Positions 1 through 64,000 of a DNA stretch of 64,000 nucleotides are shown one piece after another. Source of the stretch: Vulcanimicrobiota bacterium (GTDB lineage Bacteria > Vulcanimicrobiota > Vulcanimicrobiia > Vulcanimicrobiales > Vulcanimicrobiaceae); the NCBI GenBank assembly GCA_963820825.1, contig CAWGBN010000002.1, positions 96,001 to 160,000 on the forward strand, written 5' to 3'. The notes under the pieces were generated by a model that ran no database searches, was not told the DNA's origin, and saw nothing but the letters and a program-made list of their open reading frames with translations. The position numbers were made by a program, and so were the translations under genes. Numbering within the stretch: the stretch's first letter is position 1; each line of letters starts with the position of its first letter.

Positions 1-1
1 A

Positions 2-622
2 GTGCTCGAGAACCTCCGCGTCGTAACCGAACGCGACGTCGCTGCGATCGTTGAACGCGTGCGGTCCGGTTCGACGTTCTACATCACGCCCGAAGGGGAT
101 TTCAGTCGCGATGGTCGCATGCATCCGATGCGTGGCGGAATCGTCGACGCCCTGGCGCCCTTTGCCGACCTCTGGCTCTGCGCGATCTCGTACGACCCTT
201 TCCGGGGCAAGCGGCTTTCGATGCTCTACCGGGTACTTCGACACCCCGGTACCACCGATATAGGAACGGCGCTGGCTGGGGCTCGGCCCATCACGACCTC
301 GGCACTCCTGGCCGCGTTTCTACTCGAGGACCGCGAGACGTTCGGGGTTCACGATGCCGTGCACGCGGTTCGTCAGCGGCTCGGTTCGCTGCCCGGCAAC
401 GTCTTCGTCGATCCCGAGTTGCAGCGCGCTCCCGACACTGCGGTCGTCAACGCACTTGCGACGCTGCGAAAGCGCGGCACGCTAGCCGTTGACAATGAAC
501 GCTACCGCCTTACCGCACGCCGAAGCGACGCAAGGTTCCCGCACATCCCCGATATGGTCGTATTTCAACGCAACATGCTCGACGAAACGCTCGCGTCGGC
601 CTTGCGGCTCGGGCCAGAGTAA
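2..622 (+). CDS. Acyltransferase (PlsC/lysophospholipid acyltransferase-like), 5'-truncated by window edge
   Basis: FYITPEGDFSRDG resembles the PlsC F-PEG-x-S motif; ORF is open at the window start. Confidence 0.6.
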   Translation: MLENLRVVTERDVAAIVERVRSGSTFYITPEGDFSRDGRMHPMRGGIVDALAPFADLWLCAISYDPFRGKRLSMLYRVLRHPGTTDIGTALAGARPITTSALLAAFLLEDRETFGVHDAVHAVRQRLGSLPGNVFVDPELQRAPDTAVVNALATLRKRGTLAVDNERYRLTARRSDARFPHIPDMVVFQRNMLDETLASALRLGPE

Positions 623-871
623 CGCGCGTTCTCAGGAGGCCGTCGCTTCGACCCGGCGTTCGTTGGATACCAGAACGAGGTCACCTCGCGCTTTGCCTGG
701 GTACCGCGCGCGCGCGCCGCCCTCGAAGCCATCGAAAGAGGGTGGGCTCAGGAACAGGGTCTTCAAGAACAACTTCCTTCTGCGGCTCAAAGTCGCAACG
801 GTTACAATGGCGCTATCCCTGCTCGAGGCGGGGTGAGCCGGCGATTATCGCGGAAGTAAATTCGTTAAACT

Positions 872-2392
872 ATGCAACCGCCCCGCGTCCGGCGTCTGCC
901 CCTTGCAGCGGCGCTCGTTACCCTGGCAGTCCATCTCGCCGGCAATCCGCATTACGGCTTCTTCCGTGACGAGCTCTACTTTATCATCTGCGGCTTTCAT
1001 CCGGCGTGGGGATACGTCGACCAGCCACCGGTCGCGCCGCTTCTGGCGGCGGGCTCGCAGCTCTTCGGCCACTCGCTCTTTCTCTTGCGCCTGGTTTGCG
1101 CGGTGTTTGCCGCGGCATCGGTCTACACCACCTGTTTGTTGGCCGCCGAACTCGGCGGTGGTGCGTTTGCGCAGTTCTTCGCCGCACTGATTGCAGTGCT
1201 CACTCCGGTCCTCATGGATTTCGGAACGAAGCTGACGACCGACGTCGTCGGATTGTGGCTGTGGCCGCTAGCGGCGCTCTACGTGCTGCGCATCGTCAAG
1301 GGAGCCGACCCGCGGTGGTGGCTGGTCGTCGGCACGATCGTGGGTATCTGCCTAGAGAGCAAATATACCGTCATCTTCTTCGCCATCGGCATCGTCTTTG
1401 GTCTGCTCGTGCTTCCGCAACGGCGCGTTCTCTTTACGGCCTGGTTCGCGGGCGGCGCTCTCGTTGCGGCGCTCATCGCAGTGCCGAACTTCCTGTGGCA
1501 AGCCGCTCACGGCTTTCCAATGTGGTCACTGTTGCGCGCTGCCGAGCAGTATAAAGACGTCTCGCTCACGCCGCTGCAGTTCCTCGCTACTCAGCTGCTG
1601 ATCACATATCCGCTGCTCGCGCCGGTTTGGCTGATCGGCTTGGCAACGCTGCTGCGCCGCGCGGACCACCGATTTCTGGGCATCGCGTATCTCGCATTGA
1701 TCGTCCAGATGATCGTTCTGCACGCAAAGCATTACTATGCCGGCGACGTCTACCCGATACCAATTGCCGCAGGTGCGGTCACAATCGAAGCGTGGACGGC
1801 GCGCGCAACCGCTTGGCGCCCCTTGCTTGCGCTCTACGCGCTGATTGCCGGCATTGCGCTCGTTCCGTTGCTGATGCCGGTTCTGCCGGAACGCGTGATG
1901 TCCACATACGACCGCACGCTTCAAACTATGCTCGCGCAAGAAGTGGATCTGGCGGTCACCGAACACACGCAGATCGGCACTTTGCCTCCCGATTGGGCCG
2001 ACATGCACGGCTGGCCGGAACTGGCGCAGACCGTCGCTCGCGTCTACGACTCACTGCCCCCCGCCGAGCGCGCTCAGACCGCGATCCTTGCAAGCAATTA
2101 CGGCGAGGCCGCCGCGCTTGATTTTTTTGGGCCGCCGTACGGCCTACCGCCGGCACTTTCGGGCCACAATCAGTATTGGGTCTGGGGTCCCCGCGGCTAC
2201 AGCGGCAACGTGCTGATCGACGTTCATGGAGACTGCGAAAATAAAGCGCACCTCTTTCGAACGCATCGCGTCGTCGCCCGGTTCGCCAATCAGTGGGGGC
2301 GACCGTTTGAACAGGGCCTTCCGATCTCGCTCTGCCGCGGAATCACCATGCCGCTGAGCGTCTATTGGCCGCAGCTTCGCAGGTTTATCTGA
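872..2392 (+). CDS. GT39/ArnT-like (GT-C fold) membrane glycosyltransferase
   Basis: FRDELYF, GYVDQPP and SKYT motifs; many TM segments; C-terminal SGHNQY. Confidence 0.85.
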   Translation: MQPPRVRRLPLAAALVTLAVHLAGNPHYGFFRDELYFIICGFHPAWGYVDQPPVAPLLAAGSQLFGHSLFLLRLVCAVFAAASVYTTCLLAAELGGGAFAQFFAALIAVLTPVLMDFGTKLTTDVVGLWLWPLAALYVLRIVKGADPRWWLVVGTIVGICLESKYTVIFFAIGIVFGLLVLPQRRVLFTAWFAGGALVAALIAVPNFLWQAAHGFPMWSLLRAAEQYKDVSLTPLQFLATQLLITYPLLAPVWLIGLATLLRRADHRFLGIAYLALIVQMIVLHAKHYYAGDVYPIPIAAGAVTIEAWTARATAWRPLLALYALIAGIALVPLLMPVLPERVMSTYDRTLQTMLAQEVDLAVTEHTQIGTLPPDWADMHGWPELAQTVARVYDSLPPAERAQTAILASNYGEAAALDFFGPPYGLPPALSGHNQYWVWGPRGYSGNVLIDVHGDCENKAHLFRTHRVVARFANQWGRPFEQGLPISLCRGITMPLSVYWPQLRRFI

Positions 2393-2411
2393 GGGCCGAC
2401 GCGCCTGGCGG

Positions 2412-2834
2412 TCAGCTCTTCGGCAGCGGAAGTCGGAGCTCGCACACCGACATTCTCCCCGGAACAGTGGTCCGCCACTGACCGTTCCAAACGCCTCCGT
2501 TCGCCTTCGCGACCTCGGGGCATTTCTTCCCGGCGTCCGACTGACTCCAAATCGGACCCGCTTCTACCGCCTCGACAACATACTTGTCCTTCGACGAGCG
2601 TAAGCGAATCTCGCAGACCGACATCTTGCCCGGCACCGTGGTCCGCCACTGACCATTCCAAACACCGCCGCTCGCATCTGCAACCTGCGGGCATTTTTTC
2701 TCCGCGTCCGCTTGACTCCAGATCGGACCCGCTTCGACGTTGACCGTCCTTGCTCGCGCGGAGACGGCTACGGGAGCCGTCGTGCTAACCAGCGCCGCGA
2801 CCACACTAAAACATGCCGAAACGAGAAGTTTCAT
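2412..2834 (-). CDS. Secreted two-domain mannan-binding lectin (MVL family)
   Basis: Signal peptide, then two near-identical domains VEAGPIWSQ..C....GGVWNGQWRTTVPG.MSVC matching the MVL GPLWS / GQW motifs. Confidence 0.8.
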   Translation of the reverse strand: MKLLVSACFSVVAALVSTTAPVAVSARARTVNVEAGPIWSQADAEKKCPQVADASGGVWNGQWRTTVPGKMSVCEIRLRSSKDKYVVEAVEAGPIWSQSDAGKKCPEVAKANGGVWNGQWRTTVPGRMSVCELRLPLPKS

Positions 2835-2864
2835 ACGGTTTGCCTCGCTAAGTCTGATCTGCGT

Positions 2865-3992
2865 TTACAGGCTGACCCTGCCGATGCGCGAAGTGCCGGC
2901 CTGCATATTGTCCTCGTTGAACCACAACGTGCGCTTCTGTCCTCGAATGAGCGTGTACGAAGTCGAGTTGCCGTCGGGCAGATTGAAGGAGGCCATCGCG
3001 CCTTTCGGAGTCATTCGCAGCAGCGTCACGCCGCAATCGACCCAGAGGTTACCGTCGGCGCCCGCCGCGATCGCTGTAGGAGCGCTGCAGTTGGGCGTCG
3101 CGATGGTCTTGACCCCGCCGGACGGCGTGACCCGCGCGACGGACCCGGCGTTTTCCTCGGTCACCCACATGTTGCCGTCGGGGCCAGCCGCGATGCCGCC
3201 TAGGGCGATGTTCGCGCTCGAGAGCGGATACATCGTGATCGAACCCGAGGACGTCGATTTCCCCACGTACTTTGCCTCGGACGCGAACCAGATGTTGCCG
3301 TCCGGTCCACGCGCGATCCCGATCGGGATGTAGGCGTTGCTCCCCTCGTACGGCACCGGGTAGGACGTCAGCGCGCCGGTCGAAGGATTGAGTTTAGCGA
3401 GATACCCGCCACTCGAAGCGAAGATGCCGAGCCACACCTGACTCGGGCTCGTTGCGGCCACGCTGTAGAAGCCAAGACTGCCGGATGGTGCGCCGCTGGG
3501 CGTCACGACCGTGACGTGTCCGTTCTTCCCGATGCGGCCGAGTTGCAGTGAGCTTCCCGAAATGACGGGAAACCACAGCGGCACGAACCGCTTGGCGTTG
3601 CACGGGCTCGACTTCATCTTGTCTCGACCGCAGCCGGCCATCGTCGTGACACGACCGATCGAACCGGGGTAGCGGAATTCCTTGACTTTGCCGCGCGGCG
3701 TGATGCGCCCAAGCCCGGCGCTCTGTCCTCCGTTGATTTGCGAGACGAACCAGATGCCGTTCGTTGCGGGCGCCATCGCGACGATCAGTTGAGACCTAGG
3801 AACGGCGAAATCCCGCAGAACGGGGCTGCGATCCCCGACTCGCGCATTGGCATGGGTGCGCGCCGTCGATTCGAAGGCGGGGAGACCGTTGGGCGGCGCG
3901 AGGCCGACACTCTGACCGCCGTTGCAGGCGCTCAGAGCGAGGAAGATCAGAGTGGGCGCCAACGGAGAAGAGCGCGGCATCACTAGTCGCAT
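2865..3992 (-). CDS. Vgb-lyase-like beta-propeller lipoprotein
   Basis: AAGGAGG RBS 8 nt before ATG 3992; lipobox LSAC; repeated GIAxGPDGNxW units. Confidence 0.8.
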   Translation of the reverse strand: MRLVMPRSSPLAPTLIFLALSACNGGQSVGLAPPNGLPAFESTARTHANARVGDRSPVLRDFAVPRSQLIVAMAPATNGIWFVSQINGGQSAGLGRITPRGKVKEFRYPGSIGRVTTMAGCGRDKMKSSPCNAKRFVPLWFPVISGSSLQLGRIGKNGHVTVVTPSGAPSGSLGFYSVAATSPSQVWLGIFASSGGYLAKLNPSTGALTSYPVPYEGSNAYIPIGIARGPDGNIWFASEAKYVGKSTSSGSITMYPLSSANIALGGIAAGPDGNMWVTEENAGSVARVTPSGGVKTIATPNCSAPTAIAAGADGNLWVDCGVTLLRMTPKGAMASFNLPDGNSTSYTLIRGQKRTLWFNEDNMQAGTSRIGRVSL

Positions 3993-4400
3993 GCGTCGGA
4001 CCTCCTTAACCGGCATTCGCCGGACGAGAAGCATTTGGCCGACGGTTTGCCGTCTTCCCGTATGCCGTGCGGAGATCGGCGAGGAGAACGGTTGCGGGAT
4101 CGCCGCGCAAGCTCGATTAGCAGCTTCTTGTTCTAACCGTTTTTCACCCGAAACTTTGCCCACGGCGTCGCCTTTAACGAAACCTCGCAGATCACTGCCG
4201 ACTGGAGCGCGCTTGGAAGCCCGGGGCATCAGTTGCTCGAGGTTGCGGGCGGTGTCGGCTATAACGTGGTGAGACCGCTTGGCGGCCCGACCTGGTTCGT
4301 TCGAATTCAGTTGAGGCTGCTCTACCGCGACGCGAAGTCCCCGTGACGCCCATGCGGCCACGGCGGCAGAGCGATCTGCCTGCCGCCCTGCAACAATAGC

Positions 4401-4892
4401 CTACGAAGAGCGCGTGCAGGTTCCCTTAAAGTTCGGTTTCGTAGACGTCACCGTCGGATAGCTCATGAAAGCGAAGCTGTTCTGGTTGGTACGCACCGTT
4501 TGACCGTGGCCGAGCTTACCGGAGTTCGCCTGATCCGTCCAATGCTCGGTATTTCCCGTCCATGGTTTCGCGAATGAGACCGACCAGCCCGCCAAGTTGT
4601 CGATCTGAGTTTCGGCGTAGCGACCGTTCTTCGCGTCGTATGACGTAGCAATGTTAATCACGTAGGGCTTCGTCATCTTGCCCTGGGCCGGCACGACGAC
4701 CCACTCGCGCATAAGCCCGGAATCCATCGTGAACGTTGCGGTCGCCTTGACGGAGGGTTGTCCGACATTCCCCGCCACGCAGGACCACGTGCCGACGTAA
4801 TACTGCATCGCGGCCATGCCCGCGGGCGGCTGCGCCGCGGCTGGTGCGGCAACGCCGATGGCTAGGAAAAATGCGGTGAGAATCGTTTTCAA
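4401..4892 (-). CDS. Secreted hypothetical protein (GTWxC family, paralog of 25514-26065)
   Basis: TTG start with AGGTAGGA upstream; signal peptide; YYVGTWSC near the N-terminus and a Cys near the C-terminus. Confidence 0.7.
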   Translation of the reverse strand: MKTILTAFFLAIGVAAPAAAQPPAGMAAMQYYVGTWSCVAGNVGQPSVKATATFTMDSGLMREWVVVPAQGKMTKPYVINIATSYDAKNGRYAETQIDNLAGWSVSFAKPWTGNTEHWTDQANSGKLGHGQTVRTNQNSFAFMSYPTVTSTKPNFKGTCTRSS

Positions 4893-4993
4893 GGAATTCC
4901 TACCTTTCGATCGGGCCGCGATGGCCCGCAGCTTGTCCAGTTAGCTTGCGGTCGGTACAAATCCTTACAAACTGGGTTATCGCCGACGAAGGG

Positions 4994-5857
4994 TCATTGC
5001 CGCTCGACCTCGGCTCGTTCGAGCGCGAGGCCGACGGCGATGTAGTCTTCGTTGCCGACGCCCATCCCGACGGCTCGTTCGAACTCCTCGAATGCGCACT
5101 CCAGCAACGGCGCGCTGACGTGCATCTCTTGCCGAGATGCTCGGGCGAGACGAAGATCCTTGAGCAGCGCGTTTGCCGAAAAGCGCGGTCGCGTATCGTG
5201 TTCGTGCAACTGCTGACCCTTGGTAGCGACTCGCCCGAGGGCTTGAACGAGCGAATCGATGGCAAGGGTACGATCGACGCCGGCCCGACGCATGATGGCG
5301 AGTAGCTCGCCGATTGCATCGGCATTTACGCAGAGCATCGAGTTATACGCAAGTTTGACGTGACCGCTGGCCGACGGAGAACCGGTAAACTTGATCGTAG
5401 AGCCCATCGCGCTCAGGAGCTCGCGGCCGCGATCGAATGCCCGGCTCGCGCCTCCCGGTAAGAGCGTCAGCGTGCCGGTGCGCGCGCCGTCGACGCTGCC
5501 GAGGACCGGACACGCGAGAAAATCCACGTCTCGCTGCACTGCCGCCTCCGCGAGCCTCTCGTACATCTGCGGCGAAAGCGTGGTGGATTCGATGACGAGT
5601 TGTTCCTTGCGCGCGGCCGGAATGATCCGGCCCAGCGAAATCTCTCGCGCGACCTCGTCGTCCCAGAGCATTGCGATCACCGCATCGACGCCGCCGACCA
5701 TGGATTCGAGGCTATCGAACGGCGTCGCGCCGGCGGACACCGACGATTCCATCATCGCAGGATCGATGTTCCATGCGGAGATCCGATAGCCGCGATCGAG
5801 CAGATTGCACGCAATTGCGGTTCCCATCTTCCCGGTGCCCGCAATTCCAACGTGCAT
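4994..5857 (-). CDS. NAD(P)-dependent beta-hydroxyacid dehydrogenase (3-hydroxyisobutyrate/6PGD family)
   Basis: GIAGTGKMG Rossmann motif; CPVLGS; KLAYN; FSANALLKDL. Confidence 0.85.
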   Translation of the reverse strand: MHVGIAGTGKMGTAIACNLLDRGYRISAWNIDPAMMESSVSAGATPFDSLESMVGGVDAVIAMLWDDEVAREISLGRIIPAARKEQLVIESTTLSPQMYERLAEAAVQRDVDFLACPVLGSVDGARTGTLTLLPGGASRAFDRGRELLSAMGSTIKFTGSPSASGHVKLAYNSMLCVNADAIGELLAIMRRAGVDRTLAIDSLVQALGRVATKGQQLHEHDTRPRFSANALLKDLRLARASRQEMHVSAPLLECAFEEFERAVGMGVGNEDYIAVGLALERAEVERQ

Positions 5858-5872
5858 CGTCGACCGGTCTCC

Positions 5873-6649
5873 TTACAAGCCCGGGATCGTGCCGGGAGCC
5901 AAGAGTCCGATGACGGCAAGCGCACCGAGGGCCGCGCCGACCGGCGCGACGATTCGGTTACCCCCGGGGGTCGCCTTCTCGACGAACATTATCGTTGCAA
6001 GCACGCCCATCCACGCCAAGTGCGCGACGCCTGCGGCAAACATCACCAGCATCAGCGCCCAACAGCACCCGACGCAGTAGAGCGCGTGACCGAAGCCAAG
6101 GCGCAACCCGTTGAACGCGCCGCGCCGGTAATGACGCATCAGATACATGCCGGGATGGCGACACGCCTTCAGACAAGCATCCTTGAGCGGCGTGAACTGA
6201 TAGAGGGCGGCGAGCCCAAGCGTTCCAGCCGGGATCAGGGTTGCGTGCGCCGCGAGCCAGGGCCATGTATCGACGATTCGGTGCAGTTGCACGTCGCCGG
6301 TAAACGCAGCCAGCGCAAATGCCGTCCAAACCGCGAAGTAGCCTCCGAGGAACAGGATCAGTGCAAGCTGGAAGCCGGGCGCGCGCCCTGCGGTCGCCGC
6401 GTAGAGCCGTATGAATCCGAGCGAGGAGGGGAGCATCATTGCCGCGGTCATGAACTGCCACGCGGCGAGCACGAGCAGCGCGGCGAACCAATACGGCCGC
6501 CCACTTGCATAGAGCGCGTCGTGGTGCAGTTGCGCGGCGTTGCCGCTGCGCTCCGCCCAGACGCAGACGGCCCAGGCGAACGCGATCGCGCCGCCGAGAA
6601 CGTAGAGCGTATTGAAGCGCGCGGATCGATGCGCGGCGTTCGCCACCAT
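5873..6649 (-). CDS. DUF2182-like putative metal-binding membrane protein
   Basis: WxxMTAAMMLPS, YQFTPLKDACLKACRHP and CVGCCWALM motifs. Confidence 0.85.
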   Translation of the reverse strand: MVANAAHRSARFNTLYVLGGAIAFAWAVCVWAERSGNAAQLHHDALYASGRPYWFAALLVLAAWQFMTAAMMLPSSLGFIRLYAATAGRAPGFQLALILFLGGYFAVWTAFALAAFTGDVQLHRIVDTWPWLAAHATLIPAGTLGLAALYQFTPLKDACLKACRHPGMYLMRHYRRGAFNGLRLGFGHALYCVGCCWALMLVMFAAGVAHLAWMGVLATIMFVEKATPGGNRIVAPVGAALGALAVIGLLAPGTIPGL

Positions 6650-6653
6650 GACG

Positions 6654-7295
6654 TTACGCCTCTAGCAGAAAGTCGCCCTGGATCGCGTTGCGATCCTTAA
6701 ACGTCCAAACCATTCCGTGTTCGGGAATGTTCACGACGTGCTCGGAGGCCTTGGCGATATATGCCGGAGCGCCGGGTATCGTACTGAAGATGGTGTCGCG
6801 CAGCGTCGTGATCGCTCCGTACGCGCTGCGGTACGGTGCCATGGTCGCACGAATCTTGTCGCCGACCACTAGCGTGCCCTCACCACCCTTGAGGTTGTGC
6901 TCGATCGCCGCGGTCTCGATCGCGACGTCTTCACCGACCAAACCATTGAGGTCCGCAAGCGGGCCGCCCAAGCGGCCGTGCCAGGCATCGAGAATTGCGG
7001 CTCGCTGCTCCTCCGTCGCTCGCGCATCCACGTAGCTTATGCGCTTCCAGCTCTTCGGCGTAAGAACGTTGCCCGGAATCTTGACGACCTCTACGTAGGT
7101 CAATCCGGTTACGTCGACTCCATTGATCTCGCCTTTCTCGATGTTATAGGCAAGAAACGAGTCGCAGGCGCCGCCGTCGGGATCTTCGCCGATCCAACAA
7201 CGGCAGAGCGTTCGGCACGAGCAGGCCTCGAGCAGCGTGCCCTGCAGCGTATAGGCCTTTGCCGAGGCTTTAGGAGTCGGTTGAGTCTGAGTCAT
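6654..7295 (-). CDS. DUF1326-like protein
   Basis: EACSC..LC.CW...PD.G.C motif; GGAGG RBS before ATG 7295; adjacent to DUF2182 as commonly seen. Confidence 0.85.
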   Translation of the reverse strand: MTQTQPTPKASAKAYTLQGTLLEACSCRTLCRCWIGEDPDGGACDSFLAYNIEKGEINGVDVTGLTYVEVVKIPGNVLTPKSWKRISYVDARATEEQRAAILDAWHGRLGGPLADLNGLVGEDVAIETAAIEHNLKGGEGTLVVGDKIRATMAPYRSAYGAITTLRDTIFSTIPGAPAYIAKASEHVVNIPEHGMVWTFKDRNAIQGDFLLEA

Positions 7296-7357
7296 CGTTT
7301 CGTCCCTCCTCGGCGGACACGCTTCCACGGGTCAGCTCCGTTGCCCCGGTCGCGTGG

Positions 7358-7630
7358 CTAGCCGGTGACGACCCAGACGACTACGGCCGCGGACGCGACG
7401 ATTGAAAGCGCGCTCCCGAGAAGCGCACATTCCGCGAAGCCAAGGCCATGCCGCCGTATTCTATACGCCGCGACGGCGCCCAAAGCCAGACCGATCGCCG
7501 CCTGAAGCGTGAGGCGGACGTGAGCCGTACGCGGCAGCCAGCCGGCCGACAGAAGCAGGTAGCTGAAGAGTGCGCCGCATGCGATTCCAATCAAGGCGCC
7601 TGCGAGCGACAATAATACCCCGGTCAGCAC
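7358..7630 (-). CDS. Small membrane protein
   Basis: 90 aa with three hydrophobic segments; start overlaps the upstream stop. Confidence 0.6.
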   Translation of the reverse strand: MLTGVLLSLAGALIGIACGALFSYLLLSAGWLPRTAHVRLTLQAAIGLALGAVAAYRIRRHGLGFAECALLGSALSIVASAAVVVWVVTG

Positions 7631-8268
7631 GGCCGGCTGACCTGTTCGCCGGAGTAGATCTCAATTACGCCGAATCCCGCGCCGGTGATCGTCGTGTCGC
7701 TGAAGAGACGTCCGACATTTTGAAGGACGCCGCCGTACGGCCCTTGCGTTGCGACCGTATAGCATGGCGGGAACATGAGCTCGAGATGGCCGACCGCCAC
7801 AATTCCGAACGCGGTGTAGGTGTCACCGGGATCGATGGTCGGCGACGTTACTCCGCCTTTCGATTGTAGATGCGAACGGAAATGCGTCCCCGCGTGGAAA
7901 TGCAGATTCAAATACACGATCGGCGTTCCGTTGCCGAGTTGCGGCTGGTAGTAAATGTTTTGCGTGCTGGTACGCAGCGTCAGCTTCACCGAGCGCTCGA
8001 CGCCCGGATACTGCAGCGACCCGCCGAAGCTTCCGAACGCCGGGATACAGAACGAACCGCCCTTGGTCTTGAGCTTCAGGTCGATACTTGCGTATTTCTT
8101 GGTCGTCCGTTGGCCTTTGCAGCTTGGCGGCCCGGTCGTAGCACTGGCAAGCGCCGGTGCGGCAGGCATCGTGCCGTTGCTCGCGGCCTGCAATCCGCCG
8201 CAGCCGGCCACCAGAACGACGACCCCGCCGATGCCCAGCGCGCGACGAACGATGTCGAATCTCAGCAT
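7624..8268 (-). CDS. Hypothetical lipoprotein
   Basis: Lipobox VAGC followed by an Ala/Pro linker and a beta-rich domain. Confidence 0.7.
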   Translation of the reverse strand: MLRFDIVRRALGIGGVVVLVAGCGGLQAASNGTMPAAPALASATTGPPSCKGQRTTKKYASIDLKLKTKGGSFCIPAFGSFGGSLQYPGVERSVKLTLRTSTQNIYYQPQLGNGTPIVYLNLHFHAGTHFRSHLQSKGGVTSPTIDPGDTYTAFGIVAVGHLELMFPPCYTVATQGPYGGVLQNVGRLFSDTTITGAGFGVIEIYSGEQVSRPC

Positions 8269-8289
8269 GTCGCTGAGTATCGTTCAACG

Positions 8290-8679
8290 CTAACCGCTTA
8301 TTGCCCGCGCCTCAATCGTCAACCGTCGGACCGGCGCGCCGTCGAAGCCGCCCACGTCGTCGAGTGTGCTGCGAATATCGAGCACCTTGTCCAACCGGAT
8401 GACCTCGAAGAGCCGGCGTACCGGACCGCGGAGCCCGGTCAGAATTAGCTCTGCCCCGCGCTTCCGGCATGCTTGATAGAGGGCCATCAGGCATTGGAGA
8501 ATCGTCGAGTCGATATACTCGCACCGGTGAAGGTCTACGACGATCACCCCGGCAGTCTGAGCGACTGCGAAGGCATCGGTGACCCGGTCGCGTTCCGATA
8601 GGTCGAATTCGCCCTCGAGCCGGATGATAAAACTCGTTGTCGCGGCCGAAGTCGCGCTGGCGGCGTTGCCGAGTTGCAT
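8290..8679 (-). CDS. STAS-domain anti-sigma factor antagonist
   Basis: LEGEFDL, VDL..CEYIDST (phosphorylatable Ser) and VRRLFEV motifs. Confidence 0.85.
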   Translation of the reverse strand: MQLGNAASATSAATTSFIIRLEGEFDLSERDRVTDAFAVAQTAGVIVVDLHRCEYIDSTILQCLMALYQACRKRGAELILTGLRGPVRRLFEVIRLDKVLDIRSTLDDVGGFDGAPVRRLTIEARAISG

Positions 8680-8818
8680 GTCTCAGTTACCCCTTAAAAC
8701 CTGGCAGCTAAAAAAGAGCAACAAAAACCCGAGTCCTGACGCGTCCTATTATTCTAAAATCCCGGACCGGCCGTCTGTAATCTAAATTACATTGGGGTGC
8801 AAGTCCGACCCGTCAGGT

Positions 8819-9478
8819 TTAGAGCCGTTTGATAGTCGCCAACCAGGCGGGTGCGCCGTCGTCGTGGTATCGCGTCTGAACCTTCGCCGGCTCGATGGCG
8901 GCGATATTCCAGCTACTGCCTGGGTTGAAGGCCGCTCTCAACTCGTCACGGCTGACGGGGTGCGGACCGATATCGGGCCCGGCGTCGCTAAAGCAGAGTA
9001 CGTACAGCGTCGTGCCGGGTGCGGTTACCGATGCTAGACTCGTTACGTATCGCCGTCGCTCGTCGCCGTCGAAAGTGTGAAAGAGTCCGCAGTCCAGCAC
9101 CGTCTCAAACGTGCGCCTCAAAGGCTGCAACTCAAAGGCATCGGCTGCCGCGAACTCCGCCTCGATCGCGCGGCTCTCAGCCTTCGCCCGGGCGATGGCC
9201 AAGGCCGTCTCGGCCACGTCAACGCCCAGAACCGGCAACCCCAGTGAGGCAATGTGCAGAGCGTTTTCGCCGCTCCCGCAGCCCGCATCGAGCACCGCTC
9301 CGACGAATGCGCCTTCGGACGCCAGACGAACTATTTCCGGCTGCGGCCCGCCGATATCCCACGGCGCAGGCCCGTCGCGGTACGACGCATCCCACGGCTC
9401 TCCCGAGCGCCGTTCGTGACTCGTCGGCCGGCGGCCGCCAAACGGATACTCGGCTCGGCCTCCCAATCGCTCTGACAA
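8819..9478 (-). CDS. Class I SAM-dependent methyltransferase
   Basis: APWDIGGPQP, VLDAGCGSG and LDCGLFH motifs. Confidence 0.9.
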   Translation of the reverse strand: MSERLGGRAEYPFGGRRPTSHERRSGEPWDASYRDGPAPWDIGGPQPEIVRLASEGAFVGAVLDAGCGSGENALHIASLGLPVLGVDVAETALAIARAKAESRAIEAEFAAADAFELQPLRRTFETVLDCGLFHTFDGDERRRYVTSLASVTAPGTTLYVLCFSDAGPDIGPHPVSRDELRAAFNPGSSWNIAAIEPAKVQTRYHDDGAPAWLATIKRL

Positions 9479-9595
9479 CTTCTTCCCTCTCTTTACGATC
9501 TCTTCGACCGAGCAGTATCTCCGCCCTTAGCCGTTAGACGCCATCGTCCAAACGCCATAAGTTTCCCGGATCGCTAACGCTACAGGTACGCTGCA

Positions 9596-9616
9596 ATAGT
9601 CAAGAGATAGTCAAGA
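9596..9616. promoter_or_regulatory. Direct repeat ATAGTCAAGA x2 with 11-bp period; candidate transcription-factor site
   Basis: Perfect 10-mers at 9596-9605 and 9607-9616 in a divergent intergenic region; TATACT at 9641-9646. Confidence 0.45.
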
Positions 9617-9700
9617 TGCGCCATGCGGCGCAAAACGCTCTATACTAGAGCGGGGCTGCGCTTACGCAGTCACGGGCTACTCTTGGAGGTTTCGAGCACT

Positions 9701-10309
9701 ATGAAGATTCTCTCGTTTGGACTTGCACTGGCATTACCGGTGATTGCCGGCTGCGGTCAATCCTTGAATCAGAGTTCGCTCCCGTCGGGCAGCGCGCAGT
9801 CAAGACACTCCGCGGGAAGCCTCGTTCGCATTCACCCAGATAACTGCAACGCCGGAGATGCGGGGACGTCATCCGGCGGAGGGTTTGTCAAATGGAAAAC
9901 ATGCGGCGGATACATTGGGCATATGACGTATGGACCCGGAACCACTGGAAACCTAAAAATTCGGATTTTTCCCAGCAGCACCAATCCGGGCGGCGTTCCG
10001 GTTCCGACCGGTGAAACGCCCGTTCTATTCGTCCAGCAGCTCGCGGATCCAAACAATCCCGGATCGATGACGTTCACGCCGCCGGTGGTTCCGCCGGGAG
10101 CAAACAAGTCGAGGATCACCGGGGTCCCTGCCGGCACCTATAAGCTCTACGCGTATAACGGTGTCGTGCTGCAAGCCGGTTTTCCGGTCGTCCTCGGTTC
10201 GCCGGTAGGGGGCATCCTGCGCTTTAACGCGTCGCCGCACTCGCCGCTGCCGCTCTTGCCGACGCTCGCTCCGGGGACAACGATCTCGTTCGAGCTCGTA
10301 ACGCCCTAG
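9701..10309 (+). CDS. Hypothetical lipoprotein
   Basis: GGAGGT RBS before ATG 9701; lipobox IAGC. Confidence 0.7.
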   Translation: MKILSFGLALALPVIAGCGQSLNQSSLPSGSAQSRHSAGSLVRIHPDNCNAGDAGTSSGGGFVKWKTCGGYIGHMTYGPGTTGNLKIRIFPSSTNPGGVPVPTGETPVLFVQQLADPNNPGSMTFTPPVVPPGANKSRITGVPAGTYKLYAYNGVVLQAGFPVVLGSPVGGILRFNASPHSPLPLLPTLAPGTTISFELVTP

Positions 10310-10338
10310 ACGAAGATACCGCGGCTATCGTACACGCT

Positions 10339-12027
10339 CTACAATCCCACGAGGCTGTCGAAGGCTTCGGCCGCGGCAGCCTCGCGGTCGGTGTAGGCGT
10401 CGAGAAAGTGCGCGACGGTGCGGTTCGCGCGGTCGAGCCGCAAGCCGTGCTCGACATTTCGCTTCTTGCCTTTGCTCGACGAAGGAGCCCATGCGGTAAT
10501 CGTGCCGTCTCTGGAGCTAACGTAGAGGACGCCGTTGGCGATCACCGTTCCGACGTTGCCCAGGTCCGAAAGCGCAACGCTCCACAACTGCGCGCCGGTC
10601 GCAGCATCGAACGCAAACTCTTTCTCGTGCGAATAGTTGCTGACGTAAACGACGCCGTTTGCGATGGAGATCGGCGATCGCGGCGTCTGGCCCTCGGTCA
10701 CGCGGCTGCCGTCGGGTCCGAATCGTGCGCTCCAAACGGGTGTGGGATCTAACGTGCAGTTCGACTCGATGCTAAAGGCGGCTAAGCCCGGCTTATAGAT
10801 GCCCTCCGTCGCCGGCATCCCGACGTAGACGTATCCGGTAACCGGGTCGAAGGCCGGTACGCCGACAAAATCTCCCTTGTTCGTCGGAATCGACATCGCG
10901 ATATATTGAATTGGGCCGTAATCGATTGACCCGACGTCGTAAAGCTCGAACATCCCCGACTTGTTGACGGCGGCGAGAAGTAGCGGGCAACCCTGCGGCC
11001 GAAAGAGCAACGGCGTAGCCCCGAAGTCGAAGTCTTCATCGCCGTCGAGTTGCGGAATGTTCGTTGGGTAATTGTTCGCAATGATGGCGTTCAGGCTAGA
11101 AGACAACTCGATAACCTGCTCGGCGTATCCCGCGTTCTGTTCCGCACCCTTCGTGGTATCCGCGTTGCCCGTCGCTACGAATACGTCGTCGGTGGCGGGA
11201 TCGATCGAGGCGCCGCCCGGGCCCCAGATGCCTCCCCCGCTTTGATTGCCCTGCATCGAGGTGCCGCTCATCGTAAAGAACGTTCCCGCCACGCTCGGCC
11301 CCGCCGTATTGATGGCGACGATTCGACCGTGCCATGGTGGGATGTCGCACGTGGAGCTGGTTACCGCATAGAGCAGCCCGTTCGACGGATTGTAAGTGAG
11401 TCCACCGTGCATAAAGTTGTGGTCGCGTTTATAATCGGCGATCGTCAACGGCCAGCCGGCGGCTTCGGTTCCCGTCGCCAAGTTGACGGCATGCAATTGA
11501 TTGTGGCCATCGCTAAAATAGAGCAGGTTCTTCCCGCGATCGATCGCCGGGGTTTCGCCGATTGAAAATAGGAACTTTTCGTGGTGGTGGCAATCGTAAC
11601 TCGCTTGCGGAACGGGGTCGTGCCACACGATCGTTCCCGTGCTCGCGTCGATTCCGTACATCGTCGATCCGTTCGCAGAGCCTGCGTACAACATGTCCGT
11701 CGCCCGTCCACTCACCTTTACGGCGTGCGCGAAGACCGGCTCGTGGACCATCTCATAGCCCACGTTGGCGCTCCAAAGCTTTTGAACGCCGGCCACGTTG
11801 CTAACGCCGATCGTCGACTCGAACGGATTGTAGCCCGTCCGCTGCAGGTCAAAGCCGAAGGAGTCCCAGTCCGTCTTCCGCGCCTTAGGCGCGCTCGAGA
11901 GCGCGGGTCGCGCAGCTCCGGCGGTTTGCGCTTGCGGCGGAGCGCTCGGGCTCAAAGCTCCGCCGCACCCGGTGGTTGCAATGACAACGTAGGCCAGAGC
12001 CCACGACCAAACGCGAAGACGGCTCAC
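10339..12027 (-). CDS. PQQ-enzyme-like beta-propeller lipoprotein
   Basis: Lipobox TTGC; FGFDLQRTGYNP; AFDAATGAQLW Trp-docking repeats. Confidence 0.8.
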   Translation of the reverse strand: MSRLRVWSWALAYVVIATTGCGGALSPSAPPQAQTAGAARPALSSAPKARKTDWDSFGFDLQRTGYNPFESTIGVSNVAGVQKLWSANVGYEMVHEPVFAHAVKVSGRATDMLYAGSANGSTMYGIDASTGTIVWHDPVPQASYDCHHHEKFLFSIGETPAIDRGKNLLYFSDGHNQLHAVNLATGTEAAGWPLTIADYKRDHNFMHGGLTYNPSNGLLYAVTSSTCDIPPWHGRIVAINTAGPSVAGTFFTMSGTSMQGNQSGGGIWGPGGASIDPATDDVFVATGNADTTKGAEQNAGYAEQVIELSSSLNAIIANNYPTNIPQLDGDEDFDFGATPLLFRPQGCPLLLAAVNKSGMFELYDVGSIDYGPIQYIAMSIPTNKGDFVGVPAFDPVTGYVYVGMPATEGIYKPGLAAFSIESNCTLDPTPVWSARFGPDGSRVTEGQTPRSPISIANGVVYVSNYSHEKEFAFDAATGAQLWSVALSDLGNVGTVIANGVLYVSSRDGTITAWAPSSSKGKKRNVEHGLRLDRANRTVAHFLDAYTDREAAAAEAFDSLVGL

Positions 12028-12099
12028 CGTAACCCGCGTTTTTTGACGCGGCCATCGAGACCTCCCGAGAGCCCGAGCGCGCGCGCGCGGGTCGATCGA

Positions 12100-13188
12100 T
12101 TACCGGGCGACTATGCCATAGGGCGCATCGAGCTGCGTATTGCCGCCAAAGACGTACTTGAACGGGGCGATGTTGTTGTTACCGAGCGCGAGACCGGAAT
12201 ATGCATTGTAAAGGTTCACGCTAGGCCCTCGAACGTCTGCCACGTAGATTCTGTTGTTCGGACCGATCGCGATGCCGACTGGGCTGTTCAGCTGCGTGGA
12301 CGATCCGGAGATGGTCTTTGTGGGCGCCACGTTGCCGTTGGAGTTCGCGGGGAAGATCCCGATCCGGCTGCTGGACGTCGAGTTGCCCGACGTCACGAAA
12401 ATCCTATTGTTCTTCCAAGCGACTCCATAGACGCCGTTAACGAATCCGGTAAGCGGACCCGTCACGGTGCGGATCGGCGCGACATTGCCGTTGGCTCCGG
12501 CGCTGAAGACGGTAACGATGCCGTTAAACGATGGAGAGTTCTCATTCCCTACGTAAATGCGGCCGGAGGGATCGACGATGATGCCGGAGGGATCGGCAAG
12601 GCCCGTGAGCGACCCTGTGATGGTTGCGATCGGCGTCACGTTACCGTTTGCGTTCGCGGGGTAGACCGTAACGCTCGGCGTCGTCGTATTGAGGCCATTG
12701 GCGACGTAGATCTTGCCGCTGCTATCCAGTGCGATACCAAAGGGGTTTAAGAGACCGGTATTGGTGCCGCTGATCGTTGCCATCGGCGCGACGTTTCCGG
12801 ACGATCCGGCTGGATAGACGGTCACGCTCGAGTTTCCCATGTTGGTGACGTAAATATTGCTCGCGGCGTCGAGCGCGATACCGGCCGGGTTCAGTAATCC
12901 CGTGTTCGAACCGATGATGATGTTGGCTCCGGGGTTGTAGTTGCCGTTCGCGTTGACGGGATAGACGATCACCGCTCCCGGGTAGACCGGGCTTCCTTTG
13001 ATGTCGGCGACGTACTCGCAGGGACAGGCGGGGACGTATGTCCGCCGCACGATTTGACTGCTAGCCGAAGTCGAAAGCTGATTCGGCTGCGCCGGCGTGC
13101 CCGACGTATCGGCGGAACACGCAGTCAGCGTAAGGGCGAGCAGGGTCAGGGTCGCGGGGGCTGCGCCGCGGAGCTGGAGATCGAACAC
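12100..13188 (-). CDS. NHL-repeat lipoprotein
   Basis: Lipobox LTAC; repeated GNVAP..TISG..T.L..P.GIA.D units. Confidence 0.85.
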   Translation of the reverse strand: MFDLQLRGAAPATLTLLALTLTACSADTSGTPAQPNQLSTSASSQIVRRTYVPACPCEYVADIKGSPVYPGAVIVYPVNANGNYNPGANIIIGSNTGLLNPAGIALDAASNIYVTNMGNSSVTVYPAGSSGNVAPMATISGTNTGLLNPFGIALDSSGKIYVANGLNTTTPSVTVYPANANGNVTPIATITGSLTGLADPSGIIVDPSGRIYVGNENSPSFNGIVTVFSAGANGNVAPIRTVTGPLTGFVNGVYGVAWKNNRIFVTSGNSTSSSRIGIFPANSNGNVAPTKTISGSSTQLNSPVGIAIGPNNRIYVADVRGPSVNLYNAYSGLALGNNNIAPFKYVFGGNTQLDAPYGIVAR

Positions 13189-13277
13189 AGGATTCTCCCC
13201 TTTCCTAAAGGAGCGAAACGCTCAGAAGGCCGGTGGTTCGCCGGTCGGTTGCTTCCTTCCCGGCGTACCCACGCCGC

Positions 13278-14138
13278 TCACGCGCCCTTTCCGATTTGAC
13301 GCTCGTAATCGGCCGTGTCGAAGCGTCCCCGCGATTCGGCAATGAGACCGTCTTCATCGATCCGCCATTCCTCCGATCCGCTGATGCGAACGGAGTTTCC
13401 GGTACCGCCCGGTCCGTCGTTCGTCCCGCCGAGCGTCCACCGATAGACCGCCGCTCCGTCGCGTTCGACGACGTCATCCATCGAAACGGTCAGATCGGGA
13501 AAGGCAGTCATGAAGCCCTGCGCAGTTTCGGTGATTGCCGGCCGCCCGATCGCGGGCTCAGCATCGTTGATCGTAAGGGAGCCGTTTGGAGCGAAGAAGG
13601 CCGCGACGGCGGCGGGATCGCGGCTGCACCACGCCTTCGTGTAGCGTTCGGCAAACTTGCGAATCCGAGCGCCTTGCTGCGCCGCAATCTCGCGGTCGGC
13701 GAACTGCACGAAGCTCTTTCCAAAGCGCGTCTTACCGACGTTCGCCCACCACGTTCGTACGCCATCACCCTCGAACCAATACCGCATGACCGCGTAAAAC
13801 TCGGCCCAATCGTCCTCGTGCAGCGTTCCCATACGCAGCTGAAATTCGGCCGTTGAGAAAAACCAGAATGCCTTGAGGCACATATTTGCAAATCGCAACC
13901 GGTCACGATCGTTGAGAAGCGCATAGTTTTGCCGCCCTCGCAGCCACAGGTCCATGAGCTGCGGATCCTTGATAAAGTCGCTGACGAACTCGCTGAGCAA
14001 TCGCGTCGAGACGAGTTTGGCGGAAACGGTAGACGCGCGATTGTTCTGGCGCACTTGGATCGCCAGATAGATGAGCGATGCGATTACGCCGAGCGAGCCC
14101 AGAACCTGGCCCGATGCCGCGATCGCTTCCCAATTCAT
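13278..14138 (-). CDS. Membrane-anchored helical domain fused to a SnoaL/NTF2-like domain
   Basis: ATG 14138 overlaps the upstream stop (ATGA); N-terminal TM; C-terminal FMTAFPDL..WTLGGTN.GPGGTG. Confidence 0.7.
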   Translation of the reverse strand: MNWEAIAASGQVLGSLGVIASLIYLAIQVRQNNRASTVSAKLVSTRLLSEFVSDFIKDPQLMDLWLRGRQNYALLNDRDRLRFANMCLKAFWFFSTAEFQLRMGTLHEDDWAEFYAVMRYWFEGDGVRTWWANVGKTRFGKSFVQFADREIAAQQGARIRKFAERYTKAWCSRDPAAVAAFFAPNGSLTINDAEPAIGRPAITETAQGFMTAFPDLTVSMDDVVERDGAAVYRWTLGGTNDGPGGTGNSVRISGSEEWRIDEDGLIAESRGRFDTADYERQIGKGA

Positions 14139-14590
14139 GGCTGGCCCAACGGCTGCTCGACCGCATCCGAGAAGCGCACGACGATATCGCCGTTTGGGAG
14201 TCTCGTAGCGGCGCTCGACGCCCAGACGTAGAGGCTCTGCGTCACGCACGGGCGATAGAGCTTCGTCGGCGCCATTCCGGTAGAAGCGCCGTTCGTCTCG
14301 GTATTGCTACCCGCGGCTTGAACCTGCAGCGTGTTGAGGATCGCAATATTCTGGACGCCGCCGAGCGAGGTCTGCCCCGAATCCGCGATCTCCCAGTAGA
14401 GCGCGCTCTCACCGGACGCTGCTTGGTTCACCGCACCGATCGCGACGATAAAGACGTTGCGCGTGCAGTTATACCGATAAGAAATTGCCGCCTTAAAGGC
14501 TGCCAGCGTTTGGGTTGGTCCCTCCGGCGACGCGCCGATCAGCAATGCTGCCGCCAGCGCCAGCGGCAGAATACCCGCCCGTTTGCCCAT
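14135..14590 (-). CDS. Secreted hypothetical protein
   Basis: Signal peptide; GAGAGAAG upstream of ATG. Confidence 0.6.
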   Translation of the reverse strand: MGKRAGILPLALAAALLIGASPEGPTQTLAAFKAAISYRYNCTRNVFIVAIGAVNQAASGESALYWEIADSGQTSLGGVQNIAILNTLQVQAAGSNTETNGASTGMAPTKLYRPCVTQSLYVWASSAATRLPNGDIVVRFSDAVEQPLGQP

Positions 14591-14718
14591 GCTTCTCTCT
14601 ACGGTCTCAGGCGCGAATCCCCTCGACGCACGACGTGCTACTCGTCGCCGAAAAGCTGCAACGAGCCCGCATCACCCCGTGCAGTCGGAAGTCTCGAAGG
14701 ATTGGCGAATAGAGTAGC

Positions 14719-17379
14719 ATGGTGACTCGAGCGCTTCCGACGGGCATCGTCACCTTTCTCTTCACCGACATCGAGGGCAGCAGCCGGCTCTGGGAGCGCG
14801 CCCCCGATGCGATGCGCGAGGCTCTCGCTCGACACGACGCACTCTGCCGGGAGAGAATCACCCGCCATTGCGGAGTCGTTTTCAAGACGGTCGGCGACGC
14901 AATCTGCTCGGCGTTCGAACGACCGAATGACGCGCTCGAAGCGGCGATCGAGGTGCAGCACGCTCTTCGCAAACACGCGTGGCCGGGTGCGATCGGCGAG
15001 ATGCACGTTCGCATGGCGCTCCACACAGGTGATTGCACGCAGCGCGATGGCGACTACTTCGGAGCAACGGTCAACCGAGTCGCGCGCCTCTCGGCACTGG
15101 CCTACGGGGACCAGATCCTCGTTTCGTCGGCCACGGCCACGCTGCTGCGCGACGTCCTTAGCGATCGCGTCGTCCTTCGCTCGCTGGGATCGCACCGCCT
15201 CAAGGATCTCGCTCAGCCGGAGATTGCATATCAAGTCGTCACCGAAGGCCTTCGCTCAGATTTTCCAGCGCTCGCCTCAATGGACTCACGGCCGAACAAC
15301 CTGCCGTCGCAGATCTCCAGCTTCGTCGGCCGGGAACGCGAAGTGCGGGAAGTCGCAGCCGCAATCGAGGGATCGCGGCTGCTAACCATCGTGGGTCCGG
15401 GCGGCATCGGCAAGACGCGCCTCGCGCTCCAAGTTGCCGCCGACCTCCTCGGCGACCGGTATCCTGGAGGCACCTGGTTCATCGATTTGACCACGGTTCG
15501 CGCCCAAGAACCGATCGTCGACACCGTCGCAGCCGAACTCAATCTACGCGAGGTGCCCGGGGAGCCTATCGAAAAGACGCTCGTCGCGTACCTGCACGAA
15601 CGACGAGCTTTGCTCGTCTTAGACAATGCGGAGCACCTTCTTGCAAACGCCGGGGCATTTGCAAAGCTCGTGCTCGCGAAATGCCCCAGCGTCACGATCT
15701 TGGTGACGAGTTTGGAACCGCTGCATATAGCCGGCGAACGGATTTACCGTCTTGGGCCGCTGGCAGACGCGGCGAGCCTCTTTCTCGAGCGCGCGCGTGC
15801 CTCGGCGCCGTCAATAACTTTCAACGAAGTGGAGCTCGAAGACGTGGCGGCGCTCTGCAGCCGCCTCGACGGCATTCCGCTGGCCATCGAGCTTGCGTCC
15901 GCACGGCTATCGTCGATGCCGCTTCGCCAGCTGCTTCGGCGCTTGAGCTCGACTTTGAGCCTCGCCAGCAAGGATCCAAGCGAAGTCACGCGCCACCGAA
16001 CCCTTCGCGAAATGGTCCGCTGGAGTTACGACATGCTCTCGCCAACCGAAAAACAGACGTTGGGGGTGATTTCGATTTTTCGCGGCAGCGGCACCGCCGC
16101 GGCCATAAAGGCCGTCGCGGTTGATGTTCCCGAGGTTGACGACGTGCTCGATGCACTCGTCGACAAATCTTTAGTACAAATCGATTCCTCGAAGAGCGAC
16201 GTGCGGTACCGCTTACTCGAAGCCGTCGCCGATTACGCCCGCGAACAAGTTTTGGCGGCGCATGACGAGGGGCCGATCAATCAACGGCATGCGGCGTGTT
16301 ACGCAGGGCTCGTCGCCGTTGCTCGGCCCCCGTATCTCGAGCTCGACGATGACGTGTCGAACATCCGGGCCGCGCTCGAGTGGCATGTCGCCAACGACGC
16401 CGGTGCGGCGGCGCGCTTTATTGTCGACTTGGCACAGTACTGGCGCGCGCGGGGGGTTGTCAACGAGGCCCGGACGTGGATTCGCCGGACGCTAGAGATG
16501 CCGCTGCTCGACGCGCGCGAGCGCGCATCGCTGCTCTGTCTCGCGGCCAGTTTCGCGACGCTGCAAGACGCGCTCGAAGAATCGCTGGCATTCTCACAAG
16601 AGGCCCTCGATATCTACCAAACGGCGGACGACCGCTCGGGGATTGCCCACGCCATTTTTCGCATCGGAGAGGCACAGCACCGGCAGGCACGCTTCGATGA
16701 TGCCGAGGCTCGTTACCGGGAGGCGCTCGACGGATTCAGGGCTTCCGGCGAGTCTCGAGGAGAGATGCTGTGCCTCGGAAATCTGGGGACCCTAGCGTTT
16801 CAGCGTCGCGATTTCCATCGCGCGTCGGAGTTGCTCGGCGAGGCGATCTCGCGCGCCACGGAGTTGGGCGAACGGCGAATCGAGGGGGATTTCACGATCG
16901 CGATGGGGTGGGTGGCGCTACGTCTCGATGATTTTGCCCGTGCTCGGTCGCTTTTCGAACAGGTCCTCGTCGAGAAGCGCGGCATGCGCGACCGCTACGG
17001 TGAATGCGCGGCCCACCATGGCATCGGCACGGTAGCGCTCAAAGAAGCCCGGCTCGCCGAAGCGCTCGCACAGTTCGCGTCGTCACTCAAAAGCGCGCGC
17101 GAACTGCAGTTGACGGATTACATTGTACGCTCGCTGCACGGCATTGCGGCGGTGCGCGCGCGTTGCGGCGACGTACAAGCGGCAGCGACTATTCTAGGAC
17201 TTGCCGATCGCCTTTGTACGGAAAGCGGTCGTGAACTGCACGACAGCGTAGCTTATGAGGTTGCGAGCCAGCTGATTGAAGCATCGCTCCCGGAACCGCA
17301 TCGTTCGCAGTTACGTAGCGACGGTTCCAGGATGGAACTCAGCGATGCCGCTATTGATCGACCAGCGTCCGGCCATTAA
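14719..17379 (+). CDS. Class III adenylate/guanylate cyclase - STAND (NB-ARC-like) ATPase - TPR protein
   Basis: FLFTDIEGS, KTVGDA and GDYFGATVNRVARL; Walker A GPGGIGKT; LVLDNAEH; LDGIPLAIELA; C-terminal helical repeats. Confidence 0.9.
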   Translation: MVTRALPTGIVTFLFTDIEGSSRLWERAPDAMREALARHDALCRERITRHCGVVFKTVGDAICSAFERPNDALEAAIEVQHALRKHAWPGAIGEMHVRMALHTGDCTQRDGDYFGATVNRVARLSALAYGDQILVSSATATLLRDVLSDRVVLRSLGSHRLKDLAQPEIAYQVVTEGLRSDFPALASMDSRPNNLPSQISSFVGREREVREVAAAIEGSRLLTIVGPGGIGKTRLALQVAADLLGDRYPGGTWFIDLTTVRAQEPIVDTVAAELNLREVPGEPIEKTLVAYLHERRALLVLDNAEHLLANAGAFAKLVLAKCPSVTILVTSLEPLHIAGERIYRLGPLADAASLFLERARASAPSITFNEVELEDVAALCSRLDGIPLAIELASARLSSMPLRQLLRRLSSTLSLASKDPSEVTRHRTLREMVRWSYDMLSPTEKQTLGVISIFRGSGTAAAIKAVAVDVPEVDDVLDALVDKSLVQIDSSKSDVRYRLLEAVADYAREQVLAAHDEGPINQRHAACYAGLVAVARPPYLELDDDVSNIRAALEWHVANDAGAAARFIVDLAQYWRARGVVNEARTWIRRTLEMPLLDARERASLLCLAASFATLQDALEESLAFSQEALDIYQTADDRSGIAHAIFRIGEAQHRQARFDDAEARYREALDGFRASGESRGEMLCLGNLGTLAFQRRDFHRASELLGEAISRATELGERRIEGDFTIAMGWVALRLDDFARARSLFEQVLVEKRGMRDRYGECAAHHGIGTVALKEARLAEALAQFASSLKSARELQLTDYIVRSLHGIAAVRARCGDVQAAATILGLADRLCTESGRELHDSVAYEVASQLIEASLPEPHRSQLRSDGSRMELSDAAIDRPASGH

Positions 17380-17728
17380 CGAGCATTGGCGCAGCCGTCG
17401 AAGTTCCACTGGGAAGATCCACGGTGACCGTAAGCATCTGACCGTTCGGATTGCTGAATGACATGCAGTTCTTATCGCTACTAGCGCACGGCTCAGCCGT
17501 GGGCGTTGCCTTAGGACTAGCCGAAAAATCATAGGTGAGGCTGCATGGCTTCGTCGACGTCGACGTGCAGCTCGACGTATTGAGTGTATTACTACCGTTA
17601 ATCTGCACCTGGCCCTTGACGTGGAAGCCGATCGGGTTCACATCGTAATACGGTTTCCAATGCTGGCCGAGGTAAAATGCCCCAGCCACGGCAAGAACGG
17701 CTACGATCAGGCCAAGCCATCTATTCAT
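17351..17728 (-). CDS. Small exported/membrane-anchored Cys-, Ser/Thr-rich protein
   Basis: AAGGA upstream of ATG 17728; N-terminal hydrophobic segment; four Cys. Confidence 0.6.
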   Translation of the reverse strand: MNRWLGLIVAVLAVAGAFYLGQHWKPYYDVNPIGFHVKGQVQINGSNTLNTSSCTSTSTKPCSLTYDFSASPKATPTAEPCASSDKNCMSFSNPNGQMLTVTVDLPSGTSTAAPMLVNGRTLVDQ

Positions 17729-17920
17729 CCCGAGTTCCTTTCCCGCGTAGCGGCAGCAGGCCAAGGCTTCTTCTCGGCAGTGCAGGCGCCGCCCTCGAAT
17801 CCACAACGTGATCCCGGAAACCGCCACGCGCGCTCCGGGGTGGTGCTCCTCCGAACCGGCGGGCACTTCGGGCCGTTTTTGCAAGGGCAGAACGCGCTTG
17901 GGGCCAAGTATGAGTGCATC

Positions 17921-18349
17921 ATGGTGTCAGCAACGTCTGTACCGAGAATGATTTGCCCGCGCTGCAACAAAGCCACCACCGACGTCGCACGGTGTTCGAC
18001 CTGCGGCGCTCCGGTCAAGAGCCTCGTGAGTCAGCAACGCCGCGGCTGGGTCGCGTTCGGAGGGGGTGCGTTCCTCGCGGTCTTCATGGCCGCAGTTTGG
18101 ATCTGGATCGATCAGCTCTTTGCCGGAAACGGAATTGCGCAGCGCGACCCCGCGGCCGCACGATTCCTCGGACGGATTAACGTCGCATGCGCGCTGGTCG
18201 TGCTCTCCGGTCTTTTCGGGGTCGCGAACGGCTGGATCATGGCGCACTCGGGCCGGCGGAATTTAGCGCTTATGGTTGCTATGCTCGTCGTCTTTGTCGC
18301 CGCTCTCTTCCTCGCATTTACTGCATCGAACGGCTACCACCCGCAGTAG
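17921..18349 (+). CDS. Zinc-ribbon membrane protein
   Basis: CPRC...CSTC followed by three TM helices; start may be 17948. Confidence 0.6.
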   Translation: MVSATSVPRMICPRCNKATTDVARCSTCGAPVKSLVSQQRRGWVAFGGGAFLAVFMAAVWIWIDQLFAGNGIAQRDPAAARFLGRINVACALVVLSGLFGVANGWIMAHSGRRNLALMVAMLVVFVAALFLAFTASNGYHPQ

Positions 18350-18359
18350 CTACTCTAGG

Positions 18360-19073
18360 CTAGTATCCTCCGGGAAACGGCGTACTCGTCAGCCGCCCGA
18401 AGCGGGCCTGCATCCCGTTCTGCGCGCGCTCGCGCGCGATCTGCGTCTTTTGCTTTGCGAGCGACGCCGCTAGCGTCCCGAGTCCGTCGTTGAGCTCCGC
18501 GTTCTTGCCGGGCCATTGCTTCTTGGCGAGAAAGTCTACGCCGGGATAGATCGCCGTTAGATTCGGAAGGCTGCGATTCGCGCCTTGCACTGCGTGGATG
18601 ATCCGAACAAGCGCGTCGACGTCGCCGAACGCATAGCCGTTGAGGTTCGGTCCGACGAGCTGGAAGAACGCGTCCTGGGCGTGATAGAGCTCGAAGGCCG
18701 GGCTGCCGATTCCGCCAATTCTCTTCTGGTCGACGAGCAGCCCGAACTGGCGTCCACTGTATTGCGCCGAATAAAACCAGTACGTTGCCTCGTTGCGATA
18801 TCCGAGGTCGTAAAGCCGAATCGCGCCGACGTAGCGCTCGACGAAATTGAGCCGGTTCCAATTCTTCTTCATCCGCTCAATCGTCGCGACGAACTCCTGC
18901 CGGTTCTTCGAAGCGAGCCCCGCGCTATATTGGCCGACCTGGATCGTCGGGCCTGACGAATCGTAGTACGGCGTGGCGTAGGCGTCGATTCGTCCCGGGT
19001 CGCCCGCGCGCGCAGCGGGCGCGAGCACGAACGCGATCGCGACGGCGAATACGATGAAAACGCACTTCTTCAA
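18360..19073 (-). CDS. Secreted hypothetical protein
   Basis: Signal peptide ending ARA; start overlaps the upstream stop. Confidence 0.7.
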   Translation of the reverse strand: MKKCVFIVFAVAIAFVLAPAARAGDPGRIDAYATPYYDSSGPTIQVGQYSAGLASKNRQEFVATIERMKKNWNRLNFVERYVGAIRLYDLGYRNEATYWFYSAQYSGRQFGLLVDQKRIGGIGSPAFELYHAQDAFFQLVGPNLNGYAFGDVDALVRIIHAVQGANRSLPNLTAIYPGVDFLAKKQWPGKNAELNDGLGTLAASLAKQKTQIARERAQNGMQARFGRLTSTPFPGGY

Positions 19074-19678
19074 AATTGTATCCGCACGATCTGAAGCTGG
19101 GCGTTCACGACGGCGACCGGTCGCGCCCGAGCCGATTCCATGTAGAGGTACTTGCGATCGTCGGGACCGAGACCCTCAAACTCCCACTCCGTTACTCGTG
19201 CATCGGGATAATTCGACTTTGCAATGGCCTCACGCGACGTTTGCGTCAAGCGCGCAAAGGCAATTCTCTTCGGATCGAAAGCCCGTTCGTCAACCGTAGC
19301 TGCGGTAATCGGCCCGCCGGTCAGCGACATCAGCTTTACCGGCGCCGGTCCGGTGAGCGCCCCGTCGGGCGCGACGGCGTACCGGTCGACGTTGATGTGA
19401 TGAGCGGGCTCCTGAACGTCGACCATCAATCCGTTGGTGCGATCGGCCGATATGGAGGTGACGCGCAGCGGGCGCCCGGAATGCGCCGCGATCGCGTCGA
19501 GCGCCTGAAGCACCGCCTTACCGTTGGTCAAGAACGGATCGATCGGGCCGCCGCCGGGATTCGCCGCCGCGAGATTCGGGTCGCCGGCGGGATAGGACCC
19601 GTGGCCGCCCGCGCTGCCGGAGCAGGCCGCGAGCGCGCACGATATGGCGACCGCGAGAATTCGCTTTTGCACTTGCAT
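19070..19678 (-). CDS. Hypothetical lipoprotein
   Basis: Lipobox LAAC. Confidence 0.7.
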   Translation of the reverse strand: MQVQKRILAVAISCALAACSGSAGGHGSYPAGDPNLAAANPGGGPIDPFLTNGKAVLQALDAIAAHSGRPLRVTSISADRTNGLMVDVQEPAHHINVDRYAVAPDGALTGPAPVKLMSLTGGPITAATVDERAFDPKRIAFARLTQTSREAIAKSNYPDARVTEWEFEGLGPDDRKYLYMESARARPVAVVNAQLQIVRIQF

Positions 19679-19693
19679 CTCGAACGAGGCGTA

Positions 19694-20569
19694 CTACGTT
19701 TGCAGCGGCGTCGCCTTCGGGTAACGCAGGACGATATAGAGAAAGAGCAGCGCGATCACCGGGAGCATGAAGTAGCTGGCTTCGGTGCCGAGCGGACCGC
19801 CGTTTGCCCACGCCGGCCCGGGAAACGAAACGTCGAGCAGATGTCCGACGGGCTGCGAGCCGCCGTTGCGCGTTCCGATGACGAAGAACTGCATGTAATC
19901 GAAGCTGAAGTGGAATCCCGCGGCGAGCCAGAGCGAACCCGTGCGTTGGAGGGTCAAGCAGCAAAAGATGCCGATCAGCACGATGTTGGTGATGTCGATG
20001 GCATTCTCGTCGGACTTGGTGAGATGGGCCGCGCCGAAAAGCAGCGAGAGCAGGATCGCCGCAGGCCAAAATCCCATGCCGCGCACGAGCGCCTGCAGCG
20101 GATAGCCGCGGAACATATACTCCTCGTTCAAGCCGACGAGCACCATCACGATCAGCCAGAGCAGCGTCTGGATGACGAGTTCGGAGCCGTGCAAGGCGAG
20201 GCCGCTCACGACCATGGCGCCCGAGCCGATCATGGCGACCCCGACGGCTCCCGCGCTCACCACGCCGATCCCGACGCCTTCCCAGAAGCGCCCGCGGAAT
20301 GCCAAACGCACCGGCAAGCCGTACGCGTCGATTCGCTTGCGCTCGAAGGCCGCAAGGACGCCCGTTGCGATCAGCACGGGAATCGCCTCGAGAATCTCGG
20401 CGACGAGCATCCCGTAAGCGGTGAGAGCCTCGGGAATCCGCAGCGCGCCCACGAGGCTCGGCACGACAAATGCCTGCGCTCCGAGGGTGACTCCGACGAG
20501 AATCACCGCGTAGGCGAGGAAACGCCATCCGGCACGGACGCCGTTTGGACCGATGAATATTGCGCGCAT
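19694..20569 (-). CDS. CPBP (CAAX/Abi) intramembrane glutamic/metalloprotease
   Basis: EEYMFRG, FGAAH and H-x3-D (HFSFD) motifs; AAGGGAG RBS. Confidence 0.9.
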   Translation of the reverse strand: MRAIFIGPNGVRAGWRFLAYAVILVGVTLGAQAFVVPSLVGALRIPEALTAYGMLVAEILEAIPVLIATGVLAAFERKRIDAYGLPVRLAFRGRFWEGVGIGVVSAGAVGVAMIGSGAMVVSGLALHGSELVIQTLLWLIVMVLVGLNEEYMFRGYPLQALVRGMGFWPAAILLSLLFGAAHLTKSDENAIDITNIVLIGIFCCLTLQRTGSLWLAAGFHFSFDYMQFFVIGTRNGGSQPVGHLLDVSFPGPAWANGGPLGTEASYFMLPVIALLFLYIVLRYPKATPLQT

Positions 20570-20577
20570 TGCTCCCT

Positions 20578-21489
20578 TTACCGCACAACCGCGCCCGCGG
20601 TTTCGAAGACGAGGCGGGCCGCGGCAACGTCTTCGATCGCTAGCCCGACCGACTTAAAGATCGTCGTAGCCGCGGGCGACGGCACCGGCGTGATGCCGGC
20701 AAAGATCTCGCCGGCCTCCGCGTAGATTCGTGCGCCCGAGAGAATCACGTCGCCGGCTTCCAGCGCGGCCGCCTCGCGCGAATCGACCACAACCACGTTG
20801 GCCATCGCCGCGTCGTCGAGCTCGCGCCAATCGGGCCGGGACGAGCCGACGGCATTGACGTGCGCGCCGGGCTTGAGCCAGGCGCCGCGCAGGATCGGTT
20901 CGTGCGCGCCCGTCGCCGTTACGACGACGTCTGCTCCGAGGACCGCACGCTCCACCGAATCGACGGCCATCACGTCCTGCTGCTCGCGAGCGAAACGCTC
21001 GGCGTTGGCGGCGGTGCGGCTCCAGACCCGGACCTCGGAGAACGTGCGAACTCGCGCGAGCGCGGCGAGATGGGCGCGCGCCTGCACGCCGCTTCCGAGC
21101 AGGGCAAGAACGCGTGCGTCGGGAGCCGCCAAATACTTCGTCACCGCGGCCGATACCGCGGCGGTGCGCATCTCGGTGATCAGACGCCCGTCCATCGCGG
21201 CGAGCGGCAGACCGTTCTCGGTGCGATAGAGCAGGATCGTCGCATTATGCGTCGGCAGCCCCGCGCCCGCATTCACGGGATAGAAGGTGACGTACTTTAA
21301 TCCCATGACGTTGCCGACGACCGCCGGCATCAGCCCCACGTAACGCCGCCCTTCTTCGATCGTGAGAATCGTGCGCACCGGGTGCATCGACTCTCCTCGC
21401 GAAAAGGCAATGAGCGCTCCTTCCATTGCCTCGATCAGCGCGTCCCAGTCGAGATGCCGGCGGACGGTCTCCTCGTCGAAGTATCTCAA
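20578..21489 (-). CDS. Ornithine cyclodeaminase / mu-crystallin family protein
   Basis: ITEMRTAAVS, GSGVQA and FKSVGLAIED motifs; TTG 21489 avoids overlap (alternative start 21564). Confidence 0.9.
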   Translation of the reverse strand: MRYFDEETVRRHLDWDALIEAMEGALIAFSRGESMHPVRTILTIEEGRRYVGLMPAVVGNVMGLKYVTFYPVNAGAGLPTHNATILLYRTENGLPLAAMDGRLITEMRTAAVSAAVTKYLAAPDARVLALLGSGVQARAHLAALARVRTFSEVRVWSRTAANAERFAREQQDVMAVDSVERAVLGADVVVTATGAHEPILRGAWLKPGAHVNAVGSSRPDWRELDDAAMANVVVVDSREAAALEAGDVILSGARIYAEAGEIFAGITPVPSPAATTIFKSVGLAIEDVAAARLVFETAGAVVR

Positions 21490-21508
21490 TTCGTACGGCG
21501 CTCGCGGC

Positions 21509-21781
21509 TTAGCTGCGCGCGAAGCGTAACCGGGAACGTTCTTTTGCCTTCGCCGCTTCGGCATCGCGATCGCGAGGCGGGGCGTGCGTGACGAGCGCCG
21601 CGAGCAGCTCGCGCGCCACGGCGGTGACGCGCTCCACCGCCTCTTCGAAGGCGGCTTCGTTCGCCTTCGACGGCCGGTTGAAGCCGCTGAGCTTTCGTAC
21701 GAACTGCAACGCCGAGGCGCGAACCTCTTCGTCGGTCGCGGGCGGAGAGAAGTTGTGGAGGGTCCGAATATTGCGGCACAT
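21509..21781 (-). CDS. DUF2277-like protein
   Basis: MCRNIRTLHNF.PPAT.EEVRASALQFVRKLSG signature. Confidence 0.85.
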   Translation of the reverse strand: MCRNIRTLHNFSPPATDEEVRASALQFVRKLSGFNRPSKANEAAFEEAVERVTAVARELLAALVTHAPPRDRDAEAAKAKERSRLRFARS

Positions 21782-21792
21782 TGAAGCGCTCG

Positions 21793-22086
21793 TTACGGGA
21801 AGGCCTTTGCGATACCGGCCTGCACGTCGTCGGGCGTCATGACGGGCGTCAGCACGCACTTCGCACCGAGTTCCGTGAAGAATGGTTCGCAGATCGACGG
21901 AATATCGCTGGGGTGCGCGAGATCGAAGACGATATACCCTCCGCGGTCGCCGTCGACCGTCGTGAAATAGGCCGCCTCGGGCTTCAGCCGCTCCATCGTC
22001 GACTGCATGACCTTCATCAGCCTGCCGTCTTTGATCGCCGCGTTCGAAGCGTCTACCCGAAACTGCACTTGAAGCATGGTTCTCAT
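21793..22086 (-). CDS. Small conserved hypothetical protein (DUF3303/GYD-like)
   Basis: KPEAAYF..DGDRGGYIVFD..SDIPSICEPFF; ATG 22086. Confidence 0.7.
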   Translation of the reverse strand: MRTMLQVQFRVDASNAAIKDGRLMKVMQSTMERLKPEAAYFTTVDGDRGGYIVFDLAHPSDIPSICEPFFTELGAKCVLTPVMTPDDVQAGIAKAFP

Positions 22087-22175
22087 TGCAATACTACTTT
22101 CTGACGAGCGAAGATGTGTAGCGCAGAGAGGCGGTCTAAAGCGTCCGCCTCGCTCGCGTTCGATGACCGAACGAA

Positions 22176-23384
22176 CTAGAAGGCTTTGATGCCGTTTGGC
22201 GTCCCCCAGCCGGCCGGACCGGAATAGGTATGGAACTGTTTCGTGCCGGCTTGACAGAGATAGGAACCGCCGCACGCACCGTCGTTGCCGGTGCTGATAT
22301 AATGGAGCGCCTTGCCGCGTTTGCGTTTCTTCAGCGACCAGATCTTCTTCGCCGCGTCTTGGTGGGAGGCGTTTCCAGCCAGTGCGTAGACCGCGGCGAT
22401 CATCGGCGTCGCGACGCTCGTGCCGCCGACGGTAAACCAGCCGCTGTAGCCGTAGGTGTCGTACTCGGCGACCTGCCACGCGATCGCCGAAACGTCACCC
22501 TCCGTGCGCGCCGTGCAGTTGGGATCGTGCTGCCACGCCGGCTTGGTAACGCCGGTGGCGCAGCCCGCGCCCGCGCCGTCCCAGACGCTCTCGCTATAGG
22601 TCGAGCCGCTCTTCGAGAGCACGGTGCCTCCGACCGAGATCACGCTCGCGAGGGCCGCCGGTGCACCGATGTTGGCGTAGCCCGCGTCGCCGGTTCCGGC
22701 GGTATAAAGGACTCCGGGTTGATCGAAATCCGACTGGTCGACGCAGTCGTACGAACCGTAGCAGATCCAGCTATTGCTCACGATGTGCGCCCCAAGCGTG
22801 ACCGCTTCGGCTTCGGCCGTTTGGAGGTCGGCGTTATCGGAGCTATTCGCCTCGACGAGGTAGATCTTGCAGAGCGGACAGGTCGCCGAGACCATCTGCA
22901 CGTCGAGATCGATCTCGATGCCCCAGCCGGTGCTCCCGCGCGGATAGTTCTTGGTTTGACCGAGTTGATTGTATTTCGTAAAGTTCGCCGTTCCGAGCCC
23001 AAACTGCGTACGGTAGGCGGCGAGATCCGAGGCGACGTTGGGATTGTCGTACGCATCGACGATGGCGACGATCTGACCCTTACCGTTCGTCGAAGACGGC
23101 AGGTTGTATCGCGTCTGGAAATCGCTCGGCGCCCAGCCGGCGACGTCGGGGCTGATGCCGCTCTTCGATTCGATCAGCGCCAAGCACGTCGGCTTCTTCG
23201 CGACCTGCGGACAGGCGGGCTTGGCTAAGCCCTTTGCCTGCCACTGCGGCATTGCCGAACGGGACGATGCCGCCGGCGCCGCTTGGCCGGGCGCTCCCGG
23301 CACGTTGGAAGAGCCGCCGGCACTACACGCCGCGACCGCCAGCGCCGCAACCAGCGGCGCCAAGAGTTTCACGGATCCGTTCAC
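22176..23384 (-). CDS. S53/S8 (sedolisin/subtilisin-like) serine peptidase lipoprotein
   Basis: AAAGGGAG RBS, GTG 23384; lipobox VAAC; EIDLD, GDAG and GGTSVATP motifs. Confidence 0.85.
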   Translation of the reverse strand: MNGSVKLLAPLVAALAVAACSAGGSSNVPGAPGQAAPAASSRSAMPQWQAKGLAKPACPQVAKKPTCLALIESKSGISPDVAGWAPSDFQTRYNLPSSTNGKGQIVAIVDAYDNPNVASDLAAYRTQFGLGTANFTKYNQLGQTKNYPRGSTGWGIEIDLDVQMVSATCPLCKIYLVEANSSDNADLQTAEAEAVTLGAHIVSNSWICYGSYDCVDQSDFDQPGVLYTAGTGDAGYANIGAPAALASVISVGGTVLSKSGSTYSESVWDGAGAGCATGVTKPAWQHDPNCTARTEGDVSAIAWQVAEYDTYGYSGWFTVGGTSVATPMIAAVYALAGNASHQDAAKKIWSLKKRKRGKALHYISTGNDGACGGSYLCQAGTKQFHTYSGPAGWGTPNGIKAF

Positions 23385-23471
23385 GAAAGCTCCCTTTCTC
23401 CTCAGAAGGTCTGGGGAGCCGGAAATTACGTTCGACAGGCGCCAACTCCTCGACACGCCAACAAAACGCGC

Positions 23472-23942
23472 ATGAACGCCAGCCGCATCCTCGCCTGTGC
23501 GAGCATCGCACTTCTCCTAACGTGCCCGCCGTGGCCGGCGACCGCCTCACAAGAATCCGCGGTGATGGGAACCGTCAATCAATTCATCGATGGCTTCAAC
23601 CGAGGGGACGAGAAGACGGAACTCGCGACCTGCGCGGCCGAAGCCTCGGTCATCGACGACTTCCCGCCGCACGAATGGCAAGGAGCGACCGCCTGCGCCG
23701 ACTGGGCTGCGGCGTTTGCGGCCGAAGCGCAGAGAGACGGCATCACCGAGAGCGTGGTCACGCTGGGCCGGCCATGGTATATCTCGGTTACCGGGGATCG
23801 CGCCTACGTCGTGCTGCCGGCGACGTACGCGTATAAAGACCGCGGCAAACCGGTGACGGAGCGTAACGCGGTCTTTACCGTGGCGTTGCGTAAATCGTCG
23901 GCGGGCTGGCGCATCACCGGCTGGGCGTGGTCACACCACTAA
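23472..23942 (+). CDS. Secreted NTF2/SnoaL-like protein
   Basis: Signal peptide; QFIDGFNRGD and GWRITGWAW. Confidence 0.75.
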   Translation: MNASRILACASIALLLTCPPWPATASQESAVMGTVNQFIDGFNRGDEKTELATCAAEASVIDDFPPHEWQGATACADWAAAFAAEAQRDGITESVVTLGRPWYISVTGDRAYVVLPATYAYKDRGKPVTERNAVFTVALRKSSAGWRITGWAWSHH

Positions 23943-25480
23943 AGGAGGACGACCGTCTTGCCGCGTTCGGCTACCGGCAAGAGCTTTCGCGGGTCCTTTC
24001 GCTCTTCGACAATTTCTCGGTAGCGTTCAGTTATCTGAGCCCCATGGTGGGCATCTACTCGCTCTACACGCTCGGACTCGGCACCGGCGGTCCGCGATAT
24101 ATCTGGACGATCCCGGTGGTCGTGGGGCTCATGATGCTGGTGGCGCTCGTCTTCGGCGAGCTCGCGAGCGAATATCCGCTCTCCGGCGCGCTCTATCAAT
24201 ACGGCAAGTATAGCGTCGGACCGCGATACGGCTGGTTTATCGGGTGGATCTACGGCTTCGCGCTGCTCGCCACCGTCGCTTCGGTCGACTCCGGCGCCGT
24301 GGGCTACGTGACGGCGCTTGCCAACGCCTGGTTTAAGACGCGTTGGGACCCCGCGAAGCATCTGACGATCTTCGCAATCGCTGGAGCGATCATCGTGCTA
24401 TCGGCGATTCTGAACTGGATCGGCGCGAAGATTCTCGGGCGCGTCGCGCGCTTCGGCGTCTACGTTGAGACCATCGGTACGTTCGGGGTCTTTATCGCAC
24501 TGGCGATTTACGGCTTCCACCAGCACTTCGGCTTCGTCTTCACGACGCAGAGCGTCGAGCATCTTAAGAGCAATCCGCTCGGCCTGAACTTCGGCGGCGA
24601 TTGGTGGCTGGGGGCCGCGCTCGTCGCGATCCTCGCCAACGTCTACATTTTCTACGGCTTCGAGTCCGCCGGCGATATCTCGGAGGAGACGCTCGAGGCG
24701 CAGCGGCAGGTTCCCAAGGCAATGCGCAGCGCACTGCTCTACGGCGGCATCGCCTCGTTCGTTCTCGTGCTGGGCCTGCTGCTCGCGACGCCCGCGGCCG
24801 GCATCGGACCGGTCGTTTCCGGCGGCATCAACACCGTGCTCGCAGCGTTACCGAACTGGCTGCAGGTATTCTTTCTGATCATGGTCATCGTCGCATTCTT
24901 CAGTTGCGGCACCGCCGTGCAGGGCGCAGGGGCGCGCGTTGCGTTCGCACTCGCTCGCGACGGCGCCTTGCCGTTCAGCAAGAAGATCGAAGCGATCTCG
25001 CCGCGGCATCACACGCCGGCCAACGCGATTCTCGTGGGAACCGTCGTCCCATTCCTCTTCTTGCTGCTCGTTCTGATCAATCCGAGCAAACCGGTGCACC
25101 TGCTCTGGTTCGATTACCCGGCGAACGTCAACGCGCTCTACGCGCTGGTCTCGTTCGCGACGTCCGGAATCTACCTCGCCTTTCTGCTGACGGTCGCGGG
25201 CGCGCTCGTGGCGCGGCTGCGCGGCTGGAAGCCGAGCGGCGTCTTTCGCTTGGGCCGATGGGGACTGCCGGTTACCATCGGCGGAGCGCTCTATCTGCTG
25301 CTGATGCTGATCGACATCGTCTGGCCGAGCTCGCTCTCGAGCGGCCGGGCCGTCTTCAACTACGGCTGGGTAACGTTGCTGGTCATGGCGCTCATCGTCG
25401 GCATCGGCGCGATCTACGAAGCGGTCGCGCGCCCAGATCGGAGAATTCGAAACGCCGTGTCCCCGCGCAAGAACGGGTGA
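23927..25480 (+). CDS. APC-family amino acid permease
   Basis: GYRQELSR, ELASEYPLSGALY and GFESAGDISEET motifs; about 12 TM. Confidence 0.9.
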   Translation: MVTPLKEDDRLAAFGYRQELSRVLSLFDNFSVAFSYLSPMVGIYSLYTLGLGTGGPRYIWTIPVVVGLMMLVALVFGELASEYPLSGALYQYGKYSVGPRYGWFIGWIYGFALLATVASVDSGAVGYVTALANAWFKTRWDPAKHLTIFAIAGAIIVLSAILNWIGAKILGRVARFGVYVETIGTFGVFIALAIYGFHQHFGFVFTTQSVEHLKSNPLGLNFGGDWWLGAALVAILANVYIFYGFESAGDISEETLEAQRQVPKAMRSALLYGGIASFVLVLGLLLATPAAGIGPVVSGGINTVLAALPNWLQVFFLIMVIVAFFSCGTAVQGAGARVAFALARDGALPFSKKIEAISPRHHTPANAILVGTVVPFLFLLLVLINPSKPVHLLWFDYPANVNALYALVSFATSGIYLAFLLTVAGALVARLRGWKPSGVFRLGRWGLPVTIGGALYLLLMLIDIVWPSSLSSGRAVFNYGWVTLLVMALIVGIGAIYEAVARPDRRIRNAVSPRKNG

Positions 25481-25513
25481 CACGGCGCGCCGATTAGGAG
25501 GGTCGAGCTTCGC

Positions 25514-26065
25514 TTAGCCCGACTTCTTGCAGGAGATCGTTAGGTTCGTCGTCTTGCCTTGCGCGTCGGTCGCGGTTTGAGCGTCGCTCGTCTCGGTATC
25601 GCTCGCCTTCGTTATGACGTCGGTCGCACTGCTGCCGTCGAGATTTTTGGTCGTCCAGGTCATCGTGTTTCCCTGCCAGCCGGGTGACGTCGAGGTCGAG
25701 TACCCGCCGCTGTTATCGACGCTGATCTGAACCCACTGCTTCGTGGTTGCATCGTAGCCGGTGTACGTCGTCGTGTTGATCGTCACCGTGCGGTATTGAT
25801 CGAACGGCGGTGCGGCATCTTGGGTGACCATCCACATGTCGTCCAGTCCCATGGTCGTCGTGCTGGTGTCGGGACGCGTCTTGCCGCGCAGCATCTGCGT
25901 GCAGGTCCAGGTTCCCATCAAGAACATCATCGGCGAAAAGTCGGGCTTCATCATCGGCACCATTGTCGGGGCCGGTGCCGGTTGCGCCGCGGAGACGACC
26001 GGCGAAGCCGCGAGACCTAGGACCAGCGCGACTGCCGCGAGCGTCAATAAAGCGGAGTGCTTCAT
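25514..26065 (-). CDS. Secreted hypothetical protein (GTWxC family)
   Basis: Signal peptide; FLMGTWTC and a Cys near the C-terminus; AAAGG before ATG 26065 (alternative 26080). Confidence 0.7.
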   Translation of the reverse strand: MKHSALLTLAAVALVLGLAASPVVSAAQPAPAPTMVPMMKPDFSPMMFLMGTWTCTQMLRGKTRPDTSTTTMGLDDMWMVTQDAAPPFDQYRTVTINTTTYTGYDATTKQWVQISVDNSGGYSTSTSPGWQGNTMTWTTKNLDGSSATDVITKASDTETSDAQTATDAQGKTTNLTISCKKSG

Positions 26066-26141
26066 GCTTATGCCTTTCATTTATTAGCGTTTAGGGCTGC
26101 CGCATTCGGCGGGAGACGAGTAGCTCCTCGCTTGCTAGCTG

Positions 26142-27431
26142 CTATTGCTTGAGCTCGAAGACCGTGCCTTGCGAGCGCGATCCTCCGCCCGGCGTCGTCC
26201 CATAGAGCGTTCGTCCGGTGACGATCGGCCCGGCTTGCGGCTGCGCGCCGTCGGGCCTTCCGGCAAAATCGTGAACGACGAGCTCCGATCCCGCCGGTCG
26301 AATGCTGAAGATCGTACCGGCGTTCGAGGTTCCTCCGTCGCGAGTCGTTCCAAAGAGCACGTTGCCGATATGAGCGAGCCGCGCAAACGGATGCGATCCG
26401 TCGGTGCTCGTTCCGCAACAACTAAACGCGTGCAGCACGTGCTCGGTACCCGATGAAGGATCGACTTCGAAGACCGTGCCGTCGCCAAAACGGCCGCCCC
26501 CCATCGTCGTGCCGTAGAGAGTTCCGCTCAGATTGGTGACGCCGGCGGCGGGATAGGCGCCATCGACGGATCTCGGTCCGTACGCAAAGCGGTGCAGCAC
26601 CCGCTCCGTTCCATCCGTCTTCAACGCAAAGAGCGTGCCGCAACCGGTCGCGCAGAGCGGTGTCGTCGCGCCGCCGTACTGCGTCGTGCCGTAGAGCATC
26701 GCTTTTTCGGCGATCAGCCGCGCGGCAGGATACGCGCCGTCCTTGCCGCCGGTGAAGCGATAGAGAACGTGCTCCGTTCCGCTTGCGCTCGCGCGAAAAA
26801 CGGTTCCGCAACCGTGCGAGCAGCGCCGGCTCGTCGTACCGCCGAGCCGCGTCGTGCCGTAGATCGTCGTACCGAGCGCGATCAAACCGGCGGCGGGGAG
26901 CGCACCATCCGTTCCCCCTTCGAAACGATAGATGGTCTTCTCCGGCTTACCGCCCGTGCCGAGCTCGAAGATGGTGCCGCAACCGCCGGCACAGGCGCTC
27001 GCACCGCCGCCGCTCGTCGTGCCCACGAGCATTCCGTTGACGACGACCAGCTCTCCGAGCGGTTGCGCGCCATCGGTGCCGCCCTTGAAGCGATAGAGAA
27101 CGCGTTCGCGCCCCGATACGCTCACGGCAAAGACGCTGCCGCAGCCGAGATCGCAATGCGCGTTGGTGATTCCGCCGTATTGCGTGGTGCCGTAGAAACG
27201 GTTCCCGTTGGCCACGAGTGCCGCGACGGGATGGTTGCCGTCACCAAACTTCCCGTTCCGGCCGAAACTATAGATCGATCGATATCCGCCCGACGCGAGT
27301 GCGGCCGGGGCCGGCAGCGGAACCGGCGCGCTCGCGCCTTGGTAGACGGCGCAACTCGCGGTAAACGAAACGAGCAGGGGCGCAAGCGCGGCGCGCGCTT
27401 TAATCGTTCGGTTCCGTTGCCCGCTGGCCAA
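26142..27431 (-). CDS. GloVer-type tandem-repeat (beta-propeller) lipoprotein
   Basis: About seven repeats of E.VLYRF.GG.DGA.P.A.L....G.LYGTT..GG...CGTVF; start uncertain. Confidence 0.85.
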   Translation of the reverse strand: MASGQRNRTIKARAALAPLLVSFTASCAVYQGASAPVPLPAPAALASGGYRSIYSFGRNGKFGDGNHPVAALVANGNRFYGTTQYGGITNAHCDLGCGSVFAVSVSGRERVLYRFKGGTDGAQPLGELVVVNGMLVGTTSGGGASACAGGCGTIFELGTGGKPEKTIYRFEGGTDGALPAAGLIALGTTIYGTTRLGGTTSRRCSHGCGTVFRASASGTEHVLYRFTGGKDGAYPAARLIAEKAMLYGTTQYGGATTPLCATGCGTLFALKTDGTERVLHRFAYGPRSVDGAYPAAGVTNLSGTLYGTTMGGGRFGDGTVFEVDPSSGTEHVLHAFSCCGTSTDGSHPFARLAHIGNVLFGTTRDGGTSNAGTIFSIRPAGSELVVHDFAGRPDGAQPQAGPIVTGRTLYGTTPGGGSRSQGTVFELKQ

Positions 27432-28731
27432 AGAAATAACTCGGCGGATAGGGTGCGGGAATGCGCTTGAATTTCGACGGCGGTTTCGAGAAGTCGAAGC
27501 AGTCGAAGAGATCGTCGGAGCGTTCGTCGGTCGTACGCATTGACGGCAGCCCGAAGATCTTCTCCGTAAACTTCAAGATGCTGCCGAACTCGTGTTGGTC
27601 GTGCGAGATGTAGTGATTCTTTGCATAGGGCGAGATGATGATGAGCGGCACGCGAAAACTCAGCTCGTACGAGTTATAGAGCTTCGGTGCAACGTGGTCG
27701 TACCAGCCGCCCCAATCGTCCCAGGTCACGAAGATCGCCGTTGAATCCCAATACTGACTCTCGCCGATCGCGTTGACGACGGCAGCAACCCAGGAGGGTC
27801 CGGTCCCGTCGTTCGATTGCGCGTGATCCGAGGCCAGCGCCGTCGGAGTCACCCAGACGACGTCGGCGAGCTTGCCGCCGGCCACGTCTTTGAGCACTTG
27901 CGACGGCGGATTGACGACGTTTTTCGAGTAGCCGCGGCTGGTGCGAACGTGCAAGACCGCGTCGGGGCCGTTCCATAGACCCGGCCCGGGCACCGCTTGG
28001 TAGTAGCGCCACGTCAATCCCTTCCGTTGCAGCAGCTCCATGAGCGAGATCCGCTCGTAGCACGGGAACGACTTTCGGTTCTCCACCCCGGCCGCATCGA
28101 TTAACGAGACGAGTGACCCCGGCGGCGAGTCGCAGCCGCCGGCAGCGTTTCCGATGGGATGATAGGGATTCTCCGCGGCACGCAGCGACGATCCGGCGGT
28201 AACGGCCGAGGTTCCGCTCACCAGATACTGATGCGCGGGGAAACTCGGACCCTGATTCGATTGAAACATGCGATCGCCGAACGCATACTGCATCGCCATC
28301 GCGAAGTATGGTTTTATCTCGTCGTGCGGGACGTAACCGTACGCGCGTACTTCTTTTGGAATGCAGACGGTCGCGCCCAAGCAGTTGGAGTTCTCGTGGT
28401 TGAAGCCGTTGAGCTTACCGTTCGCGTGCTCGGTCTCGAAGCCGGCGTGCGAATGATCGAGGTCGTACGGGGCGGTCAGTGAGACCGGCTGCAGGCGGAC
28501 GCGCCGGCCGCTCGAGTTCAGCCCGCTGCGCACGGTATCGGCGCCGGGGAATCCGTTGAAGAGCTCGTCGGTCGAACGATTCTCTTGGATGACGATGACG
28601 ACGTGCTTGATCTTCGCAGCCGCCTGGGTGCGGGAATCGGGGAGCGTGAGGACGGAACCGTTGGAGCCGTTTTGCGCGCATCCGGAGGCGGCAACGAGAA
28701 GGGCCAGGAGGGCGCAGCGCGAGCTCCGCAT
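27400..28731 (-). CDS. Phosphoesterase / phospholipase C family lipoprotein
   Basis: KIKHVVIVIQENRS, GPSFPAHQY and WDDWGGWYDHV; lipobox ASGC. Confidence 0.9.
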   Translation of the reverse strand: MRSSRCALLALLVAASGCAQNGSNGSVLTLPDSRTQAAAKIKHVVIVIQENRSTDELFNGFPGADTVRSGLNSSGRRVRLQPVSLTAPYDLDHSHAGFETEHANGKLNGFNHENSNCLGATVCIPKEVRAYGYVPHDEIKPYFAMAMQYAFGDRMFQSNQGPSFPAHQYLVSGTSAVTAGSSLRAAENPYHPIGNAAGGCDSPPGSLVSLIDAAGVENRKSFPCYERISLMELLQRKGLTWRYYQAVPGPGLWNGPDAVLHVRTSRGYSKNVVNPPSQVLKDVAGGKLADVVWVTPTALASDHAQSNDGTGPSWVAAVVNAIGESQYWDSTAIFVTWDDWGGWYDHVAPKLYNSYELSFRVPLIIISPYAKNHYISHDQHEFGSILKFTEKIFGLPSMRTTDERSDDLFDCFDFSKPPSKFKRIPAPYPPSYFFGQRATEPND

Positions 28732-28737
28732 CGCGCG

Positions 28738-29766
28738 TTAGGGAGCGATACCGATTGCCACCGGGCCGTCGAGGCCTTTGCTGAGCGAGCGCATCGGCTT
28801 GCTTCCCGTTGCGGAGTAGACGGATACCGAACTCGGACAGGAGTTGGCGACGTAGAGCAGCCCCGACGAACTGCGTGCCATCGTGGTCGGACAGGCGACG
28901 CCCGATGAGATCACGCGTTCGAGCAGGAGCGTCTGCTCCGAATAGATCGAGACCGAATTGTTTCCGTAGTTCAAGACGTAGAGCTCGCCCGAAGACGTCG
29001 AGATTAACGTCACCGGCTGGCGGACGCCTTTGGTGATCGTATGCGGCGAATCTTTATGTCCCGGATGATAGACGGTCACCGAATCGTTGCCGCGGTTCGC
29101 GACGTAGAGATTTCCGTCAGAGTCGAAGGCCAGACCGTCGGGATGAGCGATGCCGATCTTGAACGTCGTCATCGGCCCCATTTTGCCCGGAGCGTAGACG
29201 GTCACGGTGTTGTTCGACCAGTTCGCGACGTAAAGATTGCCGGCAGAGTTGAAGAGCAGAGCTTCCGGCGCGCGAATCCCTTTGGTGATCGTTTGCTGCG
29301 GCGAATCCGAGGCGTGCCCGTAGATCGTGACGTCGCTCTTGCCGTAGTTGGCAACGTAGAGCTTGCCCGAGGCGCCGAACGCGAACGCATAGGGTCCGAC
29401 GATTCCTTGCGTTATCGTGCGATGCGGTTGCCCGCCGGTCGGACCGTAGACCACCACGTCGCTCAGGATGCTGCCGCTCGGACTACCGTAGTTGCCTACG
29501 TAGACGCTGCCGGAGTGATTGACCACCAGCGCGTTGGGATAGGAGATGCCGTTGGTAATGGTTCGGAGCTTCGACTTCCCACCGGCCGAGTAGACCGCAA
29601 CGGTGCTGTTGTACCAGTTCGCGACGAAGACGTTACCGGCAGCCGACGGAACGACGGTGCCGAAAGCACGATTCGCGTCGGGAGCGCCCGATGGGATTGC
29701 CGTTTCCCGACCGGCAGAGCAAGCGGTGAAGGTCAGCGCGACCAAAGCGAGCAGCAGTCGATTCAC
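28738..29766 (-). CDS. NHL-repeat lipoprotein
   Basis: GTG 29766; lipobox FTAC; TITKGI..P.AL.F...GNLYVAN repeats. Confidence 0.85.
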   Translation of the reverse strand: MNRLLLALVALTFTACSAGRETAIPSGAPDANRAFGTVVPSAAGNVFVANWYNSTVAVYSAGGKSKLRTITNGISYPNALVVNHSGSVYVGNYGSPSGSILSDVVVYGPTGGQPHRTITQGIVGPYAFAFGASGKLYVANYGKSDVTIYGHASDSPQQTITKGIRAPEALLFNSAGNLYVANWSNNTVTVYAPGKMGPMTTFKIGIAHPDGLAFDSDGNLYVANRGNDSVTVYHPGHKDSPHTITKGVRQPVTLISTSSGELYVLNYGNNSVSIYSEQTLLLERVISSGVACPTTMARSSSGLLYVANSCPSSVSVYSATGSKPMRSLSKGLDGPVAIGIAP

Positions 29767-29843
29767 GGCAGACCAGCTTCGAGTGCGCGAAGGGGAAGCC
29801 TGCCGTCGTAAGGGCAATCCCACGGAGTGCCGGGAGGTTTGCG

Positions 29844-31139
29844 ATGTTGAAGCGATTGTCGTTCGCATGTTGCCTCGCCCTGACGATTTCGTCGTGCGTC
29901 GCTCGGGATACGTACGCTCCCCCGATTTCGAGCGGCGTGCCCGCCGCAAGCACGGCCGGCGCGCCCCGTTTCGAGAGCGAGCACCGATGGGGGAACTCCA
30001 CCGAGACGCGTTGGGAGCCGGTCGTTGCGGCGGATCCCGAATCGAATTGGGTCTACCAGATGACGACCAATCAGCATCGGGATTTCTTACTCTTCCGAGC
30101 CTCGGCCAACGGAGGCGCAACGTGGGAACCGACGCGTCTCATCTGCCGCCGCGGCACGAGGGTGCCGTTCCAGTACGATCCGCAGATCGCCGGGGCGAAG
30201 GGCGGCACCGTCGACGCCGTCTGTTTGAACGGCTTCTTGCCCGGCGTCGCGTTCGCGCAATCGCACGACCACGGACGCACCTGGAGCCGAGCGGTACGCC
30301 TCGACAAGCCGCTGGGTTATAGCGACAAGCCGACGATGACGCTCTCCGCCGACGGACGGGACGTTTACGTCGCCTTCAACTCCTACAACGCGCTCTACGT
30401 CGCGGCGTCGCACGACGGCGGCTCGAGCTGGCAGCCGGCGGTCAAAGCGACGCACGAGCGTCTCTGGTACTACTCGTATACCGGAGCGACGGCTCCCGAC
30501 GGCTCGGTTTGGTTTGCCGTCGACGGCGAGACCGGAAAGAACCAAACCGCCGGAGGACGTGTGGAGCTGCTTACCTCCGCCGACCGCGGCGCGACCTGGC
30601 GTACGATTCCGTTCGCGACGACTCACGAAGGGGCCCCGTGCCGCCTGCATAACTGCTACCCCGATTTCTTTACCGCGCAAGACGCAATCGCAGTCGATCG
30701 CAGCGGCAACTACCTCTTCGTCTTTGCGAAGAACGATTCCAAACAGGCGCCCAACGAACTCTACGCGAGCCGCTCGCGCGACGGCGTGCACTGGAGCGAT
30801 CCGTCGCTGATAAACGGCCGGGGGAATAATACGAGCCCGGCGGTCGTCGCGGGCATCTCTGCCGGCGATTTCCGGCTCATCTGGCAGGACAACCGCAACG
30901 GCGCGCACGCCTGGAACACCTGGTTCGCGCGCACCACCGACGGCGGCAAAACGTGGAGCCGCGCCCTGCGTCTTTCGAACCGCGGCTCGGGCGCGCCGTA
31001 CAAGAGCCGGGGCGGCTACTACTTCCCCTTCGGCGATTATCTCGGCCTCGCCGTCGATTCCAAGGGCATCGATTACGCGATCTGGGGTGAGGGCGCGGCG
31101 ATCTACTATCCCGGAGGGACGTGGTGGACGCGCGATTGA
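29844..31139 (+). CDS. BNR/Asp-box (sialidase-like) lipoprotein
   Basis: Multiple S.DGG.TW Asp-boxes; lipobox ISSC; GGAGG RBS. Confidence 0.8.
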   Translation: MLKRLSFACCLALTISSCVARDTYAPPISSGVPAASTAGAPRFESEHRWGNSTETRWEPVVAADPESNWVYQMTTNQHRDFLLFRASANGGATWEPTRLICRRGTRVPFQYDPQIAGAKGGTVDAVCLNGFLPGVAFAQSHDHGRTWSRAVRLDKPLGYSDKPTMTLSADGRDVYVAFNSYNALYVAASHDGGSSWQPAVKATHERLWYYSYTGATAPDGSVWFAVDGETGKNQTAGGRVELLTSADRGATWRTIPFATTHEGAPCRLHNCYPDFFTAQDAIAVDRSGNYLFVFAKNDSKQAPNELYASRSRDGVHWSDPSLINGRGNNTSPAVVAGISAGDFRLIWQDNRNGAHAWNTWFARTTDGGKTWSRALRLSNRGSGAPYKSRGGYYFPFGDYLGLAVDSKGIDYAIWGEGAAIYYPGGTWWTRD

Positions 31140-31140
31140 T

Positions 31141-32532
31141 CTACCACGTGCGCGGCGCGTGCTCCAGCAGATCGCCGAGCGCGCGCGTCAGCTCGGCGCG
31201 GTCCGAGACCTGCGTCCAGGGCGGCGTCACCGTGGGAGTCTCGCTCTGGCGCTCGTACGGAACCATCGCGCTCAGGAACCCAATCGGGGTCGCCGAGTAG
31301 CCCGCGACGGTACGAAAGAGCAGGTCGGCCCAGAACGCGTTCGCCCATCCGAACTCCGGGCGGGTGAACTGCTGGGGGTCGTTCGGATTGACCGATTCGT
31401 GCATCAAGCCGTTGAGCGTATCGCTGCGGTCGAGCATGTCGATCGCGTTGACGATCTCGTCACGATGCGTCGTCGTGAGCGCGGCCCCGATAATTCCCAA
31501 TGGCCAGACCCAGCCTTTGGGCGTGTGCGGACTTCCCAGGCCGGTCGCGTACTTTCCGGTGTAATAGTACGGATCGTCGAAGCTCAGCGTAAAGCGGCGC
31601 GTATCGAGGTAGACCGGATCGAGCGTCGCGCACCAGCCGTACCACGGCAGCGTCGTTAGGTTCGGAATGTTCGCGTCGTCCATCATGTTATCGTGGCCGT
31701 AACCGTCGGTTTCGTACACGTACATCCAGCCGTACTTCGGATTGTAGACCTTGCCGTAGCGCAGGACGCCGATCTGTACTTGAGCGGCGAGCGTCGTCGC
31801 CCGCTGCGCGAGCGCGTCGTCGTCGAACGCTTCGTGCGCGAAGCGGGCGAGCAGCCGCATCGCGACGACCGCCATCGCGTTCTGGGGAACGTTGAAGCGG
31901 TAGGTTACCGGATCGTCCGAAGGGCGGAACGCGCTCCAGATCATTCCGGTGTCGGGATTGTAGCCGTCATGCGTGGGGACCGCCTGCTGCCAGACGTAGT
32001 GGCTGCAGCTCGCGTGGTGCTGCTCGCATTCCAGCGTCGTGACGATCGTCTGCATCGCTCGATGGAGCGTCGGCGTAAAGATCGAGGAGTCGCGCGTGTC
32101 GGCGTAATAGACGAAGACGAGCAGGACCGGCCAGGCTAACGAGTCGATCTCCCACTTCCGTTCCCAGACGTGATAATCGGCCGAGAAGGCCTCAGCGTAA
32201 GGATCGGTGAGAATATTCTTGGCGTCGCGCTGAATGACGCCGTAAAACGCCGCGTGCAGCGCCGAGTACGATCGCACGAAACGGATGTACGGAATCGTCT
32301 GGGCCGCCGAGTCGCGCAGCCACATCGCCGGAATATCTCCCGTCTGCACGTACGTGGTTTCATCGGGCTCCTTGAAGAAGTCGGCAAAGAGCTCGTGAAA
32401 GAGCGTCTCGGTTTGAATCGGCCGAACTCCCGACGCGAGCGGAACGTCGAGCGTCTCGGCCAAGGCAGCGCCGCCGGGAAGGCTGCAGCATACGACGAGA
32501 ACGAGCGCTAACGGCGTGATCCATCGGCTCAC
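31141..32532 (-). CDS. Glycoside hydrolase family 125 (exo-alpha-1,6-mannosidase-like), secreted
   Basis: TGDIPAMWLRDS, ERKWEIDSL, SAFRPSDD, MDDANIP, GSPHT and FGWAN motifs. Confidence 0.9.
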   Translation of the reverse strand: MSRWITPLALVLVVCCSLPGGAALAETLDVPLASGVRPIQTETLFHELFADFFKEPDETTYVQTGDIPAMWLRDSAAQTIPYIRFVRSYSALHAAFYGVIQRDAKNILTDPYAEAFSADYHVWERKWEIDSLAWPVLLVFVYYADTRDSSIFTPTLHRAMQTIVTTLECEQHHASCSHYVWQQAVPTHDGYNPDTGMIWSAFRPSDDPVTYRFNVPQNAMAVVAMRLLARFAHEAFDDDALAQRATTLAAQVQIGVLRYGKVYNPKYGWMYVYETDGYGHDNMMDDANIPNLTTLPWYGWCATLDPVYLDTRRFTLSFDDPYYYTGKYATGLGSPHTPKGWVWPLGIIGAALTTTHRDEIVNAIDMLDRSDTLNGLMHESVNPNDPQQFTRPEFGWANAFWADLLFRTVAGYSATPIGFLSAMVPYERQSETPTVTPPWTQVSDRAELTRALGDLLEHAPRTW

Positions 32533-32575
32533 GCGATTCCTCTTCGCCCCACAAACAAGCTTTGCCTCGGCGGCT

Positions 32576-34657
32576 TTACGTCAAGAGCCGCTCCGGTACG
32601 ATCGGAAGGTCGCGCACGCGGATGCCCGTTGCGTGGTAGACGGCGTTGACGACCGCGGCAGCCGCACCCGTGATTGCGATCTCGCCGATCCCTTTCACGT
32701 GCGCCGGATTCACGTGCGGATCGTCGGCCTCGATCGTAAAGATTTCGGGATCGGGAATATCGGCGTGCGTCGGAATGAGATACTCGCCGAGCCCGGGGTT
32801 GGTGATCCGCGCGGTGCGAGAATCGTAGCGCGTCTTTTCGAAGAGCGCCATGCTGATGCCCCACACGATCCCGCCTAAGAGCTGACTGCGCGCGGTCTTT
32901 GCGTTGAGCACGCGGCCGCAATCGAACGCGCCGACAAAACGCGTGACGCGCACCTCCCCGAGGTCCGGGTCGACCTGCACTTGCGCAAACTGCGCCCCGA
33001 ACGTCTGGTGGGCGTAGCCTTCTTCCTCGGAGTCGGGCTTCGATTCGACCTCGAGCGCGAGGCCGCCCGGCGGGATACGCCCGCCCAGCGATGCGAGCTC
33101 TTCACGAAGGCGTGCGGCGGCAAGTACGACGGCAGAGCCGACGCTCCCGGACGTCATCGACCCCGCGGCGATCGGAGCGTACGGAAGGTCCGTATCGCCG
33201 AACTCAAAGCGTACGCGTTCGAAGGGAATCTCGAGAAGCTCGGCGGCGAGCTGGGCGTAGACCGTCGACGAGCCGCAACCTTGTTCGATCGTGCCGCACG
33301 CAATGACGACTCCTCCATCCTCGTCGAGCCGGATGCGGGCGTGCGCCTCGCTTCGGCCCGCACCATGCGACGCGGTGGCCATGCCGAGCCCGACGAGCAT
33401 TCTTCCGTTGCGCATCGAGCGCACAAGCGGAGTTCGCCGGCTCCAACCAAACCGCTCGGCCGCGAGCCGATAACAATCGCGCAAGCGTTTGCTGCCGTAG
33501 GGTTTGCCGCTATCGGGATCGCGCTCGGCGTGGTTTCGCAGACGCAGCTCGAGCGGATCGACGCCTAATGCGTATGCGAGCTCGTCCATCGCGGACTCCA
33601 TGGCGAAGGAACCGGTCGACTCGCCCGGAGATCGTTGATACGTGGGCTTGCTGATGCTCAGCCGGGGAAGCTGATGCGACATCGCGTAGTTCGAAACCGC
33701 GTATAAATCGCGGCTGAAGAGACCGCACGGCTCGATGAACTCGTCGCTCAGGCTCGTCTCGCTCAACACGTCGTGCGAGAGGCCGACGAGCCGTCCGTCG
33801 CGCTCGGCCCCGAGCGCGACGTGCTGCTCGGTCTGAGGCCGGTGGCCGATCCAGGCAAACATCTGCGGCCGCGTAACGACGAGCTTCACCGGCCGGTCGA
33901 CGAGCTTCGCTGCCATCGCGGCAAGCGCGACGTGCGAGCGCGGCTCTCCCTTCGAGCCGAAGGCGCCGCCGACGTACGGGACGATCACCCGAATCTGCGA
34001 CGGCGCAATCTCGAAGACCGCAGCAAGACGCTGACGAACGCCGAACGCCCACTGAGTCGAATCGCGCAGCGTTAGACGCTCTTCGTTCCACTGGGCGATC
34101 GTCGCGTGCGTCTCGATCGGGTTGTGATGCTCCGTCGGCGTACGATACGTCTGCTCGACGCGCACCGGCGCGCCCGCCAACGCGCCCGCGGGATCGCCGC
34201 GCCGATGTTTGGCCGGGCGGCCGAAGATCGCTTCGGGGACGTACCGCGTGGCCGTCTCGAAATCCATCTCCGGATCCTTAGCACGATACTCGACGCGAAC
34301 GAGTCGCGCGGCGTATGCCGCCTCGTCGAGGCTCTTGGCGATCACGACCGCGACCGGCTGACCGTCGAACTCGATGCGATCCTCTTGGAGCAAGAACATG
34401 TGCGAGCCGAACCGCTCCCCTTTGCTGCTCGTCACGCGCGGGGCGTTGGCGTGCGTCATCACCTCGATCACGCCCGGCGCACGACGCGCGGGCGCATCGT
34501 CGATCGCAACGACGCGCCCCCGCGCGATCGTACTGGTGACGACGACCGCGTGAACCATGCCCTCGACGCTATAATCGGCGGTGTAGATTGCCGCGCCGGT
34601 CACTTTCTCGGGTCCGTCGACGCGGTCGCGCGGCGCCCCGGTGAGCGGCCGGCTCAT
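32576..34657 (-). CDS. paoC: Xanthine dehydrogenase-family molybdopterin subunit (PaoC/YagR-like)
   Basis: RVDGPEKVTG, HHNPIETH, GGAFGSK and KGIGE motifs. Confidence 0.85.
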   Translation of the reverse strand: MSRPLTGAPRDRVDGPEKVTGAAIYTADYSVEGMVHAVVVTSTIARGRVVAIDDAPARRAPGVIEVMTHANAPRVTSSKGERFGSHMFLLQEDRIEFDGQPVAVVIAKSLDEAAYAARLVRVEYRAKDPEMDFETATRYVPEAIFGRPAKHRRGDPAGALAGAPVRVEQTYRTPTEHHNPIETHATIAQWNEERLTLRDSTQWAFGVRQRLAAVFEIAPSQIRVIVPYVGGAFGSKGEPRSHVALAAMAAKLVDRPVKLVVTRPQMFAWIGHRPQTEQHVALGAERDGRLVGLSHDVLSETSLSDEFIEPCGLFSRDLYAVSNYAMSHQLPRLSISKPTYQRSPGESTGSFAMESAMDELAYALGVDPLELRLRNHAERDPDSGKPYGSKRLRDCYRLAAERFGWSRRTPLVRSMRNGRMLVGLGMATASHGAGRSEAHARIRLDEDGGVVIACGTIEQGCGSSTVYAQLAAELLEIPFERVRFEFGDTDLPYAPIAAGSMTSGSVGSAVVLAAARLREELASLGGRIPPGGLALEVESKPDSEEEGYAHQTFGAQFAQVQVDPDLGEVRVTRFVGAFDCGRVLNAKTARSQLLGGIVWGISMALFEKTRYDSRTARITNPGLGEYLIPTHADIPDPEIFTIEADDPHVNPAHVKGIGEIAITGAAAAVVNAVYHATGIRVRDLPIVPERLLT

Positions 34658-35634
34658 GCGCCCGCCGCGATCTCGAGCGCGCGAACCAGCGCACGTTGAG
34701 CCAATCGAATCTTGAACTCGTTCGCGCCGTGGCCGCGCGCGCCGTCCAGCGCGGCGACGGCCGCACTTTCGAAGGTTTCGCGGATTGGCGGCAGGCCGGC
34801 GAGCGCGCGCTCCGCCGATACCGAGTGCCAGGGAATGGTACCGACGCCGCCGAGCGCGACGCGCGCCTCTCGAATTCGTCCTGCTGCCGAGTCGAGCGCG
34901 ACGGCAACGGAGACCAGCGCGAAGTCGTATTGCGCGCGGTCGCGAACCTTGACATAGGTCGAATGCGCGCCATAACTCGGCACGGACACCGATACTCCGA
35001 CGATCAGCTCGTCCGCGCAGAGCGCCGTTTCGATTTGCGGCGTCTCGCCCGGTAAGCGGTAGAACTCGCGAAACGCGATCCCACGATTCCCGGCGGTTCC
35101 GGTAACGTGAACGGTTGCGTCGAGCGCGACCAACGCAACGGCGAGGTCGGAAGGATGCGCCGCGATGCAGTGCGCGCTCGTTCCCAGAACGGCTTGACGC
35201 CGGTTCTCGCCGTGCAGCGCTGCGCAGCCGCTCCCGGGGGCGCGCTTGTTGCAGGGCGCCGCCACGTCGCGAAAGTAGGGGCAGCGCGTACGCTGCAAGA
35301 GGTTGCCGCCGACCGTCGCCACGTTACGAATTTGCGGCGAGGCGCTCTGCTGCAGCGCGATCGCGACGAGCGGAAGCCGGGAACGAACCGCTTCGTTCGC
35401 CGCAACGTCGCTTAGACGTGTGAGAGCACCGAGATATAGATGCTCGCCGCGCAGCTCGACTTCGGTCAACGGCAGCGCGTTAATGTCGATGACCAGCGGC
35501 GGCTCCTCGACCGCACCCTTCATAAGATCGAACAGGTTCGTCCCACCGGCAACGTACCGCGCGCCCGGGCGTGCGGCAAGCGCGGCCGCAGCGTCGGCGG
35601 GGCTCACGGCTCTGACGTACTCGAAGGGGTTCAC
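34654..35634 (-). CDS. paoB: FAD-binding subunit (PaoB/YagS-like)
   Basis: AGGTNLFDLMK; GGNLLQRTRCPYF..CNKR.PGSGC 4Fe-4S insertion; GTGA coupling. Confidence 0.9.
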   Translation of the reverse strand: MNPFEYVRAVSPADAAAALAARPGARYVAGGTNLFDLMKGAVEEPPLVIDINALPLTEVELRGEHLYLGALTRLSDVAANEAVRSRLPLVAIALQQSASPQIRNVATVGGNLLQRTRCPYFRDVAAPCNKRAPGSGCAALHGENRRQAVLGTSAHCIAAHPSDLAVALVALDATVHVTGTAGNRGIAFREFYRLPGETPQIETALCADELIVGVSVSVPSYGAHSTYVKVRDRAQYDFALVSVAVALDSAAGRIREARVALGGVGTIPWHSVSAERALAGLPPIRETFESAAVAALDGARGHGANEFKIRLAQRALVRALEIAAGA

Positions 35635-36104
35635 GTCGAGGCGCTCACCTCGAGGATCGCCTCGACAATATTCGGATAGCACCCGCAGCGGCAGAGATTG
35701 CCGCTCATCTCTTCACGGATGGTCTCCCGATCGAGGCTCTTACCGGCGCCGAGCAGAGCGACGGCCGAGACGATCTGTCCGGGCGTGCAGTAGCCGCATT
35801 GCAATCCGTCGTGCTCGATGAAGGCGCGTTGAATCGGATGGAGCTCGCCCTCTTCGGCGATCCCCTCGATGGTGACGATGAACTCGCCGTCGTGCATTAC
35901 CGCCAGGGTCAAACACGAGAGAACCGGCCGTCCGTTGACGAGCACCGTGCACGCGCCGCAGGTGCCCTGGTCGCAACCCTTCTTGGCGCCGGTCGATCCC
36001 AGCCGCTCGCGCAATGCGTCGAGCAGCGTCACGCGCGGCTCGAGGACGAGTTCCCGATCGGTGCCGTTGACGTTGAGAACGAGGTGCGCCGTCGACGACG
36101 CCAT
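35631..36104 (-). CDS. paoA: 2Fe-2S subunit (PaoA/YagT-like, no Tat leader)
   Basis: GCDQGTCGAC, QCGYCTPG and NLCRC motifs. Confidence 0.9.
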   Translation of the reverse strand: MASSTAHLVLNVNGTDRELVLEPRVTLLDALRERLGSTGAKKGCDQGTCGACTVLVNGRPVLSCLTLAVMHDGEFIVTIEGIAEEGELHPIQRAFIEHDGLQCGYCTPGQIVSAVALLGAGKSLDRETIREEMSGNLCRCGCYPNIVEAILEVSAST

Positions 36105-36111
36105 CGCCGCG

Positions 36112-37092
36112 CTAGCCGAGGAAAGCGGGCGCCGTCTGCAGCCCGCCGCCGTTGCCGTTACCCCAGAGCGCGTACTGCAGCGATTGCTTGGAGTTCATCG
36201 AGGCCGCGCCGGTCTCGCCGCTGGGATTGATGGCGATCACACAATACATGTCGTCGTGCAGATTCGGCGCGGTTTTGGCCATGAATCGCATGACGTCGTT
36301 GCAAGCCTCTTGCGGGTGCGCGCCTTGCGCCATCCGCTGCACGATGAACATCGACGTGCAATAGTTCGCCATCACGTCGCCGTTACCGGTCGCCGACGCC
36401 GCTCCCGCCGCGTCGTCCGCGTAGTATCCGCAACCGACCAAGGGCGAGTCGGCAACGCGCCCGGGGATCTTCCAAGCCAGCCCGCTCGTCGAGCAGCCGG
36501 CCACAACGTGCCCGGCGCCGTCGATGCCGACCATGCCGACGGTGTCGTGATGATTCCGGTCGATCCAAAAGTCATCGTGGTTCGGCCTGTTCTTCCACTT
36601 CAACCACTCTGCGAGGCTGTGCGGCGTCAAGAGCTGCATCGGTTCGAATCCCATCGCGATCGCAAACGCAAGCGCGCCCTCGCCGGCCATGGTCGTATGC
36701 CGCGTCTTCTCCATCACCAGACGCGCGACGGAGATCGGATTCTTGATCTTATGGAGGTTGCAGACCGACCCGGCGCGGTGCGTCGTGCCGTTCATGATGC
36801 CGGCGTCGAGCTCGACCTCGCCCTGCGCGTTGGGAAGTCCGCCGTAGCCGACGCTATCGACGTTGGGATCGTCCTCGACGACGTTGATGCCTTTCTCGAC
36901 CGCATCCATGAGCGATCCGCCTGCGGCCAGCACCTGCGCCGCGCGCGCATTCGCCTCGATCCCCCAGTCCCACGTTGTAAGAAAGACCGCCCCGCCCGGC
37001 GCCGCCTGGATCGGCGCTGGGGTCACGGCGGCGAGCGTCGCCGTGGCGGCGCCGGTGGTTACCAGAAACGTACGGCGGTCGATTGGGTCCAC
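36112..37092 (-). CDS. Tat-exported N4-(beta-N-acetylglucosaminyl)-L-asparaginase (Ntn hydrolase)
   Basis: DRRTFL Tat motif; SVGYGGLP, HDTVG autocleavage site, STSG and GRVADSP. Confidence 0.9.
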   Translation of the reverse strand: MDPIDRRTFLVTTGAATATLAAVTPAPIQAAPGGAVFLTTWDWGIEANARAAQVLAAGGSLMDAVEKGINVVEDDPNVDSVGYGGLPNAQGEVELDAGIMNGTTHRAGSVCNLHKIKNPISVARLVMEKTRHTTMAGEGALAFAIAMGFEPMQLLTPHSLAEWLKWKNRPNHDDFWIDRNHHDTVGMVGIDGAGHVVAGCSTSGLAWKIPGRVADSPLVGCGYYADDAAGAASATGNGDVMANYCTSMFIVQRMAQGAHPQEACNDVMRFMAKTAPNLHDDMYCVIAINPSGETGAASMNSKQSLQYALWGNGNGGGLQTAPAFLG

Positions 37093-37111
37093 CTCGCATC
37101 GCTCCTTTCTT

Positions 37112-37570
37112 TCAAGCCGGTATGTAACGGGCTAGTTCGAAGATCTCGTCGGCCTCAAATCCAAGCCGTGCGTAGAACTCCTTGAGGTGCGGCTCGCGAC
37201 GCGGGAGCTCGACCATAACGCTCGACGCGTCGGTCTCGCGGGCGTACTCCACGACCCGCTCGACGAGCCGCCGCCCGATGCCGCCCTTCCGGCTGCGCTC
37301 CTCCACGTAGAGATCGCTCAAGAACCATATTCGGCGGCAGTGCCACGACGACCAGAGCGGATAGAGCGCAATGAAGCCGTGCACGCCGGCGCCGGTCCTG
37401 GCGATGAAGATCACCGAATCGCCCGCGGCAAACCGCTGCGCTAAGAATCGCTTCGAGCGCGCGACGTCGCAATGCCCGGCGAAGAACCGGCGATACGCAT
37501 CGAAGAGCGGCGCGAGGCCGTCGAGGTCCCGCTCTTCGGCTCGGACGATCGCGTAATCCGATGCCGCCAC
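37112..37570 (-). CDS. GNAT acetyltransferase
   Basis: LSDLYV...RKGGIGRRL and FYARLGF. Confidence 0.85.
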   Translation of the reverse strand: MAASDYAIVRAEERDLDGLAPLFDAYRRFFAGHCDVARSKRFLAQRFAAGDSVIFIARTGAGVHGFIALYPLWSSWHCRRIWFLSDLYVEERSRKGGIGRRLVERVVEYARETDASSVMVELPRREPHLKEFYARLGFEADEIFELARYIPA

Positions 37571-38542
37571 TTACCGTGCGCGGCTGACGGTCACGCCGAC
37601 CGGCTCGGTGAACCCGGTAATCGTCTTGAGCGCCGAGCCGGCGTCGGGATACTTCCACCACATGACGTTCGGCGCGCTGCCGATGTTCGGTCCGATGATC
37701 GTACTGCCTTCGATCCAGAACTGAATTATGTCAGTGGATCCCGCGAGCGTTATCGTGCGCACCTTTTTGCCGGAGCTCCCGCTGATCTTGAACTGGTAGA
37801 CGGTCGAGCCGTGGTAGCCGGCGCCCTGGTCTTCAACGGCAACGTACTTGCCGTCCCATTTTACGCCGCCCGGTACGTTGATCTGCTGATTCAGCGTGAC
37901 GTCGGTGAAGGACGTGCCGCCCGCAGCGACTTCCGCAAACTTGAAAAAGCCGTGGAAATCTCCACCCGAAACGTACAAGTTGCCTTTGCCGTCGTACGCG
38001 CAGTCGTAGTAGAGAAAGATCGACGGATCGGCGTACATGCTCGGCGTTCCCTTCGCGTGCTTGTAAAACGCGATGTTCCCCGAGCCGCTGCCGGAGACTT
38101 CGCCGATATTTGCCACCGCGAGCGTACCGGTCGTGGGATCGACCGAACAGCCGGTGGGGCCGTAACCCGCGTCGATCAGCGTCCGGATCGGCTTCGTGCC
38201 GCCGTGCGCGAATTCGTAGATTCGTTCGCTGCTCGTGATGAAGACGTTGCCTTGGGCGTCGACGCAACCGCTGTGAACCGCGGTGAAACCGCTGAGCGTT
38301 CCTTTCAGCTTGCCTTTTGGAAAGGAGTAGACGTCGACGAGGTCGGTGCCGAGATCGGAGACGTAGAGGAGATCGTGATGCTTTGCATCGGGAGCCATCC
38401 ACGAGTGCGGCATCCGCAGCCGCGCCGGCGCGCTCTGCGCTGGGGAGAGCGCGGCCGGTTGCAGAGCGCCGGCGTTACAGCCCGCTCCTGCGGCGATCGC
38501 CGCGGCAGCGGCAACGTAGCGGAACGAAATCCGAAGCCTCAT
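37571..38542 (-). CDS. Beta-propeller lipoprotein
   Basis: Lipobox GAGC; SWMAPDAK..LLYVSD; repeated blade motifs. Confidence 0.75.
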   Translation of the reverse strand: MRLRISFRYVAAAAAIAAGAGCNAGALQPAALSPAQSAPARLRMPHSWMAPDAKHHDLLYVSDLGTDLVDVYSFPKGKLKGTLSGFTAVHSGCVDAQGNVFITSSERIYEFAHGGTKPIRTLIDAGYGPTGCSVDPTTGTLAVANIGEVSGSGSGNIAFYKHAKGTPSMYADPSIFLYYDCAYDGKGNLYVSGGDFHGFFKFAEVAAGGTSFTDVTLNQQINVPGGVKWDGKYVAVEDQGAGYHGSTVYQFKISGSSGKKVRTITLAGSTDIIQFWIEGSTIIGPNIGSAPNVMWWKYPDAGSALKTITGFTEPVGVTVSRAR

Positions 38543-38554
38543 CCTGGGCCTCCC

Positions 38555-41500
38555 TTATAGCTTGACTTGCAGCGAAAAGTAGAGGTTGAGCGCGAGCGGA
38601 TAGTTACCGGAGTTCGGGTCGCCGTACGACGCGGCGAAGGACTGCGCGAAGTACGGATTCTCCGCAACGCCGTTCGCTTTGGCGTCGAATGGGCTGCTTC
38701 CGTTATAGAAGTAACCGCCGTTGTAGAACGTGTTCGAGGTGTAACCGCAGACGACGCTGTTCGCCGGGTATGCCCGCGACCACGGCTCGCTCGAGCCGCC
38801 GAAGCACTGGTTGACGAGATTAGTCACGACCAGGCGCCCGGAGACGCGCGGGGTGAAATCGTACGACATTTGCACGCCGAGATTAAAGTTCCACGGCTGC
38901 CGGAACTCGCCGAACGTATCGAACGTGCCCGTCTGCGGGTTGGGAATGAAGAGATAACCCGGAGTCGTGCCGTCGCTGGTCAGCGCCTTTCCGCACGACG
39001 TATAGTCGGCCATCAGCGGAGTTGAGGTAGCGATTCCCCGCGAGCCCTGATTGGCGAAACAGCTTCGCGGATCGAGCCCTTGAACGTCGGCCGGCGTACC
39101 GTAGGTCGTGCCTTCCAAGAGCTCCATCGCCGGCGTGAGGGCAAACTTCCCGTGACGGTAGTTCATGACCACCGCAAACGTATTGGGCGAGATGTACGGG
39201 AAGTCGAGGCCCGGAGCGTACCAGCCGTGGGGATCGAGCGTCGCCTCCGGCGACATATGGTAGTACGGATTGAGGATTGACGCCGACGGGCACGTCGGAG
39301 CCGGTATTCCCTTGCCGTTGGGCCGATAGCAGGGCGCCCCGCCGCCTGCTTTTGTGAGCGCGTTGAACTCTTCGATGTCTTGGTTATACTGGTCGACCGG
39401 GCCGATCGGGCTATTGAGGTAGTTGTTCCATTTCTCGGCCGAGTTCGTATACGTGTAGGCGAACGTTCCCGAGAATCCGTTCCTGCTGAAATCGCCCTTG
39501 GTAACCAACAGCTCCACCCCGTCAACGCGTTGCGTTCCCGCGTTGAACGACGGTGAGACGTTCAGGCTCGGAAGGTTCGGCGTCTCGTAGAGCTGGTCGG
39601 TCGCGTAGCGATAGTACGGCGTCAGCTTCACAGCCAGGTCCGTTCCCTTGAAGTGATGCTCGACCGAGAAGTCGTAGTTGTCCGAGAACTGCGGCTGCGC
39701 TTCGTGCAGCGGCGAGCTGTAGCCGAAGGGGATGAAGCCGAGCAGCTGCGAGGCAAGATTCGGCTCCAGCGTATTATACTGAATCTCGTAGTTCTGCGGC
39801 TGCTGCGCGTACCGCCCGAGCGAGGCACGCAGCACCGTATCGGGATTGACCGTGTAGGTCGCCGAAATGCGCGGCAGCACGTAGCCGACCGAATACGAGG
39901 ACGGATAGTTGTTGGTCAGCAGGATGCCGTCGGTTCCGTTCGGGTGAACGGTCTGTACCGGCGTCCCGGTCGAGCGGTCGATCGGGCAATTGAACGAAAC
40001 GTACGGCGTGTAGACGTAGATGCTCTGCGGCGGCTGGGGCACGAAGATCGGTTGCCGCGTCACCGGATTCACGCAAAACTCACGCTGCGCGGCGGCAAAC
40101 CAGAAGTTCATCGCCGGGTTGTTGGTATCGGCCAGGTCGTAGGTATCGTTTTCGAAGCGGACGGCCGCGTTGATATTCCACGCGTCGCCGGGACGCCACT
40201 GATCGCTCAGCGCCGCGCTGGTGATCTTCGGCGAGACCGCGTTGGCGAAGCCTTGATTTCCGGAGTAGGTCAGCAACATCGAGGCACCCGCGGTGCAGGC
40301 CGGCGCGTTCGAGGCAAGCTCGCCATCGCCGCACGGATTCTGGCCGTTGAATCCGCCGTAGGGACTGCCGAACTGACCCTGCGATACGTACTTGTTGCAC
40401 GGCGCGGGGTCGCCGACCGGATACTTCGGGCTGCTATACGTGGCGAAGCACTGCGAGCCGTTGGTGAAGTTGCTCACCTGCTGGCCCGACGTGTTGTAGT
40501 AGTTCTGGTTGTAGTACCGCAGGGTGTTCGAAGTGATGTAGGAGGCCATGCCCTCCAGCAAGTGCTGGTTGGAGATCTGATCGGCGAACTGCAGCTCGAG
40601 GCCGCCCGTGTGCGAATTCACCTCATACTGGTAGTTCGTAACGCCGAGCGTAACGTTGTTCCCCCAGCCGTTCGGGCTCGCACGGTTGGTGTTCGAGTAG
40701 AACGTGTAGCCGAAGAGCCGAACGTAGGCGGTCGAGCCGAGATTCTTCTGATATTGCAATTTCGCGATGCTGGACGTATCCCAACGGGCGTCGCGGAAGT
40801 TCGACGGCACGAGCTGCGCGATCTGATTGCCGTGCGCGTCGATCGGGCAGGCATTCGGTACGCCGGTAACGTTCGCGCAGCGTCCCGTCGGCGATCCGGG
40901 ATAGTAATAGGCGAGCACCCGGGTCGATGCCGGCGCGAGCCACGGCGTGTTACCGGGAAACGTGTAGAAGTCCGGCCACTGGTTGATGTTGCCGCCGTAG
41001 AAGTCGTGGGGAGGGTAGAGCGTCCCGTTGTTCTCGATCCCCAGGCCTAACGGTCCGGCATCGTCGAGACTCGAATAGTACTGCGTGTAATTGGCCGACG
41101 ACATGTAGAGCATCTGGACGTCGTCGCGCCCGGCGTCGTGCCGGTGGGGAATGCCGACGTGGAAGTTTGCGACGACGTCGCGGCTGTCGACGGCCGAGGC
41201 TTGACCGAAGTTCGAGGGATAGGAGCCGAAACACCCCGGATCGCTCGAGAGAAACTTCGTTGCCGGATTGCTATAAGTCGTGTTGTTCCGGCAATCGGGA
41301 TATACCGCAGGCCAGAACGATAGGAACGTCGTTTCGTACGACGGCCAGTACCCGTACGGGATCGTGTCGATCAGGCTTGCGCCGTTGAACTGATCGAAAT
41401 AGCGAAGAGCCTGATTCGTTCCGCTGACGCCGACGTAGTAGGAGAACATGCGATCCGGCGTCGAGCCGCCGGCTTCGAGCCGCGCGTCGTGATAGAAGGT

Positions 41501-42306
41501 CGGCGTTCCCATTGCAAGGCCGCCGACGGCAAAACCCGGATAAGTTCCGGTCTTGATGACTTGATTGATGAAGCCGGCGAGGCCCGTCGCATTTGCGTCG
41601 GCTTCGCCGCCGCCGGCATAGATCTGCAGCTCTTGCTGGCCGAGCGTCGTCTCGGAGTTCCCCGGATAGTTATCGAACGATCGGTTGATCGGTACGCCGT
41701 CGTACTCGTAGCCGATCTGATCGTAGTATCCGCCGCGAATGTAGACGGTCTGATTGACGCCGACTGATTCGGCGGCACGTACGAGCCGGGCATCGCCGCA
41801 ATCGCAGAGTAGGCGTTGTTCAAACCGCCTCCGCCGCCGAGCGTCGCCGCGGCGGTGGTCAGTCCCGGATTGACCGAGTATACGTCGGTGCCCGTTCCGG
41901 GGCGCACCGGACTGAGCGACGAGCGGGACGTGACGCGGGCAATCTGCTTGAGACTCTTCTGCAGCGCTATCGGCAGCGATTGGCTTTGATCGGCGAAGAC
42001 CGAGATGCCGGTGATCGCGACCGTATCGTATCCCTCGTGCACGACGGTGATGGTATACGTCTCGGGCGCGAGCGAGAGAAAGGTGTAACGGCCCGCGGCA
42101 TCCGTCGTGACCCGAGCGACTTGCGACGGACTCGTCGCCGTCACTTCGGCACCGGCGATCGGCGCCCGGGTCGACGCGTTGAAGACTGTTCCGGTAATCG
42201 TACCCGTCGTACCGGCTATCGCTTCTTGCTCTCCAAGGCAAACGAGCAACGCCGCAACGAGCAGCGCGCAGACTAACGAAGAGAGAGACCAGCTCCTCAA
42301 GTTCAT
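38555..42306 (-). CDS. TonB-dependent receptor with N-terminal carboxypeptidase-regulatory-like domain; one apparent frameshift near 41765
   Basis: ORF 42306 gives signal peptide, GTTGTITGTV and plug start; second frame continues VYIRGG..YEYDGVP through a barrel ending YFSLQVKL. Confidence 0.8.
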
Positions 42307-42389
42307 CCCTCCAACAGCAGCAACTCAGGAAGGCACTTAGCGCGTTTGAGCGGTATGCTCCTTCATTGCGCTTGCTATTGGAGGACACC

Positions 42390-42926
42390 ATGAATAGCTT
42401 ACTCACACGCAAGGCCGTCGGCGCGGCGATTGGCCTGGCTCTCTTGACCGCATGCGCGGGCAGCTCAAGCGCCGGCGGCGTCCCGGCTGCCGGATCCTCG
42501 ATGCCGACCACGGCGAGCCGCGATCGCGGCGCGACCTATCCGAATCTCAGCGGCGAATACGCCGGCAAGTTCGTCGACAATGCGTACGGGAAGGGCAAGG
42601 GGAGCGCGATCTACGCTCAGTACCAGAGCGCATTCGGCGGCCAGCTGACGATCAAATATGCGACGAGCACCCTCTCGGCCTCGGTCTCCCAGACCGTTAG
42701 CGGAAGTTCCGTCAACGGGAGCACGGCCGGCGGCGCGGGGAGCCTCTACTGCACGTTCTCGACGACCGCGACCTACGACAAAGCGACCCACATTTTAAGC
42801 GGCTCGTACACGGCGGCGTACGGCTGCGCCGGTGAAACCGGAACGTTCTCGCTCAAGCATCTCTGCGTTTTCAAGGGCACGACGCACGAAGATATCCGTC
42901 CCGATAACGGACCGCGCCCCTGCTAG
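42390..42926 (+). CDS. Hypothetical lipoprotein
   Basis: GGAGG RBS, ATG 42390; lipobox LTAC. Confidence 0.75.
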   Translation: MNSLLTRKAVGAAIGLALLTACAGSSSAGGVPAAGSSMPTTASRDRGATYPNLSGEYAGKFVDNAYGKGKGSAIYAQYQSAFGGQLTIKYATSTLSASVSQTVSGSSVNGSTAGGAGSLYCTFSTTATYDKATHILSGSYTAAYGCAGETGTFSLKHLCVFKGTTHEDIRPDNGPRPC

Positions 42927-45620
42927 TAGGATAGCGCGTTCGATAGGCCTTGATCTTGAGTCCAGCTCGCGCCTTCGGATAGTAGCTGCGCGAGGTCGGA
43001 CGCTTGCAGTTTCTGCCGGAGGCTGGCGTGGAGGCCGGCGATCGTCATCGTATCCGGCGGAAGCAGCTCCCAGCCGAACGTTCGGAACTGCTCTTCCGCG
43101 TAGCCGATGAGGCGCGCGCGCAATTCGCGGCCGCTCTTCGCCGGCCACGACGGCGAGATACGATATTGCGAGTGCGGCGAGGATTTCGTGCCGCGCCTTT
43201 ACCGCGAGCGCGAGCGCCCGGCGCGCGAAGGGCTCGGCCCGCGTCCGGTCGCCCGCTGCGAGGAGGGCGCTGGCGATGTCGTTGGTGAGAGACGTCAATG
43301 CCGCATCGCGATCGGCGAGTTCGGCGGCCTCGAGCAGTCGCCGCGCGGCGTTGTCGTGATTGCCGACGTTGTTCTCCCACTGGCCCCACCACTGCAAGGC
43401 TCGCGCCGTATCGTCGGCACGACCGAGCAATTGAAAGAGCGCCACACTCTCCTCATACCGCGCGCGCACCGAATCGGCTCCGGTGTCGCCGAAGGCCTCC
43501 GCGCACCGCCGGAGTACGTCGGCCAGTAGCCGCCGGTCGCCGCTATCGCGCGCAAACTGCAGCGCTTCTTCTGCCGCCGGTTTCGCCTCGTCGTAGCGCG
43601 ATTGCGGCGCGTATCGCGAAGCGACTTGCGAGAGCGCTCGCGCCAAGCCCCGCCGGTCGCCGACGCCTCGATAGAGCGCAGCGGCGATCAATGCCTCGTC
43701 GAGACACCTCTGCTCAGCGCCGGTGGAGCTATACAGCATCGAGAGCCCGTATCGCAGCCGCGCCTCAACCGACGCAGGCAATGCAAAGGCACCTTGCAGC
43801 ACGCAATCGCTCCACTCGATTCCTTCGGCGAGAAAGCCCAGCCGCAAGAAAAGAATCGTCGCATCCGCGACCAGTTGCCCGCCGAGCACGGCAGCGTTGC
43901 CTTCCTCGACGCTCCAACGCAAGGCCGCGCGCACGTTTGCAAGCTCTCGCTCGGCGCGTACGAGCCAATCCGCAGCCGGACCCTTCTCCCACTCGTCGTA
44001 TGCCGCGGCGGCAAACGCCGCGAACGCGGCGCAGTGGCGTCGCCTCGCCTCGTCAAGCTCGCCCGATTCGACGAGCCTCTCCCAGCCGTATTCGCGAATC
44101 GGCTCGAGCAGACGGTAACGCTGATCGGCTTCGTCGACGTCCACGACGACGAGCGAGCCGTCGGCCAGCGAGGTGAGCATATCGAGGATCCGCCACTCGT
44201 CGTCACCCTCCCCGCTGCAGACTTCGGCGGCGTGCGCGACCGTAAATCCCTTGAGAAAGACCGCAGCCCGGCGGAGAACCCGTCTCTCGTCGTCGGTCAG
44301 CAGCTCGTAGCTCCAATCGATGAGCGCGCGCATCGTCTGTTGGCGCGGACGCCGGTCGCGTCCGCCGGTCAGCAGGCGGAGTTCCAGATGCGAAGCGAGG
44401 CTCTCCACCGATATCGTTCGCACGCGCGCCGCGGCAAGCTCGATGGCCAATGCGATGCCGTCCAATCGCAAGCAGATCGCTTCGATCGCGGCCGTCTTGG
44501 CCTCGAGGTGGAATGCGGGATTGGCCGCGCGGGCACGGTCGGCGAAGAGCTGGACTGCCGAAGCCGGATCGAGCGTGGCGAGGCGATAGACGCGCTCGGC
44601 CGAGATATCGAGCGGTATTCGGCTCGTTGCGAGCACGGTCAGGTGCGGACACCGCTCGACGAGCCGAGCGACGATCGGCGCCACGTCGGCGACGAGATGT
44701 TCGCTATTATCCAAGACCAGCAGCAACTGGCGCCGCCTGAGAAACTCGATGAGATCGTCGAGCGGGTCGCCGTCGTTCGAAGGCTCCGCGCCGACGGCTG
44801 ATAGAATCGTACCGGCGATCAGCGCCGGATCGCCGACGGCCGAGAGATCGGCAAACCAAACGCCGTCGCGCTCCTCGTTGAGGCGGGCCGCCGCAATTTC
44901 CAGCGCGAGCCGCGTCTTGCCGATGCCGCCGGCGCCTGCGACGGTAACGACGGAACCTTCGTCTAACAGCGCCTCGACGCGAGCGAGATCGTCGTGGCGT
45001 CCGACAAAGCTCGTGCTCTGCCGGGGAAGATTGTTCGGCGGGGTTCGCAACGCGCGCAGCGGCTTGAACTCGGAGCGCAATCCTTCTCCGACCGCCTGAT
45101 ATATGCGCTCGGGCTCCTTGATGCCGCGCAGTGGAACGGTGCCGAGATTACGCAGCGTGATGCCGGCCGGAAGCTTTCCGAATGCCAGCTCTGCGGCAAA
45201 TGCGGAGAGCACGATCTGGCCGCCGTGCGCGGCGGAGAGCAGGCGCGCCGTGCGATTGAGGGCGGTGCCGAAGTAATCGCCGGAGCGCTCGTCGGTTTCA
45301 CCGGCATGGATCGCCATTCGAACGCGCAAGCCGTCGACCGCGCGAAAATCCTCGCGTTCGAACCGGCGCTGCACGTCGGTCGCAGCCTCTAACGCGTCGG
45401 CCGCACTCCAGAAGGCGGCACAGAATGCGTCGCCGATCGTTTTGAAGACGTAACCGCGCCGAAGCTCGATCGCTTCACGGAGGAGTTCGTCGTGACGGCG
45501 CAGCGCATCGCGCATTCCCTCGCCATACTGCTCCCAGCGCCGCGTACTCGCTTCGACGTCCGAAAACAAGAACGCAACCATCCCGGTCGGCAGAGCAGCT
45601 GGGGCATCGGGCACGTGCAC
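42923..45620 (-). CDS. Class III cyclase - STAND ATPase - TPR protein; apparent frameshift near 43115
   Basis: FLFSDVEAS, KTIGDA, GAGGIGKT, LVLDNSEH and LDGIALAIELAAA; the typical C-terminus ARLIGYAE.. is in the adjacent frame ending at 42923. Confidence 0.85.
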
Positions 45621-45638
45621 CTCTTCCGCCCGCGGGCA

Positions 45639-46334
45639 TCACGCGCCCTTCGCCGCCTTTTGCTCGCCTCTGCCCGGACGCGCAAAGAAGAGCGTCATCG
45701 CAAGCGCGGCGAGGATGGCGCCGGTGCACGGACCGGCGACATAGATCCACATGAGATCGGCCGCTCCGCCGAGGAGTTGCGGCGGGATCGAACGCGCGGG
45801 ATTCATCGAGGCGCCGCTGATCGGTCCCGCGGCGAAGCCGCAGGCCGCAACCGTTAGACCGACGGCGAGCGCCGCTTGTTTACCGACGACCGCCTCTTTT
45901 GCGGTCATGAGGATCACGAGCATGAGCAGAAACGTCAGCACGGCCTCAACGATTGCCGCCTGCGCGTGCGTGTACGAGGGACCGGGATGACTCGCGCCCA
46001 GGACGAGCGCGTGACCCCAGAGCGCGAAGAGCAGCAGTGCGGCGCCAAAACCACCGGCGAACTGTGCGAGCCAATACCAGAGCATCTGCGCCACCGGCAT
46101 CGCTCGGCGCACGACGAAACCGAGCGAGACGGCCGGATCGATGTGGGCGCCGGAGACCTGCGAGAAGGCGTAGATCATCGCCGCGGTGATAAAACCGCGC
46201 GCCAGCCAGCGCGAAACGTAATCGACGTGGCCGGCACCGGTGTAATACAGCACGTCGACGCCGGTCGCGACGAGCGTTTGGAAGAACGTGCCGAGGAGCT
46301 CGGCACCGAGCTTGCGTGCCACCTCCGATTTCAT
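45639..46334 (-). CDS. MIP/aquaporin channel
   Basis: AELLGTF, SGAHIDPAVS, SGASMNPARS and WIYVAGP. Confidence 0.9.
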   Translation of the reverse strand: MKSEVARKLGAELLGTFFQTLVATGVDVLYYTGAGHVDYVSRWLARGFITAAMIYAFSQVSGAHIDPAVSLGFVVRRAMPVAQMLWYWLAQFAGGFGAALLLFALWGHALVLGASHPGPSYTHAQAAIVEAVLTFLLMLVILMTAKEAVVGKQAALAVGLTVAACGFAAGPISGASMNPARSIPPQLLGGAADLMWIYVAGPCTGAILAALAMTLFFARPGRGEQKAAKGA

Positions 46335-46476
46335 ACCCGTACTCGCCGCCCACCCAAGCGGGCGCGTTCGATCTATGGCAAGTTGGGGCTGCGCAATCGC
46401 TCAGAGCTCCAGCATTCGTCGGCCGCGCCGATAGGGCGCGGCCGAAGGACTAGAAATAACCCCGCGAAGCGGTGGC

Positions 46477-48027
46477 TTAGTTGTAGTGGCGCTTGTCGCG
46501 CAGCATCGTCACCGGCGCGACCGGCTTCGATAGCGCGGCAACCAGCTCGGCCCGACTCTTCACGTTAAAGGTTTGGAAGAGCTGCGAGAGCTGGTTGCGG
46601 ACGGTGTTCGGACTGCGGCCGAGAACCGTTGCGATCTCCGCGTTTCGTCGTCCGGCGCGAACGAGCTCGAGCACTTGCCGCTTCGCCGGCGGAATCCGAT
46701 CGAGACGCAGCACCGAGGTATTCGTCGCCTCCGCGACGCGGCGGGCGATCCAGCTGTGCGGCCAGGGGTCGATCTTGCGCGCGGCGCGCTGCACCCATTT
46801 GCGATCTTTCGTTACGTCGTAGAGCGCCAGTGCGCAGAGCGCGGCACGCCATGCATAGTTGAAATCTTCGAAGATCGACCAGGCTTCGGTGAGGGCGGCC
46901 TTGCCCTCGTCGACGTCTCCCAACCGAAGCCACGCCACGCCTTGGGAGTATGCTTCAAATCCCTTGACGCGCGGATCGGTGCCGTACGAAAGAATCGGGA
47001 TGACCGACGTCGTCAGCGTCCGGAATCGCGCGAGGTATTGCTCGGCGATGGCCGGATCGTCGTGCGCGAAGAGCTCCGCGAGGACGAGCAACGCCGACCG
47101 TTCCTCGCCGGTGACGTCGTTCCACGAGACGCTCTGCGCGATCTCGTGCGCCTCTTGAATCTGCTCGGTCGCGAACGCATACTCGCCGGTGTTACGGGCC
47201 AGCAGCGCTCGATCGAGGAAACAGAGGACGCTCCAGTGATTGGATGGCGCGAGCCGCGCCGCTCGGCGGAAGCCGGCGAACGCGGCAAGCTCGTTTCCGT
47301 CGAGCTCGTCGATCGCCGCGAGAAAGCGCGTGACCTGGAAATGCTCGAGCTGCAGACCCTTCGTCCACGGCAGCCCTTCGAAGATGCTGCGGACCCGGTC
47401 GGCGACCTCGCGCAACGGGAGCTCGCGACAGAGCAGCGCAAGCGTGAAGAGCGCGTTGGCCCGGAAGTACTGGTCGGCCGCTTCGGCGGCATCGAGCTCG
47501 TCGAGCGCCTTCTGCAGCTCGTCGACCTGGCGAAGAATCTCGCCGCGGCGCAACGCGATCCACGAGAGTAGAATATGCGCCCGCGCGCGATTATTCGGAT
47601 CGGCCGAACGCAGCTCGGTCGAGGCTGCCTGCTCGGCCTCGCGGTGGTCCTGCCTCATCCATGCAATAAGCGCTTTATAATGAAGGGCGTCGTAATACCA
47701 GGCGCTCTGCGGCGAGAGCTCGTTGAGCGCCCGCTCGATCAGGCGCGTCCCGGCGACGTAATCTCGCGTGAGTCCCAGCGCGGCACCGAGCAAGACGTCG
47801 CGCGCTACCCGGACCTCCGGCGACGCCTTCGGAACCTCCGAAAGCGCGCCGATGATCTCGACGTACCGGCGTTCCCGCAGCGCGAGGCGCGCGCGGGCAA
47901 GAACGGCGTCGTAACCGTCGCCGATCTCAACGAGTTCACGGCAGCGGTCAAAGTCCGCAGCCGTGAAGGCTTTTTCGAACTCCACCGCGTCAAAGCCGCG
48001 GTGGGTCAGTGCAGCGCTTGTCAACAT
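46477..48027 (-). CDS. Helical-repeat (TPR-like) sensor with C-terminal LuxR-type HTH
   Basis: C-terminal PPAKRQVLELVRAGRRNAEIATVLGRSPNTVRNQLSQLF...SRAELV; remainder is Ala/Leu-rich helical repeats; GGGG before ATG 48027 (alternative TTG 48051). Confidence 0.85.
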   Translation of the reverse strand: MLTSAALTHRGFDAVEFEKAFTAADFDRCRELVEIGDGYDAVLARARLALRERRYVEIIGALSEVPKASPEVRVARDVLLGAALGLTRDYVAGTRLIERALNELSPQSAWYYDALHYKALIAWMRQDHREAEQAASTELRSADPNNRARAHILLSWIALRRGEILRQVDELQKALDELDAAEAADQYFRANALFTLALLCRELPLREVADRVRSIFEGLPWTKGLQLEHFQVTRFLAAIDELDGNELAAFAGFRRAARLAPSNHWSVLCFLDRALLARNTGEYAFATEQIQEAHEIAQSVSWNDVTGEERSALLVLAELFAHDDPAIAEQYLARFRTLTTSVIPILSYGTDPRVKGFEAYSQGVAWLRLGDVDEGKAALTEAWSIFEDFNYAWRAALCALALYDVTKDRKWVQRAARKIDPWPHSWIARRVAEATNTSVLRLDRIPPAKRQVLELVRAGRRNAEIATVLGRSPNTVRNQLSQLFQTFNVKSRAELVAALSKPVAPVTMLRDKRHYN

Positions 48028-48138
48028 GGTCGTCCCCGGTTTAATCAACAATATGCATGGTAAAAGGGCCCGCGGTCTATACCACCGGACAATGCCGGAA
48101 GTTACTTAGTACATTCGTCTGCCTGGTTCCTTCCCGGT

Positions 48139-48504
48139 CTAGCCGTGCCCACCGCTATGAGGGACCGGGCCCCCGCCGACTGAGTCCATGTGACGAGGGA
48201 CCGGGCCGCCGCCGACCGAGTCGAGATGGCGGGTCCGGGCATCCTTACGCGGGACCGGACCACCGCCGACGGAGTCGAGGTGGTGGATGCGCGCCGCCGC
48301 GTGCGGGACGGGACCGCCGCCGACCGAGTCCATGTGCCGCATATCGGGACGCGGAACCGGACCGCCGCCGACGGAGTCGAGGTGGTGCATCATCGTTTGG
48401 TTAGCGCTTGGAAGGGGGGAACCGCCGGCAAAGCCACCGCCCGCACATCCGCCGAGCATAGCTCCTGCGAGGACGAGGCCGGCCACAGCGATCATCTTGC
48501 GCAT
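48139..48504 (-). CDS. Lipoprotein-type precursor with five identical DSVGGGPVP cores
   Basis: AAAGGG RBS; signal peptide with lipobox LGGC (Cys20); five in-frame repeats differing only at synonymous sites. Confidence 0.85.
   Translation of the reverse strand: MRKMIAVAGLVLAGAMLGGCAGGGFAGGSPLPSANQTMMHHLDSVGGGPVPRPDMRHMDSVGGGPVPHAAARIHHLDSVGGGPVPRKDARTRHLDSVGGGPVPRHMDSVGGGPVPHSGGHG
48160..48378 (-). repeat. Five 27-bp coding repeats (48352-48378, 48304-48330, 48250-48276, 48196-48222, 48160-48186)
   Basis: Consensus GAC TCN GTC GGC GGN GGY CCS GTY CCK; spacers of 21, 27, 27 and 9 nt. Confidence 0.95.
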
Positions 48505-48761
48505 CTCTGTTTACCCTTTCAGCGCCGGGAGGCGCCAGGAAGCATAAAAGGTAGTACGAATATACTAGTACCAAAAAGCCTCCAGGGATAGGGCCGCTTG
48601 GCAAACTTTGCAGAAACTAGATAAACCTAGCGGATGGCTACGACAAGATGTCGGCAAACAGCTCAGCAGGCCTCTCACTTCGAGAGGTCTAAGGGTGTTT
48701 GCCGCGGTTTGGAAGGCCCTTCCCAACCGCTAATCTCCCTTGAGAAGAAGGAACCAACTCT

Positions 48762-49769
48762 ATGACTCACTCTCTTCTTCGCGTGCGCAGGCAATTGTTA
48801 ACGGCAGCGTTGCTTGCGATCGTCACTCCGGCGATCGTAGCCTGCAGCGGGACCTCATCGTTTGCGCCCTCGGCGCAGACGCCGTCCGGCTCGGCAGTAT
48901 CGGACGGCGTACGCCACTTCGGCTCGACCTCATGGAACTTTTCAACGCTGGACGATCCGAACAATCCGTCGTACAGCGAGCTGCTCGGCATCAACAACGA
49001 AAAGAAGATCTGCGGCTACTATGGCGCCGGCACCACCGGCGATCCCGCCAACGGCTTCTGCCTCGCCGAGCAAGGTAACGCCCACTTCCGCCAGCACGAC
49101 TACCCTACCGCGCTAGACACCTACGTCACGTCGCTGAACAACACGAAGGCGTTCGCGGGCTGGTATTTGAGCAACTTCGGCCCGACCTTCGGCTTCATTA
49201 TGCAGCACGGGGTCTGGACGAGCTACAAAGATCTCAAGCTCCGCAAGGGGCACACGAATATCACCAAGATTCTCGGATTGAGCGACGCCGGTCTGGCCGT
49301 CGGCTTCTACGTTGACGATGCCGGCGTGAACCACGGATTCGAGCTCAACTCAACCGTCGCGAAGTATCACCCCATCGTCCCGCCCGGCGGCATCAGCGTC
49401 GAGGCGACCGGAATCAACGGCAAGGGTGATATCGTCGGCTTCATGACGACCGGGAACGGCGATACGAAGAGCTTCCTCTTAAAAGGAGGCAGCTTTACCA
49501 TCTTCGCCTATCCGAAATCCCAGAACACGCAGGCGCTCGGCGTCAACTGGCAGGACCAGGTCGTCGGCTCGTTCGTCGACGCCTCCGGGAACACGCACGC
49601 CTTCTTGTTGACCGATCCGCTGAGCCATCCGTCGTGGATGCAGATCGACGAACCCAAGGCCGCCGGACCGACCGTGCTCACGAGCCTGGAGAACCACGAC
49701 TATATGGTCGGGTACTACGTCGATAGCGTCGGGCACACCAACGGCTTCTTAGCGACGCCGGCAAAGTAG
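48762..49769 (+). CDS. HAF-like extracellular repeat lipoprotein
   Basis: AAGGA RBS; lipobox IVAC; GIN..G.IVG.Y.D..G..HGF repeats. Confidence 0.8.
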   Translation: MTHSLLRVRRQLLTAALLAIVTPAIVACSGTSSFAPSAQTPSGSAVSDGVRHFGSTSWNFSTLDDPNNPSYSELLGINNEKKICGYYGAGTTGDPANGFCLAEQGNAHFRQHDYPTALDTYVTSLNNTKAFAGWYLSNFGPTFGFIMQHGVWTSYKDLKLRKGHTNITKILGLSDAGLAVGFYVDDAGVNHGFELNSTVAKYHPIVPPGGISVEATGINGKGDIVGFMTTGNGDTKSFLLKGGSFTIFAYPKSQNTQALGVNWQDQVVGSFVDASGNTHAFLLTDPLSHPSWMQIDEPKAAGPTVLTSLENHDYMVGYYVDSVGHTNGFLATPAK

Positions 49770-49788
49770 GGCGGAGAACCCGCCCTAC
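49766..49788. terminator. Hairpin between convergent genes (terminator or REP-like)
   Basis: GTAGGGCGG-AGAAC-CCGCCCTAC, perfect 9-bp stem. Confidence 0.5.
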
Positions 49789-49803
49789 GCCCGTGCCCCG
49801 GGA

Positions 49804-51201
49804 CTACTCCGTATCGGGCGGGTAGTGGCTCGTGGGCTGGTGGAGGAAGAAATCCTTGCCGTATTTGGCCGGGATTACTTTGAACTTGCGCGGCGGTTGT
49901 GTGAAGTCGAACGCATCCGATTCCGGTGAGCGGCCCGCGCATCGCTGGCCGACAGCCGTCCGAGGCCGAACTGGTCTTCGATGAATCGCAGAATGCTGCC
50001 GTGCTCGTAGGGGACGTGAGACACGTAGCCCTTTCTTTGCATACGGTGAGATGATCAGCATCGGCAGCCGCAAGCCAAGTCCGTCGTAGTCGACGAAGGC
50101 AGGCGCGACCGGGATCGTACCATCCGCCGTAGTCGTCCCAGAAGATGAAGATGGCGGTCGAGTCCCAATACTTCGACTGTGCCGACGGCGTTGACCAGCG
50201 ACGTCTACCCACGACGGCCCGGTTTTGGAGCCGCTGCCGGCGTGGTCGGAGTTCTCCCACGTCGGCGTGATCCAGCTGACCGCCGGCAAATTGCCGTTCG
50301 AAAGGTCGTTGAAGACTTGCGTTTGCGGCGTGATGATTTCTCGTCTTCCAATCCGGACCGTTGTAGATGTGGTTGATCGCCTGATAGGCGCTCCAGATAC
50401 CCAGATCGCCGTTGACCGTCGCGGTGTAGAATCCCCACGAAACGCCCGCGCTGTCGAGCTCGTCTCCGAGGGTCGTCGGATCCCAGCACACGACTTCGTT
50501 CCCCGACGGAATCTGACGCTGCTGTCCGACCTGGAAATCTTATCGCCGGATCCACCGGGACAGCCCCAAGCACCGTCGGGATAGTTGACCGCCGATTCCG
50601 CCTGCCCGGAGATAATGTACTGGTGCGAAATGAAGCTGCTCGCGTCGAAGTTCGACGCGAACATTTGATCGGCCAGCACGTACTGCTTGGCCATTTCGAA
50701 ATAGGGCTTCGTTTCGGTGTGCGGCACGTAACTGTACGTTGGATTCGGGTTCGGGCAAGGGGGCCGGGACCGGCCGCCGCACCCGACGTACTCGTTGTTG
50801 AAGCCGTTCATCCGGCAGTTGGTACCGGGAATGCTTCCCGGTGCCGTTGCAGGCGGCAAAAAACGAGTTCGAGCTGTGGTCGATGTCCCAGGACGTTTCG
50901 AGGCCGACCGGCTGCAGCGTGATCTTTTGACCGCTGGAGTTGATAGCCGTACTTTGCCGTCTTCGCGCCGGGGAAACCGTAGAAGAGGTTGTTGAAGCTC
51001 GCGATTCTCTTGCACGATGATGATGACGTGTTGAATCTTGCCTCTGGCCGGATCGCGCAGCTCCTCGAGGACCGGCGGCGTACGCTGCGGCGCGGAGAGT
51101 GAGGCTAAGGGTAGGGCCGGAGCGGGGCCGGCCGGCGCACCGCCGCCGCAGGCCGTGAGGCCGGCGACGCCGGCGATGGCGAACGATAAGCGGCGAATCA
51201 T
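49804..51201 (-). pseudogene. Phosphoesterase/phospholipase C paralog with about 10 single-base indels (sequencing error or pseudogene)
   Basis: ATG 51201 overlaps the upstream stop; homology to 51198-52595 runs full length across three frames. Confidence 0.75.
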
Positions 51202-52595
51202 TGGTCGTCCGGGAGATGGTGATCGGAAGGTTGATGCATAAAGTAATCCTTGCTCAGTACCGTTGGGATTATTTTGAAGGTGCGCGGAGGCTGTTTGAAG
51301 TCGAACTCCTTGACGATGGAGTTGGCGCGCGTGTCGCTTGCCGAGAGACGCCCCAAACCGAACTGGTCTTCGATGAACTTGAGAATGCTGCCGTGTTCGT
51401 AGTGAACGTGCGCGACGCGGTTCTTCGCATATGGTGAGATGATCAGCATGGGAATCCGCATCCCCAAACCGTCGTAGTCTACGTAATCCGGCGGCTCGGG
51501 ATCGAACCAGCCGCCATAATCGTCCCAAAAGATGACGATCGCGGTGGAGTCCCAGTATTGCGATTGCCCGATAGCGTTGACCAGCGTCGCAACCCACTGC
51601 GGTCCGGAGGTCGAGCCGGAGCCGGCGTGGTCGGAGTTCGTCCAGGTTGGCGTCACCCAGCTCACTGTCCGCAGCTTTCCGTTATAGATGTCGTCGAGAA
51701 ACTGCGTCGGCGGGCTGAAGACGTCTTTCTTCCAATCAGGCCCGTAATAGATGTGTTTGATCGCCTGATAGGAGCTCCAGATCCAGGGATAGTTGGAGTA
51801 CGCGACCGCGTAGAAAGCCCACGAGAGACCGGCATTGTCGAGCTCGTCGCCGAGCGTGTTGGGATCCCAGCAGACGACTTCGTATCCGCTGGGAATCTGG
51901 CGTTTCTGGCCAACCGTGGCGATCATGTCGCCCGAGCCGCCCGGACACCCCCACGCGCTCCACGGAAAGTTCACCGCCGACACCGCCTGCCCGGCGATGA
52001 TGTATTGGTGCGAGATGAAGCTGCTCGCGTCGAAGTTCGACGCATACATTTGGTCGGCGAGCACGTACTGCTTGGCCATATCGAAGTACGGCTTCGTCTC
52101 GCTGTGCGGCACGTAGCTGTACGGCGGATTCTGATTCGGACACGGCGCGTAGTGCGCGCCGCAGCCGAAGCCTTCGTGGTCGAAGCCGTTCATCTGGCAA
52201 TTCGTTCCGGGAATGCTTCCCGTACCATTGCAGGCCGCGAAGAAGCCGGAGGAGTCGTGTTCGATGTCCCAGGTGGTGGCGAGGGTGATCGGCTGCAGCG
52301 TGATCTTCGTTCCGGAGGTATTGTAACCGTACTTCGCCGTGGTCGCTCCCCTAAAACCGTAGAAGAGGTTGTTGAACGAGCGGTTCTCTTGAACGATGAT
52401 CACGACGTGTTGAATCTTGCCCTTGGCCGCACGCCGCTGACGCATCGGCGCGACCAGCAACCGCGATGCAGCCGGTGGTTGAAGCGAGCCGAGCGGCAGA
52501 GCCGGTGGGGTCGCGCTCGAGCCGCCGTTACAGGCCGACAAGAGCGCGGCACAGGCCGCGGCGAGATACGCCGTATTTACACGCATCTTGCGCAT
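51198..52595 (-). CDS. Phosphoesterase / phospholipase C family lipoprotein
   Basis: Lipobox LSAC; QHVVIIVQENRSF, SFISHQY and WDDYGGW. Confidence 0.9.
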   Translation of the reverse strand: MRKMRVNTAYLAAACAALLSACNGGSSATPPALPLGSLQPPAASRLLVAPMRQRRAAKGKIQHVVIIVQENRSFNNLFYGFRGATTAKYGYNTSGTKITLQPITLATTWDIEHDSSGFFAACNGTGSIPGTNCQMNGFDHEGFGCGAHYAPCPNQNPPYSYVPHSETKPYFDMAKQYVLADQMYASNFDASSFISHQYIIAGQAVSAVNFPWSAWGCPGGSGDMIATVGQKRQIPSGYEVVCWDPNTLGDELDNAGLSWAFYAVAYSNYPWIWSSYQAIKHIYYGPDWKKDVFSPPTQFLDDIYNGKLRTVSWVTPTWTNSDHAGSGSTSGPQWVATLVNAIGQSQYWDSTAIVIFWDDYGGWFDPEPPDYVDYDGLGMRIPMLIISPYAKNRVAHVHYEHGSILKFIEDQFGLGRLSASDTRANSIVKEFDFKQPPRTFKIIPTVLSKDYFMHQPSDHHLPDDQ

Positions 52596-52622
52596 GCGCT
52601 TACTCCTTGCGATTTGGTGAGT

Positions 52623-54050
52623 TTACTCTTCGTCGGGCCAGCGATTGTCGGGCGGCTGGTGCAGGAAGTACTCCTTGTCCAACACCGACGGAATCACTTG
52701 GAACGCGCGTGGCGGCTTCTTGAAGTTGAAGCAGTCTTTCTCCGGCGACGTGGCACGCGTGTCGCTTGCGGCCAGGCGCCCGAGACCGAACTGGTCCTCG
52801 ACGAACCTTAGAATGCTTCCATGCTCGTAGTGCACGTGCGAAACGAAGCGCTTCTTCGCATAGGGTGAGACGATGATCATCGGAATCCGCAGGCCGAGCC
52901 CGTCGTAGTCGGCGTAGGCCGGCGCCTCAGGATCGTACCAGCCGCCGTAATCGTCCCAGAAGATGAAGATTGCGGTCGAATCCCAGTACTGCGACTCGCC
53001 GATCGCGTTGACCAGCGACGCAACCCAAGCCGGACCGGTGTTCGCGTTGCAGCCGGCGTGGTCGGAGTTCTCGCAGGTTGGGGTGATCCAGCTGATTTGA
53101 CGGAGCTTTCCGTTCGACACGTCGTTGAAGAACTGCGTCTGCGGGGTGATGACGTCGCTCTTCCAATCGGAGCCGTAGTATACGTAGCGATTCGCTTGAT
53201 AGGCGCTCCAGATGTTGCCGTCGCCGTTGAGCGAGGCCGTGTAGAACGCCCAGGTCACGCCCGCTTCATCGGCTTCTTGACCGAGGGACGTGTCGTTATA
53301 ACAGGCTTGTTGATAGCCGTACGGCACCTGGCGATCGGGGCCGACGGTCGAGATCATGTCGCCCGAACCGCCGTCGCAGCCCCACGCACCCCACGGGTAG
53401 TTTACCGACGACTCGGCCTGTCCGGCGATGATGTACTGGTGCGAGATGAAGCTGCTTGCGTCGAAGTTCGACGCGTACATTTGATCGGCGACGACGTACT
53501 GCTTGCCCATCGCAAAATAGGGCTTCGTCTCGGAGTGCGGGACGTAGCTGTACTGCGGGTGCGAGTTCGGACACGGCGGCCCGCCGCTATGTCCGCAGCC
53601 GACCCACTCGCGATTGAAGCCGTTCATTTTGCAGTCCGTGCCGGGGATGCTGCCCGTGCCGTTGCACGCCTGGAAGAACGAAGTCGAGCTATGGTCGAGA
53701 TCCCAGATCGTCTTCAGGCTGACCGGCTTGAGCTCGATCTGGTTACCGTTGGAGTCGTAGCCGTACTTGGCGGTGGTTGCACCGGGAAAGCCGTAGAGCA
53801 AGTTATTAAAAGAACGATTCTCTTGAACGATGATGACGACGTGCTTGATCTTGCCGCTCGCGGTGTGATGGCGATGGAAGGGCTCCACCGCTTCGGTAGC
53901 GCGGGGCGCCGATTGCAGAAAAGCCGGAAGACCCGGCGCGCTGCCGGCAACGCCGTTGCCGGCGGGGATACTGGAACCGTTGCAGGCCGAAAGTAAGAGC
54001 ACCGCGGCCGCAACGGCGAGCGGCCGGCTCAAGGGTGGATTACAACGCAT
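52623..54050 (-). CDS. Phosphoesterase / phospholipase C family lipoprotein
   Basis: GAGGAG RBS; lipobox LSAC; same motifs as its neighbour. Confidence 0.9.
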   Translation of the reverse strand: MRCNPPLSRPLAVAAAVLLLSACNGSSIPAGNGVAGSAPGLPAFLQSAPRATEAVEPFHRHHTASGKIKHVVIIVQENRSFNNLLYGFPGATTAKYGYDSNGNQIELKPVSLKTIWDLDHSSTSFFQACNGTGSIPGTDCKMNGFNREWVGCGHSGGPPCPNSHPQYSYVPHSETKPYFAMGKQYVVADQMYASNFDASSFISHQYIIAGQAESSVNYPWGAWGCDGGSGDMISTVGPDRQVPYGYQQACYNDTSLGQEADEAGVTWAFYTASLNGDGNIWSAYQANRYVYYGSDWKSDVITPQTQFFNDVSNGKLRQISWITPTCENSDHAGCNANTGPAWVASLVNAIGESQYWDSTAIFIFWDDYGGWYDPEAPAYADYDGLGLRIPMIIVSPYAKKRFVSHVHYEHGSILRFVEDQFGLGRLAASDTRATSPEKDCFNFKKPPRAFQVIPSVLDKEYFLHQPPDNRWPDEE

Positions 54051-54133
54051 GCGCGTCTCCTCAAATAGCAGGGTGGCCTAAGCCACGTTACGACGTTTCA
54101 AGCAGAAGTCCCAGGCCAAGAAAATGACGTGAA

Positions 54134-54547
54134 TCAACTTCCGCGATCGAAGACCATCCGAACGCTCGTGCCGTCCGACGTGTCGATGGTGAGTTGAGCC
54201 GCGATCGCTCGGATGATTCGCAGACCGAATCCTCGACCCGGCACCGGACGGCGCTCGACGAACGATCCGTTATCGGAAACGACGACGCAGAGCCGGCCGT
54301 TGCGATCGAGTTTCGCGCGAAGTTCGAGATAGCGCTCGGTTGTCTTACGGCTCCGCGCATAGGCGTGTTCGACGATATTCGCCAGCGCCTCGCCGGCGGC
54401 GGTGGTAATATCTTCAAGCGATTGCCGCTCGAACTCGAGCGCCTGCAAGAAGGCCGCAAGCGCGTGACGGACCGGCGCCACGTAGCGCGATTGCGCCGGA
54501 CAGCGAAGGCGGAGCTGCGACGCGCCGCTTACGACTCTTTCCCGCAC
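54134..54547 (-). CDS. RsbW-like anti-sigma factor / Ser kinase (HATPase)
   Basis: EALANIVEHAY, VSDNG and GRGFGLRII. Confidence 0.85.
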   Translation of the reverse strand: MRERVVSGASQLRLRCPAQSRYVAPVRHALAAFLQALEFERQSLEDITTAAGEALANIVEHAYARSRKTTERYLELRAKLDRNGRLCVVVSDNGSFVERRPVPGRGFGLRIIRAIAAQLTIDTSDGTSVRMVFDRGS

Positions 54548-54864
54548 TCGCCGAGATACTCCATCGCTTCGCCGGTCTCGCCGAAGACCTTAAACGCGCT
54601 CGCGAGCCCCGCGTATTGGACGAGCCGAGCGAACTGCGGCGTGCGAATGACCAACGCGACCGGGCGGTCGTTGCGGCTGGCATCGGCGCAGAAACGCAAC
54701 AGCTCGGTCAGCGCGATCGAATCGGCGTAGGTTACTTCGCCCAGATCGAGCAGAACGGCGCCGCTGCCGTCGGCGAGCGCGAGCGCGTCGCGGATCTCGC
54801 TCTTTCGCCCGATCTCGAGTTCGCCGCTCAACCGAATGACCTTGATCGTATCGCTCTCTTTCAC
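54529..54864 (-). CDS. STAS anti-anti-sigma factor (RsbV-like)
   Basis: LSGELEI and LDLGEVTYADS; GTG 54864 overlaps the upstream stop. Confidence 0.85.
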   Translation of the reverse strand: MKESDTIKVIRLSGELEIGRKSEIRDALALADGSGAVLLDLGEVTYADSIALTELLRFCADASRNDRPVALVIRTPQFARLVQYAGLASAFKVFGETGEAMEYLGECGKES

Positions 54865-56315
54865 GCAATCCTCCGAGGTGACTCTGCCGTCGCCGATGGC
54901 TCCCACAATCGCGCCGTGAGGATCGCGATGTCGTCGGCAACCCGCCGCCGGCTGAAGATCCGGTCGCGAATGGCCTTGGCGGCCAGGCCGCGCGGTGCTG
55001 CGGCCGCCGACTCGATGGCCTCCATCAAGACTGCCTCTCCTCCCATCAAATCGCGCGAGTGCTCGATCACGCCGTCGGTATAGAGAACGATCATCGCACC
55101 CGGAACCGTCGCCGTCGTGCGGGTCGCGTACTCGGTATTCGCCGAAACCCCGAGCGGCAACCCACCGAACTCCAGGAGCGTCGCGGTGCGCCCGGGCTCC
55201 AGGAGTATCGGCGGCGGATGGCCCGCGACGGCATAGCTCACCTCGTACGTTCGCGTATCGACGACCGCGCAGACCGCGGTGATCAGCGGCGACCTCCCGC
55301 GAACGAGCTCCAGGTTCGCCCGAGCGAGGATCGCCGATGGATTGGCATCGATCAGCGCCGAGCCGTTGAGGAGCTGACGCGCCTTATTCATGGCGATCAC
55401 GGCATCGATGCCGTGTCCGGTGACGTCGCCGATGACGAGCAAGACGCGCTCCTGCGGCAACTGCAGCGCGTCGTACCAATCGCCGCCAACCTTCGACTCT
55501 TCGGTTGCCGGCAGATAGGTGGCACTGAAGCTCATCGTCGGCAAATTCGGAAAAATGCGCTCCGAGAAGGCCTGCTGGAGCGTGTCGGCGATGCGTTTCT
55601 CCGCCGCGTAGGCCGCGCTCGCCTCAACCGACCGCCGGCGTTCCGCTTCAGACGTGACGCGTTCGCGTTCGAGCCGTTCTCCGAGACGGTACTGTTGCAC
55701 CGTGAAGATCAGCGCGGCGAGAACGATCGCGACGACCGAGGCGAGGGCGAGCGCCCCGACCGAAAGAATGGCGCGCTGGGCGCGCATGTCGACGAGCGAG
55801 CCGCGACGCGCCAGCGCGTCGTCGACGGCAGCGCCGTCGGCACGAATGCGATCGACGAGCGCCTTTCCCCGCAACTCGATGCGTTCGTGCGGCCCCCGCG
55901 TGAGGATGAGCGGCACCGCGACCTCGTGCAACCAACGGCGATTGGTCTCAATCGCGTCGCGCAGCGCGGGCTCCGCCTCGGTTACGTCCAAACGTTCCAG
56001 ATCCGAGCGGATCCGCTGCGCGGCAGCGGGGAAGGCATTGCGCCCCAGATAGTACGGCGCGAGCAAGATCGGCTCGCGAGCGGCGACGTAACCGCGCATG
56101 CCGGTCTCCTCGTCGAGCTGGGCGTTGAGCAGATCCGCGACGTGCATACGTGACGCGCGAATGCCCTCGGCGTCGCGGAACGACGACCGGACGATCTCGC
56201 GAACGAAGAGACCGGCGGCAACGAGCAGCGCGACGACGAGCACCATGAACGCGAGCGTGAACGCGAGCGGTGCGTGGCGGTGCGGATTTGCCGAAGGAAG
56301 CGCTTCAGTGCCCAA
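54861..56315 (-). CDS. Membrane sensor (CHASE3-like) SpoIIE/PP2C phosphatase (RsbU-like)
   Basis: TM, DEETGMRGY..L.PY, TM; VGGDWYD, GDVTGHG, AGHPPP, YTDGV and DDIA; start approximate. Confidence 0.85.
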   Translation of the reverse strand: MGTEALPSANPHRHAPLAFTLAFMVLVVALLVAAGLFVREIVRSSFRDAEGIRASRMHVADLLNAQLDEETGMRGYVAAREPILLAPYYLGRNAFPAAAQRIRSDLERLDVTEAEPALRDAIETNRRWLHEVAVPLILTRGPHERIELRGKALVDRIRADGAAVDDALARRGSLVDMRAQRAILSVGALALASVVAIVLAALIFTVQQYRLGERLERERVTSEAERRRSVEASAAYAAEKRIADTLQQAFSERIFPNLPTMSFSATYLPATEESKVGGDWYDALQLPQERVLLVIGDVTGHGIDAVIAMNKARQLLNGSALIDANPSAILARANLELVRGRSPLITAVCAVVDTRTYEVSYAVAGHPPPILLEPGRTATLLEFGGLPLGVSANTEYATRTTATVPGAMIVLYTDGVIEHSRDLMGGEAVLMEAIESAAAAPRGLAAKAIRDRIFSRRRVADDIAILTARLWEPSATAESPRRIA

Positions 56316-56465
56316 GGTGCCATCCGTGTTGGGGACAGCGATAGGGTCGCAGGCGCAGCGCCCTCGGCGGTATCGCCCGCTCCGCCGCCTTCTTCGTTTC
56401 GAAAGCAGTCTTTGGCGCCCCGATTCGCGTGAAGCACGAACGCGGACCGCCAAGCTTGCGCGCGC

Positions 56466-56945
56466 TCACTCTTCACCGTCGAAATAATCGAGCGGCTCCG
56501 AACGCAGCGAGCGCCGCTGCGGTGATTGAACGCCCCATTTGTTGCTGTCGGGGTAGTACCACGACTCGCCGATCGGATTGTCGGCTACGACGTACAACAC
56601 CAGATCGCCGGAGCCGTCGTTGAAGAATTGGTGGGCTTCGCCGGGACCGAAGATGCAGGCGTCGCCGGCGGCGACGGGCGTCGTACCGGCGTCGTGGCGC
56701 ACGGTTCCGCTGCCGGAGATGACGTGGTAAAACTCCCATTGCGCGCTATGCGAGTGATAGGGGTAGGGCGCCTTGCCCGGCGGTATGCGAAGAATTTCGA
56801 CGTCAAAGGGATGACGGTCGCGCAGCTTGGCCGACTCCGGATTGCGGCCGAGCGCCTCGGATACTTCGATGCCTTCCCCCGCGAAGGTCCCTTTGGGTGA
56901 AGACCACGCAAGCGGCTTCAGCTCGTTCGTGTTGACCTTCTGCAT
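56466..56945 (-). CDS. Cupin-domain protein
   Basis: PYHSH...EFYHVISGSG, AHQFFN and YYPDSNK. Confidence 0.85.
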   Translation of the reverse strand: MQKVNTNELKPLAWSSPKGTFAGEGIEVSEALGRNPESAKLRDRHPFDVEILRIPPGKAPYPYHSHSAQWEFYHVISGSGTVRHDAGTTPVAAGDACIFGPGEAHQFFNDGSGDLVLYVVADNPIGESWYYPDSNKWGVQSPQRRSLRSEPLDYFDGEE

Positions 56946-57006
56946 CGTTGCCGAAATTTATAAGGTGGCCGCTAGGAAGTTCCTTCTGGGCGCCGAGCGG
57001 CCGCCT

Positions 57007-60000
57007 TCAATGGAAGCTATGAACGGCGAGGGTCCGGGTGATGCCTTCGTCGTCGAAGCTCCAGATTTTCTTGGCGAGAAGATCGATGCAACCGGCCTCT
57101 TTTTGCAGCGTTCCTTCGACGATGAGCGTCGACGACGATCGAATCGGGCGCCGATAGGTTTCGTAGACGTCGGGGCGCACGATGACGTTGACGATTCCGG
57201 TCTCATCTTCGAGCGTCAAAAAAACGAAACCCTTGGCGGTGCCCGGGCGCTGGCGCGTGATCACCAGTCCGCCGGCACGGCAGAGCGCATTACGCGCGAG
57301 GCCGGCCAGCTGCGCGGCCGGAACGACCCGCTGCGCGGCGAGATGCTCGCGAAAGTACTCGATCACTTGACCCGACGGCGTGACGCCCGTCGACCAGAGA
57401 TCGAAGGCGACGAGTCGCTTGCGCGAGGGCGATTCGAACTCTACCGCGGGCTCGTCTAAATCCATGAGCGCGCCGAGCTCACCGCGCGCTTGGCGTTCGT
57501 CGAGGCCGCGCAGCGCCCACATCGCCGCGCGACGCGAGACGTACCAGGGTGCGAAGGCGCCCGCGATCGCGAGGTTCTCGAGCGTCTCGCGCTCGAGTTG
57601 CGTGCGTCGCGCGAAGGCGAGCACGTCGTCGAAGGGTCCCTGCGCGATCGCCGTCTCCAAACGTTTGCGTCCAACCTCGCCCAAGCCGCGTACGAGATGA
57701 AACCCCAACCGCAAAGCACCGTCGCGCTCGACGCCCGACCAATACTCGCTCGCGTTGACTTCGATCGGCTTGATCGCGACGCCGTGGCGGCGCGCGTCGT
57801 TGACGAGCACTTCGGTCGAGTAAAAGCCCATCGGCTGCACGTTGAGAATCGCCGCGGCAAAGACGGCGGGAAGGTGGCACTTCAGATAGGCCGATGCGTA
57901 GGCCAAGAGCGCGAAGCTCGCGGCATGCGACTCCGGGAAGCCGTAATCGGCAAATCCCTCGAGCATGTGAAAGAGCTGCTCGGCGGCGGGGCGGTCGATA
58001 CCGTTTGCGACCATGCCGTCGACGAGCTTGGCGTGCATCGCCTCCATCCGCTCGCGCGAACGCTTATGTCCCATCGCGCGGCGAAGCTGATCGGCCTCGC
58101 CGGGCGAAAAGCCGGCCGCCTCGATCGCCATTCGCATTCCTTGCTCTTGAAAGAGCGGGACCCCGAGCGTGCGCTCCAATACGGGCTTGAGTTTGGGATG
58201 CGGATAGGTGACGGGTTCGGCGCCCGATCGCCGGCGCAGAAATGGATGGATCATCTGCCCTTGAATCGGCCCGGGCCGAATGATCGCGACCTGCATCACG
58301 ATGTCGTAAAAGCAGGCCGGTTTCAATCGCGGAAGCATCGATTGCTGCGCGCGGGATTCGATCTGAAAGACGCCGATCGTATCGGCGCGCTGCATCATCG
58401 CGTACGTCGCTGGATCGCCGGCGGGAATCGTATGCAGCTCGAGATCTCCGGCAACGGCCGGCGGCAGCCACGGATCGCCGCGCGCGACGCAGCGCCGATA
58501 GATCGTGAAGGCTTCCCGTAAGAGCGAGAGCATCCCCAAGCCGAGCAAGTCGATCTTGATCAAACCGAGATCTTGAAGGTCGTCTTTATCCCATTGCACG
58601 ACGGTGCGATCCCGCATCGTCGCCCACTCGACCGGTGCGACCTGCACGAGCGGATCGCGCGTGATCAGCATGCCGCCGGAATGAATCCCGAGATGGCGCG
58701 GAAAGTTCGCGATCCGGCGGCAGAGCACAAAGAGCATCTCCGTGGAGTCAGGCAGCGTTTCGCGCGCGTCGAACTCTCGCGCGATTTCGCCGACGGCCTC
58801 AAGCGAGAGTCCCAGCGCCTTGCCGACGTCGCGAATTGCCGAACGCGTCCGGTAGCTGATTACCTCGGCGACCATCGCCGCGTTCGCCCGGCCGTACCGT
58901 TCGTAGACGTATTGAATAACGCGCTCGCGATCTTGATGGGCGAAGTCGATGTCGATGTCGGGAATCTCGCGCCGCTCTTCCGACATGAAACGCTCGAAGA
59001 GCAAGTTCATCGCAATCGGATCGACCGCCGTGATGCCGAGCGCGTAGCAGACCGCGGAGTTCGCCGCCGAACCCCGCCCCTGGCAGAGCACGCCGAGCCG
59101 GGCGGCTTCGCGCACGATGTCCCAGACGATCAAAAAGTATCCGGCCAGATCCATCTTGGCGATGAGGCCGAGCTCGTATTCGAGCTGCCGCTCGACTTTG
59201 GTTTCGAGCGGCATCGGGTAACGCTTCGCCGCGCCTTCGTAGACGAGCCGGCGAAGGTAACGCTGCGGCGAGCTTCCTTCGGGCACTGGAAAGAGCGGAA
59301 ACTGTCCGGCCAGCCGCTCGAGCCGAAAACGGCATCGCTGCGCGATCGCGACGCTGGCGGCAACGGCCTCGGGGTATTGCGCGAAGAGCCGGCGCATGGC
59401 GCCCGGCGATTTGAGATGGTATTCGGCATTGGGGCGCAGGGCGTTGGCAGCGCGCGCCGCTTCGAGCGTCGTGCCGTCGCGCACGCAGGAGAGCACGTCG
59501 GCGACGAGCGCGTCGTCCTTTGCTGCATAGACGGCCCCGTTGGTCGCAACGTAAGGCACGCCGCATTCGCGGGCGAGCGCAACGAGCCGCACGTTATACC
59601 GCGTCTCTCGCGGAGTTAGATGCTGCTGGAGCTCGAGATAGAAGCGCTCGCCGAAGAGCGACTTGTACGTTGCGATCCGCGCGCGATCGGCGCGACCGAA
59701 CTCACCGCCGCAGAGCGCGATCAAACCGCCGCTGCGGCCTTGAAGATCGTCTAAGCGCAGTCGCGCGTCGCCCTTTCGGCCGCGCATCTGCGCGCGCGAG
59801 ATCAGTTCGCAGAGATGCGCGTAGCCCGGCTCGTCTTCGACCAGGAGTACGATGCGCGCCCCGTCCTCAAAGGTGAGCTCGCTGCCGAGAATCGCGGCGA
59901 TTCCACGCCGGCGAGCGCAGCTCGAAAAACGCACCGCGCCGTAGAGACCGTCGCGATCCGTGAGCGCGATTGCGTGCAATCCCAACTCGGCGGCACGCTC

Positions 60001-60078
60001 TACCAGCTCTTCGGGATGCGAACCGCCTTGTAAGAAACTGAAGTTCGACCAGCAATGGAGCTCGGCATACTCATTCAT
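57007..60078 (-). CDS. dnaE2: Error-prone DNA polymerase DnaE2
   Basis: YAELHC.SNFSFL.GGS.PEEL, GRGSAANS, PDIDIDF, FQIESRAQ, RQRPGTAKG; C-terminal HSFH. Confidence 0.95.
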   Translation of the reverse strand: MNEYAELHCWSNFSFLQGGSHPEELVERAAELGLHAIALTDRDGLYGAVRFSSCARRRGIAAILGSELTFEDGARIVLLVEDEPGYAHLCELISRAQMRGRKGDARLRLDDLQGRSGGLIALCGGEFGRADRARIATYKSLFGERFYLELQQHLTPRETRYNVRLVALARECGVPYVATNGAVYAAKDDALVADVLSCVRDGTTLEAARAANALRPNAEYHLKSPGAMRRLFAQYPEAVAASVAIAQRCRFRLERLAGQFPLFPVPEGSSPQRYLRRLVYEGAAKRYPMPLETKVERQLEYELGLIAKMDLAGYFLIVWDIVREAARLGVLCQGRGSAANSAVCYALGITAVDPIAMNLLFERFMSEERREIPDIDIDFAHQDRERVIQYVYERYGRANAAMVAEVISYRTRSAIRDVGKALGLSLEAVGEIAREFDARETLPDSTEMLFVLCRRIANFPRHLGIHSGGMLITRDPLVQVAPVEWATMRDRTVVQWDKDDLQDLGLIKIDLLGLGMLSLLREAFTIYRRCVARGDPWLPPAVAGDLELHTIPAGDPATYAMMQRADTIGVFQIESRAQQSMLPRLKPACFYDIVMQVAIIRPGPIQGQMIHPFLRRRSGAEPVTYPHPKLKPVLERTLGVPLFQEQGMRMAIEAAGFSPGEADQLRRAMGHKRSRERMEAMHAKLVDGMVANGIDRPAAEQLFHMLEGFADYGFPESHAASFALLAYASAYLKCHLPAVFAAAILNVQPMGFYSTEVLVNDARRHGVAIKPIEVNASEYWSGVERDGALRLGFHLVRGLGEVGRKRLETAIAQGPFDDVLAFARRTQLERETLENLAIAGAFAPWYVSRRAAMWALRGLDERQARGELGALMDLDEPAVEFESPSRKRLVAFDLWSTGVTPSGQVIEYFREHLAAQRVVPAAQLAGLARNALCRAGGLVITRQRPGTAKGFVFLTLEDETGIVNVIVRPDVYETYRRPIRSSSTLIVEGTLQKEAGCIDLLAKKIWSFDDEGITRTLAVHSFH

Positions 60079-61321
60079 ACACGCCGCGGAGATACCAGTG
60101 CGAGCCTTGATGGTAGATGCGCGCAAAGGTTCCGTCCTCGAGCACGACGTCGTACTCGTCGCGCACGACCGGTCCTTCGGCGTGCGGGCGTTCGGCAATT
60201 CGCCAGGGCCCCGTGCATTGGCGAACCCTCTGCCGGTCGACGACTGCGGGCTCGCCGCCGCGAAGCTGCACCGACACTTCGCGCACCTCGAGCAGCCGGA
60301 GTTGGGGGACGACGCTGCATTGCGCATCGCCGGGAGCTTCGCGACGATCGAGCCGGCGAAACTCGAAGGGTTCGTAGCTAAAGCGCTCCTCGAGGACGTG
60401 CGCGTCACGCGTCCGCGCACGTGCCACGCCGGCGCCGAGCGCCGCTTCGAGGCGCGCGATCGTCACCGCGACGCGCTGCGGATCGAGATCCTCGGCGGAG
60501 AAAAACGTTTGCTCCTCTCCTCCTTCTTCGAGCTGGAGCGCTTGCAGGCGCAGCCCAACGATCGCCGCTGCAAACGTCGCGCCGTCGAGCTTTGCTCGCA
60601 GCATCTCGAACATCGTCCGTTCGTGCGCCGTCGGAAGCGCGAGCGGCACCTCGAAGCTGCACGCGTCGACATCTTCCAGCTCGATTGCCAAATGTAGTGC
60701 GCCGGCGCGTTTACCGCACTGCTCGAGATCGGCGCAGATGCGCGACAACAGCATCCGCAAGGCGAAATATACCTGCGCTTCGTCGGAAGCGCGGCCTTCC
60801 CCAAAGATCGAAGCCTCGATCGCAACCGCATGAGGGCGCGGCACGAATGGACGGCGATCGATGCCCCGCGCGAGTTCGTGCCAGCTCGCCGCAGCGGCAC
60901 CGAAACGGCGCACGAACGGCCCGTGCGGCAGACGGGCGAGATCGCGAAGACGTTCGATTCCAAGCAGCCGGAGGCGCTCGACGATCGCCGGATCGATTTC
61001 GAGCAGCGTCAAGGGGAGCGGCGCGAGCAGCGCGCGTTCCATCCCCGGTTCGCAGATCGTTCCGTCGGCAAGATGCGCCGCCGCCTGCGCGGCGATTTTA
61101 TTCGGCCCGGCACCGATCCGCAGCGAGCGCTCGAAGCGAGCCAGTTCCGCATGCGTTCGCGCAATCTGCGCGCGCGTCGTACCGGCGATGCCGTGCATCT
61201 CGATAAACGCGAGGCCCGGGCGCAGGCTCTCGACGAGCGGCGAGACGGCATCGAGAACATCGAGCATCTCCTCCCAGAGCTCCGCCGTCAACTCTCCGGC
61301 AACGCTAAGGCAGAATAGCAT
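60071..61321 (-). CDS. imuB: ImuB-like (probably inactive) Y-family polymerase
   Basis: SPLVE, G.GPNK..A, LAPLPL..L, LGI..L.DLA; C-terminal GPWRI..RDEYDV..W.LRGVYE; upstream of dnaE2. Confidence 0.85.
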   Translation of the reverse strand: MLFCLSVAGELTAELWEEMLDVLDAVSPLVESLRPGLAFIEMHGIAGTTRAQIARTHAELARFERSLRIGAGPNKIAAQAAAHLADGTICEPGMERALLAPLPLTLLEIDPAIVERLRLLGIERLRDLARLPHGPFVRRFGAAAASWHELARGIDRRPFVPRPHAVAIEASIFGEGRASDEAQVYFALRMLLSRICADLEQCGKRAGALHLAIELEDVDACSFEVPLALPTAHERTMFEMLRAKLDGATFAAAIVGLRLQALQLEEGGEEQTFFSAEDLDPQRVAVTIARLEAALGAGVARARTRDAHVLEERFSYEPFEFRRLDRREAPGDAQCSVVPQLRLLEVREVSVQLRGGEPAVVDRQRVRQCTGPWRIAERPHAEGPVVRDEYDVVLEDGTFARIYHQGSHWYLRGVYE

Positions 61322-62045
61322 CGCCGCGCTCCTCTCGCTCGACCCGCACGCGAGCGGTACGACCTGCGATTCTGCACCGATGCTTGCGCACGTCGACGGA
61401 GAGCTCGAAGCCGGCGATGCTTCCCCAAAGCCCGCACCCGCCGTGCATGAGAATCCGCTCGAGCGCGCAGTGCAGACGCACGCCCGCCGCCGCGCTCAAC
61501 GCCGCACCGGCACCCGCCGCTACGACGATCAAGAGCGCGCCGCTCCGATGAGCGAGTCTCGCCAGCCGCTCCCAGACCGCATCGCGCAAGGTAATCGCCG
61601 GCATGAGGATCAGCCGGCAGATGCGCGAGCGCAGCAGAATATCGGCGGCACGCGCCGTTGCGAGCGCCTTGCGGACCGGAACCACTAAGATGCGCTCGAG
61701 CAGGGCGCCCGCCTCGGCGAGTGCCGGCGGATAGAGGCTGCCGTCGTCGAGGATCGCGACCAAGCCGCGGCGCGTCATTCGAGCGATGAGCCCGGCGGCG
61801 AGACTCCAGCGGCCGGTCAGGCCCTCGAGCGTGACCACGGCCCCAGCCGGGAAGCCGCCTCCGAGTAAGCGGTCGAGCTCCGGTATGGCGGTGGAGACGA
61901 GCCCTTCGACCGGGAGGGCCGAGGGCATCGCACTCAGGCGGGCTTTGAGGAGCTCGAACCGCTCACCCTTCGACTCCGTGCCTTCGGCCGCTTCGACACG
62001 CTCAGCGTCAGGATGACAAGATTCGAGTGCCGCCGGCGCCGCCAT
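61305..62045 (-). CDS. imuA: ImuA-like RecA-fold protein
   Basis: STAIPELDRLLGGGFPAG with degenerate P-loop; LYPPALAEAG; first gene of the cassette. Confidence 0.75.
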   Translation of the reverse strand: MAAPAALESCHPDAERVEAAEGTESKGERFELLKARLSAMPSALPVEGLVSTAIPELDRLLGGGFPAGAVVTLEGLTGRWSLAAGLIARMTRRGLVAILDDGSLYPPALAEAGALLERILVVPVRKALATARAADILLRSRICRLILMPAITLRDAVWERLARLAHRSGALLIVVAAGAGAALSAAAGVRLHCALERILMHGGCGLWGSIAGFELSVDVRKHRCRIAGRTARVRVEREERGDAILP

Positions 62046-62054
62046 GGAAGATTC

Positions 62055-62083
62055 ATGCTAATCGAACATATGTTCGATGTCAA
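62055..62083 (-). promoter_or_regulatory. Sigma70 promoter (TTGACA-17-TAGCAT) with a LexA SOS box CGAACATATGTTCG in the spacer
   Basis: Perfect 18-bp palindrome ATCGAACATATGTTCGAT at 62061-62078 directly upstream of imuA. Confidence 0.9.
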
Positions 62084-62108
62084 GATGCCCTGGCGAGGTG
62101 GGCGAAGG

Positions 62109-62657
62109 TTATGCTAGGCGGCGGTTTTCGCCTTCGAAAATTTGGGCGAGCCGCTCCGGGTCGCAGGGGCGTTCGAGCAGGCTTCCCGGATCCCACTCGC
62201 TGCGGTCGGCGCTGAAAAAGTCGCCGCGATAGACGTGGATGGCGCCGGTAAAGCATTCGATCGGATTGGTGACCGAGTGGATGATCTCGGGCCCAAGCAG
62301 CGCGGCGTCCCGATCGGAGAGCGCCTTCGCGCCGACCGCCTCGACGTGGTGCGCGTCGCTGGGCGAGCGCCGCCAGAAGATGTTGTCTTCACGCCCCGAG
62401 TAGATGCCGATGACCGCCGCCATATTGTGGTTGTGCGGAAAGATGGTCATCTTCGGCGCCCAGATCACGTTTAAGACGGTCAGCTCCGGCGATCGATAGA
62501 GCCGCTGAATCTGGGCGTGCGCCGGTTCGCCGAGCGATTTGACGACGGCGGAGGGCGTGCTCACGGCACGTGCGACGACTTCGCGAACGGCGGCGAAGGA
62601 GTGGTCTTGCGCCAGCGCGGCGCGACAGTCGGCTACGAATTGCTCGACGTCGAACAT
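62109..62657 (-). CDS. Cysteine-dioxygenase-like cupin metalloenzyme
   Basis: PHNH...IGIYSGRE.N, IHSVTNP and AIHVY. Confidence 0.75.
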   Translation of the reverse strand: MFDVEQFVADCRAALAQDHSFAAVREVVARAVSTPSAVVKSLGEPAHAQIQRLYRSPELTVLNVIWAPKMTIFPHNHNMAAVIGIYSGREDNIFWRRSPSDAHHVEAVGAKALSDRDAALLGPEIIHSVTNPIECFTGAIHVYRGDFFSADRSEWDPGSLLERPCDPERLAQIFEGENRRLA

Positions 62658-62712
62658 CGTATCGTCCTCCGGCGATACGATTTCGCAGCGGAGCGCGCCG
62701 GCCTTGCCTTCC

Positions 62713-63648
62713 CTACAGGTGCGCGCGGTCGTGGGGCGCGTCGAGGTCCATGATCGGCCCGATCGGTACGATTCGCGTGGGATTGATGTCGTCGTGCGTC
62801 ACGTAATAATGGCGTTTGATCTGATCGAAATCGACGGTTTCGGCGATGCCGTCGATCTGATAGAGATCGCGCAGATAGCCGTAGAGATTCGGATAATCGA
62901 CGATGCGATGAAGGTTGCACTTGAAGTGCCCGTAGTAGACGGGATCGAAGCGCACGAGCGTCACGAAGAATCGCCAGTCGGTTTCGAGCGGTTGCGCGCC
63001 TAAGAGGTAGCGCCGGTATGCAAGGCGCTCCTCCATCGCGTCGACGGCGGTAAAGACGCCGAAGGCGGCCTTTTCGTAGGCCGCTTGCGAGGTGGCGAAG
63101 CCGGCCTTGTAGACGCCGTTGTTGAACGTTGCGTAGAGAAAATCGTTGAGCTCGTCGATTTCGGGACGCAGGTCGCGTGGATAGAGATCGAGCTCCGGAT
63201 TGCCGGCGACCGCGTCGAACTCGGTCTCGAACATGCGCATGATGTCGTCGTCGGAGTTGCTGACGATGCGCCGCCGCTCTTTGTCCCAGAGGATCGGCAC
63301 GGTGATGCGGCCGCGGTAGCCGGGATCGCTGGCGAAATACCCCTCGCTCAAAAAGGCCCAACCGTTGAGCGGATCGGGTTCATTCGGCGTAAAATGCCAT
63401 CCACGCTCGTCGCGAATCGGATCGACGACCGTCATACCGACGGCCGCTTCCAAGCCTTTGAGCTTGCGCACGATTACGGTGCGCGACGCCCACGGACAGG
63501 CCAGCGAAACGTAGAGATGGTACCGCCCCGCGACGGCCGGATACTCCGAGCTGCCGTCGGCCCGAACCCAATCGCGAAACGCGTCCTCCTGGCGCTCGAA
63601 GCTGCCGTCGGTCGTCTGTTCTTCGGGGAACTGCGCTTTGATTGTCAT
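62713..63648 (-). CDS. yqjG: Glutathionyl-hydroquinone reductase (GST xi/omega-like)
   Basis: GRYHLYVSLACPWA, TVPILWD, NNGVYKAGFA, RFDPVY..HFKCN and IKRHYY. Confidence 0.9.
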   Translation of the reverse strand: MTIKAQFPEEQTTDGSFERQEDAFRDWVRADGSSEYPAVAGRYHLYVSLACPWASRTVIVRKLKGLEAAVGMTVVDPIRDERGWHFTPNEPDPLNGWAFLSEGYFASDPGYRGRITVPILWDKERRRIVSNSDDDIMRMFETEFDAVAGNPELDLYPRDLRPEIDELNDFLYATFNNGVYKAGFATSQAAYEKAAFGVFTAVDAMEERLAYRRYLLGAQPLETDWRFFVTLVRFDPVYYGHFKCNLHRIVDYPNLYGYLRDLYQIDGIAETVDFDQIKRHYYVTHDDINPTRIVPIGPIMDLDAPHDRAHL

Positions 63649-63673
63649 GAACGAGTCGTACCCGCTATTGCGG

Positions 63674-64000
63674 CTATTGCGGCGTTTTGAGATAGGTGAG
63701 GCCGGCGCGCTCGAGGATCGCCCGCCCATCGCCGCCGAGGATAAACTCCGCGAAGGCTTTGGCCGCGTCGGGGTGCGGAGCGTTCTTCATCGTCGCTAGA
63801 CTGTAAGTGATGCGATCGGTCAGCGCGGCCGCGCCGGGGAGCGGGATGAAACGATAACCGCGCGCGATCGCTTCGGTTCGATAGAAGAAACCGACGTCGG
63901 CCTGACCGGTATCGATTCGCGCTAAGAGATCTTGTTCGGGAAAGATCTGTGCCGGATTTTCGTCGTCGCCAAGGAGCTTTTGCTCGCCGGCCGTTCCAAG
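63674..64000 (-). CDS. ModA/WtpA-like ABC substrate-binding protein, C-terminal part (cut by window end)
   Basis: Frame from 64000 reads ..QIFPEQDLLARIDTGQADVGFFY..ITYSLATMKNAPHPDAAKAFAEFIL..ILERAG*. Confidence 0.7.
   Translation of the reverse strand, partial: LGTAGEQKLLGDDENPAQIFPEQDLLARIDTGQADVGFFYRTEAIARGYRFIPLPGAAALTDRITYSLATMKNAPHPDAAKAFAEFILGGDGRAILERAGLTYLKTPQ

Follow-up and report, generated by a model that had tools for sequence, protein, structure and literature searches.

The two genes and their products

On the minus strand of the window (the whole stretch of 64,000 nucleotides that was analysed), a small gene for a predicted exported precursor lies directly 5' of the gene for a regulator with a LuxR-type DNA-binding domain, and both are read in the same direction. 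The features of this pair are the following:

48139..48504, minus strand: precursor gene, 121 aa, stop included (from the ORF list; homologues of the same layout in protein search)
48445..48504, minus strand: predicted signal peptide with lipobox L-G-G-C (Cys20; lipobox at residues 17-20), by sequence rule
48352..48378, minus strand: core copy 1 (residues 43-51)
48304..48330, minus strand: core copy 2 (residues 59-67)
48250..48276, minus strand: core copy 3 (residues 77-85)
48196..48222, minus strand: core copy 4 (residues 95-103)
48160..48186, minus strand: core copy 5 (residues 107-115), checked against the DNA sequence
48028..48138, minus strand: 111-bp spacer from the precursor stop to the regulator ATG, without a terminator-like site
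46477..48027, minus strand: regulator gene, 516 aa from ATG 48027, stop included
46723..47988, minus strand: TPR-like superhelical sensor domain (residues 14-435), from the AF2 model and fold matches
46531..46689, minus strand: C-terminal LuxR/GerE-type HTH (residues 447-499; PF00196, E 1.7e-08)

The sequence-only reading had described a 121-aa exported precursor with five identical nonapeptide cores, and this is what the ORF at 48139-48504 encodes. Its product begins with M-R-K, followed by a hydrophobic stretch and by L-G-G-C with the Cys at residue 20 (a Sec-type export signal is predicted from this arrangement by a sequence rule), and the 9-mer DSVGGGPVP occurs five times, starting at residues 43, 59, 77, 95 and 107, with linkers between the units that are basic and rich in His and Met. 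The protein is a predicted lipoprotein, given both the lipobox, which is kept in the orthologous precursors (read by the same kind of rule), and the signal peptidase II encoded in the host genome (LspA, PF01252, 115 bits). In the AF2 model of the precursor the only helix is that of the signal (residues 3-18), the remainder being coil with a pLDDT below 50 (mean 49.1).

The five core copies differ from one another at 6 of 27 nucleotide positions, all of them third codon positions and without a single amino-acid change, which argues that the repeat is held by selection at the peptide level and fixes the reading frame of the precursor; the same differences show that the array is neither a repeat of the DNA as such nor the product of very recent duplication. 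Tandem Repeats Finder reports only a weak 54-nt array (2.6 copies, 78% matches), and in 34 other loci with at least three identical 7-mers the 135 variable nucleotide positions are nearly all third positions. A six-frame split of the 2.98-Mb genome into stop-to-stop segments with a minimum length of 40 aa gave 40,670 segments as background, and this ORF was the only one among them with at least two [DE]xxGGG[PLI] motifs; the location of a unit-rich precursor beside the regulator is more than a chance pairing. Two familiar sequence patterns were considered as readings of the repeat and discarded: the Bacteroidetes-type O-glycosylation motif, as which D-S-V might be read (many orthologous units have no Ser or Thr at the second position), and the RTX-type calcium repeats, which belong to a nonapeptide beta-roll context (the residue order differs and that context is absent).

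The regulator ORF extends in full over 46477-48051 (minus strand) and opens with a TTG, which would give 524 aa; the ATG at 48027, giving 516 aa, is preferred because the homologues are mostly 513-516 aa long and because of where alignment A1 starts. Outside the HTH the protein consists entirely of helical repeats (AF2 model, pLDDT 86.1, pTM 0.78), so that the earlier description of a 516-aa helical-repeat protein ending in a LuxR HTH holds on both the model and PF00196, although no Pfam TPR family reaches its cut-off. The protein is cytoplasmic, lacking a signal or TM segment. Its sequence matches in the PDB (GerE, DesR, VpsT, NarL and others) are confined to the HTH part, and a profile search with E up to 1 found no RRNPP receptor among the PDB sequences. 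No match to AAA, NB-ARC or NACHT appears at E up to 0.01, nor any Pfam match to an autoinducer-binding domain, and the NCBIfam models of autoinducer-binding regulators cover the HTH only (25.8 bits, against a cut-off of 215.6).

Structural comparison of the sensor domain with VIA-align gives domain III of MalT (1hz4) as the top match, with a Z of 21.6 and an rmsd of 5.5 over 337/366 residues (regulator residues 67-423), followed among the peptide receptors by RapI (Z 20.6), Rap with bound peptide (18.7), AimR (17.9 and 17.2), NprR (16.7) and PlcR (14.2). Generic TPR proteins (APC/C, LGN and OGT) reach Z values of 19-20, level with Rap, and Foldseek places Rap at ranks 22 and 29 only. The modelled sensor fold is compatible with peptide receptors, the TPR matches being unspecific for RRNPP. 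The atlas neighbours of the regulator are TPR_MalT / LuxR-type regulators with scores of about 0.9, to be taken as a lead only.

Upstream elements and genomic setting

The co-orientation of the two genes and the distance of 111 bp between them, both part of the sequence-only reading, were confirmed, the gap being counted from ATG 48027. In the spacer (48028-48138) a terminator-like site was searched for and not found, and its fold is no more stable than that of shuffled sequences (z +1.35); to judge from the sequence, the precursor and the regulator are probably co-transcribed. Upstream of the precursor the alignment of orthologous loci revealed three conserved elements:

48513..48536, minus strand: conserved 5'-leader element with a candidate hairpin, beside the Shine-Dalgarno (RNAalifold, 20 loci)
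48551..48574, minus strand: nearly invariant AT-rich block, about 50-70 nt 5' of the precursor start codon (45 upstream regions aligned)
48595..48612, minus strand: second conserved block with an 11-bp palindrome (alignment of upstream regions)

The 18-nt core of the AT-rich block is found with at most two mismatches in 41/45 orthologous loci and, at the same relative place and with 3-4 mismatches, in some paralogs of 40-54% identity. This block is a candidate -10 region and/or operator; a sigma-70 consensus scan of 45500-48900 returned no promoter-like site, so a promoter role is something that we can only infer. Neither the AT-rich block nor the second block has a further copy in the genome, and the 11-bp palindrome has three others, which lie in apparent repeated mobile sequence or inside an ORF and are of no help, so no regulon is proposed. 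An inverted repeat of the upstream consensus (5 bases with a 10-base spacer) is imperfect in the window and was dropped. The leader element is conserved, and its hairpin is a candidate structure that is not proven: RNAalifold on the 20 loci gives 16 pairs, one of them with a compensatory change. An Rfam scan of 46000-49200 with E up to 1 returned two matches, both at chance level, which leaves no known RNA element upstream.

The host, a soil bacterium, is represented by a MAG of Eremiobacterota (Vulcanimicrobiota) that resembles Candidatus Cybelea. That it is a diderm, as the sequence-only reading had supposed, finds support in one Omp85/BamA match above the cut-off in the genome and in a TonB-dependent receptor encoded within the window. 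Sixteen neighbouring ORFs were scanned (ten large ones between 32576 and 60420, plus six others), and at Pfam level none encodes a RiPP tailoring enzyme, an immunity protein or a dedicated exporter, which upholds at that level the earlier statement that no tailoring enzyme is adjacent. What they do encode are Mo-hydroxylase subunits, the TonB receptor, a cyclase-STAND protein, an aquaporin, a HAF-repeat protein, phosphoesterases, a SpoIIE phosphatase, DnaE and three proteins without a family; among the ten large ORFs, those without a family are 35869-37185 and 37472-38560. The genome also encodes nine family-5 solute-binding proteins, of the oligopeptide importer type, which nothing links to the cassette; two paralogous loci (L106 and L107) lie directly 3' of a gene for such a protein.

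Recurrence of the pair and diversity of the units

The check proposed at the outset, a scan of the flanks of regulator homologues for small lipobox ORFs, was run and found a precursor both in the orthologous loci and, with other cores, beside many distant paralogs of 27-54% identity that lie in different genomic surroundings. A co-oriented lipobox ORF with tandem units stands 5' of the regulator in 44/45 orthologous loci, at a distance that spans 49-186 bp over these 44 loci and the window, and in the only locus that lacks an intact precursor (L036) the ORF is divided over two frames. Throughout genus g1 the neighbourhood as a whole is syntenic (the phosphoesterase is kept in 43/45 loci and the cyclase-STAND protein in 40/45), so the pairing among orthologues proves little by itself and the case rests on the paralogs.

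Among 75 further regulators (27-78% identity), an automated search found an upstream ORF with a signal peptide and the relaxed motif in 21, and with the strict motif in 12, while in 2,181 control upstream regions from the same genome the relaxed motif was found in 22 and the strict one in a single region; the relaxed-motif rates are thus 28% in paralogs and 1% in controls, figures that overstate the significance of the enrichment because related genomes are not independent. Thirteen more precursors were added by eye (L085, L088, L006, L137, L147, L153, L123, L139, L142-L144, L152 and L154). About half of the distant paralogs (36/75) have no such upstream ORF, and the close clade formed by L084, L086 and L089 has none. 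When both strands and the downstream side were also searched for the 54 paralogs in which the automated search had seen no upstream ORF with the motif, matches turned up in 8/54, none of them convincing. Divergently oriented lipoproteins were found at L127 and L134, and their relation to the precursors is doubtful. The cassette family is present, often in several copies, in 245/296 sampled genomes of one Eremiobacterota family, and 642 representative clusters of the sensor domain were listed.

Precursor lengths in the family range from 51 to about 230 aa, the excess length being due to the number of unit copies. The distant precursors are short and often carry one unit at the extreme C-terminus (as in the 51-aa precursor of L103), or, in L142-L144, repeated 7-8-mer units at the protein end, such as EGSHPPY; on sequence grounds, short precursors with terminal units have a pro-peptide layout, unlike that of folded proteins. 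A hydrophobic residue followed by Pro, at most 18 residues after the lipobox Cys, is present in 61/61 precursors against 163/344 control lipobox ORFs, and in 48/61 precursors it lies 10-11 residues after the Cys; this element would fit a shared processing step. His is not conserved (the repeat region of some orthologous precursors, such as that of L017, has almost none), whereas the Gly/Pro unit is.

The units follow the clades of the regulators, also after duplication within a genome. In the three multi-cassette genomes examined (G141, G265 and G287), the copies of the regulator form sister clades (SH-aLRT 99-100), of which one goes with DSVGGGPP-type units, another goes with DVVGGGPVH-type units and a third has no precursor. 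Two loci (L012 and L042) have regulators that are 86% identical and precursors whose first 40 aa match at 38/40 positions, but they carry completely different repeated units. Even between paralogs of 30% identity the central G-G-G-P of the unit is kept, which is unusual for a specificity determinant. When regulator positions were compared with the switch of unit (12 switch pairs and 18 same-unit pairs), a weak excess was seen at residues 81-160 and 241-280, with ratios of 1.2-1.4.

A putative peptide/receptor cassette

The RRNPP systems (Rap-Phr, NprR-NprX, PlcR-PapR, PrgX, Rgg-SHP and AimR-AimP) are the peptide quorum-sensing systems of Firmicutes and their phages, and peptide signalling through cytoplasmic receptors is presented as belonging to Firmicutes and to their mobile elements (PMC10075063, PMC4873490). 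According to PMC10075063, five criteria define the RRNPP signature, that of a small Sec-exported pro-peptide adjoining a cytoplasmic TPR receptor; validated propeptides measure 21-50 aa (with a detector default of 10-100 aa), the intergenic distance goes from -50 to 191 bp, and the peptide unit of Phr has undergone intragenic duplication (Even-Tov 2016, cited in PMC10075063). By that account, the locus resembles these systems in having two adjacent genes on the same strand, 111 bp apart and hence inside the RRNPP distance range, in the duplication of the unit within the precursor, and in the presence of several cassettes per genome; the sensor domain, in addition, is structurally near RapI, Rap with peptide, AimR, NprR and PlcR (Z 14-21). 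It departs from them in its precursor, which at 121 aa exceeds the propeptide size given there and is a predicted lipoprotein with five identical Gly/Pro-rich units, and in its receptor, which at 516 aa is marginally over the range of about 250-500 aa given there. Further departures are a C-terminal GerE/LuxR HTH in place of an N-terminal XRE-type HTH, the lack of sequence similarity to any solved RRNPP receptor, the gene order (peptide, then receptor) and the host, an Eremiobacterota/Vulcanimicrobiota bacterium with an outer-membrane marker; binding and import are here predicted only.

The proposed source of the peptide resembles that of the enterococcal sex pheromones, where a re-imported peptide that comes from a lipoprotein precursor is sensed by a cytoplasmic TPR regulator; there, however, the signal is the cleaved signal peptide, and here it would be the repeated units of the mature part. 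With MalT and the LAL regulators, the regulator shares a TPR-like (SUPR) sensor domain followed by a C-terminal LuxR-type HTH, 1hz4 being its top structural match; unlike them it has no STAND/NOD ATPase (the model is TPR-like from residue 14), is 516 aa long instead of about 900, and has beside it the gene of a small exported peptide in place of a sugar regulon. It also differs from the LuxR-type acyl-homoserine-lactone receptors in having no N-terminal autoinducer-binding domain. The yeast alpha-factor is likewise made as several identical short peptides in one exported precursor, with spacer residues between them, but through the eukaryotic secretory pathway and for a surface GPCR, and it shows no homology to the window precursor. 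In a full-text literature search, with subscription journals outside its scope, no described system pairs a repeat lipoprotein with a TPR-LuxR regulator, in agreement with the sequence-only reading, which had recognised none of this layout. The sequence features of the cassette suggest a peptide signalling system of a new type.

We judge the chances evenly balanced that the two genes are a peptide/receptor cassette which works like the RRNPP systems and belongs to a new family. The pre-pro-lipoprotein made from the first gene would be exported by Sec and lipidated at Cys20, exposing an unstructured mature part that bears the five DSVGGGPVP units between basic, His-rich linkers. Proteases of the envelope or the extracellular space might then set the units free, and these, or slightly longer forms, could be taken up, most simply through an ABC importer of the oligopeptide (family-5 SBP) type, to dock on the concave side of the TPR-like domain in the neighbouring regulator. 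By way of the conserved upstream blocks, the LuxR-type HTH of this protein would then alter the transcription of at least the operon that encodes it, in a direction that may be either up or down. Five copies per precursor would multiply the signal yield of each translation, and paralogous cassettes with different units would act as separate channels; the signal might be shared between cells or might report on the cell's own envelope proteolysis. Lipid anchoring and the outer membrane are obstacles to a diffusible signal. The analogy with RRNPP signalling drawn in the sequence-only reading stands in part: the recurrent pairing, the cores that track regulator clades and the compatible fold speak for it, whereas the TPR matches turned out not to be specific for RRNPP, with MalT at the top.

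The main alternative, less likely but not negligible, is that the TPR-LuxR protein senses some other ligand and switches on the small lipoprotein as a target without feedback, the two having been duplicated and having drifted together; the lipoprotein would have an envelope job of its own, for instance as a disordered His/Met-rich metal-binding protein or a surface-variable repeat protein. The best structural match, domain III of MalT, is the ligand-sensing domain of a LuxR-family regulator whose ligand is maltotriose, and the atlas neighbours (again, a lead only) belong to the TPR_MalT / LuxR type. The abundance of His and Met in the window linkers would suit a metal-binding function, but His is unconserved (nearly none in L017) and it is the Gly/Pro unit that stays. 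Tandem-repeat surface lipoproteins vary fast through concerted evolution, which could account for the unit switch between L012 and L042, and the small gene is absent beside half of the distant paralogs; on the other hand, 51-aa precursors with one C-terminal unit leave scant room for an envelope function, the precursor has no predicted fold, and this explanation gives no reason why each paralogous regulator, in unrelated contexts, should have kept a small gene of its own with a distinct unit (28% against 1%).

It is very unlikely that the regulator works as a sentinel of export, binding in the cytoplasm the units of unexported or mislocalised precursor and reporting the capacity of Sec and lipoprotein processing instead of cell density. 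Such a device would need neither crossing of the outer membrane nor re-import, could draw avidity from the repeated units, and would agree with a cytoplasmic regulator devoid of signal and TM segments and with the lipobox and fixed hydrophobic-Pro element kept in all precursors; it is, however, without precedent in these data, leaves the diversification of units between paralogs of one genome unexplained, and suits short precursors poorly, as their lone C-terminal units agree better with release than with avidity. Several RiPP classes characteristically use multi-core precursors, and in some distant precursors (L141, L154, L093-L098) Cys pairs flank the unit and could form a disulphide loop, but it is extremely unlikely that the cassette makes a secreted antimicrobial or a modified (RiPP-like) peptide whose pathway the LuxR-type protein activates: the 16 neighbouring ORFs scanned include no tailoring enzyme of the kind that accompanies RiPP multi-core precursors, no immunity gene and no dedicated exporter, the export signal is a lipobox and not the leader of a modifying enzyme, and the window core lacks Cys, is not rich in Ser/Thr and shows none of the other patterns typical of modification.

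Returning to the peptide/receptor reading, its predictions are experimentally tractable: the ligands that it foresees are unmodified 7-11-mers within reach of synthesis, the receptor is a soluble 516-aa protein, and the natural unit variants provide ready-made cognate and non-cognate controls. We tentatively propose, with a confidence slightly short of even, a lineage-specific, multi-channel peptide communication in a diderm and almost uncultured soil phylum, in which the Gly/Pro-rich units of each cassette would be set free, brought back into the cell and recognised by a MalT-type TPR-LuxR receptor of their own, and in which duplicated cassettes would evolve new pairs (pherotypes). If this is true, RRNPP-like signalling would for the first time be recorded outside Firmicutes, through a receptor whose architecture is not homologous; peptide pheromone circuits would then have had more than one origin and would function in cells with an outer membrane. 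For a phylum that is known almost exclusively through metagenomes, it would moreover offer a first way into the study of social or envelope-sensing behaviour.

The precursor gene and its control region

The cassette is composed of a small precursor gene and an adjoining gene for a TPR-LuxR regulator, and the following features were delimited in the window:

48139-48504, minus strand: precursor gene, an ORF of 121 aa (ORF call)
48027 (ATG) to 46477 (stop), minus strand: regulator gene, 516 aa, 111 bp downstream of the precursor gene
48513-48536: hairpin abutting the ribosome-binding site, with weak covariation
48551-48574: nearly invariant AT-rich block of 24 nt, upstream of the precursor gene
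48595-48612: second block, containing an 11-bp palindrome

These genes agree with the sequence-only reading, which had claimed an exported 121-aa precursor with five identical nonapeptide cores, 111 bp (as measured from the ATG) upstream of a co-oriented regulator. The precursor has a short, basic N-terminus followed by a hydrophobic helix and a lipobox (L-G-G-C, Cys20). It also has a Gly-rich stretch and an array in which DSVGGGPVP occurs five times without change, from residues 43, 59, 77, 95 and 107, with linkers of 3-9 residues rich in Arg, His and Met between the copies. Read in six frames, the 2.98-Mb assembly yields 40,670 segments of 40 aa or longer, and this precursor alone among them contains at least two [DE]xxGGG[PLI] motifs; the precursor with its array is beyond chance. 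Between the five core copies, 6 of the 27 nucleotide positions vary, every one of them a third codon position, with no amino-acid change, and in 34 other loci with at least three identical 7-mers nearly all of the 135 variable positions are third positions. Because the copies vary in this way without replacement, the reading frame is real, and the unit is therefore maintained by selection on the peptide and not as a DNA repeat. The signal helix is the only structure predicted by AlphaFold2 for the precursor (mean pLDDT 49.1). A hydrophobic residue followed by Pro is found within 18 residues past the lipobox Cys in all 61 lipobox-bearing precursors (exactly 10-11 residues past it in 48 of them); among the genome's ORFs with a lipobox, used as control, 163 of 344 have it. 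This element may mark a common processing or sorting step.

Conservation is unusually high over the 200 nt that precede the precursor gene. An 18-nt core of the AT-rich block recurs with 2 mismatches or fewer at 41 of 45 orthologous loci, and with 3-4 mismatches, at an equal distance from the small ORF, in some paralogs of 40-54% identity; at L092, a locus that has lost the small gene, it lies directly before the regulator. The conserved upstream blocks are unique, no further copies being found in the genome, and no terminator-like site was found between the precursor and regulator genes, which appear to form a single operon with a conserved promoter/operator and are possibly autoregulated. 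Elsewhere in the genome, two copies of a repeated sequence with the same 11-bp palindrome adjoin similar ORF ends (G000:C8:39812 and C8:409400), and this repeat is probably a mobile element, unrelated to the cassette.

The regulator and its sensor domain

ATG 48027 is favoured as the start of the regulator over an alternative TTG at 48051, which adds 8 residues, because homologues are mostly of 513-516 aa and because of their alignment (A1). The C-terminus is a GerE/LuxR HTH (PF00196, E 1.7e-08), and residues 1-435 match no Pfam family above the cut-off. For these residues AlphaFold2, using a 28-sequence alignment, predicts about 12 helix pairs in a TPR-like superhelix (pLDDT 86.1, pTM 0.78), in line with the earlier description of a helical-repeat protein ending in a LuxR HTH. 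Solved relatives found by sequence are confined to the HTH (GerE, DesR, VpsT, NarL, TraR and others). In structural alignments against representatives, MalT domain III ranks first (Z 21.6 over 337 residues); peptide receptors score Z 20.6 (apo RapI), 18.7 (Rap with bound peptide), 17.9 and 17.2 (AimR), 16.7 (NprR), 16.3 (a plasmid Rap), 15.1 (RapH) and 14.2 (PlcR), and the TPR domains of APC/C, LGN and OGT likewise reach Z 19-20. Foldseek places Rap at ranks 22 and 29, amid generic TPR proteins. The predicted sensor fold would suit a peptide receptor but does not identify the protein as one. The regulator corresponds best to the C-terminal half of a MalT-type protein (sensor domain and LuxR HTH), minus the ATPase; it is not a MalT/LAL member, because the ATPase is absent.

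Pairing of the small gene with the regulator

The orthologue scan (one genome per species) yielded 45 loci with regulators 69-96% identical. In 44 of them, as in the window, the regulator is preceded by a co-oriented ORF with a lipobox and tandem units, whose end is 49-186 bp away; the sole exception is L036, where the small gene is split between two frames. These precursors contain 2 to 9 or more units of variable sequence: a D-S/V-V/I-G-G type pattern occurs at least twice at just 22 of the 45 loci, and units elsewhere include DSVGGGLPK and DSTGGGIIL, as well as some that begin with Glu or have no acidic residue. Taken alone, this pairing is little evidence of a functional tie, because the entire neighbourhood is syntenic within the genus (phosphoesterase genes upstream at 43 of 45 loci, a cyclase-STAND-TPR gene downstream at 40, a HAF-repeat gene at 24 and an aquaporin at 16).

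In the window, the protein encoded just downstream of the cassette (941 aa, 42795-45620, minus strand) combines an N-terminal adenylate/guanylate cyclase, a STAND (AAA_22/NB-ARC) NTPase and TPRs, with no HTH detected. A HAF-repeat (TIGR02913) lipoprotein of 335 aa (48762-49769, plus strand) is divergent from the cassette control region. Three tandem phosphoesterase genes with lipoprotein-like starts (PF04185, phospholipase C/acid phosphatase family; 49715-54050, minus strand) would be candidate regulated exoenzymes, but no upstream motif common to them and the cassette was found; the nearest (49715-51597) spans two overlapping frames, indicating a frameshifted gene or an assembly error. One cassette (L030), on a contig labelled Candidatus Acidiferrales (Acidobacteriota), is near-identical to L035, from a MAG of Cybelea, with end branches of 0.008 and 0.021 in the tree, and this likeness is more likely due to a binning error than to transfer.

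With the sensor domain alone as query, 642 representative clusters were recovered at E up to 0.001. Matches occur in 250 of 401 sampled genomes of the phylum (245/296 in family f1, 3/5 in f2, 1/30 in f3 and 0/69 in the 18 remaining families), including 78 of 79 in genus g1, and a genome often has two to four copies or more; eight genomes flagged as unpublished, all of them with matches, are counted here, and other results are independent of those eight. Pairing in such paralogs is the key evidence for the cassette. An automated screen of 75 further family members (27-78% identity), from other genomic places, asked whether each was preceded on the same strand by an ORF of 30-260 aa having both a signal-like N-terminus and the motif [DE]-x(1-3)-G-G-(G/Q)-[PLI], a relaxed form. 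Such an ORF was found in 21 paralogs (12 with the strict motif), against 22 (1 strict) of 2,181 regions upstream of long ORFs in the window's genome, ratios that are descriptive and not a statistical test because kin are not independent. Reading by eye added 13 clear cases, missed through length, a non-basic N-terminus or a different unit, among them L006, the second cassette of the window's genome, and three f2-family lipoproteins with a C-terminal 7-8-mer repeated two or three times (e.g. EGSHPPY). Five others are doubtful, and 36 have no precursor-like ORF upstream. Several distant precursors measure just 51-66 aa and have one unit only, placed at the C-terminus or close to it.

Among the particular cases, the L006 regulator (G000:C2:277418-281800) is 30% identical to that of the window (E 1.4e-48), and its upstream 80-aa ORF starts with a hydrophobic N-terminus that lacks Cys and carries Gly-rich units of D-G-G-G type; this small protein is found again ahead of L137, L147 and L153 in three other genomes. 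Five paralogs of 32-39% identity (L112, L115, L116, L117, L130) share an upstream Gly/Val-rich frame with no clear signal peptide and a conserved G-I-P-P-hydrophobic end, which may be a small gene of a different type or a conserved DNA element that happens to be readable in that frame. In the distant precursors of L141, L154, L136, L152, L093-L098 and L156, a Cys pair flanks or follows the single Gly-rich unit, which points to a peptide variant closed into a loop by a disulphide.

Unit types map onto regulator clades in a quick maximum-likelihood tree of 64 regulators with script-computed unit labels (SH-aLRT as sole support; the label "no ORF found" for L085 and L088 is an artefact of a too-short search window). 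In three multi-cassette genomes (G141, G265, G287), the regulator copies fall into three sister clades, with support of 99-100 for each and of 90 where they join. One of them goes with DSVGGGPP-type units (5, 12 and 13 copies), another with DVVGGGPVH-type units (6-8 copies), and the third lacks a precursor gene. At L012 and L042, the regulators are 86% identical and the precursors agree at 38 of their first 40 residues, and yet the repeated units are entirely different. A kept leader, a replaced unit and a diverging receptor are also the pattern described for Rap-Phr pherotype evolution (Even-Tov 2016, as cited in PMC10075063), although concerted evolution of the repeat array could also give rise to this pattern.

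Proposed mechanism and its alternatives

Named homologues and related loci belong to Candidatus Cybelea/Baltobacteraceae, that is, Eremiobacterota (Vulcanimicrobiota, kingdom Bacillati, in NCBI). The genome contains a single match to Omp85/BamA that exceeds the cut-off, and the window encodes a TonB-dependent receptor; an outer membrane is therefore likely, as the proposal of a diderm host implied. The receptor-like protein (1,318 aa, 38555-42511, minus strand) is unusually long, and the envelope of this phylum is little studied. The genome also encodes signal peptidase II and nine family-5 (OppA/DppA-type) solute-binding proteins. In the proposed mechanism, the precursor would be exported and lipidated, proteolysis would release the units, an oligopeptide importer would take them up, and they would bind the TPR groove of the cognate regulator, leading to a transcriptional response that would include feedback on its own operon. 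At L106 and L107, two loci from a single genus with regulators 34-36% identical, the regulator immediately follows the 3' end of a gene for a family-5 solute-binding protein (SBP_bac_5, E 6.8e-07 and 1.7e-09), which gives anecdotal support to the import step.

Chances are about even that the cassette is such a peptide/receptor pair, serving either as a signal between cells or as a report on the cell's own envelope proteolysis, the latter being worth keeping because of the outer membrane and the lipid anchor. It is possible, if rather unlikely, that the regulator responds to something other than the peptide and does no more than switch on a small repeat lipoprotein, which would act in the envelope in its own right; the MalT likeness of the regulator, the His/Met-rich linkers of the window precursor and the many paralogs without small gene fit this explanation, whereas precursors of 51 aa with a single unit, the lack of His conservation and the fact that each paralog has a unit of its own fit it poorly. 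Sensing of an unexported precursor in the cytoplasm is improbable, and a secreted antimicrobial or RiPP very improbable, since no tailoring, immunity or export genes are present among the 16 neighbours scanned, which also bears out the earlier remark that no RiPP tailoring enzyme is adjacent.

By the five-point signature published for RRNPP systems, the Firmicutes peptide quorum-sensing systems with cytoplasmic TPR receptors (as given in PMC10075063), the cassette would resemble these systems in its working: adjacency and export signal are present, the TPRs are recognized by structure only, and precursor and receptor both slightly exceed the length limits. It falls outside that family, because no relation to RRNPP receptors is detectable in the sequence of the regulator, which moreover ends in a LuxR HTH and comes from a non-Firmicute host. 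A full-text literature search, with most subscription journals outside its coverage, found no described system of this layout. The peptide-signalling interpretation is partly supported: it withstood the first of its refuting conditions, that regulator homologues be unlinked to peptide genes, since such linkage was found in 44 of 45 orthologous loci and in many paralogs. The cassette is new in phylum and in receptor architecture, with good comparative support, and lends itself to easy bench testing.

Follow-up and report, generated by a model that had tools for sequence, protein, structure and literature searches.

A repeat lipoprotein with multiple peptide copies and its TPR-LuxR-type partner in Vulcanimicrobiota: a possible peptide signalling cassette

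Results

A small repeat gene with five identical peptide cores

We analysed a window of 64,000 nucleotides, comprising positions 96,001 to 160,000 of contig CAWGBN010000002.1 from a Vulcanimicrobiota bacterium, and all coordinates refer to this whole stretch. At 48139..48504 on the minus strand, an open reading frame, recognised from its translation and a family HMM, encodes a repeat pre-lipoprotein of 121 aa (P0001). Computed from the sequence, the peptide DSVGGGPVP occurs in it five times, at aa 43-51 (48352..48378), 59-67 (48304..48330), 77-85 (48250..48276), 95-103 (48196..48222) and 107-115 (48160..48186), all on the minus strand. These cores are preceded by HHL, RHM, HHL, RHL and RHM, followed by R, H, R, R and H, and separated by the spacers RPDMRHM, HAAARIHHL, RKDARTRHL and RHM. 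The first-pass annotation had already reported the cores, their spacers and their codons (Ser as TCC/TCG/TCC/TCG/TCA, the last Pro as CCG/CCG/CCG/CCT/CCT), and recomputation reproduced all of them; pairwise comparison likewise confirmed its statement that the five copies differ in DNA at third codon positions only. No two copies are alike, any pair differing at 2-5 positions, and the 6 variable sites, each a third codon position, fall on ~8.33 synonymous sites with none on ~18.67 non-synonymous sites (Fisher p = 9.5e-5). The chance of all 6 changes being synonymous is (8.33/27)^6 = 8.6e-4; the all-synonymous variation of the cores exceeds chance. Tandem Repeats Finder returned a single array with a 54-nt period and 78% matches, so that the DNA repeat is degenerate and the peptide exact.

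The repeat gene is present as a single copy in its own genome, and the family HMM gave matches in 43 of the 44 other sampled genomes of the genus, where relatives carry 2-10 cores; elsewhere in our sample of the phylum the family is almost absent. The closest named homologues come from Candidatus Cybelea and Eremiobacteraeota MAGs (Eremiobacterota/Vulcanimicrobiota). Among 28 orthologues, the first repeat retains D in 26, S and V in 24 each, and the three successive G in 28, 27 and 28, with each conserved residue encoded by several synonymous codons and with variable flanks. In these orthologues conservation is much stronger in the cores than in the spacers, so that the first-pass annotation's own condition for refutation, cores conserved no better than spacers, does not hold. 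Together with the synonymous nature of all core changes, this bears out the earlier proposal of purifying selection on an exact peptide, and on these comparative grounds the ORF is a real, conserved gene with selection acting on the core. Concerted evolution of the repeats within proteins contributes as well, because every species shares its own core variant across copies. Among the variants found in the genus are D-S-T, D-S-A, D-S-I, D-V-V, D-V-L, E-L-M and E-V-A, and G-G-G is the almost invariant element of the core. The basic/His flanks are moderately conserved: 74 of 134 repeats have His at position -3, and position -4 is taken by Met, Ile, Val or Leu; in many repeats K-P-D-D, K-P-G-D or R-Q-N-D replaces H-x-x-D. 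Many homologues have a C-terminal His, and some relatives have a C-x4-C pair following the motif.

Database searches with the repeat protein gave only sub-threshold chance matches in Pfam and NCBIfam (CCD48, StpX), and an ESM Atlas search (best score 0.88) led to clusters without a name and offered no lead. A single-protein search of viral contigs yielded 14 pattern matches, none of which was confirmed. In the full-text literature that we searched, from which most subscription journals are absent, neither cassettes of a TPR-LuxR regulator and a peptide nor the repeat lipoprotein family are described. Among the sequencing runs listed, none of RNA contained the locus; its shares in those with soil, wetland or root metagenome labels were at most 0.13, and these values are no evidence of expression or habitat.

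A lipoprotein-type export signal

Read from the sequence, aa 1-20 (48445..48504, minus strand) comprise a signal peptide and lipobox, namely MRK, 16 hydrophobic residues and L-G-G-C ending in Cys20. In 19 homologues L17 and G18 are invariant and C20 is nearly invariant. The own genome contains 2 matches to PF01790 and 1 to PF01252, and both lspA and lgt are present. By these features the repeat protein bears a lipoprotein-type (Sec/SPII) signal, with putative lipidation. Homologue alignment delimits a further conserved segment of the form G-G-S-x-L-P behind the lipobox (aa 21-36; 48397..48444, minus strand), in which G27 is invariant and S29, L31 and P32 are nearly invariant. Paralogous lipoprotein-type peptides have a similar [GS]-x-[LM]-[LVI]-P segment after the lipobox, and we consider this segment a possible candidate release site.

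A TonB-dependent receptor barrel is encoded within the window, and the host organism is probably diderm. In a diderm host, a lipid-anchored periplasmic precursor would need release and passage through the outer membrane. For the opposite direction, nine SBP_bac_5-type peptide-binding proteins encoded in the own genome make peptide uptake possible, which is an argument of plausibility.

A regulator with a TPR-like sensor and a LuxR-type HTH

Separated from the repeat gene by a spacer of 111 nt (48028..48138) lies, on the same minus strand, the gene for a 516-aa regulator (P0079; 46477..48027), to which Pfam, conservation and the AF2 model assign a TPR-like sensor and a LuxR/GerE HTH. The GerE match (1.7e-8) covers aa 458-504 of a longer 524-aa ORF, and the start at ATG 48027 is backed by conservation across the aligned loci. 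In the AF2 model (pLDDT 87.3), aa 14-435 (46723..47988, minus strand) form a predicted all-helical, superhelical sensor domain.

A wide search with VIA-align placed MalT domain III (1hz4_A) at rank 1 of 48,161 chains (Z 22.0), with 343 of 366 residues aligned at an rmsd of 6.1 and 12% identity, and RapI likewise stood at the top of the unbiased structure search (Z 21.1). Rap phi105 with its peptide reached Z 18.5, NprR-NprX 17.2 and AimR 15.9, the whole group of Rap-peptide, NprR-NprX, AimR and PlcR-PapR structures spanning Z 14-18.5. Helical-repeat folds score high Z with many unrelated TPR proteins, and LGN, Pins, APC subunits and OGT likewise reached Z 17-20 against this sensor; in Foldseek, Rap proteins ranked 29th and 44th. 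Pfam and NCBIfam detected no ATPase family in the regulator, the helical repeats begin at aa 14, and the NCBIfam model of MalT covers the HTH alone (positions 844-891 of 903). On reading the sequence, we noticed neither a signal peptide nor a long hydrophobic segment. The modelled regulator combines a ligand-sensor-like TPR fold with an HTH; it would be cytoplasmic and may bind a peptide. A complex prediction of the sensor (aa 1-440) with the repeats (aa 36-121), run without controls, gave 0.01 (mark 0.32) with the repeat protein folded at low confidence, and it counts neither way.

Conserved elements around the peptide gene

The intergenic sequence upstream of the repeat gene contains several conserved elements on the minus strand. 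At 48514..48543, an alignment of 28 loci shows the SD sequence GAAAGG and, just 5' of it, a GC hairpin with an outer stem that takes in part of the SD by base pairing. RNAalifold and pair counts gave 96.9% of cells paired, with 7 double-changed cells in 2 of 8 pairs, and paralogous cassettes have a hairpin of different sequence at the corresponding SD-proximal position; the single-sequence fold of the leader is unexceptional compared to shuffles (z -0.63). In the same alignment, the quasi-palindrome GGTACTAGTATATTCGTACTACC (48550..48572) overlaps a TATATT -10-like hexamer and represents a candidate operator. Its 18-nt centre is almost unchanged over the 28 aligned loci, and different CTAG-core palindromes occupy the corresponding position of the paralogous cassettes, class by class. 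From this pattern we infer that a protein would bind here. With up to 2 mismatches, a search of the own genome for the 18-nt element found only the cassette's own site, and a similar palindrome on contig C6 belongs to a GntR-type/ABC operon, so no regulon can be defined. Further upstream, the alignment of loci shows the conserved blocks TTTGCCAAGCG and CCGCTAGGTTT (48578..48635).

In the spacer between the peptide and regulator genes, an alignment of 27 loci revealed an inverted repeat at ~48066-48090 (consensus CCGGCGG, few bases, CCGCCGG), and an operator-like half site lies at ~48100-48122; the single-sequence fold of the spacer is unexceptional, too (z +1.23 against shuffles). Scans for sigma-70 promoters and for terminators returned 0 sites each, and Rfam over 47900-48900 with E up to 10 gave only a chance miRNA match. 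The upstream intergenic region is shared with a divergent gene for a HAF-repeat lipoprotein of 335 aa (48762..49769, plus strand; NCBIfam TIGR02913, 37.2 bits at a cut-off of 22.65), which in 21 of 30 loci is the neighbour of the peptide gene. The neighbourhood comprises the regulator, a MIP channel, the HAF lipoprotein, phosphoesterases and a cyclase-AAA protein.

Linkage to the regulator and paralogous cassettes

In 29 of 30 loci the regulator gene follows immediately downstream of the peptide gene and in the same orientation; the remaining locus is interrupted by a contig end. Two genomes (G141 and G182) have a second copy of the peptide gene, each accompanied by its own copy of the regulator, and in one genome of the genus (G184) both genes are missing, a co-absence that could be a single assembly gap. 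Between loci, peptides share 36-72% and receptors 69-96% identity, so that the peptides diverge faster. Any two co-inherited genes would be expected to show linkage and to diversify together, and these patterns are no proof of binding.

The association extends to distant relatives of the regulator. Out of ~285 regulator matches in all, 58 loci of orthologues and paralogues (22-54% identity where measured) entered a census of small ORFs upstream of the regulator with a hydrophobic N-terminus and the motif D-[STG]-x-G-G, and such an exported peptide was found in 35 of the 58, with motif and criteria set post hoc after the first examples had been seen. The antisense control gave 0 of 58 and random windows of the own genome 11 of 2000. 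Five further cassette peptides were recognised by eye, and 18 of the 58 regulator loci are without such a peptide, including a high-identity extra copy (L033). One regulator paralogue (L049) is preceded by a 347-aa lipoprotein with the motif rather than by a small peptide. The shortest cassette peptides have 38-50 aa and end with the motif. The genes of peptide and regulator are separated by 35-178 nt, several distinct cassette classes co-occur within one genome, and of 23 cassettes assigned to a class, 21 have as nearest regulator fragment one with the same peptide class. The motifs of the paralogues grade into D-T-P-G-G, D-G-G-G-S-M-P and others, each with a regulator beside it; their cores include D-G-G, D-T-P and D-S-G, with D/E and G-G retained, and Met often follows GG (GGSMPG, GGVMTGD, GGMSGG). 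Dozens of peptide and regulator pairs in the same bacterial family look like a previously undescribed peptide signalling system.

Discussion

A possible peptide-signal/receptor cassette

We see about an even chance that the locus is a cassette of a peptide signal and its cytoplasmic receptor, similar in its working to RRNPP systems and outside the RRNPP family, with the repeat lipoprotein as a multi-copy precursor. The pre-protein would leave the cytoplasm through Sec and mature as a lipoprotein, and its disordered tail would then be cleaved in the variable basic/His spacers to give up to 5 peptides built around D-S-V-G-G-G-P. Having built up outside the cell, a released peptide would re-enter it and dock on the concave face of the TPR-like sensor, upon which the LuxR-type HTH would alter transcription, of its own operon first, via the palindrome that precedes the peptide gene. 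Of this course we infer the cleavage that sets the peptide free and its mature form, its return into the cell, its binding to the regulator, the autoregulation and any cell-density function. The first-pass annotation had suggested that the flanks are protease sites releasing several copies per precursor. The idea of several copies gains from the presence of a putative cognate TPR-type sensor gene and from single-copy relatives with a C-terminal motif, whereas the assignment of the flanks as cleavage sites fits less well with their moderate conservation.

Comparison with known systems

Like the RRNPP systems (Rap-Phr, NprR-NprX, PlcR-PapR, Rgg-SHP, AimR-AimP), the proposed cassette has a propeptide gene adjacent to a receptor gene, and the propeptide is small, with an N-terminal export signal and, in the short forms, the motif at or near the C-terminus. 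The modelled receptor is also a TPR-type superhelix (sensor Z 14-21 to Rap, NprR, AimR and PlcR), and several diverged cassettes per genome with peptides diverging faster than receptors add to the likeness. The RRNPP_detector paper gives the motif at the C-terminal end as the canonical propeptide layout and treats SPII signals as a ‘relaxed’ class (PMC10075063). The domain order is different: RRNPP receptors have the HTH or effector at the N-terminus and the TPR at the C-terminus, whereas here the sensor is N-terminal and the LuxR/GerE HTH C-terminal, and the RRNPP_detector authors set aside clusters whose TPR region is N-terminal (PMC10075063). In addition, the peptide gene precedes that of the receptor in a shared operon, SPII lipoproteins with 2-10 copies account for many of the precursors, and the host belongs to a probably diderm Eremiobacterota lineage, in contrast to the Bacillota and their mobile elements (phages, plasmids) that host RRNPP systems.

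Some Phr precursors of Bacillus contain the mature peptide two or more times and resemble the repeat lipoprotein in multiplying the signal unit inside a single precursor, which would raise the yield of signal; these precursors, however, have few copies, are no lipoproteins and are paired with Rap phosphatase or anti-activator receptors. The C-terminal half of MalT and the LAL regulators have the same succession of a sensor and a LuxR-type HTH, with a superhelix as in MalT domain III, but they carry an N-terminal NOD/AAA ATPase module, in which they differ from the 516-aa regulator. The inducer of MalT is maltotriose, a sugar rather than a peptide, and we know of no peptide partner gene for MalT.

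Alternative explanations

Besides signalling, the gene pair could encode a regulated envelope lipoprotein that is no ligand, with the disordered repeat tail serving in the periplasm or on the outer membrane, for example as a multivalent docking motif, spacer or hydration layer, and the regulator controlling its expression or merely being co-transcribed. The classical lipobox with its conserved following segment, the diderm context, the HAF-repeat lipoprotein as a divergent neighbour in 21 of 30 loci and the long motif-bearing lipoprotein in place of a small peptide at L049 all fit this idea, which we nevertheless judge to be rather unlikely: it leaves unexplained why 35 of 58 diverged regulators keep their own small motif-bearing exported peptide, why the shortest forms of 38-50 aa carry the motif at the C-terminus, and why the regulator has a large ligand-sensor-like domain. 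It is improbable that the product is a periplasmic Cu/Ni/Zn-binding repeat protein, a development of the metal-binding surface proposed in the first-pass annotation, in which His, Met and Asp beside flexible Gly-Pro turns would form multiple low-affinity sites like those of Met/His-rich metal sponges. The His at -3, present in 74 of 134 repeats, the Met, Ile, Val or Leu at -4, the Met frequent after GG in paralogous classes and the His that terminates many homologues would suit metal binding; yet His is less conserved and often replaced, and it is the metal-inert G-G-G that is almost invariant. Neither a metal-resistance or transport gene in the neighbourhood nor a match to a metal-binding family in Pfam and NCBIfam was found. 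Several paralogous cassettes with dedicated TPR regulators would also be an unusual layout for metal homeostasis genes. For a mucin-like, O-glycosylated lipoprotein speaks the sequon D-[ST]-[AILVMT] of the general O-glycosylation system of Bacteroidota, which the focal D-S-V and the variants D-S-T, D-S-A and D-S-I fit, so that each core would carry a glycan. We give this reading little credence, since the sequon comes from another phylum, D-V-V, D-V-L, E-L-M, E-V-A, D-G-G, D-T-P and D-S-G do not fit it although D/E and G-G persist, and no glycosyltransferase was found adjacent.

Two further readings had been raised by the first-pass annotation. A RiPP or bacteriocin precursor with several cores, whose modification and export would be encoded in trans and whose pathway the LuxR-type protein would regulate, would agree with the layout of conserved cores and variable spacers and with the C-x4-C pair after the motif in some relatives. 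The neighbouring genes lend it no support: among the ORFs scanned at 38.5-56.5 kb and in the 1.5-kb flanks of 30 loci we found no gene for a modifying enzyme, for a peptidase-ABC exporter or for immunity. As a Sec/SPII signal is also atypical for a RiPP leader, we hold such a precursor to be very improbable. The resemblance to eukaryotic peptide hormones is real as far as it goes. In a phmmer search of 1.84 billion proteins, the matches included eukaryotic multi-copy precursors with NLDSIGGGNLVR, NLDQIGGGHLVR and MDSLGGGHLI repeats, where the E-values of the matches listed (~1e-13 to 1e-4 each) are inflated by the repeated 7-residue core, and peptides of this form are assigned to orcokinin genes (PMC4237046). 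Like arthropod orcokinin-B precursors, the bacterial protein has a signal peptide and many peptide copies with basic residues between them, and the core L-D-S-[VI]-G-G-G is nearly as in the NLDSIGGGNLVR-type repeats. The common stretch, however, comprises only these ~7 residues, the bacterial gene encodes a lipobox, is rich in G+C, has a partner in its operon and shows no sign of transfer, and its motif grades into other forms that are each tied to a bacterial cytoplasmic regulator. A mimic of orcokinin-B-type neuropeptides acting on an animal host is therefore scarcely credible, and given the bacterial operon context the resemblance is more likely convergent.

Implications of a possible peptide signalling system in Eremiobacterota

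Genetically encoded peptide signals with cytoplasmic TPR receptors are considered the preserve of Bacillota and their phages, and many signal copies per precursor are otherwise typical of animal neuropeptide genes. A stronger version of the signalling reading would make this locus the founding example, beyond Bacillota, of peptide pheromones read by a cytoplasmic TPR receptor, defined by a MalT-like sensor-LuxR protein, many parallel peptide/receptor channels in a single family of an uncultured, probably diderm phylum, lipoprotein ‘polyproteins’ with up to 10 copies among the precursors, and convergence on the orcokinin-B core; we put this forward tentatively, at somewhat less than even odds. 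If it is true, a second, architecturally independent family exists and such signalling logic arose more than once, while a MalT-like sensor gains a peptide ligand. The multi-copy lipoprotein precursor would be an unusual bacterial parallel to the polyprotein hormone precursors of eukaryotes. Should one of the rival explanations hold instead, the locus would still present a genus-wide, strongly selected short linear motif.

Eremiobacterota are abundant in peat, permafrost and acid soils and have almost no cultured members. In this context, the paralogous cassettes would, if the signalling reading is true, provide orthogonal pairs of peptide and regulator that are ready for use and have recognisable operators, and the cell-cell communication of an uncultured phylum would become open to synthetic peptides and heterologous reporters.

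A conserved core peptide repeated in a small predicted lipoprotein

On the minus strand of the window, positions 48139-48504 hold an ORF of 121 residues in which DSVGGGPVP occurs five times, precisely where the first-pass annotation had placed it. The flanks described there ([RH]-H-[LM] before and R or H after each core), the spacers and the codons proved right as well, and the five 27-nt core DNAs are, as claimed, all distinct, being 2-5 bases apart per pair with differences exclusively at third codon positions. Variable sites in the core amount to 6 on ~8.3 synonymous and 0 on ~18.7 non-synonymous sites (Fisher p = 9.5e-5), and Tandem Repeats Finder reported a degenerate 54-nt period with 78% matches and nothing else. 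The five cores are confirmed and are no chance pattern. Read from the sequence, the N-terminus leads from MRK through a 16-residue hydrophobic stretch to L-G-G-C with the cysteine at position 20, a predicted lipoprotein-type (SPII) signal; the same genome (GCA_963820825.1) has one match to LspA and two to Lgt. Behind the cysteine follows a segment G-G-S-x-L-P, in which G27 is invariant and S29, L31 and P32 are nearly invariant among 19 homologues, and beyond this segment the protein consists of the repeat region alone. Neither Pfam nor NCBIfam gave a family match.

A word-indexed search retrieved 23 small relatives of 73-160 aa, nearly all with a lipobox (L-G-G-C in 19/23) and with 2-6 repeats of [H]-x-[LM]-D-S-V-G-G-G-[P/L/I]; one is labelled as a Candidatus Eremiobacteraeota MAG, and close homologues of the neighbouring regulator as Candidatus Cybelea sp. 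A profile built from these relatives, run against 201 genomes sampled across the phylum, matched 43 of the 44 remaining genomes in the genus; matches in two sister genera (1/1 and 1/4 genomes) were weak, and 88 genomes from the 20 other families gave none. The gene is single-copy in its own genome. An exhaustive phmmer search of 1.84 billion representatives revealed no longer or fused bacterial form; bacterial entries of greater length are this small gene with its start placed too far upstream.

Repeats were counted in 28 of 30 fetched loci (two were not parsed), yielding 134 repeats in total and 2-10 per protein. At positions that the search pattern does not force, Ser is present in 115, Val in 105 and Pro in 94 of the 134 repeats; the flanks have an entropy of 2-3.9 bits, with His at -3 in just 74. 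In the first repeat of 28 orthologues, D is retained in 26, S and V in 24 each and the three G in 28, 27 and 28, and each of these residues is encoded via several synonymous codons. Independently, a MAFFT alignment of 19 homologues shows D43, V45, G46, G47 and G48 as invariant and S44 as nearly invariant. Because the cores are kept and the flanks vary, the cores are better conserved than the spacers, and selection on the core, as the first-pass annotation had proposed, is upheld. Each species has its own core variant throughout its copies, a pattern indicative of concerted evolution among the repeats within a species. These variants (DSVGGGL, DSTGGGIIL, ELMGGGPAPA, EVAGGGPP, DSAGGGPIKPN, DVLGGGPVHRS) have as common denominator an acidic residue, two variable residues and G-G-G.

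A regulator gene linked to the peptide gene

A regulator gene of 516 aa starts 111 nt downstream on the same strand, at a conserved ATG (48027), and its product ends in a GerE/LuxR HTH. At 29 of the 30 loci it lies directly behind the peptide gene, and the one other locus is truncated by a contig end. With 69-96% identity the regulator is much more conserved than the repeat protein (36-72%), and orthologues at ≥66% identity were found in all other genomes of the genus but one (43/44). The sole exception (G184, best match 5.7e-26) is also without the peptide gene; because both genes are adjacent, this joint absence might be a single assembly gap. Extra peptide-gene copies in two genomes (G141 and G182) each have their own regulator copy beside them, and the two cassettes of peptide gene and regulator in G141 carry diverged cores, DSVGGGPP vs DVLGGGPV. 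A third high-identity regulator copy (71%) in this genome (L033, G141:C1:1737500-1741100), with no recognisable peptide gene upstream, is possibly an orphan receptor.

An AlphaFold2 model of the regulator, built on a 16-row alignment (pLDDT 87.3, pTM 0.79), places helical repeats at aa 14-435 and the HTH at 447-499. The Foldseek matches were TPR proteins of a generic kind, and Rap proteins came 29th and 44th among them. When the model was aligned to 48,161 representative chains, the top score went to MalT domain III (Z 22.0 over 343 aligned residues) and the next to RapI (Z 21.1), followed at lower scores by Rap with peptide (18.5), NprR-NprX (17.2), AimR (15.9 and 15.5) and PlcR-PapR (14.3); LGN, Pins, APC subunits and OGT reached Z between 17 and 20, such scores being common for helical repeats. 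From the model, we take the sensor to be a superhelical domain of the sort that bacterial regulators use for ligands, which is no proof of a peptide ligand.

A wider family of peptide-regulator cassettes

The regulator has many paralogues of ~30% identity, nearly all within this bacterial family: relatives occur in 97/113 genomes of the family, in 1/3 and 1/15 genomes of two neighbouring families and in none of the other 18 families searched, with up to 7 matches per genome. From ~285 matches, 60 upstream regions were picked among the listed ones to spread over genomes, and two that duplicate the focal type were set aside (n=58). We scored small same-strand ORFs whose hydrophobic N-terminus precedes D-[STG]-x-G-G and which end ≤600 nt from the regulator start; by these criteria, which were set after the first examples had been seen, 35 of 58 loci are positive, compared with 0/58 in antisense and 11/2000 among random 630-nt windows of the focal genome. 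Five further peptides that narrowly miss the pattern were recognised by eye, and 18/58 loci showed none. The peptides comprise lipoproteins in which a single M-D-G-x-G-G-G-P precedes a C-x4-C pair and P-D-P-T-P-T-P (orthologues at 49-52%), 38-50-aa peptides ending in P-[MA]-D-S-[VIT]-G-G-[MI]-[SD]-G-G, peptides with 1-3 copies of D-T-P-G-G-P, lipoproteins with 1-3 copies of D-S-G-G-x-M-T-G-D, and peptides with D-G-G-G-S-M-P-G. One such paralogous cassette (L041) is present in the focal genome, outside the window. Where cassettes were classed, the regulator fragment most similar to a cassette's own came from the same peptide class in 21 of 23 cases, which suggests that peptide and regulator diversified together; linkage alone would give the same result.

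Some loci depart from these types. Upstream of a regulator paralogue in G200 (L049, contig C36), a 347-aa lipoprotein takes the place of the small peptide and carries H-T-T-D-V-G-G-G-G-P near its N-terminus, ahead of a larger domain. In a neighbouring family, the sole regulator relative found (L080, G168:C43) is preceded by a lipoprotein with two P-S-G-G-G-Q-P-P-Y units and no acidic residue, and the D-x-x-G-G motif may be looser at greater distance. Besides, lipoprotein-type peptides from different cassette classes share a short segment [GS]-x-[LM]-[LVI]-P that lies 8-12 residues past the lipobox Cys (window 48397-48444, minus strand; also loci L035-L038, L073, L077 and L087) and could be a release or sorting site.

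Conserved control elements

The 130 nt ahead of the peptide gene show higher conservation than the coding sequence. They include a quasi-palindrome (48550-48572) with an 18-nt centre almost unchanged in 28 aligned loci and unique in the focal genome at ≤2 mismatches. A GC hairpin directly precedes the SD (GAAAGG) and engages part of it in base pairing with its outer stem; in the alignment 96.9% of cells are paired, and 7 cells are changed on both sides, in 2/8 pairs, at least 5 of these stemming from one clade. Paralogous cassettes have in the same place a different palindrome with a CTAG core, then a hairpin that differs in sequence, and the same SD. Their leaders reach an MFE ≤ -10 kcal/mol in 46 nt in 25/31 cases with a modest median z of -1.2, and the focal leader and spacer, folded singly, are unexceptional. 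The control region gave no Rfam family and no sigma-70 consensus match. A class-specific palindrome ahead of each cassette is what would be expected for autoregulation by a dimeric LuxR-type HTH. Outside the window, at C6:318056 of the same genome, TTATCGTACTAGT, one base and TACTAGTACGATAA form a near-perfect palindrome behind a TTGACA hexamer, and an operon with a GntR-type regulator and an ABC transporter follows. The palindrome has the GTACTAGT words of the cassette element, and another regulator family could hence, in principle, be what binds the invariant 18-mer.

Neighbouring genes

The divergent neighbour of the peptide gene encodes a 335-aa HAF-repeat lipoprotein (TIGR02913; 48762-49769, plus strand), which adjoins it in 21/30 loci and might be co-regulated, because the conserved intergenic region is common to both genes. 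Beyond it lies a tandem trio of Phosphoesterase-family genes (PF04185; 49715-51597, 51198-52595 and 52623-54050, minus strand). In the first of them, profile positions 1-266 fall in one ORF and 273-296 in a second ORF that overlaps it in another frame; this break points to a sequencing error or a frameshift near 50.4-50.5 kb. Signalling genes abound around the cassette: a CHASE3-SpoIIE phosphatase is encoded at 54861-56453, and the genes downstream of the regulator (42795-45620 and 45639-46334, minus strand) encode a channel of the MIP family and a 941-aa protein in which an AAA_22 module comes after an adenylate/guanylate cyclase domain. A TonB-dependent receptor barrel (38555-42511) points to a probably diderm envelope, and nine SBP_bac_5 genes in the genome indicate that peptide importers exist, no more.

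Relation to known systems and possible function

Functionally, RRNPP quorum sensing comes closest, but the cassette fails two of its defining features: the receptor architecture is reversed, with an HTH of LuxR type, and the host does not belong to the Bacillota. Clusters whose TPR region lies at the N-terminus were expressly set aside by the authors of RRNPP_detector (PMC10075063). Judged by the model, the receptor resembles the C-terminal half of MalT minus the ATPase module, so it would be no LAL/STAND regulator either. Within the incomplete coverage of the searched texts we found no description of such cassettes, and searches of viral contigs and the ESM Atlas gave no lead; a search of sequencing runs for the locus listed none from RNA.

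Selection on the core, the export signal, the recurrent, class-coherent linkage to a regulator of ligand-sensor type and the conserved control elements are established features of the cassette. We give roughly even chances to an RRNPP-like mechanism in which a secreted, processed peptide would be sensed by the cytoplasmic sensor-HTH protein of the same operon, the repeat lipoprotein serving as multi-copy precursor. This would involve cleavage in the spacers, a mature peptide form, passage out of the probably diderm envelope, uptake, binding and autoinduction. That the protein is instead a regulated envelope lipoprotein and not a ligand seems unlikely to us. His and Met are frequent enough to bring a metal-binding repeat to mind, which is quite improbable, as they form the less conserved part. 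D-[ST]-[AILVMT] is an O-glycosylation sequon, and the focal core fits it; the family does not, and a mucin-like glycoprotein is therefore very doubtful. We give equally little credit to a RiPP or bacteriocin precursor, since no modifying enzymes are encoded nearby.

Mimicry of arthropod orcokinin-B is the least probable explanation and would be most surprising. The only non-bacterial relatives found by phmmer are eukaryotic multi-copy precursors with many NLDSIGGGNLVR, NLDQIGGGHLVR and MDSLGGGHLI repeats (P0028, P0029, P0031, P0032, P0035, P0037, P0039, P0041, P0045, P0061, P0073). According to the excerpted text of PMC4237046, peptides such as NLDGLGGGHLLRQT and SLDGIGGGNLVG belong to orcokinin genes, and orcokinin B transcripts encode many peptide copies. 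On this basis, and as P0073 has NFDEID-type units as well, the precursors look like the orcokinin-B type. They have in common with the bacterial peptide a core L-D-S-[VI]-G-G-G of ~7 residues, a likeness that we regard as convergent.

The five-core finding is real, and its interest reaches beyond its coordinates. The repeat protein belongs, as its multi-copy member, to an undescribed family in which small exported D-x-x-G-G peptides each have a MalT-like TPR-LuxR regulator as partner. The simplest reading of this family is that it represents, in an uncultured phylum, a variant form of peptide quorum sensing.
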